Source: a virus
Taxonomy: Duplodnaviria > Caudoviricetes
Length of the DNA: 44,636 nucleotides
Direction: 5' to 3' (one strand)
IMG/VR virus record: IMGVR_UViG_3300030095_003343
Span: 1 to 44,636 of that record
The notes beneath the pieces are model-generated. The model had not been told where the DNA came from, searched no databases, and worked only from the letters and a program-made list of their open reading frames with translations. This document shows positions 1 to 44,636 of the stretch, in pieces. The number at the start of each line of letters is the position of its first letter. Position 1 is the stretch's first letter. A program made the position numbers and the translations under genes.

Positions 1-19
1 AGTTAGTTCAAGTGTTACC

Positions 20-90
20 GAAACCCTTACGGGTTTCATTGTATTGGCATGTTATGCATGCCCGTACATTGAAATGCATAAGCACTTCAA
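20..90 (+). promoter_or_regulatory. Structured intergenic element E0 (overlapping 1:2 / 2:3 / 3:4 hairpins) upstream of ORF 123
   Basis: GAAACCC-TTAC-GGGTTTC (20-37); long stem TTTCA.TGTA..GGCATG / CATGCC..TACA.TGAAA (34-74); TTGAAATGC-ATAA-GCACTTCAA (69-90). Followed by GAGGAACTAACAACATG. Confidence 0.7.
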
Positions 91-122
91 TCAAACTCAA
101 ACCAACGTGAGGAACTAACAAC

Positions 123-371
123 ATGTCTACGAACGATTCTTTCAATGTCGATAGCAACGGAGTCAAGCTTTCCATGTGCGGTGACCATGGAGGCATGGCT
201 GCTGTTAGTCGAGGCGACTTCGACTTCGCCCTTAACATTGGCGATGCGATTCAACACAGCGACTACTACGAGATCAGACTGAACGATGTCTGGTATCGAG
301 CAGTCATTGCGATCTCGCCTAACGCACCGCACGTCAATCACTACGATCCCATCGACCCCGATGAGGACTGA
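123..371 (+). CDS. Hypothetical early protein, 82 aa
   Basis: ATG with GAGG RBS, acidic C-terminus, flanked by structured elements. Confidence 0.75.
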   Translation: MSTNDSFNVDSNGVKLSMCGDHGGMAAVSRGDFDFALNIGDAIQHSDYYEIRLNDVWYRAVIAISPNAPHVNHYDPIDPDED

Positions 372-382
372 CATAGGCTGAC

Positions 383-470
383 TGTTTCAACATAGAGGGC
401 GCACGCCTAACAGCGTGTGCCCTTCATTGTTGATGCATGAAGTATCAACACAACGAGGTTAACTAACATG
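383..470 (+). repeat. Hairpin-RBS repeat family A, copy A1
   Basis: TGTTTCAACATAGAGGGCGCACGC-CTAACA-GCGTGTGCCCTTCATTGTTGATGCA, then TGAAGTATCAACACAACGAGGTTAACTAAC-ATG. Aligns with 824, 2021 and 3340. Confidence 0.9.
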
Positions 471-818
471 AAGAAGATCAACATCGACATCCAGACCGTT
501 GGCGGACGCAAGACCATCGAAGCGTGTCTGCCTAACGTAAAGAGCCGACTCGCTGTGCATCGAACGACCAGCGTGAGTGCTGGCCTAACGAAGGACGATG
601 GATGGACCGTCACTCACATCGCCAGCGGCATCGCTGTGAATCGCAAGATGCGAACCAAAGCGGATGCACTCCGCCTAGCACGAGCCTTCGCAAATGAACC
701 GGAGTGGGATCTGATCGGAGAGAATGGTGACATCTCCAAATTCCCTCGGTCTATTAGGCGAGCGATTCTCGCATTCGCAGAGAACATTAAATACGACCGA
801 CCACTCGTTAGGTTCTAA
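468..818 (+). CDS. Hypothetical early protein, 116 aa
   Basis: ATG at the end of A1 with GAGG RBS; LAVHR...WTVTHIASG motif of a kind common in small phage proteins. Confidence 0.8.
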   Translation: MKKINIDIQTVGGRKTIEACLPNVKSRLAVHRTTSVSAGLTKDDGWTVTHIASGIAVNRKMRTKADALRLARAFANEPEWDLIGENGDISKFPRSIRRAILAFAENIKYDRPLVRF

Positions 819-823
819 CCTAC

Positions 824-911
824 TGTCTCAACATAGAAGGCACACACCTAATAGTCTGTGCCTTTTATTGTTGATGCATAAAGTATCAACGCAACGAGGT
901 GAACTAACATG
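824..911 (+). repeat. Hairpin-RBS repeat family A, copy A2
   Basis: TGTCTCAACATAGAAGGCACA...TGTGCCTTTTATTGTTGATGCATAAAGTATCAACGCAACGAGGTGAACTAAC-ATG. Confidence 0.9.
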
Positions 912-1124
912 AGTATTGATGACCTTACGACCGAAGAGTGCATGACCCTTGACAATGAGACGCTTGAACTTCTCAATAAACATAGCGTGCAGGAGCGACA
1001 AGCTTTCGACTGGCACACGGCACTTGCTATGTGCAGCCAGTACTCAATCGAATCCGCAGATGGCTCCACCTTTAATGAGTATGTCGAGGATGATTTTAAT
1101 AACTCCGACGAACTCTTTCAGTAG
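909..1124 (+). CDS. Small highly acidic early protein, 71 aa
   Basis: ATG at the end of A2; D/E-rich with very few K/R. Confidence 0.75.
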   Translation: MSIDDLTTEECMTLDNETLELLNKHSVQERQAFDWHTALAMCSQYSIESADGSTFNEYVEDDFNNSDELFQ

Positions 1125-1151
1125 ACACCACCACCAACACGGAGAACTAAC

Positions 1152-2009
1152 ATGACTACTCGTAGCATCGACATCGACAACCTTCCGAGCAAAGCATTCG
1201 TAATCAAATCGATACGAGAGCAGTGGCATAACATTGTCGCAACGTCTGGATGCATCTCGGATGCAGAAGGATTCCTACCAGAAAGTACGATCAAGATATT
1301 AGGCGCATCGTACAAAACAGAGAAGAGTCTGAATGAACATGCATTCGAGGATGCGATGGGCAGGCTGTCCGCAGTGGTATACCTAGCACCAGCGGATCTA
1401 TCGGGTCGCGACGTGTGCCCATGCCGGACTAAGGAATGCACGATCCTATGCTTAGGCCGAACGTCTGGGCGCATGGTGATGACTCCTGTTAAGCAGTCGA
1501 TGGTATGGAAAACGGCACTGCGCTTCGGCGCACCGGATCTTTACTTCACGCTGTTATGCATAGAGATCAAAGCCTTGATTAAGAAAGCTAGGAAGCTTGG
1601 CCTAGCACCGAGGGTTAGGCTCGATGGCACATCGGACATCGGAGACGCCGAGAAGCTTTGCGAATTGTTTCCTGACTGCGGCTTCTACGAGTACACAAAG
1701 ATTGCTAGGCGAGCGCACCGCTGGCTCGACAAGCAGCCTAACCTTCGGGTGGCTCTGTCATTCACTGGCTACAACAAGACCGAGTGCATCGAATACATCA
1801 ACCGAGGTGGAGTGGTTGCAGTGGCGACTGACCTAACACGACACGATGCGAAGCCTTCAACTCATTGGGGTATCGATGTGATCGATGGGGACAAGCATGA
1901 CGATGTCAGTGCAGACCCTCGCGGATCTATCCGCATGCTTTCTTGGAAGGGTCCGCGCACCGGGCTTGATGTTGCTGGGGTATTCGCAGAACGAATCAAG
2001 GCTGCATAA
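1152..2009 (+). CDS. GP88-like / radical-SAM-like Cys-cluster phage protein, 285 aa
   Basis: GGAGAACTAAC RBS; motifs YLAPA..SG..VCPCRTKECTILCL, RLDGTSD, FYEYTK, VIDGDKHD, recognised from memory of the GP88-like family. Confidence 0.7.
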   Translation: MTTRSIDIDNLPSKAFVIKSIREQWHNIVATSGCISDAEGFLPESTIKILGASYKTEKSLNEHAFEDAMGRLSAVVYLAPADLSGRDVCPCRTKECTILCLGRTSGRMVMTPVKQSMVWKTALRFGAPDLYFTLLCIEIKALIKKARKLGLAPRVRLDGTSDIGDAEKLCELFPDCGFYEYTKIARRAHRWLDKQPNLRVALSFTGYNKTECIEYINRGGVVAVATDLTRHDAKPSTHWGIDVIDGDKHDDVSADPRGSIRMLSWKGPRTGLDVAGVFAERIKAA

Positions 2010-2020
2010 CAATACATTGA

Positions 2021-2109
2021 TGTGACAACGTAGGAGGCACATGCCGTTAGGCGTGTGCCTCTTATCGTTGGTGCAACGAAGTATCGACGCAACGAGGTGA
2101 ACTAACATG
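2021..2109 (+). repeat. Hairpin-RBS repeat family A, copy A3
   Basis: TGTGACAACGTAGGAGGCACATGCC-GTTA-GGCGTGTGCCTCTTATCGTTGGTGCAACGAAGTATCGACGCAACGAGGTGAACTAAC-ATG; compensatory changes relative to A1/A2. Confidence 0.9.
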
Positions 2110-2349
2110 AAGCTCACATACTGGTACGCAGAATGCCTTAACGATTCAGAATGCTACTCCATCAGGGAGAAGACAAAGAGCGCAGCCATCGCAGAGAAGG
2201 CAAGTCGCCACAACCCTGAAGACTATGGGCCAGTCATCAAGGTGACTGTCGAATACGACAGCGCGTTCAATCTAATGAAGGAGTGCAGCGACGAGTTCAG
2301 TATGCACTGGGAAGCACAGGCAACTCTTGCCATCAACGAGGAGAACTAA
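2107..2349 (+). CDS. Hypothetical early protein, 80 aa
   Basis: ATG at the end of A3. Confidence 0.75.
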   Translation: MKLTYWYAECLNDSECYSIREKTKSAAIAEKASRHNPEDYGPVIKVTVEYDSAFNLMKECSDEFSMHWEAQATLAINEEN

Positions 2350-2350
2350 C

Positions 2351-2764
2351 ATGAGTATCAAACGAGTAGACTTTGAGTACGCACTTAGCAAGGCGATCAG
2401 TGGAGCGATAATTGAGTTCTGCAATAAGAAGAAATGCGACCAGCCTGCAATCGATGCGCTGGTGGATGAGGCATGGCAATGCCTCAATGGAAAATCGCCC
2501 CACGCTTTGCAGCGCAAGCGTCGGGCGATCATCGAATGTGGGCAATCAGTTCACCCAGCGATTGCAGTGGTGAAGGATTACTTGCCCTCCAACTACACCG
2601 CCAAGGAAAGAATCGCTGGCTGGACATTGAGCGGCTACGCGGGAGCGTGCATCGAGATCGAAGGCTACGACATCGCTGGCTGGACACTCGATGACTATGT
2701 CATCCCTCGCCTAGCATCAGGCTTGATAGTTGCGACTGAGGTTTTTGACAATGACGAAGACTGA
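2351..2764 (+). CDS. Hypothetical protein with GYDIAGWTLDDYVIPRLASG C-terminal motif
   Basis: Start moved to ATG 2351 after GAGGAGAACTAAC; internal IAGWTL duplication. Confidence 0.75.
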   Translation: MSIKRVDFEYALSKAISGAIIEFCNKKKCDQPAIDALVDEAWQCLNGKSPHALQRKRRAIIECGQSVHPAIAVVKDYLPSNYTAKERIAGWTLSGYAGACIEIEGYDIAGWTLDDYVIPRLASGLIVATEVFDNDED

Positions 2765-2906
2765 AGCTGAAGCAAAGGCGGAACGCCTCAACGAACATGT
2801 TGGGTTGTTCTGCACCGTGACAAGGATCCTGCCTGTTAGTCAGGATCCAATCGTTCCGGGTGATGAGGGATGGGATGTTCTTGTCTCTGTCACCGTGGCT
2901 GATTAA
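2751..2906 (+). CDS. Small hypothetical protein, 51 aa (not in ORF track)
   Basis: Hand-translated MTKTEAEAKAERLNEHVGLFCTVTRILPVSQDPIVPGDEGWDVLVSVTVAD*; GAGGT RBS at about 2738. Confidence 0.6.
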   Translation: MTKTEAEAKAERLNEHVGLFCTVTRILPVSQDPIVPGDEGWDVLVSVTVAD

Positions 2907-3064
2907 CTAACGGGCTAGCTGATCACTAGTCCACCCACTTCGGAGCGACGGCACTGCTCCTACAAGAGAAAGGATGTTCACTTTGATTGATTCTAGGATT
3001 CGCATTGGCAAGTGCGGATCCCATGAATTTTTCAACTAACGCAGCACCAACGTGGAGAATGAAA

Positions 3065-3331
3065 ATGAATCTGTATCTGATCAAACGCAATGACCCGGCA
3101 GACGAGATCGACTACGACGAGTTCGTAGGTCATGTGATCGCAGCGCGTAACGTGAAGGATGCTAGGCGCTTTGCTGCTGACGAGCAGAGGCTCGACGAGT
3201 CACTGCGACGGACATGGCTCACGTCAAAAGAGGATAGACTTTGTTACCCGTGCTTTTCGACCGCCACTCTACTCGCGTCCGGCGTTGACCTTGAAGAAGG
3301 GATCGTTCTCTCTGACTTCAATGCGGGCTAG
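3065..3331 (+). CDS. Hypothetical early protein (MNLYLIKR...YDEFVGHVIAA...EGIVLSDFNAG)
   Basis: Start moved to ATG 3065 on RBS spacing; resembles a widespread small phage family ending in FNAG. Confidence 0.75.
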   Translation: MNLYLIKRNDPADEIDYDEFVGHVIAARNVKDARRFAADEQRLDESLRRTWLTSKEDRLCYPCFSTATLLASGVDLEEGIVLSDFNAG

Positions 3332-3339
3332 TAGCTAGA

Positions 3340-3406
3340 TGTTTCAACATAGAAGGCACACTCCATTAGGCGTGTGCCTTTTATTGTTGATGCACTTCGT
3401 ATCAAC
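3340..3406 (+). repeat. Hairpin repeat family A, copy A4
   Basis: TGTTTCAACATAGAAGGCACACTCC-ATTA-GGCGTGTGCCTTTTATTGTTGATGCACTTCGTATCAAC. Confidence 0.9.
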
Positions 3407-3432
3407 TAACGCAGCACCAACGTGGAGATAGA

Positions 3433-3792
3433 ATGTACAACTATCGAATGGTCAAAGACGGCAACTCATTCTCTGTCATGGAAGTTTGGTATGACGACTC
3501 GGGCAAGCCGGAAAGCTTTACCCCTGTCCGATTATCAGAACCCATCCATGAAGAACTTCTGAATGTAAAGTGCGAAGGCTGTGCCACTGACAAAGAGAAA
3601 GATGATGCTGCTCGTTTCCAGATCATCAAAGAACTAACAATGATCATAAACGATCTATCGAATGATGCGGCACCACTGATCAACAAGCGACAACAACAGG
3701 ATGTTAGGGTGGGGTCGAGCCCAGAGCAGATGGAAAGGTTAAGACAAGAGTTGTCAAACCAGCAGGGTAGCTGCAAAGGGGATGAATCATGA
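3433..3792 (+). CDS. Hypothetical protein, 119 aa
   Basis: GGAG RBS; N-terminal YNYRMV..EVWYDDSGKP motif; C-terminal peptide homologous to part of the 5276-6196 product. Confidence 0.75.
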   Translation: MYNYRMVKDGNSFSVMEVWYDDSGKPESFTPVRLSEPIHEELLNVKCEGCATDKEKDDAARFQIIKELTMIINDLSNDAAPLINKRQQQDVRVGSSPEQMERLRQELSNQQGSCKGDES

Positions 3793-3878
3793 TCGAATCG
3801 ATCATCACTGTCACTGCGTGCATGGCATTGTCGTATGCCCTCTGCCGCTTGGCTTCCAACAACTTCAAGGGGTATTAG
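3789..3878 (+). CDS. Putative 29-aa hydrophobic peptide
   Basis: ATGA overlap with the upstream stop; MIESIITVTACMALSYALCRLASNNFKGY*; abuts the next ATG. Confidence 0.4.
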   Translation: MIESIITVTACMALSYALCRLASNNFKGY

Positions 3879-4031
3879 ATGCCTGACATCAGAGTCACTG
3901 ACATCTTCAACTTCGTCGATGCGTATGCCAAGGCGGCAGGCGTTAAGATGACCGAAGAGTTGAGAGAGTGTGCCGCGAACGTCGTAGCCCATGACCTCAA
4001 CAAGGCTGGGGTGTACGTCGAACCTAGTTAG
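3879..4031 (+). CDS. Small hypothetical protein, 50 aa (not in ORF track)
   Basis: MPDIRVTDIFNFVDAYAKAAGVKMTEELRECAANVVAHDLNKAGVYVEPS*; AAGGGG RBS; fills the gap before element B1. Confidence 0.6.
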   Translation: MPDIRVTDIFNFVDAYAKAAGVKMTEELRECAANVVAHDLNKAGVYVEPS

Positions 4032-4037
4032 TAGAAC

Positions 4038-4104
4038 GAAGGGCGAACTCCCTTCCATCTATCGGTGTCCATTCATCAGTAGATGGAAAGGCGTTGTGTC
4101 TTTC
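4038..4104 (+). repeat. Structured element family B, copy B1
   Basis: GAAGGG-CGAACT-CCCTTC; long stem TTCCATCTA...TAGATGGAA; GAAAGGC-GTTGT-GTCTTTC. Homologous to 8794-8865. Confidence 0.8.
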
Positions 4105-4132
4105 ACTTAAACAACAAGAGGAACTAGTAATC

Positions 4133-5233
4133 ATGAAACTTTCTACAGATAACCTGAAGCCCCTATTGGAGTGCTCCTTCAGAGCGCAACTTGATCCTGA
4201 CAAGGTCAAGCTTAACAAGCAGCCCATCCTCTGCCTGCATGGCAACCCCGGCGTAGGAAAGACGGGAGTAGTGAAGGCTGTGTCGGACACGCTTGCCGAC
4301 ACGGTCGCGACTAACGAGTTCATCGGTTCGTCATACGGGACCGAGGACTTGGGCATCGGCGTACCTAACGCCGCAACCAAGCTGATCGATCAGTACAGCA
4401 CTGGCATTTTCTTGGGGAAGTTCCCCGGAACCGAGGATGCCGATCTCATCGTGATCTTCTTCGATGAGCTGGACAAGTACAGTGGTGACGTTCAAGCCAT
4501 GCTTCTCTCTCTCATCGAGAGCAGGAAGTTCCATGGCGAACTGATCGATCCTCGAATTGTCTTTGTCTGCGCCATGAACCCTGTCGATGGTGGCGGTGAG
4601 TCGGATCTCATTGCTCCATTGCATGAGCGCCTAACACACATCTCTTGCGAAGTTGACCCCGAAGCTTGGTGTGAGCTTGCAATGCAAAGCAATGTGCATC
4701 CTGCTGTTATCGGGTTCATCCACTGGCAGTGCTGTGGTAGTCACTCCGCTGCGGCGCTCAAGTCCTTGTCGAACTTTGACCCGGACACTTCTGACCTGAA
4801 CACCTCTTCGCCTCGCGCATGGTTCAAGGCGTCCACGTTCATCGAGGATGACTTGCCCCGTCCGCTTCTTCGCGAAGCACTGGCCGGAACTATTGGTGCC
4901 GTTGTCACTGAACAGTTCATGTCCTTCATGGACACATACCTAACAAACCCTCCGCCGACTCTCGATGAGATCATCGAGGATCCTCAGGGTGCAACCCTGC
5001 CTTCTGATCATGCGACTACGTTCGCTGTGATCTCCATGCTCGTTAGTTATGTGGCGAGCAAGGGAAAGCGGGCACGCAACAAGGACGCCATCAAGACGTT
5101 CGTTGTCGATGCCATCGTTGAGTACATCGAGCGGATCCCACATGAGGCTCACCGACTCGTCGCTATGCAGCAGTGCATGAAGGCGAACCCGCTGTTCGCA
5201 GAGAACAAGTCCGACATTCTGGCACGTTGCTAG
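4133..5233 (+). CDS. MoxR-type AAA+ ATPase
   Basis: Walker A GNPGVGKT, Walker B IFFDELD, sensor CAMNP, LHERLTH, SPRAW; ATG 4133 follows GAGG RBS. Confidence 0.9.
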   Translation: MKLSTDNLKPLLECSFRAQLDPDKVKLNKQPILCLHGNPGVGKTGVVKAVSDTLADTVATNEFIGSSYGTEDLGIGVPNAATKLIDQYSTGIFLGKFPGTEDADLIVIFFDELDKYSGDVQAMLLSLIESRKFHGELIDPRIVFVCAMNPVDGGGESDLIAPLHERLTHISCEVDPEAWCELAMQSNVHPAVIGFIHWQCCGSHSAAALKSLSNFDPDTSDLNTSSPRAWFKASTFIEDDLPRPLLREALAGTIGAVVTEQFMSFMDTYLTNPPPTLDEIIEDPQGATLPSDHATTFAVISMLVSYVASKGKRARNKDAIKTFVVDAIVEYIERIPHEAHRLVAMQQCMKANPLFAENKSDILARC

Positions 5234-5275
5234 TTCGTCGAACCCATCTGGACAAAATCAACTAGGAGTACAGAC

Positions 5276-6196
5276 ATGTCCAATACCAGTACTAGGATCA
5301 ACATCGAGGCAGGTAGCCTCCCTGATCGTTTCGTTCTTCGCAGGTTCAAGAGCGGCACGATGAGCGGATGGCGAACCATGAAGGAAGCTGGCCTAACTGT
5401 TGCCGAGGTTCATCAGATCTCTGATGCACGTCGAGCCAAGTCCAGCATCAACATCTTCGCAACGCCTGAACTGGAGGCGACGAAGAAGCACATGAAGCGT
5501 TGTCGGAACTTCTTCGACCACAGCAACATGTCGTGGGGAGACAACTGGCGACTAATCGCCAAGAGTAGGCTTGATCAGCAGTGGGAATGGGAGGACTCGG
5601 TTAAGACCGAGAACATGAACCTGTACCGTCTGGCGATTGAGTCTGTTAGGGATCGCAAGGAGCGAGACCGAATCGAACTGAGTGAGGGCGGGAAGGCCAG
5701 CCTCTACAATCCGGGCCTGTACCCAAGCGAGGAAGTGATGCTGGACTCGTATGTGTTCAGGTTTGAACCCGGCGTTGTCCCTGATCCGTCACGCGATGTT
5801 AGGTCTGGGTCAAGCCATGAGCAGACTGAGCGGTTCCGCAATGAGCTTGCAGACTCTTACAATCGTCAGGCTCGCGATGCCCACAACACGATGCTGAAGC
5901 GCATCATGGAAGAGGCTTCTCACGTCGAAGAACGGTGTGATGGTTACACCGGGAAGAGGGCAGGGTCTTTCAATGACACCCTGATCCCTCGCCTGATCAA
6001 CATTGCTCAGTTGGTTAAGACTAACAACATCTACGAGGATGATGATCTCGACAACCTCTGCTCTCAGGTGATGGATGATTACGCAAACATCACCACCAAA
6101 GATCTCAGAGAGAACGAGGATCTTCGGAGGGAGGCGAGCGGCAAGGCTCGCGACATCAAGGCTGCTCTCAACAAGCTGAAGTCCAGCAAGTACTAG
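5276..6196 (+). CDS. DUF3150-like helical protein of the MoxR-VWA module, 306 aa
   Basis: AGGAG RBS; YPS...PDP..DVR and NI..D.DL...DLREN..LR pattern; position between ATPase and VWA gene. Family call is from memory. Confidence 0.6.
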   Translation: MSNTSTRINIEAGSLPDRFVLRRFKSGTMSGWRTMKEAGLTVAEVHQISDARRAKSSINIFATPELEATKKHMKRCRNFFDHSNMSWGDNWRLIAKSRLDQQWEWEDSVKTENMNLYRLAIESVRDRKERDRIELSEGGKASLYNPGLYPSEEVMLDSYVFRFEPGVVPDPSRDVRSGSSHEQTERFRNELADSYNRQARDAHNTMLKRIMEEASHVEERCDGYTGKRAGSFNDTLIPRLINIAQLVKTNNIYEDDDLDNLCSQVMDDYANITTKDLRENEDLRREASGKARDIKAALNKLKSSKY

Positions 6197-6203
6197 TCTT
6201 GCA

Positions 6204-6240
6204 CTAAGGGGGGAGGGGCGTGGTGCCCCTCCCCTCTTGG
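6204..6240 (+). promoter_or_regulatory. Strong GC-rich intergenic hairpin without U-tract
   Basis: CTAAGGGGGGAGGGGCG-TGG-TGCCCCTCCCCTCTTGG between the DUF3150-like and VWA genes. Confidence 0.55.
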
Positions 6241-6264
6241 GCTTCCGACAACATGGAGAATCAA

Positions 6265-7575
6265 ATGATCAACCGACTTACCGATGAGCAACTCATTAGA
6301 TACTTCTGCAAAGTAGTATCCGACAATGGCTTTCTGGCACCCGTCGCATTTCGCCTAACTGTAATGACGGCTAGCGAATGGAATGGCAGGCCCGTCAAGA
6401 CAGCAGCAACGAACGGGGAGTACCTGTTAGTTAACCCTTATTGGGCTACGGATCTCACTCCTGCTGAGATCATGGGAGTGATACTCCATGAGATCTGGCA
6501 CGTCGCTGCTGGACATCCTTGGCGGGGGGTTGGGTACCCGCCTGACCAATCTAACATCTGCATGGATCATGAGGTTAACGGCTTCTGCCTCGACTCCGGT
6601 GCAACCCTTCCTAAAGATCGGATCTGGGATCCCAAGTACCGTGATTGGAAATTCGAGCGCATCTATGAGGATCTCTTTGGAACCCCTCCTGAGGAGAACG
6701 ATGATGACTTGATCGTTGAGCCTCCCGAAGGGGATGACAAGGGTGAGCAATGTGAGGAAGGGAAGCAACCTGAACAGGGTGAACAGGGTGACGAGTCAGG
6801 GCAAAGTGAAGACGCGGGTACTGGCGAGTCAGGTGCCGAAGGCCCCGCTTGGGGTGAGGTTTGGGATGCTAGTCACGAAGACGGCACGCCACTTACTGAA
6901 GAGGAGTGCCAGCAGGCACTGGGTGATCTTGCTGAGGAGATCATCCGAGGCGAGACTGATCGCATCCGAGCGGGCGATCAGGATGGGTACGGTGGTAGCG
7001 CGGTGATTGATCGTGTTATGCGTCCGAAGGCGAACTGGGCGAAGCGCATCTCTGCACTGGTCAAGAAGACCGGCAAGGTCATCGGCTCTACCTATCGCAG
7101 GCCAAGCCGGAGGACGATGGCGACCGGAGTCATCTCTCCGCACAAGATCAAGTCGAGCATCGACGAGATCGTGTTCGCAGTGGATGTCTCGTACTCGGTA
7201 GACATGGTTAGGCTGCGAGTCTTCTTCGATCATTTCGAGCGACTGCGTGAGACTATCTTCATCAAGAAGATTCACATCGTCCCGTTCACCACTGTTGCAA
7301 GCAACGATGCAGTGCAGGTAGTGAGGCATGGGCAGAAGCTTCCTCGCAAGTTCCAGATCGGTGGAGGCACTTCCTTCGCTCCGATCTTCAACTGGCAGAG
7401 ACGTTATGCCAAGCGGGCAGAGATGGTGATTGTCTTCACCGATCTCGGCTCCAACGATTACGGGCGCAAGCCGAAGTGCCCAGTGCTTTGGGTGTCCTCT
7501 GATCCAATCAACAATTACAATCGACCTCCGTTTGGTTCGGCAGTCGAGATCGATACAACTAGGAGGGGTTACTGA
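6265..7575 (+). CDS. Metallopeptidase + VWA domain protein (DUF2201-like)
   Basis: TAATNG, HEIWH (HEXXH), acidic G/E linker, MIDAS-like DVSYS, GGGTSF, VFTD; start moved to ATG 6265 after GGAG. Confidence 0.85.
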   Translation: MINRLTDEQLIRYFCKVVSDNGFLAPVAFRLTVMTASEWNGRPVKTAATNGEYLLVNPYWATDLTPAEIMGVILHEIWHVAAGHPWRGVGYPPDQSNICMDHEVNGFCLDSGATLPKDRIWDPKYRDWKFERIYEDLFGTPPEENDDDLIVEPPEGDDKGEQCEEGKQPEQGEQGDESGQSEDAGTGESGAEGPAWGEVWDASHEDGTPLTEEECQQALGDLAEEIIRGETDRIRAGDQDGYGGSAVIDRVMRPKANWAKRISALVKKTGKVIGSTYRRPSRRTMATGVISPHKIKSSIDEIVFAVDVSYSVDMVRLRVFFDHFERLRETIFIKKIHIVPFTTVASNDAVQVVRHGQKLPRKFQIGGGTSFAPIFNWQRRYAKRAEMVIVFTDLGSNDYGRKPKCPVLWVSSDPINNYNRPPFGSAVEIDTTRRGY

Positions 7576-7817
7576 TGAGTGTCAAGTTTCAAAACTCATT
7601 CAATAAAGAGCGTTACGCCGAGTGCAATCTATGCGGCGAAGGCTATTGGGGATATGACATAGAAATATACATGGATGATGTGGTGACGCGGGACGAAAGC
7701 TTTTTATTCTGCCATGAGCATGTCCGAGAGGCTTCGAGGAAGGCTAAAGACACAAGCTTATTGACATCGACTGAGATTGTTAGGCTCGTTAATGCATTAA
7801 GAAGAGAGGATGACTGA
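7575..7817 (+). CDS. Hypothetical protein with CxxC ... CxxH (possible zinc finger)
   Basis: TGATG overlap, AGGAGG RBS, CNLC and CHEH. Confidence 0.65.
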   Translation: MSVKFQNSFNKERYAECNLCGEGYWGYDIEIYMDDVVTRDESFLFCHEHVREASRKAKDTSLLTSTEIVRLVNALRREDD

Positions 7818-8011
7818 TGCCGTTGGCACCGCGCGCTCGTTGGGATAAAAGAGTGGGGGATTGGAATGTGATATGGATCGCAGAAGATGAGGACGGAGTA
7901 ATAAGGAGGTATGCAAGATCCGCTAAGGATCTAAGTGAAATGACTAAGCTCTTGGCAGAAGCATTCGAGTACGGCGCAGAAAGCGTGCAGTTCAAGAAGG
8001 TGTGGGAGTAG
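7817..8011 (+). CDS. Hypothetical protein, 64 aa
   Basis: TGATG overlap with the upstream gene; GAGGA RBS. Confidence 0.6.
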   Translation: MPLAPRARWDKRVGDWNVIWIAEDEDGVIRRYARSAKDLSEMTKLLAEAFEYGAESVQFKKVWE

Positions 8012-8013
8012 CA

Positions 8014-8226
8014 ATGAGATACGGAAAATTTGAATCAATGAAATTAATTCAACGTCACAACACTGATTGCGGTGTTTGGGATTATGAATTCATGGCAATG
8101 GAAGTTCAGTTAGGGAAGGACAACGCAGTGTTAGTTAGCTGGGATTCAGGTGAGACATGGGAGGAGGATCCGTGCGCTGACTTCTATCCATTCGCAGGAA
8201 GGATCACCTATGTCCTACCGGAATAG
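8014..8226 (+). CDS. Hypothetical protein, about 70 aa
   Basis: ATG 8014 after GGAG; packed within the operon. Confidence 0.55.
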   Translation: MRYGKFESMKLIQRHNTDCGVWDYEFMAMEVQLGKDNAVLVSWDSGETWEEDPCADFYPFAGRITYVLPE

Positions 8227-8428
8227 TGGAAACGGAAAAGTTATGTGCGATGCGATCTACCCTGAAGGTAGTTGCAAGGAAGAGGCGAGGGTAGAGATAC
8301 TCTCTCGTGACTTCTACACAACGGGGATGAAGGTTGTTGTTATGTTCTGTTTTGATTGTGCAAATGATGCAATCAGCAGCGGGATGTTTGAACCAGTGAT
8401 TGATAAAGATATCGAGGAGGCAGGGTAA
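8210..8428 (+). CDS. Small Cys-rich hypothetical protein
   Basis: ATG 8210 after AAGGA; four Cys (CD..SC..FCFDC). Confidence 0.55.
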   Translation: MSYRNSGNGKVMCDAIYPEGSCKEEARVEILSRDFYTTGMKVVVMFCFDCANDAISSGMFEPVIDKDIEEAG

Positions 8429-8784
8429 TGGACAAGATCATTCTAGTTTCATTGATGATGTGTGTTGGGTGTGCTTCGACTGGGCCAGCTCAGGTTAACC
8501 CGTGCAAGGAAAGAAGCTTTGATGAGTGGCTTTCCTACTATGACTTAAAGACTAAGGCCAACAGCACATGGCCTGAAAAGTACGGGCCTGCTTTCTTCTG
8601 GCTAGAAGATGTCGCCCATGCTTGTTACCCAGACAGGTTTGATCACGAGGTAGAAGAAGTCGAGGATGAGCCAGCACACAGCACTCGCTGTCGAGACCTG
8701 CCTTCAGCAGACCTTGAGCCTAGCTACATAGCAGAGTGTGACCTTCTCGTTTCCGAACCTTTCGATGAGATCAAGATGGACTAA
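8428..8784 (+). CDS. Putative lipoprotein, 118 aa
   Basis: MDKIILVSLMMCVG-C: basic residue, hydrophobic core, lipobox-like Cys; GAGGAG RBS. Confidence 0.6.
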   Translation: MDKIILVSLMMCVGCASTGPAQVNPCKERSFDEWLSYYDLKTKANSTWPEKYGPAFFWLEDVAHACYPDRFDHEVEEVEDEPAHSTRCRDLPSADLEPSYIAECDLLVSEPFDEIKMD

Positions 8785-8793
8785 GCAGAAACC

Positions 8794-8865
8794 GAAGGGC
8801 TGACGCCCTTCCATGTATGCATGTTAGGTTGTAACATGTGTACATGGATAGGCGTCTTGCTTATC
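8794..8865 (+). repeat. Structured element family B, copy B2
   Basis: GAAGGGC-TGAC-GCCCTTC; long stem TCCATGTATGCATGTTA-GGTTG-TAACATGTGTACATGGA; GATAGGC-GTCTT-GCTTATC. Confidence 0.8.
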
Positions 8866-8889
8866 AAAACTACTTGAGGATATTACAAC

Positions 8890-9591
8890 ATGAAGTTCAT
8901 CGAACTAACGCAAGAACCTTGCTGGAGTAATGACAAGAGTGTCGCATACGAAGCACCTGACTCAGTGGCCTTGACTGAGACGCATAATGGCAAGATGAAA
9001 AACATCAGGATATTCGTGCCAAACTCCATGATCTCAGAGAGGGATGGGGATAGCTACATCTCTTCATGGCTTGTCCAGAAGAAGAGAATTCAACTCAAGA
9101 ACTTGGGCTATCCAGAGCATTCAGTTGACCAATTCTTGGATGGACTTGCCTTCGGAAAATCATTCGAGAAGGACGATGAACGCTTTAAGCTTGTGAAAAT
9201 CTTTGACTTCCTAGACAAGGCCAGCGCGAACCTTGATACACCCAAGATGATATTCGACACCTCGTTCGGGAGACTAAAGATTAACCGAGCGGGATCGAAG
9301 TCTAAGCACGAGGGCAAGATCTTTGTCACCAACGGAGGGGATTGGGGATCTGAAGATCGACTCTACTACGGTGCCATTGATCTGTCTGGATTGTACACGC
9401 CAACTAACATCGTGACCAAAGAGATCAAAGATTTTCTTTTGGAAGTCAATGAGGATCCTGAAGGATTCACAACAAAGTCCGGCAAGACATCCGGCAACTG
9501 CTGCTTTTGCCAGAGGGCACTTACGACTGAGAGAAGCAAGGAAGCAGGATACGGACCCGGATGCTCTGGTAAGTACGGAATGAAATACTAA
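8890..9591 (+). CDS. DUF6011-domain protein, 233 aa
   Basis: C-terminal GNCCFCQRALTTERSKEAGYGPGC matches the DUF6011 pattern C..CGR.LT...S...G.GP.C. Confidence 0.8.
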   Translation: MKFIELTQEPCWSNDKSVAYEAPDSVALTETHNGKMKNIRIFVPNSMISERDGDSYISSWLVQKKRIQLKNLGYPEHSVDQFLDGLAFGKSFEKDDERFKLVKIFDFLDKASANLDTPKMIFDTSFGRLKINRAGSKSKHEGKIFVTNGGDWGSEDRLYYGAIDLSGLYTPTNIVTKEIKDFLLEVNEDPEGFTTKSGKTSGNCCFCQRALTTERSKEAGYGPGCSGKYGMKY

Positions 9592-9602
9592 CACGAAGGA
9601 GA

Positions 9603-9770
9603 ATGAAAATGCGTAGAAAGGGAAGAGTGGTCAGGGTTATCACAGAGGCTACTGCTGGTAGTCACGGGAAAGCCGGGGGGAAGACGATTCAACTAGCCAC
9701 CTACAAGAAAGTTCCCGGTAGAGGTTCGACTAACCCTCGCAACAGGAAGTCGATGAAGTCTAAGCGTTAG
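9603..9770 (+). CDS. Small very basic protein, about 55 aa (not in ORF track)
   Basis: MKMRRKGRVVRVITEATAGSHGKAGGKTIQLATYKKVPGRGSTNPRNRKSMKSKR*; AAGGAG RBS (true start may be ATG 9609). Confidence 0.6.
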   Translation: MKMRRKGRVVRVITEATAGSHGKAGGKTIQLATYKKVPGRGSTNPRNRKSMKSKR

Positions 9771-9778
9771 GCCGACCA

Positions 9779-9855
9779 GCACCCGTAGCTCAGTTGGATA
9801 GAGCGACTGCCTTCTAAGCAGTGGGTCGCAGGTTCGAGTCCTGCCGGGTGCGCCA
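9779..9855 (+). tRNA. tRNA-Arg, anticodon UCU, with encoded CCA
   Basis: Acceptor GCACCCG/CGGGTGC; D arm GCTCAGTTGGATAGAGC; anticodon arm ACTGC-CTTCTAA-GCAGT; T arm GCAGG-TTCGAGT-CCTGC; G discriminator then CCA. Confidence 0.97.
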
Positions 9856-9878
9856 CTAACTTGAATGGAGAAAAAAAT

Positions 9879-10169
9879 ATGAGATTCGATGGTGAAGATT
9901 ACGTCCCGCCGCGAGACAATCCCAGACTGACATCGCAACACCAAAGATTGCGCTCGCTTATGCAGGACGGGGAGTGGAGAACTCTCCGTGAGATCGCCCA
10001 GCAAACGGGAGATCCTGAAGCATCAATGTCAGCGCAGCTCAGGCACCTCAGGAAAGAACGATTCGGAGGGCATCAGGTTGAGCGACGACACGAGGGCGGC
10101 GGGCTATACGAATACAGGGTGATGACACTCAGTAGCCCTACCCTCACGGAAGGAAGGAAGGATAAGTAA
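9879..10169 (+). CDS. Winged helix-turn-helix DNA-binding protein
   Basis: LMQDGEWRTLREIAQQTGDPEASMSAQLRHLRK..FGG...LYEYR; ATG 9879 after GGAG. Confidence 0.8.
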   Translation: MRFDGEDYVPPRDNPRLTSQHQRLRSLMQDGEWRTLREIAQQTGDPEASMSAQLRHLRKERFGGHQVERRHEGGGLYEYRVMTLSSPTLTEGRKDK

Positions 10170-10171
10170 GC

Positions 10172-10438
10172 ATGGGAAAAGTAAAGGACATGGACTCTCG
10201 CGAATATCGAATGGCTCAGATGAGCGACCTAATCTCGGATATATCCTCTGCGATAAATCAGTTAAGCATAACGATGAGAAGACTATCCGACATGCAAGAG
10301 GAGTTCGACGAAAGAACCCGGAGGGAGTCGGAGGTTCAGTCAACGATTGATAATAGTGAGTTCACCAAAGACTTAGGCAGGATGATAGACGATGCTTTTG
10401 TTAGGGAACTAGGCCAGAGGTCACAAGGTAAGATCTAG
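10172..10438 (+). CDS. Hypothetical coiled-coil protein, 88 aa
   Basis: ORF track; heptad-like helical sequence; operonic spacing. Confidence 0.6.
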   Translation: MGKVKDMDSREYRMAQMSDLISDISSAINQLSITMRRLSDMQEEFDERTRRESEVQSTIDNSEFTKDLGRMIDDAFVRELGQRSQGKI

Positions 10439-10509
10439 TTAAGTGTTAGTCGCTGTGCTACATTGGCAACTAATTCAAACAAAACCTACAAAGGTAAGGA
10501 GTTAAATCA

Positions 10510-10689
10510 TTGGACGCTGCTCAAAGACAATTGGTAATATCACTACCAAAGAATCGCGGAGAAGAGATGAAGACCGCACTCAAGCAGGTAGCCCAGAAGG
10601 ATCACCGGACGGTAAGTAATCTGACGTTCAGAATTCTCCAGAGCTGGCTAGAAGAGAACGGTCACATACCGGAAGAGCGTCAAGACTGA
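10510..10689 (+). CDS. Ribbon-helix-helix (Arc/CopG-like) regulator, 59 aa (not in ORF track)
   Basis: TTG start after TAAGGAG; QLVISLP (strand), EEMKTALKQVAQKD (helix), HRTVSNLTFRILQSWLEENG (helix). Confidence 0.75.
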   Translation: MDAAQRQLVISLPKNRGEEMKTALKQVAQKDHRTVSNLTFRILQSWLEENGHIPEERQD

Positions 10690-10704
10690 GGGGGGGTGGG
10701 TAGC

Positions 10705-10938
10705 ATGAGGGATGAAACTCTAAATGACTTATTGAGGATGATACCCGACTTGCGTTTCAAGTCTGTCATCGCACTGTCATCGGGCGAAAGCCTCTATGCT
10801 ATCGAGCAGGCCCTTGAGTCTGAACTAATACAATTTGTTCAGATGAATGGGGAGAGTGAATCCCTACAGTATGTGGTTGATTACATCATTTTAGATATAT
10901 CAGATAAGCATGGCGGGGATATCTGCTTGCCGAATTAA
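10705..10938 (+). CDS. Hypothetical protein
   Basis: ORF track, start moved to ATG 10705. Confidence 0.5.
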   Translation: MRDETLNDLLRMIPDLRFKSVIALSSGESLYAIEQALESELIQFVQMNGESESLQYVVDYIILDISDKHGGDICLPN

Positions 10939-11248
10939 GAGGGAGAGTAATTTGTTTTCGGTAATGAACACGGAAAAAGAAATCGTGATGCAACTAGATT
11001 CTATCCGACCGAGCGAATCAGATGGCGAGGAGGAGTGCCAACAGCCAGAGTCAATACTGGTATGCTCAGATGGTAGTGTCATCGTTGGATTAGGATCGAC
11101 TTTGATTGATGTTATTTACTGGTATCCATGCTTTGAGATGATCCCATACTTTTTGGAATCACAATTTGACATAGACCAATATGTGGCCTGCGAACCAACA
11201 GTGAAGGAGTTATCGACTCATCACTTATTAGTCGGACCACTTCAGTAA
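10910..11248 (+). CDS. Hypothetical acidic protein (start uncertain)
   Basis: ORF track; ends immediately before the terminator. Confidence 0.5.
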   Translation: MAGISACRIKRESNLFSVMNTEKEIVMQLDSIRPSESDGEEECQQPESILVCSDGSVIVGLGSTLIDVIYWYPCFEMIPYFLESQFDIDQYVACEPTVKELSTHHLLVGPLQ

Positions 11249-11249
11249 G

Positions 11250-11288
11250 AAAAGGCCCCACCAGTTAATTCTGGTGGGGCCTTTTTTT
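11250..11288. terminator. Bidirectional rho-independent terminator
   Basis: AAAAGGCCCCACCAG-TTAATT-CTGGTGGGGCCTTTTTTT between convergent genes. Confidence 0.9.
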
Positions 11289-11289
11289 G

Positions 11290-11814
11290 TTAGAACTGAG
11301 AAGCAATAACCCTTCTTGGGTCTCGGTAACGATCAGTCCTGTAGTGCCTAGACAAAGTCTTTAACGATGGAGCCAAGAGCTTCGACGCAACTTGAGCAAA
11401 CTCCTTCCGTTCAGATTTCTTGCGAGGGAACTGATGGGCAGAGTCGATGAACTTCATCAGTATGTTCGCCCTTCTCTCACCGCAACCATTGACCACGGAC
11501 CTATAGGCATTCGAGAATGCCATCCGCCTCTCAGCCATATGGTTGGCTGACTTCTTAGCTGGCTGATGGACGCCATCAGAGTCTAGAGAAGGACTTGATA
11601 TGTACATGCCAGACTTAGAGACATCCTCCATGAATAACACGGAAGCCTCATGCAGAGGCTGCTCTATCAAAAACTCAACAAACATAACATCAAAGATTGT
11701 CTGGTCGGAAACCTTAACCCTCTTGATGTACCCCTTTATATCGACAGACTCCTCAGTCAATAAGAACTTATCGCGCTGTTCGTCGTTGACTAGTATCTCA
11801 GATATCAAAGTCAT
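11290..11814 (-). CDS. Hypothetical protein, about 174 aa
   Basis: 3' part of ORF 11290-11991; likely ATG at 11814 overlapping the helicase stop region. Confidence 0.65.
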   Translation of the reverse strand: MTLISEILVNDEQRDKFLLTEESVDIKGYIKRVKVSDQTIFDVMFVEFLIEQPLHEASVLFMEDVSKSGMYISSPSLDSDGVHQPAKKSANHMAERRMAFSNAYRSVVNGCGERRANILMKFIDSAHQFPRKKSERKEFAQVASKLLAPSLKTLSRHYRTDRYRDPRRVIASQF

Positions 11815-13579
11815 CGAAGTTTTCTTGCGGCGCTTTCGAGAACTCCTTGGCATGCACACCCCCACTGTAGTCAACTGAGAAATTACCGTTATGCGGATTG
11901 AAGTGAAGCTCACAGTCCCCAACGGAACCAATCCAAGGGAATCGAGCCTTCCAGCACCTGAGCTTGGAACTACCTTCATCCATTCGATCAACCGTTAACC
12001 CTGCATCAGCAATGTTGAAGAACGCCGACGAACCTGCGACATCGTAACCACTGGGAGATGGTGTACTCCCATCCGGTGCCCGATACATCTTGGTTGGGTG
12101 AGCGCATAATATCACTGCACAGTCATGCTCCTCTGCGAATTGCTTCAAGCCAACAAGAAGTTTGTTGATCTGCAACACACCCTCTACGCCATCCTCTGCC
12201 GTAGTGAGGAAGTTGTACGGATCAATCTGGACAATGCGAGCCCCTGTCCTCATGATAGAGATTGCAGCCCTCTCAAGGACAGAACTAATGGAGGTATCCG
12301 ATGTATCCAGAAAGGTGAAGTTGTTCTGGACCCAGTCGAGGGCAATGTCTAACTCACCCTTCGACATCTTGTACTCACCGTGGAATGGCTTGCCCAAGTA
12401 GACTGCCGCCATCTGTAATACATGTATCTCGGTTGGAGTCTCCGCTGAGAGGATGACTGAGCCCCACCCGGTACGACTAGCAAGATTGACTGATAGCCAT
12501 GTAAGAAATGAACTCTTACCTGAGCCGGGTATGCCAGTCATAATCGTTAGGGTTTGCGGGTTCACACGATAGATCTTGTCCAGATCAGCGATGCCCATCG
12601 AGATACCCCTATCCATACCTCCCTCGAATAGCGAGACAGCAGACTCTCTGAATTCCTTAGCATCCCTAATGCCACTGACAGGCCAAGGCGTAGCTCTGAT
12701 CAACGTACTAGCTAATGCGTCCTTGCCCAGCCTGACGAGAACATCATTAGCATCCTTGCACCCGTCATCATAAGAGACAACCCAGCACTTACCCCTGCCG
12801 ACCCTTCTTACAATCTCCTCGGCAAGGAGAACCCCCGGCTCATCGGAGTCCGTCGCGATGATCACTCTGTCTGCGATCTCAATCTTATCCCTAGCACTCA
12901 GTAAGTACTCGTACTTCCTAGACGAGGTGCCTGTGCTGGGCTTATTGGGAGCGCCGCTAGGAACACTTACGGCGTACACGCCTACCTCTCGATAAGAGAG
13001 CGCGTCCACCTCCCCTTCGCAGATAACCAAGTCACCACCATCGAAGTTCTCGATGCCCCACAGTTCCTTGGCCGCGCCTGTCTGACTAAAGTTCTTCTCC
13101 GTGTCCCGCCACTTAACAGCAGTACTCCCGTCGGAGTGGTTGTACTTGAATCCAATGCATTCAACTTCCTCCCCTCGACCTCTCATCCAAACATTGGAAC
13201 AGACCAAGTCCGCGAGCGAGGCAGTCTCCTCAGAGATCGCTCGCTCTTTAGATAACCACTCAATGTACTCACTGGAGATAGGTAGATACTCAACATCCTC
13301 CCCGTCTTTCTTTGATGCATTGTCTATAGAAATAACATTCGTCTCTTTCAAGCTGTATTCGTATTCCATATCTGCCCCCCTACCAAAGTTAACCCTCCCT
13401 TTCTCGTCGCAATGATGACAGAGGAATAGTGCGTGATCATTCTCGACCCTCACGCTCAACGTCCTCTCCCCCTGCTTTCTCCTGTCTGGACCGCAAGAAG
13501 GACAAGCGGACCTTACGTTACGATTCGTTCCTTGAGGAATGATACTACTGTTAATAAACTCAGCGATTGCGCTGTTCAA
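11798..13579 (-). CDS. Bifunctional DNA primase-helicase (T7 gp4/Twinkle-like)
   Basis: Zn-binding CPSC...CHHC; TOPRIM ICEGEVDALS, DSDEPG, KDAND; SF4 helicase GIPGSGKS, IDPYN, AHPTK, KARF. Confidence 0.93.
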   Translation of the reverse strand: MNSAIAEFINSSIIPQGTNRNVRSACPSCGPDRRKQGERTLSVRVENDHALFLCHHCDEKGRVNFGRGADMEYEYSLKETNVISIDNASKKDGEDVEYLPISSEYIEWLSKERAISEETASLADLVCSNVWMRGRGEEVECIGFKYNHSDGSTAVKWRDTEKNFSQTGAAKELWGIENFDGGDLVICEGEVDALSYREVGVYAVSVPSGAPNKPSTGTSSRKYEYLLSARDKIEIADRVIIATDSDEPGVLLAEEIVRRVGRGKCWVVSYDDGCKDANDVLVRLGKDALASTLIRATPWPVSGIRDAKEFRESAVSLFEGGMDRGISMGIADLDKIYRVNPQTLTIMTGIPGSGKSSFLTWLSVNLASRTGWGSVILSAETPTEIHVLQMAAVYLGKPFHGEYKMSKGELDIALDWVQNNFTFLDTSDTSISSVLERAAISIMRTGARIVQIDPYNFLTTAEDGVEGVLQINKLLVGLKQFAEEHDCAVILCAHPTKMYRAPDGSTPSPSGYDVAGSSAFFNIADAGLTVDRMDEGSSKLRCWKARFPWIGSVGDCELHFNPHNGNFSVDYSGGVHAKEFSKAPQENFDDFDI

Positions 13580-13865
13580 TATTCGCCACCTCCATAGTTA
13601 ACCTCTTCATCATATCTGTACATTGATTCGCGATACTAGACCTCGCTGGGCCTGAAATGTCATCGACCCTCATGAAGACATCTTCAACCCATTCCATTTC
13701 CCAGCCAGCAACTTCACACATCATGTTGAAGTCGTCGCTATGCACCCACACCATTACTTTCTCTTGAACTTCTCCTGATCCATTGCCCAAATCCTTGAGT
13801 GCGAAATGGATGACACGCCGAGCGAGTCTTGAAATTCCGGCAGTGGGCGCACAATTATCTCGCAT
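13560..13865 (-). CDS. Hypothetical protein, 101 aa
   Basis: ORF track; VI..ALKD...W..S.DF..MCEVAG pattern seen in small phage proteins. Confidence 0.6.
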   Translation of the reverse strand: MRDNCAPTAGISRLARRVIHFALKDLGNGSGEVQEKVMVWVHSDDFNMMCEVAGWEMEWVEDVFMRVDDISGPARSSIANQCTDMMKRLTMEVANIEQRNR

Positions 13866-14197
13866 CGAGGGTTTCTCCTATCAAGTCCCCAAAGCGCCAT
13901 CGACGCCTTGACTTGACGATCATTGTTGTATGCACGTCCTTGCAATAGATCTTGAACCAGATCGATACACGCAAGATCCGGCCTGCGGCTCGCGTACCAG
14001 ACATTGACTTGCAGGGAGACATCGCAATCGAATGGCTCTTCCATGCCAGGGCATTGTTCATCAAATCCCTTTGAATAGTCCAAAGCCTTCTTTGACTTGA
14101 TGATCCTTGGACTTCCATGAATCTTAATGATCCTCCTCTGGTTCTTGGCGCTAGCTGGCTCACCCTGAATAACACAACGAAATTCGTTTTCCACCAT
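13754..14197 (-). CDS. rusA: RusA-like Holliday junction resolvase
   Basis: IQGEPASAKN, RRPDL, DLLQG..Y.NDRQV, DRRNPRCEI. Confidence 0.8.
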   Translation of the reverse strand: MVENEFRCVIQGEPASAKNQRRIIKIHGSPRIIKSKKALDYSKGFDEQCPGMEEPFDCDVSLQVNVWYASRRPDLACIDLVQDLLQGRAYNNDRQVKASMALWGLDRRNPRCEIIVRPLPEFQDSLGVSSISHSRIWAMDQEKFKRK

Positions 14198-14246
14198 TGC
14201 AATAACCTTTTAAGTAACTAACATGCTTTTAACTTAACGAAAGGAA

Positions 14247-15134
14247 GTGTCCACTGTGAACACTACGAATAAACACAAACTCCCCAGAGTATTTGAGAAG
14301 TTCATGAGCGAGAACGAGTACTCCAGAGGTGACTCGGATATATCGATCACCTCCCTGATTGACAGTCCTCAGGTTTTCCGACTGAGAAAGAAGCATGATT
14401 CGGATATCACGCAAGACGTTAGTGATCAAATATTTTCTATCCTTGGGACAGCCGTTCACGCTGTGCTTGAGCAAGGCTGCGATGAAGATGCAGTTGCTGA
14501 GGAGAGAATATACCTAGACCTTGATAACGAGGACGGATCTCGCCTCAAGATCTCTGGGGCTATCGACCTGCAAACGCCATGCAGGGAATGCAAGGATGGT
14601 TGGATCATCAGTGACTACAAGACATGTTCAGCCAACACTTTGATCTACGCACAGGAAGGCAAGCCTGAGTGGCACCGTCAACTGAACTGCTATGCCCAGT
14701 TAGTTGAGGAAGGGAAGGGCGAGAAGGTTTGCGGGATTGAGATCATTGCAATCTGCCGAGACTGGACAGCCGCCAGATCTAAACAAAGTGGTTACCCTGA
14801 CTCTCCGGTGGTTCGCCTGCCTATCCCCCTATGGAGCAAGGAGAGGCGCGAGGATTACATCAAAAGCAGAGTCGAGGCTCATCGGGACCAAGGGGTGTGC
14901 AGCGCACAAGACAGATGGTCGAAGCCGGGTAAGTACGCGGTCGAGCGAGAAGGGAGAGTCAGGGCAGTTCGGATACTAGACACAAGAAAGGAGGCTGAGG
15001 AATACATTTCAGACTTGAGGGGCGATGGATATTCTGTTAGTTATCGCCCTTCAACACACATCAGGTGTGAGAACAATTACTGCCAAGTGGCTGACTTCTG
15101 TGATCAATGGAAAGACATACAAGAAAGTCGGTAA
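14247..15134 (+). CDS. PD-(D/E)XK exonuclease (Cas4/RecB-like)
   Basis: GTAVHAVLE, ISGAIDL, SDYKT, QLNCY, C-terminal RCENNYCQVADFC. Confidence 0.88.
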   Translation: MSTVNTTNKHKLPRVFEKFMSENEYSRGDSDISITSLIDSPQVFRLRKKHDSDITQDVSDQIFSILGTAVHAVLEQGCDEDAVAEERIYLDLDNEDGSRLKISGAIDLQTPCRECKDGWIISDYKTCSANTLIYAQEGKPEWHRQLNCYAQLVEEGKGEKVCGIEIIAICRDWTAARSKQSGYPDSPVVRLPIPLWSKERREDYIKSRVEAHRDQGVCSAQDRWSKPGKYAVEREGRVRAVRILDTRKEAEEYISDLRGDGYSVSYRPSTHIRCENNYCQVADFCDQWKDIQESR

Positions 15135-15148
15135 GAGGAGAGTAAGAG

Positions 15149-15856
15149 ATGGCAGCAAAAAAGGCTGACGCAACAAAAGAAAATCCCACACCTAGGGAGG
15201 TATGGGAAACACTAAGCTCGATCAACGTGAACGAGCATACAGAGTCAAAGATGAACTTGACCTACTTGTCGTGGGCGTGGGCATGGAAAATCCTAAAGGA
15301 TAACTATCCGAATGCAGCGTATGCTTTTCAAGCATGGGGAGATAGTAATAGCCATGTGGATTACATGAAGTACCCCGACGAAACTGGGGCAGTTCAATGC
15401 ACCGTCTACATAGGCAATCTCGTAAAGGAATCTATGTGGTTGCCAGTGATGGATAATCGTAACAATGCCATCAAGAACCCCAATGCAAGGCAAATCTCAG
15501 ATGCTAAGATGCGATGCCTTGTTAAGTGCATCTCGATGCTTGGCCTTGGCCTGTACATTTATGCAGGTGAAGACTTGCCGGATGACCTATCGCCGGAACC
15601 GGAGAAGCAGGTTAAGCCCAGCAAGGCCGATCCTAAGCCCAAGGTTGTCGAGCAGATCCCTGAGGTTGGCGAAGAAGACAAGGTCACGCTGACCTTTGTC
15701 GAGTTTATCAAGGAAGCCGAGACGGTTGATTCACTCAAGGAATTCTTCAGGGATAACCGCGAGGTGATTGATCAAATCGAGGTCACGAAGCCCGACGAGC
15801 ATGCCCTCATCATGAAGGCTTTCTCGGCTAAGAAGAAGCAAATACTTGCCGCCTAG
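15149..15856 (+). CDS. Sak/Rad52-like single-strand annealing protein (DUF1071)
   Basis: LTYLSWAWAW, WLPVMDNRN, MRCLVKCI..GLGLYIYAGEDLP. Confidence 0.9.
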   Translation: MAAKKADATKENPTPREVWETLSSINVNEHTESKMNLTYLSWAWAWKILKDNYPNAAYAFQAWGDSNSHVDYMKYPDETGAVQCTVYIGNLVKESMWLPVMDNRNNAIKNPNARQISDAKMRCLVKCISMLGLGLYIYAGEDLPDDLSPEPEKQVKPSKADPKPKVVEQIPEVGEEDKVTLTFVEFIKEAETVDSLKEFFRDNREVIDQIEVTKPDEHALIMKAFSAKKKQILAA

Positions 15857-15888
15857 AGCGGACAAGCCAAAGCAAAGGAGTAGTACTG

Positions 15889-16176
15889 ATGGCTGATGAT
15901 TACGATAACACTCAGAATGATAGGGCTAGGTTGTTCCTTTACCCTAACAAGTTCGCTAAGAGCGACCGTCATCCTGCACTAACTGGTCCGGGTGAGATCA
16001 GTCGAGTTGCACTTAGGCGCATCGTTGACGCTGCGAAGAACTCTGAAGATGACCCGATCAAGTTGCGAGTTGCCAGTTGGGAACGTACCAGCAAGAAGGG
16101 TACCAAGTACACTTACGTCACGGTTGAGCCTGACGATAAGAGCTACCAGAAGGAAGATGAAGACGTTCCGTTTTAA
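15889..16176 (+). CDS. Putative ssDNA-binding protein
   Basis: HPALTG, VASWERTSKKGTKY, acidic DEDVPF tail; follows the exonuclease and annealing genes. Confidence 0.7.
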   Translation: MADDYDNTQNDRARLFLYPNKFAKSDRHPALTGPGEISRVALRRIVDAAKNSEDDPIKLRVASWERTSKKGTKYTYVTVEPDDKSYQKEDEDVPF

Positions 16177-16239
16177 TGATAGGATAGTGTTAGTCAGAGA
16201 GTTGCAATAAGCAGAGTGTCTGACTTATTATAAAAAAGA

Positions 16240-16272
16240 AGGGGACTGGGTTAGCCCAGTCCCCTAATTTTT
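16240..16272 (+). terminator. Rho-independent terminator (possibly bidirectional)
   Basis: AGGGGACTGGG-TTAG-CCCAGTCCCCT followed by AATTTTT and preceded by an A-run. Confidence 0.75.
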
Positions 16273-16541
16273 TGGAGAGCAATTACTTGGAAGATACAGA
16301 GTTTGACCCAGTTGATGGGCCGGATCATTATATTCGCGGTCGAATGTATGAACCAGTTAAAGTGATTGAAGACTGGGGATTGAACTATCACCTCGGCAAT
16401 GCGCTCAAGTACATAAGCAGGGCAGGCAGGAAGAACGATTCAGATCAGGACATTAGTAAAGCAATCTGGTACTTAGGGCGCTACTTAGAATTCGAGAAAG
16501 AGAAACGTGAAGAACGTCAAGCAAAACTGGAACGAACTTAA
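16272..16541 (+). CDS. DUF3310 protein (T7 gp1.7-like nucleotide kinase family)
   Basis: DPVDGPDHY, GNALKYISRAGRKN, DISKAIWYL. Confidence 0.85.
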   Translation: MESNYLEDTEFDPVDGPDHYIRGRMYEPVKVIEDWGLNYHLGNALKYISRAGRKNDSDQDISKAIWYLGRYLEFEKEKREERQAKLERT

Positions 16542-16755
16542 CTACACAAACATATCGTTCACACCACAGATATCCAACATGACTCCGAGGGATATTAAGT
16601 TCTTTAGGAACGGATTCGAGTCCGCTTTCAAGTTGTTAAGTGAGTACGTCGAGGATGGAGTGGATATGGATACGGCAAGAGAGAACGTCGAGAAGATAAT
16701 GAGTATTGAAGTTGTTGATGTTGCCAAGGTGACTAACGTCAAGGAGAAGAGATAG
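16507..16755 (+). CDS. Hypothetical protein (start uncertain)
   Basis: ORF track; fills the space up to the convergent late operon. Confidence 0.5.
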   Translation: MKNVKQNWNELNYTNISFTPQISNMTPRDIKFFRNGFESAFKLLSEYVEDGVDMDTARENVEKIMSIEVVDVAKVTNVKEKR

Positions 16756-16927
16756 AACCACAGTATCTCTCAATTTCAGAAACCCATATCTCAAGATCCA
16801 CAAAGCTGTTACTCAGGATAATAATCTCTAAATCCCTCACCGCATCCCTGCTGATGGCAGGGCACGGTGGGGGATTTTTTAGTTTATGGCTTACGCACCC
16901 TAGACTTAAGGCGAGCAATAAGATCAT
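16739..16927 (-). CDS. Putative o-spanin (Rz1-like) lipoprotein
   Basis: MILLLALSLG-C lipobox, PPPCP, second Cys; overlaps the upstream TM gene. Confidence 0.55.
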   Translation of the reverse strand: MILLLALSLGCVSHKLKNPPPCPAISRDAVRDLEIIILSNSFVDLEIWVSEIERYCGSISSP

Positions 16928-17105
16928 TGCCACGGGCAAGCGGACGAGACATGCCAACCTGCATTCTCTTAACAATCTCAAGTTTCTTCTCAGCACTGCT
17001 CGCCCTCCTGTAGGCATCCGAAGCTACGCCAGCAAGGTAGACCAAGAAGAATACCAACAGGCAAACAAAGAATAGAACGCATCCTATAACTAGTAATGAA
17101 TTCAT
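16884..17105 (-). CDS. Putative i-spanin (Rz-like) membrane protein
   Basis: N-terminal TM helix then basic helical tail; lies between holin-like and lipoprotein genes. Confidence 0.5.
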   Translation of the reverse strand: MNSLLVIGCVLFFVCLLVFFLVYLAGVASDAYRRASSAEKKLEIVKRMQVGMSRPLARGNDLIARLKSRVRKP

Positions 17106-17117
17106 AACATCTAAAAC

Positions 17118-17300
17118 CTATTCACTGTTCTTGGCATTCCCCAGATTGAGTGCCAGTACATCGACAACCTTTCTGATCTGAGCAATCACCCCCGATGCAG
17201 CGGAAGCCTTCGGGAAGAGTGCGGCCACTGCGGCAGCGACAGACACTACTGTTGTCAACACGTTGAAGATCCCACTTACGTTCTGAGCTATCCATTCCAT
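17118..17300 (-). CDS. Putative holin, 60 aa
   Basis: MEWI...VVSVAAAVAALFP...KVVDVLALNLGNAKN, a small phage holin-like pattern. Confidence 0.6.
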   Translation of the reverse strand: MEWIAQNVSGIFNVLTTVVSVAAAVAALFPKASAASGVIAQIRKVVDVLALNLGNAKNSE

Positions 17301-17309
17301 TTTTTAATC

Positions 17310-17750
17310 CTATTCAAAGGGGAAGTTCTTTGATGCATCGCTCCCACCCCCCTCCATGAAAGCGTCAATAATTTCACCATAGGCAGTCCAGTATACCGGA
17401 CCATGCTCTGGCCTATCAAACTCAACCCTTGCGGGGGGCCACAGGTAAGCATGCGTGTACTCATGAAGGACCGTCTCGATAGCTTGAGATATCTGTAGAC
17501 AGTTTTTCATAGAGATATGTATGACGAACCTATTCCTCTCCCTGTATGTCACCCCGTACCATCCCCTGGATAGCTTGGTTGCATTCCCTGCCTCTGCGGG
17601 CGCATAGTCAGGGAACCTAACAACGCACAACTTTCCGCAAGGCCAAAGAGACTCAGCCCATTTCAATACCTGGGTGCATCTCTCCTTGCGATTCAACCTA
17701 GGCATTGATTGTTTGAACTTTATCCACGGTAGAAGTCTCGTGATTAACAA
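17310..17750 (-). CDS. SprT-like zinc metallopeptidase
   Basis: ETVLHEYTHA...EHGPVYW; true start probably near MPRLN (about 17705). Confidence 0.7.
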   Translation of the reverse strand: MLITRLLPWIKFKQSMPRLNRKERCTQVLKWAESLWPCGKLCVVRFPDYAPAEAGNATKLSRGWYGVTYRERNRFVIHISMKNCLQISQAIETVLHEYTHAYLWPPARVEFDRPEHGPVYWTAYGEIIDAFMEGGGSDASKNFPFE

Positions 17751-18807
17751 ATATCAATTGCTGGCTAGGAGGTTCCGGCCTAAAGCCTGAATCATTTGCG
17801 TAACCGTTATGCCCTACGGTGCTTCCGTTGCTGACGTGAGAGAAGAACGGTGAGGAAATAACATTAGATGAATGGTAATGGCCCTGGATCCAGAGGTTGA
17901 AGTCGTAGATCTTCTGCTGCTGGACTAGCCACGCCCATCGCGGCACCATCGCCCCGGCTGCGTTCTCTTTCATAGCCGCCCCCCTAGCGTGACCGTGGTG
18001 AGTCAGGGTGACGAAGTCCCCCACGCGCACAGGCGTGTAGTAAGTCCTAGCTATATGCCAATCAGGCTCAGGGTAAACCTGAGATAATCTATGATAGATA
18101 GCGGTGTCGTAGCTTCTGTCAGAAGACATCCCCATCTGCATTTGCTCGGTGTCTCTGTCATGGTTAGACACGTCTCCAGTAATTGTGACTGAGTCGCATG
18201 GTTGCTTGGGTAGCAATCGTCCAAGCTCTTCATGGAGCATTGAGTAAACAATCTCCATCTCCACCAATGGCTCATGCGGCGTGCTTCTCTCCATCTTGTA
18301 GTGAAGATCGGCATTAACCATGAAGTCGCCAAGCAATGCTATGTGAAGATGAAATAGATCAGATTGCTTCGCCTCTGCCTTTAACGAGGAAAGAGCCTGA
18401 TCCAGTACGGATCGGACTCTCTCTCTGCCTATCTCTTCATTGTGTTCATTAAGATTACATGTCGTCTTGGGGTTAACTAACTCCGTAAGATGTATGTCCG
18501 ACAAGGCTATGATCGCGCTCTTGTGAACCTTGCCTTTTCTCCGGGGGACTTTCTTTTTCTTCGGATCAGCTAATGACTTTAAGTTCTCCAGAGCGTTGAC
18601 CCTATCTCTTAGGAACTCGTTCTCCTTATCTATTTGCTTGAGGTAAGTCTTCATCCTCCTTATCTCAAGTCTCTCCTTGGAATTAAAAAAGGCACGCAAC
18701 CCACTAACCCCGTTGCTACTAAGGACATCACTTGCTTCTTGCTGAAGCGATTCGGCCTGCTCAAGTATCTCTTCTACTTGATCAAGTTCGCTCTTTTTCT
18801 TCGACAT
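17698..18807 (-). CDS. Calcineurin-like metallophosphoesterase with N-terminal coiled coil
   Basis: LSDIH, LGDF, SNHDR, HHGH, GHYH motifs. Confidence 0.85.
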   Translation of the reverse strand: MSKKKSELDQVEEILEQAESLQQEASDVLSSNGVSGLRAFFNSKERLEIRRMKTYLKQIDKENEFLRDRVNALENLKSLADPKKKKVPRRKGKVHKSAIIALSDIHLTELVNPKTTCNLNEHNEEIGRERVRSVLDQALSSLKAEAKQSDLFHLHIALLGDFMVNADLHYKMERSTPHEPLVEMEIVYSMLHEELGRLLPKQPCDSVTITGDVSNHDRDTEQMQMGMSSDRSYDTAIYHRLSQVYPEPDWHIARTYYTPVRVGDFVTLTHHGHARGAAMKENAAGAMVPRWAWLVQQQKIYDFNLWIQGHYHSSNVISSPFFSHVSNGSTVGHNGYANDSGFRPEPPSQQLIFVNHETSTVDKVQTINA

Positions 18808-19048
18808 ATCTTCTCAACGCCACACGGACAGTAGTGATAGAACCGGGAGGCCCGCCTAGTACTTCCTGGCATTTACTAATAACATGCGCCAAAGGAAGAC
18901 CCCTAAGCACTGACTGTTTCACAGTCTCGATGAAGACACCCCCTTCGTCTGGGTTCTCATCAATCCACTTGTCTACCTTGTTTTTTCGCACAGCTCTAGA
19001 TTCTACACTAGCAATGATGTCATCAACGCTAGGTATCTTCTTCCCCAA
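18782..19048 (-). CDS. Hypothetical protein, 88 aa
   Basis: ORF track; coupled between the giant gene and the phosphoesterase. Confidence 0.6.
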   Translation of the reverse strand: MGKKIPSVDDIIASVESRAVRKNKVDKWIDENPDEGGVFIETVKQSVLRGLPLAHVISKCQEVLGGPPGSITTVRVALRRYVEEKERT

Positions 19049-19051
19049 GCT

Positions 19052-22000
19052 TTACCCCTGACCACCAAATGACTTCGGCATTCTTGAGAAAATTCTTATC
19101 TCTCTCCTGCGGAGGTTTCGCAGACGCTCACCCTTCTCTTCCCTGGAAAGACCAGACACTCGTATAAGCTCCCTTTGAGCCCTAATAACCTTCAGAGCCT
19201 TGTCTACTTCCCTAACGTAGGATCTAGCCCTGAGTGCTTCAGAGTTTTCTCTCCGATACTCATTCACCCTTGAAGGGTCGCGAGTCTTTAATTTGTTAAC
19301 CGTAGTAACTACGCGGGAAACTTCATCTTTCATACGGTAGTAATCCTCCGCATAACCTCTGCCAAGGTTATTAGCTAGGAACCGTCTGAAGAAAGGCTTT
19401 TGACTAACAAGCTCCCCAACATTGTCAGTCAGACCAAAAGCTGGCCTATTAATAACAATGTCAGTAACCAAGTCTATGTAGTTCCAGCCTGACCCAATGT
19501 ATCCTCTCATCAGATTGTCTATCTCAAGAGGAGATATCCCAGCCCACTCGGGCAACAGATTGCCGGTAACCCTAGCAAGAGCCGAGGTGCTTCCCCTGTA
19601 CTGCTGCGCCTGATCCATCTTCTCCATATAAAAGGGAACGATGGGCTGACCAGTGAAGAAGTTGTAGTTGGTTGTCTGCTCGACTAAGGGTCGAATAGCT
19701 TGAGGGAGCGGGTTAAATGCCAAGGTGTTGGCAATGGAGTGACGCACCGCTCGCAGTCCTTCACCAGTAGACTCTCCAAGTGCTAGGCGAACTAGCTGCT
19801 CAGGAAGAACCTTGAGAAGAATGCCCGCCTCGAATGGAATAGGGATGGCTGCGTACTTATTATCCTCTGTAGCAAGCGGACCAAGAGATATTAACCAGTT
19901 ATCATTCCGCCGGTACTCCGCTTGGTTCTCGAAATCATCGTCGTCTATCCCGTGCATGAGGGAGTAGAGGACGCCAGCCCCGAATACCAAAGAAGCACGA
20001 TGCATCAATGCTCTTTTTGCTTCATCAGGATCCACGCCCAGAGTGTTCTCACCGTTGTATGCGTTTCGGTAAAGGACATCCATGCCCTGGATGCGGGCGT
20101 TAAGGAACGGGATCGTCGCAGTCAAGAACCTCAACATCGGAGAGTTGCCCCTCCGGCTGAAGTTTAAAACTTCCATTGCCTGAAACGCGGCCTGACCTGT
20201 GGCGTGAGTATCAGCGTACTGAGTTAGGGCTTCACCAGTGAGACCTTTTTCTTTACCTTGCTTTCTAAACCTAATCAGCTCGCGATCATAAGTCCTCTCG
20301 AATACACGCTGACGAGCAGACGACTCAGAGAAGTTTCCTACGTCGCCAAGGAGATCCCAAGTCTTAGTCAGGATTTCAGGTACAGAACCAGCGGAAGAGA
20401 TCTTGCGACTGAATCGTTTTTCAATACCTCTGAGATCCACATCTTTAAGCTCTAGCCCACCGACAGCCCCGGCTTTAGTTAGCCTTTGCTGAGTAGACTT
20501 TCCGCCCTCTTCTCTAGCCATAGTGTCATTGAAGATTCTTTTAATAGAATCAGTCGTTGCACTAATTGGATTACTGCTGGTCCCGTGCGTTAGCCAACTC
20601 AGAATTGCATCGCGAGTAGTATTCGCAAGCAGGAAGTCAGGCATTCTAGTCACGCCCTCACGAAGGATCTTTGCTGGCAACGCAAACACCTTAGTGATCC
20701 CCTCAAGTGGACCCTGCCCGTCAAATGATCCAACCATCACATCGTGAAGGAAGGGATCTTTGACGTAGTACCTAACAGTCTTTCCATTCTCATAAACACT
20801 AACAGCACTATGCTCAACTTTGCGATCAGCGAAGTTAGTCTCATCGAGACGCCTTGCATCACCAGTCACAACCATGTTCCTAAGGAACCTACTGGATGCC
20901 ACGTTCTTCATACCCTCATTGATGAGAGCCATCGAGTTCTTGATGGTGGACTCAATCGGATCGTCGAGGTTGCCCTCATCGAAGCCGCGGTACTTCTTGG
21001 ACGGGCGCTTGGGCAACATGCTGTTAAGCATCTTGAAGTCGTCTTCAGAGTTGGAGGCTCTTCTAAACTTCTCCCTAAGTTCACCCTCCATCTCGCCGGT
21101 TGTATCCAGGTAGAACGGAACGTAGTCAGCGTACTCAAGCCAAATCTCTGCTTGTTGATCGTTCAAGACGCCAGTCTTTACAGAGAAGTCAACCAAGGAC
21201 TTATTCCACTTTTGAAGGTTCGCAAAGGCAATGGCAATCTCAGGATTGTCATAACCAATCTGTAGGGCGTTATCCATGTTCTCGCCCTTGAACTGATTAG
21301 GGACAGGCTTGCCCTGCTTATCAAGCCTGTAAGCACGAACAGCCCTACCGTAGGTAAAGAACTTCTCAACATTGGAGCTGTTCATCCTAGATATGGCACT
21401 CAGGATCTTTATAAGTCCCCCATTCCCTTCATACACTCCAGGCTTTTCTACTCGCCTTCTAACAACTCCCTCCCCAGGGACAAAGATGAGCGCATCATCA
21501 GCATAGTTTTCAAGGCCCATGTCATTCACCATGACCGTGCCGTCCATCCAGTCACCACCCTCAATAGTGGTGAAGTCGATGGTTCCGTACTTGAGCATTG
21601 CCTCAAGGAATGCACCAGCCCGATCCTTCAACATCATCATCGCATATGCCGAAGTGGAAGCCATCTCAGGGATAGTCAGGCCAAGCTTTCCTTCCTTGCG
21701 GAGCTTGGCTGCGGCAGCTTTCTCATTCCTGAAAATGGCATCATACTTATCGATGTACTGATAACGGAATTCTTCCCAGAATGGAACATCTTGATAGGTT
21801 CGGAATGCGCTTGTTATGGAGTCTAAGAAGGATTGCTTATTCCCCCTCTGCCTCATACCACCCGGACTCATGTAGGCATCAATTGCCTTCTGTTCTCCAG
21901 CAGAAGAAACAGCAGCAAGGCGACTGGCAGCACGCCTACCTGTAAATGGACTGCCGAAGGATTCATTGACATCGTAGAAGTCTCTGACCGATTCGGGCTC

Positions 22001-25000
22001 TGCGGCTATGCCTTCACGGGGGCCAGATGCGAAACTCCCGTCCGGTGAATTCGCAGAGTAATTTTCATTAGCGTAAGCAGTAGTTACGGTGTAACGAGGG
22101 CCAGACAAATACTCAGTTGGGGTATCGGAATACTGCATAACAACAACAGCCGGTGAATCAAAACCCTCACCCTCCCAAAAGAATTTAACCTTCTTACCCC
22201 AAGGATCATAATGAGCAGAGATCTCCCCTGAAGAAAGATCTTTTGGTGAGTTCTTTAACTGCCGAAAGAAGCCCGAAAGAAACTCTTCAGAATTAGCGTA
22301 TGGAGTATTCCTTTCAATGTCAGCATCATGCCTCTCGATGTGCCTCTCACCAAACAAATCAGCAGAGCCAGCGGGAATAAACACCGGTATACCGACGCGC
22401 TTATTGCCTGTAAACTTGCCAACAGGAGATATGCTGACATTACCCCAGGTTAACGCTTTCAATATTTGATTAGGATTGCGTCCTTCTGGAACTGCGTTGT
22501 ACGGAGGAAGGGTGGGCTTGTCCTTATCCAAAGGACTAGCCATGTTGTCCTGAGCTGGATCACGCTTGAACTTCTGCCTTGTCAGACTTTTCCTGCCAGT
22601 CTTAAGATCAGTGCTGGCAGTGGGGGCTTCGGCGCGGTTGGCCTGATCAATCAAATCAAGGTCATCTCCGCTTGGCGCGTCATACATAACTTTTTCGGTT
22701 TCAGCATCTAACTTGATGTAAGCAACGTCAGCTTCGGGGAACGCCTTGCGGAGTTTTTGCAGCTCTTCAAAATTGCCGCCGCTCCAAAAATCTTGGTTGT
22801 AGTAAATAGTTTTAACGTTGCGGGCGTTGCCTCGGACAACCAACGATTCAGGAGTTGACATGTTATCGTCAAGATATCGAAGATCCTCACCAAACCCAGT
22901 TGGATCCATTTCAAGGATAAAACCTTCTTCGGGATCAAACGGGTTGCCGCGCACGCCACCACGTTTACCTTCAAAATCATCTGCTGATTGTCCTGATCGG
23001 TACACAGCTTCGGGAGACCAGACAACTTCTGTATCTTCAATTGCGTCAGACTTCAAACGAAAGCGAGGGGTGGGGGCTTCGGCGCGGGTGGTGCGTTCCA
23101 TTACCTTGATACGGTTTTCCCTACCGACAACTTCAAAGCCCCTGCGAGAGAGAGCGGCCTCAGATACATCTGAAGTTACGGAGAGTCTCATCGTCGCATC
23201 TGGATTGAAATCCAAATACTCATCGAACCCAGCAATCCCGTCATCGATAAGGCTTCTGCCTACGCCTGAACCTTGGTGTTCCGGGGCAACTACAACATCA
23301 AACTGGTAATTGTCGCCATCGAATGACCTCCACTGCGCCCCGATCACCTCACCATTTTCGTCCCTCACTACGGAGGACAGATCCCGATCTCTGGTGATGC
23401 CCATATCCGCCTCTCTGGCAAGGGCATGGGCAGCAGCACCGACTGCCTCGTCCGAAAATTCCCCGTATTCGTCAAGGACAGATTCTACGGGGCGACCCGT
23501 AACCTCGTCGGCGGCGCGTCTCCGAGACCTAGCAGCCCTGCCTGTAGCAGCCTCGGCTTGACCTTCGACTCCACCTTCTTCCGCATTAACGGACTGGTCA
23601 ACTCCAGCTAGAAGAGCTGCCAATTCAGCGGTCGGAGCAACGGCACCAGTTCTTTCGAGAGCCCTAACAGTAGAGGGCTGGAGAGTCTGATCCACATACG
23701 CTGCCTTAGTGATTTTAGCAATGAGCCGTTTGTACTCATCCTGATGGCGGCGCTTCTTGTAGTAAGCGTCACGCATCATGTCTCGCTCAAGGCGCTGGTA
23801 AAAAGTGTCACCATAAAGAATCTGGAAGACTTCATCAGAAGATCGGAACCCAGCCCCTCGGAAAGCATTCCCGGTATTAACTATGGCTCGACCCATCTTC
23901 TGAAAGATGTTCGCAGGCTTACCTGAGATGTTTCTCTTGTCGGCACCAAAGTCCTGAGCCATAAAGGCAATGGCTTCTTCGATGTAGTCATCCCTGATCC
24001 AACTTTCTGCTTCGCCCTGTTTCTTGTAAAACACATCAGCTAGCTGCTGGTAAGTAAAGTCAGACGGTAAAGCATTAAGGCCATTATCATTTAAGTAATC
24101 TCTAATCGCCTCAGGCGGAGCTTGGTTGAGCCCATTGAGAACGGACGGCTTTATCGGAGTGCGAGCAGCGGCACGCGCAAGCACGTTGCGCTCACCCCTG
24201 GTAACGAGACCGGACCTTTCTGCCCAATGGTAAAGCTCATGATCAACAAGCTTATTAGCCTCAGCAACCTTTTCCTCAAACGATAAACCGGGAGCATTTA
24301 AAGAGGGTGCGTCTAGAGCAATCTTAATAATTCCAGAAATGGGCTCATATCTAGCGTCACCACCAGTACCCGGTATTTCCTTCCCATTTTCATCAGTCTC
24401 GACAAGAGTATTAACTAACTCAATCCTGAATGAGTCAAGTCCCCTGTCTTTACCGAGGTACTTCTTAACCTCTTTCCCTAAATCCTCAGACGCGCTGCCT
24501 GACTCAGCGGGGACATCTTCGCTGATCGGGAACTTCTTCTCGGCAAAAGCAACCGGGTCTTCTCTGAGTTCAGCAAGATCCTTGGCACTAAGACCAAGAC
24601 CTTCCTCAAGAGAGCCATCTTCCGAGACTCGCCTGCCGAAAGACTCAGCACCTCCAGAAGCCTTGTCTCTGAGTCTCTGGGCTTCCGCATTAGCCTCGGC
24701 TTCCGTGAGTATCCCGTCATTCTTCTTTACCGGAACATCCCTAGCCCTAGTCTTCTTCCCACTCTCTAGACCAGTTTCATACTCAACGACTCTGAAGATA
24801 TCGTCCTTGCTGGGGACACTACTTACATTCTTCTGGCCTCCTTTTTTGCGGCGCTTGATAGCCCGACTAGCCTCAGCAGGAGTCTTGTGGTAGGAGAGGA
24901 TGCCACCATCCCTATCCTTGACTACCCATTCCTTGCTCTTCTTGACTTCGTACTCGTATTCGCTGACAAGTTCAGGCTCTCCCTTGGGGCCAAAGGCAGC

Positions 25001-27394
25001 AAGCTCAGGTCGAGTTACATTGGGAGCAATGACACGCGAAACTTCCCTCACGGAAAGCTCAGGGATACCGACAGGGCCTCTGCCTCGCTCTCTGATAGCA
25101 TCGACTTCTGCTAGATAATCCTTCCTCGCCTGATCGGCTTCCGTCTTAGTATCGAATGTCCCAAGGCGTTCTAGCCGCCCACCACCTCTCTTCACCTCAA
25201 CAGCGTATTTCTTTTTCCGGGCCTTGGGTGTGCGCGGAACAACTATCCGACCAGAACCATCGCCAGCAATGTCACCCCTGGCGACAGCCTCATCCAAAGC
25301 ATACTGGTAGTATCGGTCATTCCTAGACTTAGTGATCTCCTTCCACTTCTCAAGGTCAGGGTAGTAGCCATTATTCTCTAGTCTCGCGTACCGTAGTACG
25401 GAGTCATAGTCACTCTGAGGAAGAATACTATCGATATCATCAGCAAGAGCAGTACCAGCAAGAGATTCCCTGAAACTCTGAGCAGCTTCAACATCGACAC
25501 TCACTTTACCCCTACGAGCGCCGATGCCTTCCTTTGTCACTAAACCAAGGTCATCCAACCTATTACGGTAAGAAGAAGCAATTTCAGAAAGCTCTTCGTC
25601 TGTCGCAAGACGTTGATCAACTCCAAGAAGATTCGTCTCCTCCAAGGCGTTGAGTATGTTTTGGTCAGAGAGTTCCTTCTTATTACTATTAAGAATGGAC
25701 TCCACGAGATTGAGAGCATCACCCTTGGAGGCAATGGCTAAGCTAATCTCTGCCTCCTGCACAGGGAGTGCCGAGATGGCTTGGTAAACCTGCTCAAGCT
25801 CTTGGGGATTTAAATCATCCAGCCTCGCTTTACCCACCAGTCTTCTGGTAAAGGAGTGGAACCCCATATCCCTAGACTTGATGTTGCGGGATTCAGCAGC
25901 TTGGTGAACATCCTCGGCAGTGCGGCCAGACTCTGTTAAGGGAAGTGCTTGCTCAAGGAACTGAGCGCGCTGCTCAACAGCTTGTTGCTCAAGCTTCAGA
26001 GCCTCTTCTTCCTCAGCCCTCTTCGCCGAATGCTTCTGGATCTCAAGGATCTCAGTTCTGGCATTCTCAACTGCCCTTGCTGCCTTGTTTTCCTTGGAAG
26101 CTTGGTACTTGGCATTGACCGAACCAACACCACCAAAGAACATGGAAGGCCCGATTGCAGTTAGTGCAATCTGGATGTACTCGCGAGCAGCCTCTTCGTT
26201 AGCAGGGCTGATCGGTTCACCAGCAGCAAGTCTTTCCAAAGCCTGCTGCCCAACTTCAGCAACCTCTTCCTCGGCCATCGTGGCAACAAAGCGACGGAGA
26301 GGAGTGAGGTTATCAATCCTTTCAATCTGCTCTGCCAGAGTTCTCATGGCAGTTCTTTTACCAGAACTACTGAGTGTCTTACCTACGTTTCCTACTACGA
26401 GAGATCCACCAGCAAGGAGAACCATCATAGATTCGAGTGCGGTCTGGCCTCCAGCGATAGCTATCTGACCCAGGACATCGTAGTCCTCTTCAGTCAGTTC
26501 TTCTCCGCGCTCCTCAGATTCCTGTATGGATCTTTGGAGATTGCTAGCGAGATAGTTAGTCGTCTGGGTTCCGGTGTAACCCAAAGTTCTTCCGACAGTT
26601 CTACCAATAGATGCAGCCTTATAAGCCTTGCTTGCACGGTTGGCAACATTGAAGGCACCAAGCCCCCTGCCGAGAACCGTCCCTACCCCGGTGCCCACAA
26701 CAGCACCTACAGGGCCACCAAGCATCGCTCCAGCAACCGTTCCCATCCTGCCGAGGACAGCGCCACCAACCAGGGAGGGAGCCATGTATCCAATGCTCTG
26801 ACCAGTGGTCTCAGTGGCAAGCTCAAGCCACTTAGCTGTGGCCGATAGTAGACCCTCATCATCATATGCCTTAGAGACATCTTCTAGAGTGGTGAGCTTT
26901 CCGGCACGCTCTGCCATCCGCTCATCAGCCTGCTTGACTCTAGCCTTGCCAGCCTCAAAAGCGTCACCGTCTCCAGTGACCCCACCATATAGAGCTTGCG
27001 CTCCACCGGGGATACCCTCGATGGAGCCCATGAGCCCACTGTAAAGAGAGGAGAAGAAAGTCCCTTCTTCTGGAGCAGGAGCAGGAGGAGTGTATGCCTC
27101 AAATGAAGATGGGAACTGTTCTCTGGCTAATCGACTCGCCTCTGCCCTACTAACACCAGCAGGAACATTCATCACAGAGTAGTCAGGTAACTGCAACTGG
27201 TAAGAGTTCTGAGGAATGTCCTCCTCAACTTCTTCAGTTACAGTCTCTTCTACATCCATAGTCCCCGGTTGGAGGAAAGGAAACTCAGACAGAACAGCAG
27301 AGCCAGGATCCTGACCAGCGGCTATCGCCTGCCGCTCAAGTTCCTCAGCCCTTTTGCGTTGCATCTCAGTCAGTGAAGTAAGGTCAAAAGACAA
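19052..27394 (-). CDS. Large polyvalent internal virion protein (zincin peptidase, GNAT, PBECR-like, LPD38), 2780 aa
   Basis: DHELYH...EEAIA (about 24240); GNAT VVAPEHQGSGVGRSL (about 23120-23400); FGERHIERH...VTTAY (about 22060-22450); C-terminal NFSRRG, IPFLNARIQG, IPIPFEAG, NYNFFTGQPIVP typical of LPD38 regions. Confidence 0.85.
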   Translation of the reverse strand: MSFDLTSLTEMQRKRAEELERQAIAAGQDPGSAVLSEFPFLQPGTMDVEETVTEEVEEDIPQNSYQLQLPDYSVMNVPAGVSRAEASRLAREQFPSSFEAYTPPAPAPEEGTFFSSLYSGLMGSIEGIPGGAQALYGGVTGDGDAFEAGKARVKQADERMAERAGKLTTLEDVSKAYDDEGLLSATAKWLELATETTGQSIGYMAPSLVGGAVLGRMGTVAGAMLGGPVGAVVGTGVGTVLGRGLGAFNVANRASKAYKAASIGRTVGRTLGYTGTQTTNYLASNLQRSIQESEERGEELTEEDYDVLGQIAIAGGQTALESMMVLLAGGSLVVGNVGKTLSSSGKRTAMRTLAEQIERIDNLTPLRRFVATMAEEEVAEVGQQALERLAAGEPISPANEEAAREYIQIALTAIGPSMFFGGVGSVNAKYQASKENKAARAVENARTEILEIQKHSAKRAEEEEALKLEQQAVEQRAQFLEQALPLTESGRTAEDVHQAAESRNIKSRDMGFHSFTRRLVGKARLDDLNPQELEQVYQAISALPVQEAEISLAIASKGDALNLVESILNSNKKELSDQNILNALEETNLLGVDQRLATDEELSEIASSYRNRLDDLGLVTKEGIGARRGKVSVDVEAAQSFRESLAGTALADDIDSILPQSDYDSVLRYARLENNGYYPDLEKWKEITKSRNDRYYQYALDEAVARGDIAGDGSGRIVVPRTPKARKKKYAVEVKRGGGRLERLGTFDTKTEADQARKDYLAEVDAIRERGRGPVGIPELSVREVSRVIAPNVTRPELAAFGPKGEPELVSEYEYEVKKSKEWVVKDRDGGILSYHKTPAEASRAIKRRKKGGQKNVSSVPSKDDIFRVVEYETGLESGKKTRARDVPVKKNDGILTEAEANAEAQRLRDKASGGAESFGRRVSEDGSLEEGLGLSAKDLAELREDPVAFAEKKFPISEDVPAESGSASEDLGKEVKKYLGKDRGLDSFRIELVNTLVETDENGKEIPGTGGDARYEPISGIIKIALDAPSLNAPGLSFEEKVAEANKLVDHELYHWAERSGLVTRGERNVLARAAARTPIKPSVLNGLNQAPPEAIRDYLNDNGLNALPSDFTYQQLADVFYKKQGEAESWIRDDYIEEAIAFMAQDFGADKRNISGKPANIFQKMGRAIVNTGNAFRGAGFRSSDEVFQILYGDTFYQRLERDMMRDAYYKKRRHQDEYKRLIAKITKAAYVDQTLQPSTVRALERTGAVAPTAELAALLAGVDQSVNAEEGGVEGQAEAATGRAARSRRRAADEVTGRPVESVLDEYGEFSDEAVGAAAHALAREADMGITRDRDLSSVVRDENGEVIGAQWRSFDGDNYQFDVVVAPEHQGSGVGRSLIDDGIAGFDEYLDFNPDATMRLSVTSDVSEAALSRRGFEVVGRENRIKVMERTTRAEAPTPRFRLKSDAIEDTEVVWSPEAVYRSGQSADDFEGKRGGVRGNPFDPEEGFILEMDPTGFGEDLRYLDDNMSTPESLVVRGNARNVKTIYYNQDFWSGGNFEELQKLRKAFPEADVAYIKLDAETEKVMYDAPSGDDLDLIDQANRAEAPTASTDLKTGRKSLTRQKFKRDPAQDNMASPLDKDKPTLPPYNAVPEGRNPNQILKALTWGNVSISPVGKFTGNKRVGIPVFIPAGSADLFGERHIERHDADIERNTPYANSEEFLSGFFRQLKNSPKDLSSGEISAHYDPWGKKVKFFWEGEGFDSPAVVVMQYSDTPTEYLSGPRYTVTTAYANENYSANSPDGSFASGPREGIAAEPESVRDFYDVNESFGSPFTGRRAASRLAAVSSAGEQKAIDAYMSPGGMRQRGNKQSFLDSITSAFRTYQDVPFWEEFRYQYIDKYDAIFRNEKAAAAKLRKEGKLGLTIPEMASTSAYAMMMLKDRAGAFLEAMLKYGTIDFTTIEGGDWMDGTVMVNDMGLENYADDALIFVPGEGVVRRRVEKPGVYEGNGGLIKILSAISRMNSSNVEKFFTYGRAVRAYRLDKQGKPVPNQFKGENMDNALQIGYDNPEIAIAFANLQKWNKSLVDFSVKTGVLNDQQAEIWLEYADYVPFYLDTTGEMEGELREKFRRASNSEDDFKMLNSMLPKRPSKKYRGFDEGNLDDPIESTIKNSMALINEGMKNVASSRFLRNMVVTGDARRLDETNFADRKVEHSAVSVYENGKTVRYYVKDPFLHDVMVGSFDGQGPLEGITKVFALPAKILREGVTRMPDFLLANTTRDAILSWLTHGTSSNPISATTDSIKRIFNDTMAREEGGKSTQQRLTKAGAVGGLELKDVDLRGIEKRFSRKISSAGSVPEILTKTWDLLGDVGNFSESSARQRVFERTYDRELIRFRKQGKEKGLTGEALTQYADTHATGQAAFQAMEVLNFSRRGNSPMLRFLTATIPFLNARIQGMDVLYRNAYNGENTLGVDPDEAKRALMHRASLVFGAGVLYSLMHGIDDDDFENQAEYRRNDNWLISLGPLATEDNKYAAIPIPFEAGILLKVLPEQLVRLALGESTGEGLRAVRHSIANTLAFNPLPQAIRPLVEQTTNYNFFTGQPIVPFYMEKMDQAQQYRGSTSALARVTGNLLPEWAGISPLEIDNLMRGYIGSGWNYIDLVTDIVINRPAFGLTDNVGELVSQKPFFRRFLANNLGRGYAEDYYRMKDEVSRVVTTVNKLKTRDPSRVNEYRRENSEALRARSYVREVDKALKVIRAQRELIRVSGLSREEKGERLRNLRRREIRIFSRMPKSFGGQG
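22620..23091 (-). repeat. 22-nt direct repeat (21/22 identical), 450 bp apart, inside the giant gene
   Basis: GTGGGGGCTTCGGCGCGG(T/G)TGG on + at 22620-22641 and 23070-23091; both copies encode RAEAPT. Confidence 0.9.
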
Positions 27395-27403
27395 GTCTAT
27401 CCC

Positions 27404-29227
27404 CTAAGGAGTACCGGGAACGGTAAGATTCACAGTGGGCGGTCTTCCACCAAGTGTAAGTAGCTGCCGTTCTAAGGCTAATATCTGAGCATTGATCTGA
27501 TTCTGCTCATCTACCTCAGGCCCCATCCCCAATCGAGACCGAAGGCCATCGATCTTAGCTTGAATAGCGTCAGACGTTTCCCTTAGCTCCGTCTGAGACA
27601 TTCTGGCATTAGCACCATACACTCGGGAAGTCACGTCCCCGATAGCGCGTCTATGCAGGGAACGACTATTGGCATCAGCAGCTTCCCTGGCATCCGCGGC
27701 TTTCGCCAAGGATACCAAAGCAGCAACCCGGTTCTCGTTGTAATCTTGCATCTGGCTCGCGCGGAACCGCTCTCTCTCCTCTATGGCTTTTATTCGCGCC
27801 TGACGGGCTCCAAGTATGCTCCTGTTCCGTTCCGCCTCTGCTGCCGCACCAAACTGCGCCCTCTGATCCCTGCTTTGCATCAAAGCTTGTCGGGAAGCAA
27901 GTCGGGTCTTGTTGTATTCCCTTTGGGCAGCAGCATCATCCCCGTATACCTTGCCGATACCGCCAGCCCCAGCGGATAGACCTTCAGCAAACGTAGGGGC
28001 ACCTAAAAGTCCTTGGCCTAACGCCATAAGGGCTCTGCCCCTAGTGACATCAGGATTAGGAGCCGGGTTCAGTTCTTCAAGCATCGCCTCAAACTTGTCG
28101 AGGTCGCTGTAATCTGGTTTTGTAGGTTTGATTTCAGTAAGCATTTTATTGAAATCATCGAGTTTGGTGGAGTACTTCACATCAGATGGGGATGTCTCGA
28201 CAATTTCCTTGAGGGAAGCAAGGTCTGTTTTAAACGACGGAGGCGTGTATTCACCGATAGATTCCTCTACTTCCGCGTAAAGATCCTTAAAGGAAGGTGG
28301 ATCTCCTTCACCAGTAAAAACAGGAAGGAGATCTTGACTAGCAGTAGCTACCCCAGATCCCTCAGGAGTATCGAGACGTTTAACTCTAGGTGTCAAAGGG
28401 ACAAGAACTTCTTCCTCTTCCTCCCTTGAAACCTCCGGAACCGAAACACCTAAATCTTTTTTCAACGCATCTCTTCGTGACCTCTCCGCCTGTCCACGCT
28501 CTTCCGAAGCATCCAGCATCCTTCCAACCGAAGGGCCAAGATTAAAAAGGCGAGCAGAAGGACTGTAAAAACCTTCTTCACGTCTTGGCCTAGTGCCGGG
28601 TTCGATCAAAGCAGAAAGTTCTTGAACCTGTCTAGCCATTTCCGGGGTCCTCAACCCGGCATCTCTCGCTCTCTTCAATTCCTTAAGTCTTCTGAAAACC
28701 TCTTTTTCATCAGCGCTACCCGGCTCAACAATTCGGCTTAAGCCTAAAATACCGCCGCCGCGCTGCGTTCCACGGATCGGCCGTCCCAGTTTCATGACAT
28801 CACCATCATTAAATCCACGGACAACACCACCATCCCTCATCATCTGCATGGGCATGCCCTGCATAGGCATATCCATAGGAGGCCCCATCTCAGGAGGCAT
28901 ACCTTGCATAGCCATTTCCTGAGGAGGCATACCTTGAGGAGCGCCCATACCTGGGGGCATCATCCCTGAAGCTCCCATGTCTGGAGGCATCATCTCTGGA
29001 GGCATGGCCTGACCTACGCCGGAAAACTTGGCGAGCATCTCTTCAGCCATGGTGTTAGTTGGAGCTTGAGCTTGCTGTTCAGCAAACCTTTCTCGCATAT
29101 CCGCACGCCTGTTCAACTCGGTAAACACAAGAAACTGTGGATACTGACCAGAAGGGTTTTCCAATTCTCTTGCGAGAAAATCATCAGGTAGACCCTTCAG
29201 ATCATCTTCTTGCCGGATGATGCTCAT
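27404..29227 (-). CDS. Internal virion/ejection protein, 607 aa
   Basis: N-terminal DDLKGLPD..L..E...PSG.YPQFLV..EL.RR; M/P/G/Q-rich tract; MRDGGVV motif; position in the ejection cluster. Confidence 0.7.
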   Translation of the reverse strand: MSIIRQEDDLKGLPDDFLARELENPSGQYPQFLVFTELNRRADMRERFAEQQAQAPTNTMAEEMLAKFSGVGQAMPPEMMPPDMGASGMMPPGMGAPQGMPPQEMAMQGMPPEMGPPMDMPMQGMPMQMMRDGGVVRGFNDGDVMKLGRPIRGTQRGGGILGLSRIVEPGSADEKEVFRRLKELKRARDAGLRTPEMARQVQELSALIEPGTRPRREEGFYSPSARLFNLGPSVGRMLDASEERGQAERSRRDALKKDLGVSVPEVSREEEEEVLVPLTPRVKRLDTPEGSGVATASQDLLPVFTGEGDPPSFKDLYAEVEESIGEYTPPSFKTDLASLKEIVETSPSDVKYSTKLDDFNKMLTEIKPTKPDYSDLDKFEAMLEELNPAPNPDVTRGRALMALGQGLLGAPTFAEGLSAGAGGIGKVYGDDAAAQREYNKTRLASRQALMQSRDQRAQFGAAAEAERNRSILGARQARIKAIEERERFRASQMQDYNENRVAALVSLAKAADAREAADANSRSLHRRAIGDVTSRVYGANARMSQTELRETSDAIQAKIDGLRSRLGMGPEVDEQNQINAQILALERQLLTLGGRPPTVNLTVPGTP

Positions 29228-30279
29228 TACTTTCTCCCTGCCAAATACGCGCCACCAAGAGTGCTAGCGGCACCCAAGCCTGTCTGTAAAAGACCAGGGC
29301 CAGGAGTTCTAACGTAAGCATTAGCCTGAGTAGGAACACCAGCAAGAATACCAGATAGCCATTCCATCTGATCTCTCGGGTAATTGAATTCCCTCATGTA
29401 CTCGTCGAATGCAAGGTCTCGCATTGCCTGATCCATCATTTGCTGCTCTCTGCCTGCGGCACTCATAGCATCCCGCCTTTGCGCTTCTCTAGTCATAGAA
29501 GCTGTATCGAGATCGGAGTATCGGCCACCCATATCAGCGAATGCCTGCGCTTGCCGAAGGATGTTTGCCTGATTCTCGAAAGCAGCATTCTGCCGCTCCT
29601 GCGCGGCACGGAAAGCAGACTCATCACCCATTCTGGTAGCAGTGATGCCAGCGGTGCGATCTCTTTCAAACTGTTCTTGGGCATCTCGATACGCAGACTC
29701 GGATCCCCTCGCTTGAATATCTGACATCACACGACCCTGCTGGGATCGTGCAACAGCCTCATCGACGGCTTCTCGGTAACCGCCCGTTGCACCAGACGCA
29801 ATACGTTCCGCATCGGATCTATTTTGCTGTCTCTTGAACTCATCAGTCGCAGCCAGCATCTGCTGATCTACAACGGACTGCGTGTAAGGGTTCATGTATT
29901 CCTGAGCTGCGTCTTGGTCAAAAGTCCCAAAGTCAAACCCCCGTTCTTGATATGTAGGATTTATAGTCTGCATGCTAGACAACCCCCCCATCGCAGCATC
30001 CATGGCACCAGACGTTGAGCCACCAAACCTATCACCCTGTTGGAATGCGTTAAACGCAGACTCCTGGGCTCTTTGCTGATATGGACTAAACCCAGCAAAA
30101 CGAGGGTCCACCTTATCTACATAGGTTTCGGAAACTTGGTCAAAACCAAAAGGTTCACCACCTCGTCCACCATACGCATAACTAGATGCTTCATCCGCAA
30201 GCTCCATCAAGTGGCCCTGAAGCCAAGGAGCATACGGAGAAGCAGTTGTCACAGACTTACCCGGTGAACCACCACCCAT
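29227..30279 (-). CDS. DNA ejection/pilot protein, 350 aa
   Basis: MGGGS start, YMNPYTQSVV, A/Q-rich helices, YPRDQMEWLSGIL, Gly-rich hydrophobic C-terminus. Confidence 0.75.
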   Translation of the reverse strand: MGGGSPGKSVTTASPYAPWLQGHLMELADEASSYAYGGRGGEPFGFDQVSETYVDKVDPRFAGFSPYQQRAQESAFNAFQQGDRFGGSTSGAMDAAMGGLSSMQTINPTYQERGFDFGTFDQDAAQEYMNPYTQSVVDQQMLAATDEFKRQQNRSDAERIASGATGGYREAVDEAVARSQQGRVMSDIQARGSESAYRDAQEQFERDRTAGITATRMGDESAFRAAQERQNAAFENQANILRQAQAFADMGGRYSDLDTASMTREAQRRDAMSAAGREQQMMDQAMRDLAFDEYMREFNYPRDQMEWLSGILAGVPTQANAYVRTPGPGLLQTGLGAASTLGGAYLAGRK

Positions 30280-30281
30280 AA

Positions 30282-30734
30282 CTAAACCCTCATTGAAATC
30301 GAAACAGATGTGACATCAAACTCATGAAGACCATCAGACAATCTGTCGTCTTTGTTCTTGACACCATCAACTAAATTAAAATTACCTACTGCGATATTAA
30401 TATCTACTATCGCATTAATCTCAGAGCATCCTCGATCAGAGGCATGCTTCCTGAGTTCATTCATACCTTCTGTCTGATTGAGGAATAACCCGTCACCCGC
30501 GCACATCGTTATGAACATCTCGCAAGATTGATCTTTCCTAACAAGAACTTCGGTAACTAGTATTGCGGAGTTGTCGCCAGACTCCCCCAGCCAAAGCTCC
30601 ATTTCCCCATCGTAAATATCACGAACAACACCATCTATCCCTCCCGAATGAGGGTCTGTTCCTATGGCGTTGTGAAATTTAACAACATCAGATTCCCCAA
30701 GATCATGGGGATACACCTTTGACCATATAGGCAT
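30282..30734 (-). CDS. Hypothetical protein, possibly GNAT-like virion assembly factor
   Basis: ELWL..AILVTEV..CAG..A..RGCSEI pattern; position among ejection genes. Confidence 0.5.
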   Translation of the reverse strand: MPIWSKVYPHDLGESDVVKFHNAIGTDPHSGGIDGVVRDIYDGEMELWLGESGDNSAILVTEVLVRKDQSCEMFITMCAGDGLFLNQTEGMNELRKHASDRGCSEINAIVDINIAVGNFNLVDGVKNKDDRLSDGLHEFDVTSVSISMRV

Positions 30735-30737
30735 ATA

Positions 30738-31931
30738 TCAGACAGGCATCATCATTGAAGGGTCAACTGCCGGAGGCTGCTGCGGAGAACCATTTCGAGC
30801 CATCCGAACCGTCTCAATCATTTCCCGCATCCGCCTCGCGCCTGACCCAGTGTCTCCGTTGCCTATACCGGAGACGACATCTGCGGGAACCACATACTCA
30901 CCTTCAGACAAAGCAACCTGCTCCATGCCATCAATATTGCCGGGAATGGAATCGCTCATTCCGTCACTTTGAAATTCATCAACGCCTGTTTCTATGCTGC
31001 GAATAACATGATCTTGAAGACTCATAAGTTCTTCTTCTCCAAACACTTCCACGAATTTCTCGACAGCATCCTCTGGATTCGGGTGATGACCCTCAAGAGC
31101 AGCCTTTGCTTCAAGGACAATCCTGAGCATCTCAGTGTCAGTGCCGGAGGGGGTCTGGATAGACTCCTCTTCCATCATGGACACTTCTTCCAATCTGGGA
31201 TCCATCATTTCGCCACCGTCTTGATAACCCTTGATCAAGCCACCGTCTTTGTACCCACCGAAGTACCCGCCATACCCAAGACCTCCACCGTACATATTGC
31301 CGTATGGGTTGAGCGAAGCGCCCTGCGACATCTCTTTTAGACGTCCTCTCATCCACGGAGGCATCTGTGGTTGAGACATCCCATAGCCCATCCCTGACAT
31401 ACCCAACCCCTCATCCATCTGGCGAAGCTGGTTCATCAGAGAACTTCTCGCATCCATCATTTGCTGGCGTTGATTATTTCGATTAGTAATGGACTGATCA
31501 GACTCAATCATACTCGCCTGACCATCAGGATTAGCCTTGTTGTACTCCGCGAAATCAAGCGTAGTTACCATGCCATCATTGTTAAAATCGGAGAACGCAT
31601 CATAGTTAGCGTCTCCTTTCTTAGAGTTGAGAGATCCCTGAACGAAAGACTGACCGGTGTTAGCGACAGGGGCTCCAGTCCCAATCTGAGAAGCAGGGGC
31701 TGGCTGGTAAAACATTGGCTGTTGAATCGTACCACCAGGGTTGCCCGCGCCCATGCTCTGGCCCATGAAACCACCCTGCATCTGGTTTGCGAACCCAGGC
31801 TGATTGAACCCGGCTCTCCCAGAACCATAACTTTTGAAACCGTTGTTACTTCCGCGTCCGAAAAAACCCTTGTTTTGAAAGTTTGCCGCAGCAGCGGAGC
31901 CCATACTGCCCCTACTTGGTTGTCCACCCAT
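30738..31931 (-). CDS. Internal virion protein, 397 aa, with EF-hand/dockerin-like motif
   Basis: C-terminal DGMSDSIP...ALSEGEYVVPADVVSGIGNG..GA domain; KDGG and QDGG motifs; DFNNDGMVTTLDF. Confidence 0.75.
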   Translation of the reverse strand: MGGQPSRGSMGSAAAANFQNKGFFGRGSNNGFKSYGSGRAGFNQPGFANQMQGGFMGQSMGAGNPGGTIQQPMFYQPAPASQIGTGAPVANTGQSFVQGSLNSKKGDANYDAFSDFNNDGMVTTLDFAEYNKANPDGQASMIESDQSITNRNNQRQQMMDARSSLMNQLRQMDEGLGMSGMGYGMSQPQMPPWMRGRLKEMSQGASLNPYGNMYGGGLGYGGYFGGYKDGGLIKGYQDGGEMMDPRLEEVSMMEEESIQTPSGTDTEMLRIVLEAKAALEGHHPNPEDAVEKFVEVFGEEELMSLQDHVIRSIETGVDEFQSDGMSDSIPGNIDGMEQVALSEGEYVVPADVVSGIGNGDTGSGARRMREMIETVRMARNGSPQQPPAVDPSMMMPV

Positions 31932-31933
31932 GA

Positions 31934-33199
31934 CTATGATCTCCTTAGGGAGGCTAGACCACCCTGGTTAAATGGAAGCGTGACGCCTACTCTATGCATT
32001 CCACTAGGATTTACACTTGGTCTAATTTTAAACTGAACCGGTTCGTCACTCAACGGGTTATATTTCCCCGACATAGTCGGGTTCATAATTCTATTAGCGA
32101 GTGCTGAGAGTCGATTAATCTGATCCAGAAGAGAAGAATCATAGGACCGGTCCTTTTTCTCCTTACTTCCAGATCGCCTTCTCACCTCACCGCCATCTTT
32201 AGCTGCCCAACTAACACCAGATCCCGTAGTCCAAGACTTATCGTATGGACCCTTGTATCCAGCAAGATAGTCTTCCTCGTCAAACTCAGTGGGTAAAAGA
32301 GCCTCAGTCATCATGGCCGGGGAAAGCAAGTTAATAGGGTTAGAGGCAAACTCTTTAGCCTGTGCCCTCGCTGCTTCACCGAACTGTTCTTCCACGAAAG
32401 TGGATGGAACCTCCTCACCCAAAGCGGAAGCAGCTGCATCAAAATCGGCTGCGTCATATGGAAAAACTTCATTGGACACATTGATGGGGCCATCCGCAGG
32501 GGGTCCAGTGGGCACAGAGGGAACGGGATCTAGGGGGCCAGTGGAAGATGGAAGGTTACTGGAAAGGCCAGGATTTGGATCCAAGGCAAGAGGAGTAGGA
32601 GGCCCCGTAGGAATTTGAAGTGCAGGATTGTTTGCCAATGCATTGTCTAGAGAAGGCTGAGCAAATAGTTCACCCATTCCAGCGTCAATACTGGCATCGA
32701 CGGGATTAACAGCGGCCTGCGCGATTTGGTCAGTCAAGGTATTACCTGCTGTGTCTGCTGCGGCTTGAGCCGCAGCATCGACAGTGCCTGCTGTCACTGC
32801 TTCAGTAGCGCCTGCTGTCACTGCTTCAGTACCACTAGTAGTAGCCGCACTAGTAGCCGCAGTGCTACCCCCAGCGCCAAGCACTGAGCCTAATCCAGCA
32901 GTCACTCCACTCGTAACCCCGCCAATTGCAGCGCCTTGGAGAATTCCTTGCCAAAGAGGAATGTTCTTTGACTTGGCCGTAACCCCTCCGCTGATAGCAC
33001 CAATCCCCATGCCGATAAGAATCGGGAGAAATGCAAATGCTTCGGGTTGACCTGTCTTGGGATTAGTCGGCAGTTCACCAGAGGGAAGCAATGATCCCAG
33101 CCCCGCAAGCTCTGCTTCATTAACATGAAGTATGCGGGTATCTCCGAAGCGACCAGCCTCGGAAAGATCCTTTGCCATCTTCTCGTATTTTTTATTCAT
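31934..33199 (-). CDS. Internal virion protein, 421 aa
   Basis: GRFGDTRILHVN..E...LPTNPKTGQPEAF domain, G/A-rich hydrophobic segment, KDGG and NQGG motifs; 24-nt-period TEAVTAG duplication at 32786-32831. Confidence 0.75.
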   Translation of the reverse strand: MNKKYEKMAKDLSEAGRFGDTRILHVNEAELAGLGSLLPSGELPTNPKTGQPEAFAFLPILIGMGIGAISGGVTAKSKNIPLWQGILQGAAIGGVTSGVTAGLGSVLGAGGSTAATSAATTSGTEAVTAGATEAVTAGTVDAAAQAAADTAGNTLTDQIAQAAVNPVDASIDAGMGELFAQPSLDNALANNPALQIPTGPPTPLALDPNPGLSSNLPSSTGPLDPVPSVPTGPPADGPINVSNEVFPYDAADFDAAASALGEEVPSTFVEEQFGEAARAQAKEFASNPINLLSPAMMTEALLPTEFDEEDYLAGYKGPYDKSWTTGSGVSWAAKDGGEVRRRSGSKEKKDRSYDSSLLDQINRLSALANRIMNPTMSGKYNPLSDEPVQFKIRPSVNPSGMHRVGVTLPFNQGGLASLRRS

Positions 33200-33207
33200 A
33201 GTAATTC

Positions 33208-33615
33208 CTAAGAAGGCCCGTAGCCCGTGGACATCTCGACGCCAAAGGCAGTGATGTAAAGATTCCCGCCAGCATCTACTTCACAAACAAAATTAAGAAC
33301 AGATTCAGGCGGCAGAGTCATATTCATATTCAAAACAGAATTCTGACCGTTATAGAAATAAAGACCGGTCATTAAATTCTGCGCTGTCGCACCAGAGTTA
33401 CTTAAAGTAAGTTTCCCTGTCATGAGCTGGGCATTAGTGCCGACATAAGAAAACACTACAGACGTGACCAGGGTCTGCACCTGTTGAGAAACAGCCTTAG
33501 GAGAAACTTCCACCGAGCCATAAGAGGTAGATGAAGCAGCCGGGACTGTGTAAAGAGCAGTGGTCCCGGTAGAATCAATATCTGCTTGACCGAGTATTTT
33601 ATATGAATCAGACAT
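33208..33615 (-). CDS. Small beta-rich virion protein, 135 aa
   Basis: YKILGQ..LYTVPA...AFGVEM pattern; structural cluster. Confidence 0.65.
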   Translation of the reverse strand: MSDSYKILGQADIDSTGTTALYTVPAASSTSYGSVEVSPKAVSQQVQTLVTSVVFSYVGTNAQLMTGKLTLSNSGATAQNLMTGLYFYNGQNSVLNMNMTLPPESVLNFVCEVDAGGNLYITAFGVEMSTGYGPS

Positions 33616-33618
33616 AAA

Positions 33619-34149
33619 TCAGTGCAAAGCCCTTGCTATCTCGACCCATACCACTCCCGACTTGATAAGAGTTACATTGTCGTATGCGTCATCAATCACA
33701 ACAGTGCTAGTCGTAAGCTTTATACGATTCGACCCAGTCCCACTCTCCTTCAACGTAACATCAGTGTCGTCGCTGAATGCCATAAGAGTAATAACATCGC
33801 CATCATCACCGCCAATGATGTACTCCAAGTCTGTAGTGACAGATGGCTGCAATTTCACAAGACGATGGCCTGTGTAATGAATTGATTTCGCAGTAGTGTC
33901 AACCACCGCCGTTATCCCAGGGCCAAACCTTAATCCGGGTGAAAGTGGGAAATTTTCTGAATACGGTCGGAGTAGGAGAGACTCGCGCTTCGACGCAGGA
34001 GAAGCTGCCCCTTCGTTGGCACTCTCTGATGAGTTAACCGCAGATGAAATCTCAAGCAGGTATGTCTCAAGGTTTCTTCTAAACTGAGACTCTTCATCCT
34101 GCGAATAGTTATTCCCAGGCAAGCCAATGGGTCTGAAGTTTACGCCCAT
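33619..34149 (-). CDS. Virion structural protein, 176 aa
   Basis: LP..Y...EE.QFRR.LE N-terminus plus beta-rich C-terminal domain; directly after the tail hub gene. Confidence 0.6.
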   Translation of the reverse strand: MGVNFRPIGLPGNNYSQDEESQFRRNLETYLLEISSAVNSSESANEGAASPASKRESLLLRPYSENFPLSPGLRFGPGITAVVDTTAKSIHYTGHRLVKLQPSVTTDLEYIIGGDDGDVITLMAFSDDTDVTLKESGTGSNRIKLTTSTVVIDDAYDNVTLIKSGVVWVEIARALH

Positions 34150-36254
34150 CAGCGCATCCCATCCGGCTGAGTGTCAATCCTAACATCGCCTAGACGCCAC
34201 TGAGCAGTTGAGTTAGAACCTGAAACCTTGATAGCTGCGGCTCTAGCTCTTCCCCTTACCTGCATACTCTGCACATACGAATTCGAGTCACTCCCAGCAC
34301 CTACCGTGTACTGCCTAATAACAGTGGGGTTGGTTCCGGTGGGACCAGCGAAGTTGGCAGTTACTGAAGCTTTCTCCGAGGCGCTCTCGCCCGGATAGTA
34401 CTTGCCATTAATTGATATAGTTACAGCACTACTGCCAGAAGAATTAAACATCAAAAGATCAGGCATAATCCGGCTGTAGAAGGAAAGCTCATTCCCGTCG
34501 GATATCTCCACATCGCCACTCTCAACGAAAGACTGCAAAGCACTTCCTTGGGCAGCGGTGCCGAAGTCGTGCTTCATCACAGCAGTCTTCTGGACATTCG
34601 CCCCGGCTCTACTCCCAACATTCGATGGGTTGGAATCGTACTGATATATGTACGCTGCCATCGGAACGTCGGTGATGACCGCGTCCCTCCAAGCAGTCCT
34701 GTTGTAAACAGAAGACTGAAGAGCTGCGTCATTGTCTAAAGCGGACATGTCGAAGGAGCCGATAGTCCAAGTCTGATTTTCGTAGTTGAAGCAGACGAAA
34801 CGATTAGCCTCAAAGGATCCGTTAGTCGTCCCCGACTTGGACGGGTAGAACCAGAAGATCTCTGAGAACTTAGAATCAACCGCAGCAAAAGACTTGTTAG
34901 CCTGATCCATGTTTATGTCATCGTAGACATAATCCGCGACGGGGCATTCTAATGGCCGGACAGCACCACCGCCGTACACATAGAACCCGTCATTGCCCAT
35001 GAAAAAGACTGAACTGGCTGCATCAACAGCCGTCTTATGGGAGAGGATCTCTACATTCTGAGAGATCAACGAGAATGAGAAGACATCGGGAGGACCGATA
35101 AATCTCATCGAGTACACGGCAGCATCAGTGAAGATCACCACCTCATCCTTGGTGGAGACTGCACCGATGATCCGGCTTCCCACTCTCAAGACTTGACCAC
35201 CGGCAGTGTTGGTCGGAGTTGGCGTCCAGTCGAATGGGTTATTCTGATCAGACCACCGAACCAGCAAGGAATTTTGGTCAGTACCACCTATGTCGTTAGC
35301 GCCGAAGCCTACGCAGCTACCGTCTCTCTTGCTGATGAGAAAGCTGTCCACGATAGTGGGGGGATCAGATGCACCCGTGAAGTTCGACGAGTTAATCTCT
35401 TTGACAACATCACTAAGGCTGAACGTACCGCCGGAACCAGGGATGCCATTCACAGTACTGGCGCTGGTGTCCCAGTAGTAGAGCGGCCCTCCAGAGTTCG
35501 CGAAAATAATATCCTCGCCGTAGTTATCAATATAGACTCTCCTGGCCTCACCAGTCAGCACGGGGCTAGTCGAAGCCGCACCCCAAGCCCTTGACGGAGA
35601 GAGCCCACCCCAAGCGCCAGTGCCCCAGCCCATGCCTACCGTCTGGGCGTTTGAGCCAGACTCAGTTCTGTAGCGATAAGTAACCGCTCCCCCAAGTCCA
35701 GAAGCAGTTGCATCAGCAGCCGTAACTACCGCCCCTGTCGTCTGATTTACAATACGAATATAGAAGTTATTTAAATCTTCTATCTCCGTAATTTGAAATC
35801 CATCAACTTGAGTCAGGATTGCAGTAGTAATATTAGTATCAGCATTAGAGGCAACGCTTGTGAAGTTAATCCAGTCATCAACATTTCGACCATGACCAGT
35901 TATTGTCACCTTCAAAAACTCAGAGCCATTAGTTCTGGAAAATATATTCCCAGGAGAAAGACTAACGGCAGCGCTAAGTGCAGTGATGTCGTAAGGAACG
36001 CCACCGACAATGACGTAGTACTTCCAGTTCGTGCCGACAAAAACATAGTTGTTGCCTGAGTAGTCACGGGAGCTGAAACAATCCCTACCGATACCCTCAA
36101 GGGTATACATGTCATCCCTGGCCCAGCCGCCTATTGACTCTGCAAAGCCACCCCGGAAGCGGATGTTGTCGCAGTCATACCAGCGCGCACCAGCAGCATA
36201 CTCTGTCGAGTTCCGGCTAATCCCAGCAGGTATCTGGAGCTTAGTCAGGGTCAT
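34149..36254 (-). CDS. Tail hub / DNA stabilisation protein (P22 gp10-like, tubular protein B), 701 aa
   Basis: WYDCDNIRFRGG, VRWSDQ, TNTAGG, FSEIFWFYPS, RTAW, WRLGDVRIDTQPDGMR. Confidence 0.8.
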   Translation of the reverse strand: MTLTKLQIPAGISRNSTEYAAGARWYDCDNIRFRGGFAESIGGWARDDMYTLEGIGRDCFSSRDYSGNNYVFVGTNWKYYVIVGGVPYDITALSAAVSLSPGNIFSRTNGSEFLKVTITGHGRNVDDWINFTSVASNADTNITTAILTQVDGFQITEIEDLNNFYIRIVNQTTGAVVTAADATASGLGGAVTYRYRTESGSNAQTVGMGWGTGAWGGLSPSRAWGAASTSPVLTGEARRVYIDNYGEDIIFANSGGPLYYWDTSASTVNGIPGSGGTFSLSDVVKEINSSNFTGASDPPTIVDSFLISKRDGSCVGFGANDIGGTDQNSLLVRWSDQNNPFDWTPTPTNTAGGQVLRVGSRIIGAVSTKDEVVIFTDAAVYSMRFIGPPDVFSFSLISQNVEILSHKTAVDAASSVFFMGNDGFYVYGGGAVRPLECPVADYVYDDINMDQANKSFAAVDSKFSEIFWFYPSKSGTTNGSFEANRFVCFNYENQTWTIGSFDMSALDNDAALQSSVYNRTAWRDAVITDVPMAAYIYQYDSNPSNVGSRAGANVQKTAVMKHDFGTAAQGSALQSFVESGDVEISDGNELSFYSRIMPDLLMFNSSGSSAVTISINGKYYPGESASEKASVTANFAGPTGTNPTVIRQYTVGAGSDSNSYVQSMQVRGRARAAAIKVSGSNSTAQWRLGDVRIDTQPDGMR

Positions 36255-36255
36255 T

Positions 36256-37896
36256 CTATTTCCATGCCCTAGCTACAATTTCCCACTTGGAAGAATCTAT
36301 CTGAGTAATAGAGCCAGAGTCGTCAATAACAAACGGAGTCCCAGTACCGTGCTTATGGAAACCAATGTTGGTGCTGTCTGCATATCCCACAAGCGAAGGC
36401 CGAGTGCCGTTCCCTTGGTCTATTGAAAGCCCAAAAGGTATTTCTGCAAGTTCGGAAAACCCATCATCCGTTTGACCTGATTTTATTCTCAAGACAATCA
36501 TAAATAATCTGGGAACAGAACCAAGGCTGTGAGCCGCTTCTACTTTACCAGCGCCGGGAATTGTGGACGAAAGAACAACCTCAAAGTAAGACCCCTCACC
36601 ACTGACCATGCCGGTATGGTAAGGCTGTCCCCAGTCATCACTGTTGGTATTTTTTACGTTAAGGGTACCGCTGTTCTCCCTGATCCCGTGACCGCTCGAT
36701 CCGCTTGTTGTACCAAAGCTGGCGTAAGCACCCGCATCGCTTAGATGGAGTGCGTCACTTCCCCCTGTCCCTACGAGGACATTAAATCGTCCGTATCCCG
36801 GAGATGCAGCACCAACAGGAGTTCCATCGATAGTGCCGCCATTGATATCTACGCTGGAGAAGGTTGCGGTTGCGGAGAAGTTTGAAGTCGCACTGAAGTC
36901 GGAAGTGCCGTCTACGTCTAGTGTGCCAGTGACTTCAAGCTCTACGGGAACAATCACCTTAGGCGTGTTCGTGTCCATCGTGAGCATCTTTGTTCCACTG
37001 GAACTAGTCTCGTAAACCTCAAGGGCCGCAGCATCGTTTGTCTTCAGAACAATATCGGTGGCCTGAGTGGCCGCATTGACTTCTGCCGTGTCAATGTCAA
37101 GAGTCTGGCCGACAATTACCTTCTCATTGCTCGTATCAATAGTAATAAAATCATCAGAACTCTGAGAAACCTGAAGAGCTGTAGTTGAACCATTCGTAAC
37201 TTCAATCTTGGTGCTTTGGAGGGAAGCATCAACAGTGGCTGCCTGAATCTCTACTGTGTTTACCCCGCTACCGGGAGCCACTTCAAGATGGTTATTTGAG
37301 GTATCGAAGCGAAGAAACTCGCTGTTACTAGCAGTGCTTTTGATTTCAAGAGCCGTCGCAGAGGAGTTAACGAGCGTGATGTCAGCAGCAGCAGGGAATA
37401 GGAGATCATCAATCTGGAGCTTGGATAGAGCATTCCTAGCGTGAGTACCGTCTGTGTAAACTAACGCATGACAACCGTTAGCTATAGTTACTATGTTGGT
37501 ATCATCTGTCGAATTAGAATTCAGCTTCAGGTCACGGCTATCACTGAGGCTGTTCTTTACAAGGAAGATTCTGTTTGGGTAGATAGAGGAGTCATTCCCT
37601 CTAACCCTGACAATTACCCCGCTTGCTCCTACATCACTTCCGCTAGTGAACTCAACGAACCCAGCTCTACCCTGAGATAGAGCAGCGCCCGCATCCGCAG
37701 TATCAGACGTAAGCCAAGTAGCAGTAGACGGAGAGCCAGCCGAATAACCGCTAATGCTAGTTACAGCAATACTTACGGACTCACCGAGAGCCTGCTCAAT
37801 TCTCTCAAGGTTTTGGTTTGTGGACGTGCCCCAAGTACCAGCCTCTTCGCCAGTGCCAATAAGCTTGATCTGATAGTTACTAGAGAAAGTCGGCAT
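36256..37896 (-). CDS. Tail fibre-like protein, 546 aa
   Basis: N-terminal LIGTGEEAGTWGTSTNQNL; three internal ..AL(E/Q)....DT(S/N) repeats; INGGTIDGTPVG; T/S/G-rich. Confidence 0.75.
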   Translation of the reverse strand: MPTFSSNYQIKLIGTGEEAGTWGTSTNQNLERIEQALGESVSIAVTSISGYSAGSPSTATWLTSDTADAGAALSQGRAGFVEFTSGSDVGASGVIVRVRGNDSSIYPNRIFLVKNSLSDSRDLKLNSNSTDDTNIVTIANGCHALVYTDGTHARNALSKLQIDDLLFPAAADITLVNSSATALEIKSTASNSEFLRFDTSNNHLEVAPGSGVNTVEIQAATVDASLQSTKIEVTNGSTTALQVSQSSDDFITIDTSNEKVIVGQTLDIDTAEVNAATQATDIVLKTNDAAALEVYETSSSGTKMLTMDTNTPKVIVPVELEVTGTLDVDGTSDFSATSNFSATATFSSVDINGGTIDGTPVGAASPGYGRFNVLVGTGGSDALHLSDAGAYASFGTTSGSSGHGIRENSGTLNVKNTNSDDWGQPYHTGMVSGEGSYFEVVLSSTIPGAGKVEAAHSLGSVPRLFMIVLRIKSGQTDDGFSELAEIPFGLSIDQGNGTRPSLVGYADSTNIGFHKHGTGTPFVIDDSGSITQIDSSKWEIVARAWK

Positions 37897-37899
37897 TGT

Positions 37900-38634
37900 T
37901 TAGCCCTGCGGAACCGGAGGAGCCGCAATGGGCCTCGGTCGGTAGTCGTCTTGATTAAGTCTGTTCTCAGACAAGTTTTTAAGCAGCATCACGCCATCCA
38001 TGAACTGCTTCTCGTACCACTGGATCATATCAGCCGAACCCTTCATGTAGGTGTACGCCTGAACCAGAGATCCGTACAGAAGTACATCGGGGAACATTAC
38101 CGAAAGCCACGTTCCCGCAGTCGTGGTCACCAGAGAATCGGAGGCAGTCTTACCGTAATAAGTAATCGTCATCTGATGATTTGCAGCACCTGGGATCGGA
38201 CCCAGTCTAATGTCCAGGGTTGGCTCAGAAGAACTAACTTTGGCATCCGAAACTGCATAGTACTTAGGAACACCAGAGGTGATTGCAGTGTTGCTGCCAG
38301 GGTATGCCTCTAGCATGAAGTCGTAGTCTTTCTGCAAGAGATACCTTACAGGGCCAAACTCAACTCCCGGTGCGGACTGGGCGGCGACTACATTCTCAGT
38401 GATGCGAATAGACAAGACATCAATAACACCATCTTGAACTTGATACTCAGCCTGATCCTGAACCGTCATCAAGGAGTCTTGACTCTTCCATTTAGAAGGA
38501 AGATCCACAGCAGAAAAGATCTTGTCTTCTGCCGAGATGATAAAGTTCGGGATATTAGAGACGAAGCTTGCCTCTAAGTTCTGACAGTACTGCTGAATTG
38601 CAGTACTCATCTCTGAGTACGTTTTAAGCGCCAT
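37900..38634 (-). CDS. Head-tail adaptor / tail tubular protein A-like, 244 aa
   Basis: TYSEM..AIQQY, FI..AE..I, GVPKYYA, LGPIP, TWLS..FPDVLLYGSLVQAY.YMKG. Confidence 0.75.
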   Translation of the reverse strand: MALKTYSEMSTAIQQYCQNLEASFVSNIPNFIISAEDKIFSAVDLPSKWKSQDSLMTVQDQAEYQVQDGVIDVLSIRITENVVAAQSAPGVEFGPVRYLLQKDYDFMLEAYPGSNTAITSGVPKYYAVSDAKVSSSEPTLDIRLGPIPGAANHQMTITYYGKTASDSLVTTTAGTWLSVMFPDVLLYGSLVQAYTYMKGSADMIQWYEKQFMDGVMLLKNLSENRLNQDDYRPRPIAAPPVPQG

Positions 38635-38858
38635 TACTTATTACTGCCGCCAACCGTGTAGTGGTGAGTTCCGCGAGTAGCAGCACCCGTCCCTCGGGTC
38701 TTCATCCGCTCAGGGCGACCGCCAGATTTGCTAACAAGCCCACCGACCTGATACCGCTGCATGTTCTCGACTTGCTGACCAGTCTTTTCAGCGTGAGCCT
38801 CAGCTTCCTTGAGGCCCTCAGGCGTATATGCAAAATGCTTCTTTCCTACTTTCGGCAT
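38634..38858 (-). CDS. Small basic late protein, 74 aa
   Basis: MPKVGKKHFAYT.EG, YQVGGLV, RGTGAATRG. Confidence 0.7.
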   Translation of the reverse strand: MPKVGKKHFAYTPEGLKEAEAHAEKTGQQVENMQRYQVGGLVSKSGGRPERMKTRGTGAATRGTHHYTVGGSNK

Positions 38859-38867
38859 GTTGTTCTC

Positions 38868-40064
38868 CTATAGGTCTGGGTTGTGAAATGCAACTACTTC
38901 GATGTAGTCAATGTCAATATCGCCAGCGTCGTAGTCTGGACCAGTGTCCGCTGCGTTGCGGGCGTCAAAATAATCAAGCCGAAGGCCGGTAATAGTTCCC
39001 GACCACTGCGGGTTATCGGTCATATCCCAAACCACTTTGAACCAACCAGCCATGTCCCGATTGACAGTTTGGAACCCGTCGGAGGCTTGATAATTTGGGA
39101 TATACGGTGACGTGTCTGCGGAATGAAACTCTCTTGCCCCCCCAGTCCAAGGATAGCTAGGACCGACAGTGGGAGACCCGGAAAGAAGCTGGCTCGAACC
39201 AGCCCCATCTAAAGTCACACCAGATATCTCCAAACCAGAAATTGTGAAACTCGTAGAGCTGGCGGCAGTTACCGTCCAGTTTTCTCGCGAGCCATCTGCA
39301 CTCGTAGGGGGAAGACCGTTCAAATCTGACAGATCATAAGCCCCACCGCCGAACTGAGGGTAAGAACCAGAAAGTCCGTTTAGCTGAACCCTGTCTCCCA
39401 CCGAAGGGCCTGTACCCGCTGTCACTGAAAAAGATCCATTGCCGGAGCGATCAATAGCAATGTATTCAATCGCAACTCTTCCGATCATTGTCGTATCCTT
39501 GCTCCAAAAAAGATCTCCTTGGAAGTCGTACTCGTACCTATCGTCCCGCTCAATATCCGAGAAGCGATTTACCTTGAAGACGCTAACCACATACTTGTAA
39601 ACGGACGAATCTATCGAAAGCGGCGTATTCGCCACCGAGGCTCCGTTATAACCTTGGTTCAACCAAGGATCACCGGGACTGCCCGCGTCTCCATCCGAAA
39701 CAAGATTCAGAGTTTCAGAAGAAGAGTTCCACGTAATAATGCCGCCTGTGGACCACCACCCATCAATGCGCGTCGGACTGGTGAGAGCCGTGCCAGTCGA
39801 AAAGTCCCACCTGATCGCTGCCGGGAGATCTCTACCTGAAATTGCCCCAACGGGGCGAGGGTTACGCAGAGCCTGCGGGTCATCGAAACTATAGCGACCT
39901 AGCTGAGTCTGAGGATTGTCTGGACTCCAACACTCTGGGCACGCCCTAGTGTCAGTCTGCTCTAGATTAATCACTTCCGTCTTCAGCTCATGCAATGGAT
40001 AACGGAATCCGCATATGTCGCAGAATCCGAATGCATGTTTACCTGAAGCGAAAGGTTTACCCAT
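38868..40064 (-). CDS. Zn-finger late protein fused to beta-sandwich domains, 398 aa
   Basis: ASGKHAFGFCDICGFRY...CPECW..PQ...DPQALRNPRP then about 300 aa beta-rich extension ending WSGTITGLRLD...DIDYIEV. Confidence 0.75.
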   Translation of the reverse strand: MGKPFASGKHAFGFCDICGFRYPLHELKTEVINLEQTDTRACPECWSPDNPQTQLGRYSFDDPQALRNPRPVGAISGRDLPAAIRWDFSTGTALTSPTRIDGWWSTGGIITWNSSSETLNLVSDGDAGSPGDPWLNQGYNGASVANTPLSIDSSVYKYVVSVFKVNRFSDIERDDRYEYDFQGDLFWSKDTTMIGRVAIEYIAIDRSGNGSFSVTAGTGPSVGDRVQLNGLSGSYPQFGGGAYDLSDLNGLPPTSADGSRENWTVTAASSTSFTISGLEISGVTLDGAGSSQLLSGSPTVGPSYPWTGGAREFHSADTSPYIPNYQASDGFQTVNRDMAGWFKVVWDMTDNPQWSGTITGLRLDYFDARNAADTGPDYDAGDIDIDYIEVVAFHNPDL

Positions 40065-40795
40065 CAGTAATTAAGCATGTCCGGTACGAATCGCGCGGAA
40101 ACTTTGACTCGATCCTCATCAGCAGCCTCCTTAAATAGCTCTTCATACTGAGCCTTCAGGAGTTGCACCCGTGAAGCAGCCTCTGGTTTTTTTGTCGCGA
40201 GGTGATAGGCAAGCCCAGAAACAAGGCAGGGCAAAAACCGATCCGGTACGTCCATTGTATTGGATGCATCATTGCCAGTATCCGCGATACGACGAATCCG
40301 GTAATAATAAATCTTGTAAGTAGAAGTCTTGTCAGGGGTAGGCCACAACGTGATTGTTGACTTCTGGTCTGCGCCCGTAGTCGGGTTGTAATCCTGAATG
40401 CCGACTCGATTGTAAAGATACTGAAGAGGTTGACCCTCACTGAGTTTGTTAGGGATATTTGAGTATGAAGGCTGGGAGATGCGACTTAAATGAAAGTCCG
40501 TTTGCTTGTTTGCGTTTGTGTCATCAGTCCGAAGCATCACGTCGAGCAACGCCATCGTATCGATATCAATATCGTAAGTCGAAGTTCCCTTGATTAAATC
40601 AATCGGGGTTGAGTAAAGCTCAACAGTCCAAAGGTTGATCCCTCTGTTCTGCCATTCCAGCATCAAGAAGTTCAGACTTCGACGAGCAGTGCGAAGGTCG
40701 TACCCAGTACGCATTTCAAGACCAGCACGCTCGTATGCTTCTTCGACAATCTCCCCTACATCAGGATTGAATGCATAAGTCCCACTAGTTGCCAC
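40064..40795 (-). CDS. Head-tail connector/adaptor protein
   Basis: ATSGT..F, IVEEAYERAG, ARRSLN...WQNRGINLW, LWPTPD, RFLPCLVSGLAY; GTG 40795 follows GGAGG. Confidence 0.78.
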   Translation of the reverse strand: MATSGTYAFNPDVGEIVEEAYERAGLEMRTGYDLRTARRSLNFLMLEWQNRGINLWTVELYSTPIDLIKGTSTYDIDIDTMALLDVMLRTDDTNANKQTDFHLSRISQPSYSNIPNKLSEGQPLQYLYNRVGIQDYNPTTGADQKSTITLWPTPDKTSTYKIYYYRIRRIADTGNDASNTMDVPDRFLPCLVSGLAYHLATKKPEAASRVQLLKAQYEELFKEAADEDRVKVSARFVPDMLNY

Positions 40796-41069
40796 GGATG
40801 GCCTCCAGAATTTCTTTACTGGCATCTGCTTGATGCCTAGATATATCTTTAATTTCTGATCTCATCTCATCCAGCAAGCGAGTGTGGTGATTCACTTCTG
40901 TCGCTACGCGCTCAAGCTTCAACTCAGCCCTGGATAGGTCTTCTCGACCAGCAAGACTGTCGTGTCCATTATCGTTTGCGTGACCCGTCTGCATTGAAAA
41001 AAGTCCTCCGAGTGCTGTGACTATGAAGCCAATCAAAGCCCAGAAGGTGGTTGGGGTCACGGAAGGCAT
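40785..41069 (-). CDS. Membrane-anchored coiled-coil protein, 94 aa
   Basis: N-terminal TM FWALIGFIVTALGGLF followed by coiled coil. Confidence 0.65.
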   Translation of the reverse strand: MPSVTPTTFWALIGFIVTALGGLFSMQTGHANDNGHDSLAGREDLSRAELKLERVATEVNHHTRLLDEMRSEIKDISRHQADASKEILEAIRGN

Positions 41070-41467
41070 TATGCGTTTGCTCCGCCTATGTAAAATAAAG
41101 AAAACGAATAGGTATGATCTTTTGCAGTGGACGCGGTATCAGGAGCCTTGTCGTCTTTACCTATGTATATGCCATCGGGGAATAAGATCCCGTTACCCCC
41201 AATGGGAAAATTAAACTGAATCATGGAATTAGCAACGGTGCTAGCGAACGGAGAGAACTTAAAGAGAACATCGTTTTCATCGCTGCTCCCGCAAAGGTAA
41301 TAGCACCTATTATCCACGGCGAGTTGACTAGAGGAATTTCCTATAACGAAAGAGCAAGAGACATAAATTAAAGAACACCTTCCATTTACTGCTAGTTGAG
41401 GGCTTGACCCAGCAGTGGGAAAGGAAGTTGGATTATTGGAATAATAAACATTGCATCGTTCAAGCAT
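41069..41467 (-). CDS. Small beta-rich virion protein, paralog 5 of tandem array
   Basis: FPIGGNGILFPDGIY...FSLFY. Confidence 0.7.
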   Translation of the reverse strand: MLERCNVYYSNNPTSFPTAGSSPQLAVNGRCSLIYVSCSFVIGNSSSQLAVDNRCYYLCGSSDENDVLFKFSPFASTVANSMIQFNFPIGGNGILFPDGIYIGKDDKAPDTASTAKDHTYSFSLFYIGGANA

Positions 41468-41484
41468 AATTTATCGCCATCAGC

Positions 41485-41898
41485 CTAAGTTTGGTACACC
41501 AAATTCAGAGTAAGCCGCATTCCGCCACTCGCCGGAGCAGGAGCCAACGCATTCACCTTTAGTCCGTTGGAAAAAATCAAACCCCTGCCGGGTATTTGGA
41601 AAAACATCGAGTCGGGAACAGGGCTTGCTGAACTAAGACCAGCGATTGTCTGACTCCGAGTGGGGACGAAGCCAAATACAACATTGTCATCTGAATCAGT
41701 AAGGTGAATCCTGGGGACATTCGCGATAGGTCCGGCAGCAATAGTAGTCGAGAGACCAACGGTGAAGTTAAACGAACTGAAGATTGAAGAAAGCACAACC
41801 CTCTGACCGGAAGTAGCCACAACCTCAGTAGCGTCCATAGCGCCTGATGTCGTGGAAAATTCATGGGTGAAAGAATTGCAATTTCTAATTTTGATCAT
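41485..41898 (-). CDS. Small beta-rich virion protein, paralog 4
   Basis: IPGRGLIFSNGL...LNLVYQ. Confidence 0.7.
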   Translation of the reverse strand: MIKIRNCNSFTHEFSTTSGAMDATEVVATSGQRVVLSSIFSSFNFTVGLSTTIAAGPIANVPRIHLTDSDDNVVFGFVPTRSQTIAGLSSASPVPDSMFFQIPGRGLIFSNGLKVNALAPAPASGGMRLTLNLVYQT

Positions 41899-42278
41899 TT
41901 GTAAAAAACCGTAAATGAAGAGTAAGCCACAGTTGTTGATGATCTAAAAAAAATGTTCAATCCTTCAGTAACTCTTATGCAAGAATCTTCTTCCATAAAA
42001 GAAGAGTAAGGGACTAGGATATTAACTCCCCCGGCACCGAGCGTTGGTCCCATAGCATCAAAAGCCATAATGGCACTGCCAGAGCCACCATCGTAAAACT
42101 CCTGATAGAGAGAGTCTGAGCTTACGCTGTGGTTACCTCTCGTTACACCCACTATGCCGTAAAGAGAAATCGACTTGGGAAGTCCGTAGGTTGCTCCCGA
42201 AATATCAATGAACGAATTAGTAGAAGGTCCATCAAGAGCAATCACTTTGGTTTGGATGTAGGCGGGAGATTGAGACAT
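41895..42278 (-). CDS. Small beta-rich virion protein, paralog 3
   Basis: FYDGGSG...SCIRVTEGL...FTVFYK. Confidence 0.65.
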   Translation of the reverse strand: MSQSPAYIQTKVIALDGPSTNSFIDISGATYGLPKSISLYGIVGVTRGNHSVSSDSLYQEFYDGGSGSAIMAFDAMGPTLGAGGVNILVPYSSFMEEDSCIRVTEGLNIFFRSSTTVAYSSFTVFYK

Positions 42279-42280
42279 AA

Positions 42281-42655
42281 CTAACTACCCTGATAAACAA
42301 TAGAGGCAAAGCAAATACCGACACCCGTAGCCTGAACATAGATATCATTGCAATCCACAAGGATTCCTCCCGGTGAAAAACTTTCGACAGTGCAGTTTGT
42401 GAAATTAGCGTAACTCTGGTAGGAACCGGAAACGATTCTTTTTTGATAAAAACTTTGCCCTGATGCACTCGGATCAGAATCGTAAAGTGTAATTTTGCAC
42501 TCATCTATCGCGGTCTTGCTGCAAGAAGCCGGGATAAAATAAACAGAGAATATCTTGATTAGACTTTTTCCATTCATATCTAAAAGCTTCAACGCAGCAG
42601 TCTTATTCGCGTCTGCAATATTTAGATGAGCATTTGAAACGTAAGAGCTTTCCAT
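42281..42655 (-). CDS. Small beta-rich virion protein, paralog 2
   Basis: ITLYD...FSPGGILVDCNDIY...SIVYQG. Confidence 0.65.
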   Translation of the reverse strand: MESSYVSNAHLNIADANKTAALKLLDMNGKSLIKIFSVYFIPASCSKTAIDECKITLYDSDPSASGQSFYQKRIVSGSYQSYANFTNCTVESFSPGGILVDCNDIYVQATGVGICFASIVYQGS

Positions 42656-42657
42656 AG

Positions 42658-43038
42658 TTAACCTTGGTACATCACGGAGATGCTCTCTATTTTAAAAGGC
42701 TGCGCAACTGATGAATTCGCTATGCTTAAAGCAAGAGAGTTGAGAATTCTAATTCCATTCGATGGGAATTTAAAACCAAGATTAGAGATGATGGAACCGT
42801 AGGTGCCCTGATGGGCGATGGTCGAATCCGCACCGTCATAAATTCTTATAATTTCATCAGTACCATCAAACATCTTTACTGTGAAAGAATTGTTTGCATT
42901 ATCGTAATCTTGATCAGAAACATTCAAGTAAAAAGACTTAAGCACTATCGGCCTGTTGATGACGTTTACAATTCCATCGCCAGCTTCTATTTCAGAATCG
43001 CTGTAGAAATTAATTATCGGAGTAGGATAAACACTCAA
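42658..43038 (-). CDS. Small beta-rich virion protein, paralog 1
   Basis: VKMFDG...FPSNGIRILNSL...ISVMYQG. Confidence 0.7.
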   Translation of the reverse strand: MSVYPTPIINFYSDSEIEAGDGIVNVINRPIVLKSFYLNVSDQDYDNANNSFTVKMFDGTDEIIRIYDGADSTIAHQGTYGSIISNLGFKFPSNGIRILNSLALSIANSSVAQPFKIESISVMYQG

Positions 43039-43280
43039 CTAAACGCCCTCCATAATTCCCATATCCCTGCCCCACCGATCCAGAACGCCATATCTTTTCT
43101 CGTGTCCGCCACTCGCTCAACAGGCCACTGCAACCAGAACTCTCGAACATAGAGCGCCACCATAGACAGGTAGGCTCCTCCGATAGCAGATAAGACTAGG
43201 CCGCAGACCAGATGTGCTGTCTGATCTACGGCCTCTTGTCCTTGGGGAGTGAGATCCCTGTACCATCGGGGGTCGTTCAA
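43035..43280 (-). CDS. Small hydrophobic protein, 81 aa
   Basis: DQTAHLVCG..TM..REF...D...W pattern; overlaps the downstream gene. Confidence 0.6.
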   Translation of the reverse strand: MNDPRWYRDLTPQGQEAVDQTAHLVCGLVLSAIGGAYLSMVALYVREFWLQWPVERVADTRKDMAFWIGGAGIWELWRAFS

Positions 43281-43283
43281 GGA

Positions 43284-43802
43284 TTACGCTGCGGAGAACG
43301 GGGAAGCAAGAGTGCCACTTCCAAGAAGGGCAGATCCGCTGCACAGCCATCCATCAGTAGTGCAAACAAGCTCAATATAAGAACCTTCTAAGCCGCCCTT
43401 AGTGGTTCCATCAAGAGTAATAATATCATCGTCGCCGTCTGCGAAAAACGAAGTGTTCGCACCGGCAGTTTCCTTCATAATATTCAAAGCGCCTACATAG
43501 TTATCTGCGCTTGCTGTCGTTACCGTCGCACCACTGGCAGCTACCGAGAAGTAAATCTTAAAAGTAAGGCCGAGTGTGCAAGTCTGATTGGGATCAGCCT
43601 TATCGGAAGGCTCAGTCGTAACAATCGAAGGAAGCGTAATTGCAATATCAGCATCCTGTATTACAACAACCCTTCCTCCGTGATCCGCGTCAGTCAAAGA
43701 AAGAGTTGCTGAAGCATCGGCAACATTTACTTCATTGTTGTAACCAGAAGGGTTAAATCCAGCAAGAGATTTAACCGGACCACTAAAAGTTGTCTTACCC
43801 AT
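43284..43802 (-). CDS. Virion (capsid-associated) protein of the MxxTTFSGPV type, 172 aa
   Basis: MGKTTFSGPVKS start; ITLDGTTKGG..GS; GSGTLASPF end; GAGGTG RBS. Confidence 0.75.
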   Translation of the reverse strand: MGKTTFSGPVKSLAGFNPSGYNNEVNVADASATLSLTDADHGGRVVVIQDADIAITLPSIVTTEPSDKADPNQTCTLGLTFKIYFSVAASGATVTTASADNYVGALNIMKETAGANTSFFADGDDDIITLDGTTKGGLEGSYIELVCTTDGWLCSGSALLGSGTLASPFSAA

Positions 43803-43868
43803 TTTGAATCACCTCATTGCACGCAATTTGCCTGACAGTCCGCGTGCTGTCGTTTAAGTCTGTCAGGC
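43803..43868 (-). ncRNA. Candidate cis-regulatory pseudoknot in the leader of 43284-43802
   Basis: Minus strand: GCCTGACAG-ACTTAAACGACA-GCACGC-GGA-CTGTCAGGC-AAATT-GCGTGC-AATGAGGTG...ATG; 9-bp stem plus 6-bp loop-to-downstream pairing. Confidence 0.65.
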
Positions 43869-43874
43869 TTTGGT

Positions 43875-44123
43875 CTACCACTTCTTGCAAGACCAGTATC
43901 CAGCAGTCAATTTGCTTTTCTTCTCGTCGCATTTGTGGCGAGCCCGGAAAGACTTTTTCCGAGCAGGAATGTTTTTCTTAATTTTCATGTTAGGATCACC
44001 AAAGCGAACAAGTCTCACTTTGTCTTTTTCTTTGGCTAAAACCGCAAACTTCTTAGACTCGCCCGGAGTTCTTTTAGGCTTGTTGTATCCAGAAAATTTT
44101 TCACCACGATAAGTAATAGCCAT
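43875..44123 (-). CDS. Small very basic phage protein, 82 aa
   Basis: YNKPKRTP..KKFAVLAK...VRFGDPNM...RKKSFRARHKC...AGYWSCKKW. Confidence 0.8.
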   Translation of the reverse strand: MAITYRGEKFSGYNKPKRTPGESKKFAVLAKEKDKVRLVRFGDPNMKIKKNIPARKKSFRARHKCDEKKSKLTAGYWSCKKW

Positions 44124-44125
44124 GT

Positions 44126-44398
44126 CTAACCCTTGCGGTGCTTAGCGGTTTTTTTAGCAACTTTTAAAGGCTGCTTTGAGTGTTGCTTTCCAGCCTTGGT
44201 GTCTTTGAGCTTTTTAGCATTAGTAGCAGCTAATTGTTTTTTGCCTTTTGGAGTCTGTTTTAATTCTTTTATGGCTTCTTTAGGAAGGTAACGCTCATTC
44301 TTTGCGTCCTTACCTTGAGTGCTGGGCTTGCCGGATTTAGTTCCCCAATCTTCTTTAGTCCATTTATTGAGCGACTTCTGGGGCTTCTTGAGTGCCAT
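44126..44398 (-). CDS. Small basic protein (DUF5872-like, second part)
   Basis: QKSLNKWTKEDWGTK...ERYLPKEAIKEL. Confidence 0.75.
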   Translation of the reverse strand: MALKKPQKSLNKWTKEDWGTKSGKPSTQGKDAKNERYLPKEAIKELKQTPKGKKQLAATNAKKLKDTKAGKQHSKQPLKVAKKTAKHRKG

Positions 44399-44622
44399 TA
44401 GTTTCGGTAGCCCCCGCCCTTGGCTTTGTATTCCTTAGCCAACATCTGGGCCTTACGGGCACTCCACTGACCGGGCTTGCCGCCCTTGCTGCCAGACTTG
44501 ATCTTCTTGAAGAGACTCTCGCGCATCTTCGGCTTGGTGTAGTTCTTAGCCTGATTGACTTTGCTTTTTGCTTTCTTAGCAGGTCTTTTTTTAGCCACCT
44601 GAACCCCTGTGCAACATCTCAA
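44398..44622 (-). CDS. Small basic protein (DUF5872-like, first part; start probably about 44598)
   Basis: NYTKP.MRE....IK.G.KGGKPGQWSARKAQMLAKEYKAKGGGY. Confidence 0.8.
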   Translation of the reverse strand: MRCCTGVQVAKKRPAKKAKSKVNQAKNYTKPKMRESLFKKIKSGSKGGKPGQWSARKAQMLAKEYKAKGGGYRN

Positions 44623-44636
44623 AAGCCCAAGTAATT

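Follow-up and report, generated by a model that had tools for sequence, protein, structure and literature searches.

Two-state RNA elements in a phage early region as probable RNase III processing sites that would cap both products

The closest described systems are the RNase III sites of the T7 early region (R0.3-R1.3) and the Bs-RNase III sites of SP82 early mRNA. In T7, R0.3 separates the non-coding leader from the first gene. On binding, RNase III covers about 22 bp, and its cuts leave 3' overhangs of 2 nt (PMC6212723); a G-C pair at position 2 of the proximal box acts as a binding antideterminant (PMC1540722, PMC6212723). In T7 and SP82 substrates, a bubble leads to a downstream-only cut and a paired stem to a double cut (PMC1935012). 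For SP82 early mRNA, the available part of the source names the ribosome-binding site (RBS) as the 5' stabiliser (PMC7509114). Since the ends left by RNase III are bare, a cut is often the first step of decay. PeSL cassettes of the T4-type phages RB49 and phi1, as described in the accessible part of the report, consist of a repeated intergenic stem-loop with a Shine-Dalgarno (SD) sequence in a variable early region that undergoes gene shuffling (PMC2839356).

In the window, that is, the whole 44.6-kb stretch of phage DNA analysed, three elements named E0, B1 and B2 occupy intergenic gaps of the early region, E0 being the first in the early cassette array (Table 1). Each consists of a long 2:3 helix of ~21-28 positions and two hairpins of 6-7 bp (1:2 and 3:4), each borrowing one strand of the lower half of the helix. 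The sequence-only reading had described the short hairpins, a long central stem, an A/C-rich spacer, GAGGA and a CGAA start in all three, and every one of these features is present at its stated place. It had missed pairs between the two hairpin loops; the stem actually continues through the loops of both short hairpins, and in B2 it includes a 2x2 mismatch. Segments 1 and 4 can pair as well. The predicted fold of B1 and B2 is one long hairpin, and that of the window's E0 is three hairpins.

E0, placed after a non-coding leader and before the first gene, resembles R0.3 in position. What sets the elements apart from T7 and SP82 is that each strand of the lower helix has a conserved alternative partner, which would give a new hairpin to both products. 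The S. aureus cspA 5' UTR, also an RNase III target, is one-sided, concerns a single cellular leader and also frees the RBS, whereas in E0, B1 and B2 the RBS takes part in none of the pairings and the upstream product would be capped too. The E. coli pflB, ahpC and yajQ sites are, in the available parts of the sources, separate sites with one proposed cap each, with no repeated family and no covariation shown.

Table 1. Elements, predicted cuts and neighbouring features in the window
Feature	Position	Strand	Details
E0	20-90	+	1:2 hairpin 20-37; long helix 26-82; 3:4 hairpin 71-88 (extendable to 69-90)
E0, predicted staggered cuts	39/40 and 70/71	+	
Region downstream of E0	91-125	+	A/C-rich spacer, GAGGA (109-113), start codon
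First early ORF after E0	123-371	+	82 aa, no family
Family A copy 1	381-470	+	long helix with 1 extra 3'-arm nt; 3:4 hairpin from 429; without 1:2 hairpin
Family A copy 2	822-911	+	3:4 hairpin from 870
Family A copy 3	2019-2109	+	3:4 hairpin from 2067
Family A copy 4	3338-3435	+	3:4 hairpin from 3386
B1	4038-4104	+	1:2 hairpin 4038-4055; long helix 4046-4095; 3:4 hairpin 4086-4104
B1, predicted cuts	4057/4058 and 4085/4086	+	
Region downstream of B1	4105-4135	+	A/C-rich spacer, GAGGA (4118-4122), start codon
AAA ATPase after B1	4133-5233	+	AAA_5, phrog_1297; heads block ending in DUF2201 gene
B2	8794-8865	+	1:2 hairpin 8794-8811; long helix 8802-8856; 3:4 hairpin 8847-8865
B2, predicted cuts	8813/8814 and 8846/8847	+	
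Region downstream of B2	8866-8892	+	spacer, GAGGA (8876-8880), start codon
DUF6011-containing ORF after B2	8890-9591	+	
Hairpin between A- and T-runs	11244-11291		between convergent genes; likely bidirectional terminator closing the + strand early unit

Folding energies were compared with 200 dinucleotide shuffles of each element, a control that the sequence-only reading had proposed, and the z-scores of -4.7 (E0), -3.9 (B1) and -5.8 (B2) came out in its favour. For the short hairpins, the long-helix part was fixed and the outer 14 nt were replaced by random early-region sequence in 3000 draws. The chance p values of the 5'/3' hairpins were 0.001/0.040 for E0, 0.055/0.033 for B1 and 0.007/0.025 for B2, which did not refute the claim that they exceed chance given the stem; when the copies' own flanks were shuffled instead, the 5' hairpin was not significant in 6 of 17 copies. 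A structure descriptor, sequence-free but tuned on E0, B1 and B2 themselves, matched these three and one weak site at 10872 on the + strand of the 44.6-kb window, and gave no match on its - strand. The weak match overlaps coding sequence without the predicted fold, and was treated as chance. Among Markov-resampled 11.3-kb controls, one match occurred in 12 of 509 and two in none; the descriptor also passed on the - strand in five related loci and gave 15 matches in 124 kb of unrelated loci. None of seven other long hairpins of the window reached both product hairpins at the strength of E0, B1 or B2 (best control -5.3/-5.4 kcal/mol, compared with -10.3/-4.5, -8.2/-7.8 and -12.3/-8.4, respectively). 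Rfam matches at gathering threshold in positions 1-17500 of the window and ten related loci were tRNA only, and the 24 IMG/VR stretches carrying a short B pattern included none that the B model scored strongly at the pattern.

Copies from related contigs, 19 in all with seven E0 copies besides the window's own, were used for covariation and register; the L032/L034 hairpin could not be anchored and was excluded from the counts. These copy counts overstate independence, because the copies fall into about three lineages. Two-sided changes were found at 8 of 22 pairs of the B long helix, loop-loop pairs included (0/500 shuffles as high), and at 8 of 26 pairs of the E0 long helix (0/500 shuffles as high on cells paired and on covariation score). 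Conservation of the short hairpins also held in the homologs: those of B are 94% paired with two-sided changes at 3 of 14 pairs, and the 3:4 hairpin of E0 is 93% paired with such changes at 2 of 7. The 1:4 pairing had no two-sided change among the copies and was rejected as a selected helix. One helix position is unpaired in 11/11 B copies and one in 6/6 E0 copies, and the bases at this conserved mismatch do pair in both short hairpins. The proposed selection on the architecture is thus borne out by covariation of both states in homologs, and on comparative sequence evidence all three elements are RNA structures with two conserved states. It is uncommon for evolution to support two exclusive folds of a single short RNA.

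As for primary sequence, the view that E0 is unlike B agrees with the weak score of the window's E0 against the B model (15.7 bits, E 0.35), but a core, T[CG]TA / TA[CG]A-T[GT]-G, is common to all three elements. The CGAA start is invariant in 11/11 B copies but occurs in only 5 of 8 E0 copies. A point against the processing-site reading is that the ATPase slot of more distant relatives is taken by family A, by a hairpin of another type or by no clear element.

The four segments with mutually exclusive pairing recall transcription attenuators, whose logic the sequence-only reading had invoked while noting that U-tract and leader peptide were missing. Both absences were confirmed, and without a U-tract the attenuator logic is not supported: the T-run after the 3:4 hairpin is at most 3 in 19/19 copies. 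No dedicated leader peptide covers segment 1; the ORFs upstream of the B copies are different genes of 29-130 aa that end 6-10 nt before it, and none is conserved before E0. The 2:3 helix also differs from attenuators in being long, in register and inclusive of both loops. Nor is the SD sequence sequestered in either state, its predicted accessibility being alike in intact and processed RNA. The elements could in principle act uncut, as pause sites, weak terminators or decay barriers insulating the next RBS. They are stable intergenic hairpins, and the 1:2 hairpin of E0 and family A copy 1 score terminator-like, but this reading is very unlikely, given that T-runs after the helix are equally short in 19/19 copies, that terminator-like matches number 14 compared with 9.5+/-3.7 in shuffles, and that one state would suffice, yet two exclusive states covary.

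Like PeSLs, the elements form a repeated cassette linked to gene exchange, the gene in the slot after E0 varying among relatives. PeSLs, as far as the accessible part of the report goes, contain sigma70-like promoters and act as terminators, but neither was found here; in a simple consensus scan of positions 1-12000, none of the six promoter-like matches lay in an element. The opposition of 1:2/3:4 to 2:3/1:4 is also that of a cruciform. A DNA-level signal, with cruciform-like or single-stranded hairpins serving gene-cassette recombination, DNA entry or a protein, would suit the exchange among relatives of the genes adjoining E0 and family A, the enrichment of CTAAC/GTTAG in both orientations in the early region, and the RusA-like and Sak-like genes of the phage. 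We regard it as highly improbable, since the upper helix is biased on the gene strand (G-U 23 vs A-C 4, in copies that are not independent), orientation and RBS spacing are fixed, B copies occupy fixed loci and no tyrosine integrase was found in the ~76% complete record. attC-type sites, considered by their core motifs, were set aside for lack of an integrase in this incomplete record.

The two short hairpins meet at the midpoint of the long helix, the arrangement needed for RNase III to cut both strands with a 2-nt stagger. With the register anchored by the shared core across 17 copies, the downstream hairpin begins at nt 1 in 14 and at nt 2 in three; the tail past the upstream hairpin is 2 nt in 12, 3 nt in four and 4 nt in one, and two held-out E0 copies agree. 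In the 19 copies the helix reaches 8-13 positions above the register and 12-15 below it (20 in one), which provides the ~22-bp cut-centred helix for RNase III double cleavage; helix length in part dictates that the register is central. At position 2 of the proximal box, D is U-A in 19/19 copies and D' is U-A in 13 and U-U in six, never the antideterminant G-C. A published E. coli matrix (24-position pairs, in vivo) selected the exact register in 6/6 B2-type copies, whose scores were equalled by 0.2-2.3% of 3000 threaded stems (p 0.002-0.023). For E0 and B1 it fitted no better than random stems (p 0.28-0.52); its best register was -1 in 5/5 B1 copies and -1 to +4 in E0, and in just one of 17 copies did the best-register score exceed those of threaded stems at p<0.05. 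A cut at -1 would weaken the 3:4 hairpin to -1.5/-3.3/-3.9 kcal/mol. E0, B1 and B2 are probably sites at which host RNase III processes the transcript, after which the products would refold, come apart and carry a hairpin cap at both new ends. They are likely a two-sided variant of the T7/SP82-type phage sites, with cleavage predicted, and the geometry of the self-capping site envisaged earlier agrees with the model, the hairpins ending at the staggered register.

Another enzyme, either Mini-III or a phage nuclease reading the T[CG]TA core, could produce the same cut-and-refold geometry. A conserved core at the register, the poor fit of E0 and B1 to the E. coli matrix and the ~76% completeness of the record speak for it, but we consider it quite improbable: no RNase III-family gene was found in the record, no nuclease-like early gene other than DNA enzymes was named among 30-35 scanned ORFs, and RNase III is suited by the helix length, by the D/D' content and by the bulge rule. 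In host searches, the exact tRNA-Arg matched no genome, and a looser pattern gave one tRNA of a Gemmatimonadales MAG with several differences; the phage primase had no match in that genome. Cultured phages show ~30% identity or below and have mixed hosts, and no IMG/VR relative was found for the protein neighbouring B2.

In the favoured RNase III reading, the early region would be a single long transcript. The enzyme would cut both strands at the helix centre with a 2-nt 3' overhang, freeing a 25-33-nt hairpin. The lower duplex, weakened by the conserved mismatch, would be displaced by 1:2 and 3:4, and the products would separate because of this displacement. At its 3' end the upstream RNA would then carry a hairpin and a tail of 2-4 nt; the downstream mRNA would begin with a hairpin from nt 1-2, and the RBS behind it would be open. 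The end hairpins would slow 3' exonucleases and 5'-end-dependent decay. After a double cut, the two hairpins are predicted to be more stable than the best duplex in 13 copies out of 17, and the duplex wins in four. The released hairpin had also been proposed as a small RNA, but its predicted length and its sequence vary among E0, B1 and B2, and a regulatory function is unsupported.

In intact RNA, predicted energies favour the three-hairpin state, no substrate for RNase III, in 5 of 17 copies, including the window's E0 by 3.6 kcal/mol. This raises a gated switch, partly compatible with cut and refold, in which processing is blocked in the three-hairpin state and permitted in the nearly isoenergetic long helix, the hairpins being mainly pre-cut competitors and not caps; the cut fraction would be set by folding kinetics or by a ribosome finishing the upstream gene and covering segment 1. 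The energy difference between the states ranges from -3.8 to +7.9 kcal/mol, 1:2 is transcribed first, and segment 1 begins 6-10 nt past the upstream stop codon in 12/12 B copies despite differing genes. We think such a switch rather unlikely, as no gene precedes E0 (in relatives, ~1.45 kb there lacks any conserved ORF), compact phage genomes normally have short gaps, hairpins ending exactly at the staggered register would not be needed, and the energy gap is not kept constant.

Family A had been said to share the logic of competing 2:3 and 3:4 pairings. This stands for the downstream half, 3:4 being significant in 21 of 27 copies, but the upstream 1:2 hairpin occurs in only 2 of 27, and family A was rejected as a four-segment element. 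An extra 3'-arm base is found at the same register in 26/27 copies; D' is A-U in 27/27 and D is A-U in 22/26. The bulge and the absent upstream hairpin fit a single nick: the bulge would direct the cut to the 3' arm only, and the upstream RNA would retain the top stem and hence have no need of 1:2. The two designs in one genome (bulged with one cap, paired with two caps) would offer a direct test of single- and double-cut rules.

If true, the RNase III reading would mean that a 70-nt double-capping element lets the phage slice its early transcript into stable, independently translated units, with the host enzyme alone sufficing. It would also explain cassette-like gene swapping in the early region and provide a compact insulator part for synthetic operons. 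A far-reaching version, which we hold to be unlikely, is that one RNase III double cut fires a strand displacement that ejects and caps both products, the same hairpins gating cleavage beforehand and being tipped by a ribosome terminating 6-10 nt upstream of segment 1; this translation-coupled mRNA segmentation, with family A as its matched single-nick version, would be a design that is widespread in phage early operons and has been overlooked. Among the relatives, there is a contig in which family A copies 1 and 2 have no gene between them.

Both folds of the intergenic elements E0, B1 and B2, their conservation and their register (the predicted staggered RNase III cut position) are demonstrated. 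The E0/B elements are real and conserved, and they probably serve as a signal for RNase III processing designed so that both sides refold. All three were found in the window as the sequence-only reading had described them, with a short 5' hairpin (1:2), a long helix (2:3) and a short 3' hairpin (3:4), and their folding departed from shuffled controls with z of -4.7 (E0), -3.9 (B1) and -5.8 (B2). The flanking hairpins were compared with chance by fixing the helix arms and swapping the outer 14 nt for 3000 random early-region pieces, giving 5'/3' p values of 0.001/0.040 (E0), 0.055/0.033 (B1) and 0.007/0.025 (B2). Across 17 copies, p was below 0.05 at 30/34 flanks with random early-region flanks; with own-flank shuffles per copy, the 5' hairpin failed 0.05 in 6/17. 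The earlier reading had overlooked that the long stem extends through both short-hairpin loops and that pairing between segments 1 and 4 is possible as well. It had also called E0 unlike B in sequence, which needs correction, as the two share a core: 5'-arm T[CG]TA pairs with 3'-arm TA[CG]A, followed by T[GT] and then the G opening 3:4.

Positions of the elements and neighbouring features
Feature	Record	Positions	Strand
E0	window	20-90	
B1	window	4038-4104	
B2	window	8794-8865	
Family A copy 1	window	381-470	
Family A copy 2	window	822-911	
Family A copy 3	window	2019-2109	
Family A copy 4	window	3338-3435	
Copy 1-copy 2 junction, run X1 contig (gene absent)	window	407-883	
Imperfect long hairpin	window	2985-3033	
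Purine/pyrimidine hairpin	window	6204-6240	
tRNA-Arg(TCT)	window	9779-9855	
2780-aa ORF	window	19052-27394	-
E0-upstream block	L028	200-400	
E0-upstream block	L037	3373-3573	
E0-upstream block	L041	779-979	
E0-upstream block	L052	4300-4500	
Third hairpin type	L032	1247-1300	

A sequence-free structure descriptor, tuned on E0, B1 and B2 themselves, returned these three and one weak hit in the window; among 509 resampled sequences, 12 gave one hit and none gave two. Elsewhere the descriptor was loose: unrelated loci totalling 124 kb gave 15 hits, and it was also satisfied on the minus strand of 5 related loci. The best of the seven other long hairpins of the window reached -5.3/-5.4 kcal/mol for the two product hairpins.

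Among 531 candidate metagenome-contig stretches, alignment of the ATPase identified 24 loci, with one more from IMG/VR, and a pattern search for family A, the other repeated hairpin elements of the early region, added 2 contigs. With the window's copies included and identical copies counted once, we used 8 E0, 5 distinct B1, 5 distinct B2 and 1 B-like copy. In the B long helix (11 rows), 8/22 pairs had two-sided changes, two of them loop-loop pairs, a result matched by 0/500 shuffles, with the caveat that kin sequences may outscore shuffles without structure and that the rows represent about three lineages. The B short hairpins (11 rows) were 94% paired with 3/14 two-sided pairs, and were matched by 2/500 shuffles on covariation score but by 120/500 on pair count; the 1:4 pairing showed zero two-sided changes in these rows. 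In E0 (6 rows), two-sided changes occurred in 8/26 pairs of the long helix and in 2/7 of 3:4 (shuffles 14/500), and 1:2 was left out because its shifting loop length disturbs the alignment. A single long-helix position was unpaired in 11/11 B rows, likewise one in 6/6 E0 rows, and its bases pair in both short hairpins. The covariation, which bears out the proposed conservation of the architecture in homologs, and this unpaired position used by both short hairpins indicate that both folds are under selection; the short hairpins prevail over the long helix at the conflicting position. On the gene strand of the upper helix, G-U outnumbered A-C (23 vs 4), which points to RNA-level structure and argues against a signal read in the DNA, a highly improbable alternative.

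We then placed a 2-nt staggered cut on the shared core. In 17 copies, the hairpin of the downstream piece begins at nt 1 (14) or nt 2 (3), and that of the upstream piece is followed by a tail of 2 nt (12), 3 nt (4) or 4 nt (1); two E0 copies found later had the same geometry. The helix extends 8-13 positions above the register and 12-15 below, one reaching 20; the RNase III footprint spans about 22 bp, and its cuts leave 3' overhangs of 2 nt (PMC6212723). At proximal-box position 2, D was U-A in 19/19 and D' never G-C; absence of G-C at D/D' is the main RNase III binding rule (PMC1540722, PMC6212723). Every register was scored with the E. coli matrix of Table S4 (PMC6212723) against 3000 threaded stems. 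The best register was exactly the predicted one in 6/6 B2-type copies, -1 in 5/5 B1 copies and between -1 and +4 in E0, and the best score exceeded threaded stems at 0.05 in only 1/17 copies. A cut at -1 is predicted to weaken 3:4, and cuts at 0 to +4 to leave it intact. The matrix favours B2, while for B1 and E0 it ranges from neutral to mildly unfavourable; it also derives from E. coli, which need not be the host. Cleavage by a nuclease other than RNase III is quite unlikely.

We consider it fairly likely that the early region would be transcribed as a single transcript, that RNase III would cut the long helix on both sides, and that strand displacement would separate the products, whose refolded hairpins would protect both new ends. 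In intact RNA, the long state was the more stable one in 11/17 copies and the less stable one in 5, with one tie (-3.8 to +7.9 kcal/mol); it was disfavoured by 3.6 kcal/mol in the window's E0, and a one-base variant at position 78 (L054 and a run X1 contig) shifts this balance to +1.4. After a double cut, the two hairpins outcompete the best duplex in 13/17. A gated switch between the states is unlikely: a ribosome-gated variant would fit the upstream ORFs of B copies, differing genes with stops 6-10 nt ahead of segment 1 in 12/12, but E0 in relatives is preceded by about 1.45 kb that lacks a conserved ORF and borders a divergent gene. An uncut barrier is very unlikely; T-runs behind the helix or 3:4 are at most 3 long in 19/19 copies, in line with the lack of a U-tract noted from the sequence and against a terminator-type reading. 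The SD lay outside every pairing in the copies examined for masking.

The stretch upstream of E0 contains a 140-175-nt block, 78-90% conserved, with a fold showing two-sided changes in 7/40 pairs (4 sequences) and no Rfam match; it could be a leader RNA set free by cutting at E0. Before the ATPase of distant relatives stands a family A element, a different hairpin or no clear element, so B1 is replaceable. A third hairpin type there, in the 64%-identical relatives L032 and L034, is a long stem directly followed by a 6-bp hairpin, and was excluded from the copy counts because it lacks the B core. Between the 306-aa gene and the DUF2201 gene lies a purine/pyrimidine hairpin of 16 bp that is kept in relatives despite sequence changes; overlapping flank hairpins were not found around it.

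Early RNase III sites are established in phages T7 and SP82, and two-sided refolding is probably a new version of this known phage processing signal. According to published reports, 3' hairpins remain after single RNase III cuts (PMC3867540), a 5' hairpin remains after processing of S. aureus cspA (PMC3386247), and caps are proposed for E. coli pflB, ahpC and yajQ (PMC5371410). The single-cut and cspA cases concern one product side, whereas E0/B have conserved overlapping hairpins on both; the open literature, in which older phage papers are mostly outside coverage and which is hence weak on this point, yielded no site with both products refolding through such hairpins.

Family A, which served as an internal control, had been credited with the same 2:3 versus 3:4 logic. 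Its 3:4 was significant in 21/27 distinct copies, which upholds that part, but an upstream hairpin was present in 2/27. In 26/27, one extra 3'-arm base lies at the same register, just 5' of the G opening 3:4. T7 and SP82 stems that contain a bubble receive only the downstream cut, and paired ones are cut on both sides (PMC1935012). After a single nick in family A, the top stem would stay attached to the upstream RNA, so 1:2 would be required only where the top is excised; the observed distribution agrees, with 1:2 present in the putative double-cut elements but rare in family A. In a run X1 contig, copy 1 is joined to copy 2 and the intervening gene is absent, which fits loss or gain of a cassette at the repeats. 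The gene at 3059 is preceded by another imperfect long hairpin (z only -1.8), whose downstream spacer and RBS are the same as those of copy 4.

The window, 44,636 bases long, is the entire virus record, with an estimated completeness of about 76%. Its first 11,250 or so positions carry small + strand ORFs, GP88, AAA ATPase, DUF2201 and DUF6011 genes and tRNA-Arg, followed by primase-helicase, RusA-like, Sak-like and virion genes, the virion module including a 2780-aa ORF. Matches to cultured phages, which have mixed hosts, did not exceed about 30% identity. Neither an RNase III-family nor a tyrosine integrase gene was found in this incomplete record. The tRNA was the sole Rfam family matched in positions 1-17500 of the window and in 10 related loci; it is kept in four related loci, and a search of genomes found no identical copy. 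CTAAC and GTTAG were overrepresented, in both orientations, in the early region only (in 1-3500, 16 and 6 against 2.6 and 1.6 expected; in 3500-11200, 14 and 15 against 4.2 expected; no enrichment past 11300). In family A the motif occupies the apical loops, in either orientation, and it also fills that of the window's B2; it may be a binding site at the DNA level in the DNA that enters first.

Follow-up and report, generated by a model that had tools for sequence, protein, structure and literature searches.

The early mRNA of bacteriophage T7 is cut by RNase III at intergenic stems. The mRNA stabiliser of the Bacillus subtilis phage SP82 requires a 5' stem-loop, and six repeated intergenic hairpins of SPO1, another B. 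subtilis phage, are presumably mapped RNase III sites. The papers cited here describe looped stems of T7 and SP82 that receive a single cut, downstream (PMC1935012), an SP82 element that stabilises mRNA (PMC7509114, PMC11805744), and the cspA 5' UTR of Staphylococcus aureus, in which an RNase III cut leads to a smaller 5' hairpin and the half-life rises from <2.5 to >16 min (PMC3386247). In T4-type phages, PeSL are repeated intergenic expression signals and crossover points around small accessory genes (PMC2839356, PMC4122927).

The phage DNA analysed here, the whole 44,636-nucleotide stretch of which is called the window, carries four copies (A1-A4) of a hairpin element that we call family A. 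They are intergenic stems in the early gene block, 5' of a ribosome-binding site, and are likely processing sites of the host RNase III, of the T7/T3 kind, at which a single cut would let the downstream message refold into a 5' hairpin. The best primase match of this phage is 34.5%, and the terminase of one relative is 51-58% to HTVC023P-like and DSL-LC04 phages.

Arrangement of the early block and the long stem

The early genes are as follows ("element next" refers to the family A element after the gene in the window and its relatives).

123..371 (+), small early ORF of 82 aa, no Pfam or PHROG family
468..818 (+), small early ORF of 116 aa, no family; element next in 5 of 7 occurrences
909..1124 (+), small early ORF of 71 aa, no family; element next in 0 of 16, with 7 different downstream neighbours
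1152..2009 (+), GP88 family protein (PF17338); element next in 6 of 6, then four different genes
2107..2906 (+), three small ORFs (2107-2349, 2351-2764, 2751-2906), not separated by any element
3065..3331 (+), small ORF, phrog_5444 (unknown function)
3433..3792 (+), ORF of 119 aa, 3' of A4, no family
4133..7575 (+), AAA ATPase (AAA_5), a 306-aa protein and a DUF2201 metallopeptidase/VWA protein, the conserved end of the shuffled early block

Each family A copy consists of a long stem (H1), whose 3' arm can also form a second, downstream hairpin (H2), followed by the SD and the start codon.

383..470 (+), A1: H1 383-437, predicted cut 427/428, H2 428-450, SD 455-459, ATG 468
824..911 (+), A2: H1 824-878, predicted cut 868/869, H2 870-890, SD 896-900, ATG 909
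2021..2109 (+), A3: H1 2021-2075, predicted cut 2065/2066, H2 2066-2089, SD 2094-2098, ATG 2107
3340..3435 (+), A4: H1 3340-3394, predicted cut 3384/3385, H2 3386-3406, SD 3423-3427, ATG 3433

A preliminary description of this DNA had placed copies at 383, 824, 2021 and 3340, and all four are found there. They begin 11, 5, 11 and 8 nt after a stop codon (A1-A4), within the 5-11 nt given earlier, and three have the ending GAGGT(G/T)AACTAAC-ATG that it quoted, the ending of A4 being GTGGAGATAGAATG. The same description divided the early genes into cassettes by these four leaders. The copies are real, but the set is incomplete: long hairpins with different sequences are present at 20-91, 2983-3035, 4038-4104 and 8794-8865.

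20..125 (+), site 0, before the first early gene: long stem 29-79, upstream hairpin H0 20-37, H2 68-91
2983..3035 (+), long hairpin with a UA/CAU internal loop, 5' of the gene at 3065, without H2
4038..4104 (+), type B, before the AAA ATPase gene: long stem, H0 4038-4055, H2 4086-4104
8794..8865 (+), type B, before the DUF6011 gene: long stem, H0 8794-8811, H2 8847-8865

A covariance-model search of the window and 31 related loci finds 52 copies of family A, 40 of them distinct; the covariation statistics for the stem and for H2 are taken over 38 distinct copies. All derive from close relatives, and these counts are not counts of independent events. Six loci with a pattern match and no strong model match were excluded as chance (L050, L059, L067, L082, L083, L086), and four were left out as repeats of the same contigs (L060, L071, L078, L084). 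The model R1, for which only six family A copies were used, detects no copy in 36 GP88 loci of greater distance (best 14.5 bits) or in five GTDB pattern matches, and nothing significant in the early or terminase regions of DSL-LC04, HTVC023P and 023Pt_psg01. BLASTN of A1 against cultured phages returns four short chance matches only. A literature search that covered few subscription papers found no description of the element.

The 55-nt H1 is far more stable than its shuffled versions, with z values of -7.3, -6.8, -8.4 and -9.5 in A1 to A4 (0 of 200 shuffles each). Its 23 pairs make two helical turns, 11-14 of them above the predicted cut, and are interrupted by a 1-nt bulge in A2-A4 and a 2x3 loop in A1. 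Across the 38 distinct copies 94.9% of the cells are paired. Changes on both sides of a pair are found in 37 cells, a number reached in none of 500 shuffles, and affect 8 of the 23 pairs, as many as in 51 of 500 shuffles; the stem substitutions quoted earlier as covariation are among those present. Four column pairs that the search pattern does not fix vary and are never broken: 18-48 (AU 28, GC 10), 19-47 (AU 29, GC 7, GU 2), 14-54 (AU 33, GC 5) and 23-43 (AU 25, GC 9, GU 4). The strand asymmetry claimed for the fold stands, since the + strand scores 83-106 bits and the - strand 31-40 bits, and the interchange of U-A and U-G in H1 points to an RNA rather than a DNA fold. The compensatory changes lower the homology between copies and keep the pairing.

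The predicted cut and the second hairpin

The T7/T3 sites (R0.3, R0.5, R1, R1.1 and R1.3) resemble family A in being long intergenic stems of the early block, just ahead of a ribosome-binding site. The ends of their 3' arms are similar (GTGGCCTTTAT, GTGGCCTTTGT and GTGGCCTTCGT in the T3 records; GTGCCTTTTAT, GTGCCCTTTGT and GTGCCCTTCAT in family A), and the model R1 aligns with them in register. Run unfiltered over 90,501 bases from six named phage regions, R1 gives 12 matches at E<=5. All six in the 14 kb of T3/T7 lie on RNase III stems, namely R0.3, R0.5 and R1.1 of T3 (as annotated in NC_003298) and the stems 5' of 0.3, 0.5 and 1.3 in T7; each is non-significant alone (E 0.25-2.6), and part of the score comes from the ribosome-binding site. 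The 11 nt 5' of the predicted cut score a mean of 7.56/11 against five T7 site ends over 40 family A copies, compared with at most 5.8/11 in 12 other registers. A score of at least 8 against the T7 11-mer is found at 10 of 44,625 window positions, including A1 (the top one), A2 and A4. A shorter consensus gives 4.58/6 at the predicted register and equally 4.58/6 at 2 nt upstream.

Taken from the T3/T7 register, the predicted cut falls at or just before the first base of H2. RNase III of E. coli needs at least 11 bp between cut and loop and a pair other than G-C beside the scissile bond (PMC1540722); the pair adjoining the predicted scissile bond in family A (pb4) is A-U in 34 of 38 copies and never G-C. 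By the E. coli rules, which may not be those of the host, two positions are unfavourable: proximal-box position 2 (pb2) is G-C in 10 of 38 copies, and the distal-box U-G position is C-G in 35 of 38, as it also is in the T7 stem before gene 0.5. The T7/T3 sites have U-G six pairs above the cut, where family A has G-C, and a larger asymmetric internal loop, which family A replaces by the 1-nt bulge or 2x3 loop, so that a double cut is possible. The lower half-site of H1, with only about 9 pairs, a mismatch and C-G adjacent to where the second cut would fall, argues for a single one. Family A further differs in consisting of near-identical repeats that move between genes, and the phage is not T7-like, no RNA polymerase gene being seen in its 76%-complete record.

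It is also conceivable, though unlikely, that RNase III does not cut the long stem at all, and that the stem is a 3' barrier or a protein-binding site while a single-strand nuclease processes the message elsewhere. The bound protein might be a phage protein, or RNase III itself, for which binding without cleavage is known (PMC1540722). Such a role would suit the tighter bond of the element to its upstream gene (conditional entropy 0.25 bit, as against 0.57 bit given the downstream gene; n=111 each), the E. coli antideterminants in some copies, and the poor fit of the sister hairpins of other sequence to the T7 11-mer (at most 6.4/11, and 5.4/11 at site 0). It leaves unexplained why family A resembles the T7/T3 sites in register, why G-C never occurs beside the predicted cut and why H2 starts at that cut.

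The arm YGTTGRTGC is common to H1 and H2, and the two folds are thus mutually exclusive, as had been proposed. The complementarity for H2 is present in 34 of the 40 distinct copies, and its 3' arm is missing in the other 6. In A1-A4 the 3' product of the predicted cut folds H2 from its first or second base (shuffle p 0.001-0.022). The predicted stability of H2 is about -10 kcal/mol, and over the 34 copies its arm has 6 variants as against 16 for the loop. Covariation of H2, on which the preliminary description had staked its second fold, is not significant within family A: one cell changes on both sides in 38 copies, which is equalled in 357 of 500 shuffles. In A3, where it had been claimed, the two-sided change is limited to the terminal pair, and the rest are one-sided wobbles.

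Two exclusive folds within about 1 kcal/mol of each other, as predicted for A1, A2 and A4, could form a regulated switch by which a ligand, a protein or an antisense RNA controls the translation or processing of the next gene. This idea, also raised earlier, is very unlikely, since neither helix includes the SD, the predicted balance is not maintained across copies (of 34, 9 favour H2 and 25 the long stem) and some alleles lack the second fold altogether. The SD accessibility pairs (0.58/0.61, 0.55/0.24, 0.46/0.58 and 0.44/0.09 in A1-A4) show no consistent direction. There is no conserved unpaired, aptamer-like core either, and the Rfam scan proposed earlier matches the element to no described family (0 matches at the gathering score in 32 related loci; the window yields tRNA only). 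H2 might better be regarded as an optional module than as a switch.

Cleavage of the long stem with refolding of the downstream message, which the preliminary description had offered as one model, is the best-supported reading, with the T7/T3 register putting the cut at the start of H2. A comparable downstream hairpin is found at 1 of 10 T7/T3 sites, whereas the refold is built into family A. The SPO1 hairpins share the two-fold design, with a 3' arm that re-pairs downstream, but their sequence is unrelated (no R1 match in 13.5 kb of SPO1) and their predicted H2 is weaker, at -4.7 to -7.5 kcal/mol, with 2 of 6 at p<0.05. The looped SP82 stems share the single downstream cut predicted for family A, and cspA the cut long hairpin whose smaller 5' successor stabilises the mRNA, likewise a prediction here; cspA is a single cellular leader and family A a repeated intergenic module of a phage polycistron.

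The sister hairpins show related folds. At site 0 the 5' arm of the long stem can re-pair upstream (H0) and the 3' arm downstream (H2), and H2 has p values of 0.001 at site 0, 0.013 at 4038 and 0.026 at 8794. At site 0 two pairs are changed on both sides, in about three lineages, a pair count found in 405 of 500 shuffles. An upstream refold sought in family A was not found (p 0.12-0.65). Several relatives have a family A copy directly 5' of their ATPase gene, where the window has type B. A viral scan gave no matches for type B and one for site 0.

Transcription signals and the exchange of early genes

The upper stem with a U-rich tail might form an intrinsic terminator, or an attenuator by which early transcription is graded. 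PeSL cassettes use terminators (PMC4122927), in 20 of 40 copies a GC-rich stem precedes a stretch of 8 nt with up to 6 U, and a scanner rated A1 terminator-like. The tail has only 4 U in 12 of 40 copies and 5 U in 8, however, and its U-to-C changes are compensated by A-to-G in the 5' arm, so that what is conserved is the pairing and not the U-run. On the + strand A2-A4 received no terminator call from the scanner, the upper stem would survive the formation of H2, and no copy has a sigma-70-like promoter (5 sites in 11.5 kb, 10.3 expected). Termination is hence a quite improbable function. PeSL combine a terminator with a sigma-70 promoter, whereas family A lacks both a promoter match and a conserved U-run.

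The search of relatives proposed earlier showed that the genes around the copies do vary: 35 element junctions join 23 distinct gene pairs. The 5' flank of the element goes with the upstream gene (0.68 vs 0.38), the part after the stem with the downstream gene (0.72 vs 0.39). One relative (L048) is 99.2% identical to the window over positions 31-2110 and diverges inside A3, where it has an arm without H2 and a different gene afterwards. The phage encodes a Sak annealing protein. The occurrence of different genes around the same hairpin suggests that the element is likely also a gene-swapping joint. This part of the recombination proposal is supported; specificity is not, because junctions without the element are shuffled too (49 pairs in 96 junctions), and a short CAAC-rich leader is common to 53 of 66 early starts that lack the element. 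With PeSL, family A shares a gene content that varies and crossovers that fall within the repeat, though this is not exclusive to the family A element. In one contig run, position 407 was joined to 883 through a hybrid element; this joint was not counted, as one side has 30 letters at 85% likeness. That family A consists mainly of PeSL-like DNA recombination joints, with folds that are incidental or act in ssDNA, is the least probable reading, despite the varied neighbours and the divergence inside A3, given that compensatory changes cut homology yet keep pairing, that the wobble interchange suggests RNA and that shuffling extends to junctions lacking the element.

Proposed course of processing and its meaning

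By combining the above with RNase III cleavage as the preferred function, it is possible to describe the processing of the early message in some detail. The early genes would be co-transcribed from upstream promoters. RNase III would then cut each element once, in the 3' arm behind the bulged U, either at YGUUG or 2 nt upstream of it. The upstream message would keep a 3'-terminal hairpin, and H2 would form at the new 5' end, ahead of the ribosome-binding site, where it might slow 5'-end-dependent decay. As a by-product, the 55-90 bp of homology between copies may serve as a crossover point that swaps small genes.

A more far-reaching speculation, which we regard as rather doubtful when all its parts are taken jointly, is that the early genes of this phage clade are mounted on self-sealing RNA joints, which provide the cut, capped ends, a tuned half-life and allele swapping together. 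One RNase III cut would cap both new ends in family A, and at site 0 and type B both arms would refold after a double cut (H0 and H2). Cutting efficiency and half-life would be set by how the long stem and H2 are balanced. Alleles with and without H2 would be swapped together with genes through recombination inside the stem, and each swap would thus bring in a gene with a preset expression level.

No new mechanism is opened by these findings, as every step has a precedent. If the processing reading is true, RNase III punctuates the early messages of an uncultured clade of podoviruses that is not related to T7, and an end-protecting refold would be built into the RNase III site itself. The 40 natural alleles, with and without H2, would be ready material for testing how 5' hairpins that arise by processing tune the lifetime of an mRNA, and some may be useful as compact insulators. 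Signals for mRNA processing would thereby be linked to gene shuffling, which until now has been described as a role of promoter-terminator cassettes.

The phage and its early block

The record is that of a linear virus, with a completeness estimate of 76%. Its gene products, which include SU10-type adaptors, a 2780-aa LPD38 protein, a T7-like primase-helicase, Sak, RusA, GP88, an AAA ATPase and a DUF2201 protein, point to a podovirus-like phage, as judged from gene content. The terminase of one relative is 51-58% identical to the terminases of HTVC023P, HTVC027P and DSL-LC04. The first small + strand gene starts at 123. In L002, a related locus, the small genes are preceded by some 1.5 kb of non-coding DNA and by divergent terminase genes, and we infer from this arrangement that the small + strand genes are an early block.

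Several other features were observed. A lone tRNA-Arg(TCT) lies within the early block at 9779-9855. At 4133-7575, the genes for the AAA ATPase, a 306-aa protein and a DUF2201 metallopeptidase/VWA protein are linked in relatives, where two or more divergent versions occur. A 51-aa ORF (2751-2906), which overlaps the 3' end of the 2351 gene, is conserved in 12 loci, nearly always immediately 3' of that gene. A perfect GC-rich hairpin between an A-run and a T-run (11245-11290), at the convergence of + and - strand genes, looks like a bidirectional terminator. Repeats of 15-nt period (28878-29005) within a 607-aa ORF (27404-29227) encode a Met/Pro/Gly-rich repeat. Near distant GP88 genes, L010 carries repeat arrays with 50-60-nt spacing in upstream non-coding DNA (335-781 and 3732-4054), and L012 carries a pentapeptide-repeat-like array of 15-nt units (12861-13375) and an array of 6-nt units (13606-13821).

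The long hairpin and its alternative partner

The early block contains the following hairpins:

383, + strand: family A hairpin leader, copy A1, 11 nt after a stop codon
824, + strand: family A, copy A2, 5 nt after a stop codon
2021, + strand: family A, copy A3, 11 nt after a stop codon
3340, + strand: family A, copy A4, 8 nt after a stop codon
20-91: site 0, a sister hairpin of other sequence
4038-4104 and 8794-8865: type B, sister hairpins of other sequence
2983-3035: a further long hairpin with a UA/CAU internal loop as in A1, present also in L049, L052 and L065

The four family A positions hold. Each copy forms a 55-nt hairpin, H1, with folding z-scores of -6.8 to -9.5, and a search of Rfam gave no match to family A and no ribozyme in 32 related loci. 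Homologues were sought by scanning viral and metagenome contigs for the pattern and then with R1, a covariance model built from six copies. At 41 bits or more there are 52 copies (40 distinct), in the window and in 31 of the 37 loci searched; the six loci without a strong R1 match were excluded from the set. Several loci are near-identical to the window (L048 99.2%, L065 99.8%), and the counts are therefore of sequences, not events. Family A looks clade-restricted because none of the 36 more distant GP88 loci searched with R1 gave a copy, nor was one found in GTDB or in the cultured phages searched.

In a MAFFT alignment of 38 distinct copies, 94.9% of the H1 cells are paired, against 31-50% in slid controls. 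The proposed covariation of the long stem is borne out: both sides have changed in 8 of 23 pairs (37 cells), a cell count reached by 0 of 500 shuffles and a pair count reached by 51 of 500, figures to be read with caution as the search pattern itself fixed part of H1. Columns 14-54, 18-48, 19-47 and 23-43, unfixed by the pattern, interchange A-U and G-C with zero broken cells. Pair 15-51 is U-A in 19 copies and U-G in 18, an interchange that favors RNA of the + strand, as had been suggested. Judged from this alignment, family A is a real, covarying RNA element.

The 3' arm of H1 (YGTTGRTGC) can pair instead with a downstream GTATCRAC, forming the alternative hairpin H2 of the preliminary description. 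The energy gap between the two folds is about 1 kcal/mol or less in A1, A2 and A4, and 2-3 kcal/mol in A3. The covariation claimed for H2 is not significant within family A (one cell changed on both sides; 357 of 500 shuffles), where the test has little power, since H1 holds the 5' arm fixed. The H2 arm is missing from 5 of the 38 aligned rows; among the 40 distinct copies it is present in 34 and absent from 6. It has 6 variants, against 16 for the loop. H2 of all four window copies beats shuffled downstream sequence (p 0.001-0.022), and the sister hairpins have H2s of their own: site 0 (p 0.001) and type B at 4038 (p 0.013) and 8794 (p 0.026). At site 0 (11 copies, about three lineages), two H2 pairs (6 cells) have changed on both sides, with 5 of 500 shuffles for the cells and 405 of 500 for the pair count. 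In type B (6 copies), 42 of 42 H2 cells are paired (69 of 500 shuffles). The constancy of the arm, the shuffle tests and the sister hairpins together favor the view that H2 is genuine, though optional. Two observations count against it: the hairpin at 2983-3035 has no H2, and the arm of one lineage pairs better with a partner from another.

An upstream alternative, H0, formed by the 5' arm, is present in 11 of 11 copies of site 0 and 6 of 6 of type B (shuffle p in the window 0.008, 0.17 and 0.007); none was found for family A. Thus at 20-91, 4038-4104 and 8794-8865 both lower arms have alternative partners, H0 upstream and H2 downstream, conserved in relatives. After a double cut, such refolds could cap both new ends.

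Predicted processing by RNase III

Five RNase III stems are marked in the T3 record. The upper helix of these, and of their T7 counterparts, ends in, for example, GTGGCCTTTAT and GTGGCCTTTGT, and family A has GTGCCTTTTAT, GTGCCCTTTGT or GTGCCCTTCAT at the equivalent place. Matched to five T7 site ends, the register cutting just before YGUUG scores 7.56 of 11, and 12 other registers score at most 5.8. Only 10 of 44,625 window positions score 8 or more, among them A1, A2 and A4; A3 scores below 7.5. The T7 cut coordinates are reportedly those of Dunn and Studier 1983; four of them fall on motif matches in the T7 record. As an independent check, R1 was run unfiltered on 90,501 bases from six named phage regions. 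Of its 12 matches at E<=5, six are in T3/T7, all on RNase III stems and aligned in the same register, although individually they are non-significant and the RBS contributes to their score. A shorter consensus, said to be that of Krinke and Wulff 1990, scores equally at a register 2 nt upstream, so the predicted cut is placed only to within 2 nt.

By analogy, family A would work like the T7/T3 signals, but the T7 sites have a larger internal loop where family A has a small bulge, and the built-in refold of family A is found in 1 of 10 T7/T3 sites. Passages of PMC1540722 state that 11 bp above the cut are enough for RNase III, that one set of proximal and distal boxes specifies the cut, and that a G-C adjoining the scissile bond blocks catalysis. 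The pair adjoining the predicted scissile bond is A-U in 34 of 38 copies and G-C in none, whereas in the lower half-site, where the stem is short and mismatched, the equivalent pair is C-G in 37 of 38; a single cut, on the 3' arm of H1, is therefore predicted. Departures from two E. coli box rules are frequent, and these and the smaller loop count against placing family A fully in the T7/T3 class.

Cleavage would leave the upper hairpin on the upstream RNA, and the downstream RNA, with a leader of 40-48 nt, would start with H2 and continue through a CA-rich spacer to the Shine-Dalgarno sequence. The predicted H2 energy has a median of -10.0 kcal/mol, against -4.0 in alleles lacking H2. Six repeated intergenic hairpins of SPO1 (5839, 7149, 11817, 12239, 12445 and 12740), which we take to be mapped RNase III sites, share this two-fold design, their 3' arm being able to re-pair with a downstream GCUAC-like stretch, but it is weaker and their sequence is unrelated. 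The same refold may already be described in the SPO1/SP82 work (Hue 1995, Stewart 2009, Sharp and Bechhofer 2005). In S. aureus cspA, according to passages of PMC3386247, a product hairpin of the RNase III cut stabilizes the RNA, a precedent for the role proposed for H2.

On balance, family A probably serves as a site of RNase III processing whose 5' refold is optional, with gene swapping as a secondary role. It is unlikely, given the match to T7/T3 sites, that H1 is instead a binding site or barrier at which RNase III does not cut. That the two folds form a regulated switch, as had been suggested, is unsupported and quite improbable: the fold balance varies (H1 wins in 25 of 34 copies, H2 in 9), the accessibility of the Shine-Dalgarno sequence shifts in no fixed direction, and some alleles have no H2. 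Slightly less credible still is a terminator formed by the upper stem and its U-rich tail, as a tail with 6 U in 8 nt is present in only 20 of the 40 copies, losses of U from it are matched by compensating changes in the 5' arm, and none of the copies contains a promoter match.

Exchange of early genes

Junctions were analyzed with heuristic ORF calls and BLASTP families. The 35 junctions that contain an element join 23 distinct gene pairs; in all 6 of its occurrences the GP88 gene has an element after it, and beyond the element come four different genes. In its likeness, the 5' flank goes with the upstream gene (0.68 vs 0.38) and not with the downstream gene (0.42 vs 0.39); the part after the stem goes with the downstream gene (0.72 vs 0.39) and, to some extent, also with the upstream gene (0.58 vs 0.39). 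L048 follows the window as far as the inside of A3 and continues with an H2-less arm and another gene. L055 has, at 590-1172, a tandem of two unrelated small genes; a family A copy precedes each, and both start with MSIDD, suggesting that a crossover took the first codons with it.

The proposal that the repeats are recombination joints for early genes thus stands insofar as neighbors vary and L048 diverges inside A3, but junctions without the element shuffle too: 96 of them, singletons and non-early genes included, join 49 pairs, and the 909 gene has seven downstream neighbors, the element never being next. Of the early starts that lack an element, 53 of 66 have a short CAAC-rich leader in common. 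Most early genes, whether or not a hairpin is present, are preceded by a short CA-rich leader with GGAG and AACTAAC (for example, at 1125-1154, 2334-2353 and 3032-3067). The PeSLs, in the passages of PMC2839356 and PMC4122927 that describe them, share the role of a joint with family A, but their component parts are different. The short CA-rich leader is likely a second recombination joint, and the family A element is not alone but one of a pair of reused joints.
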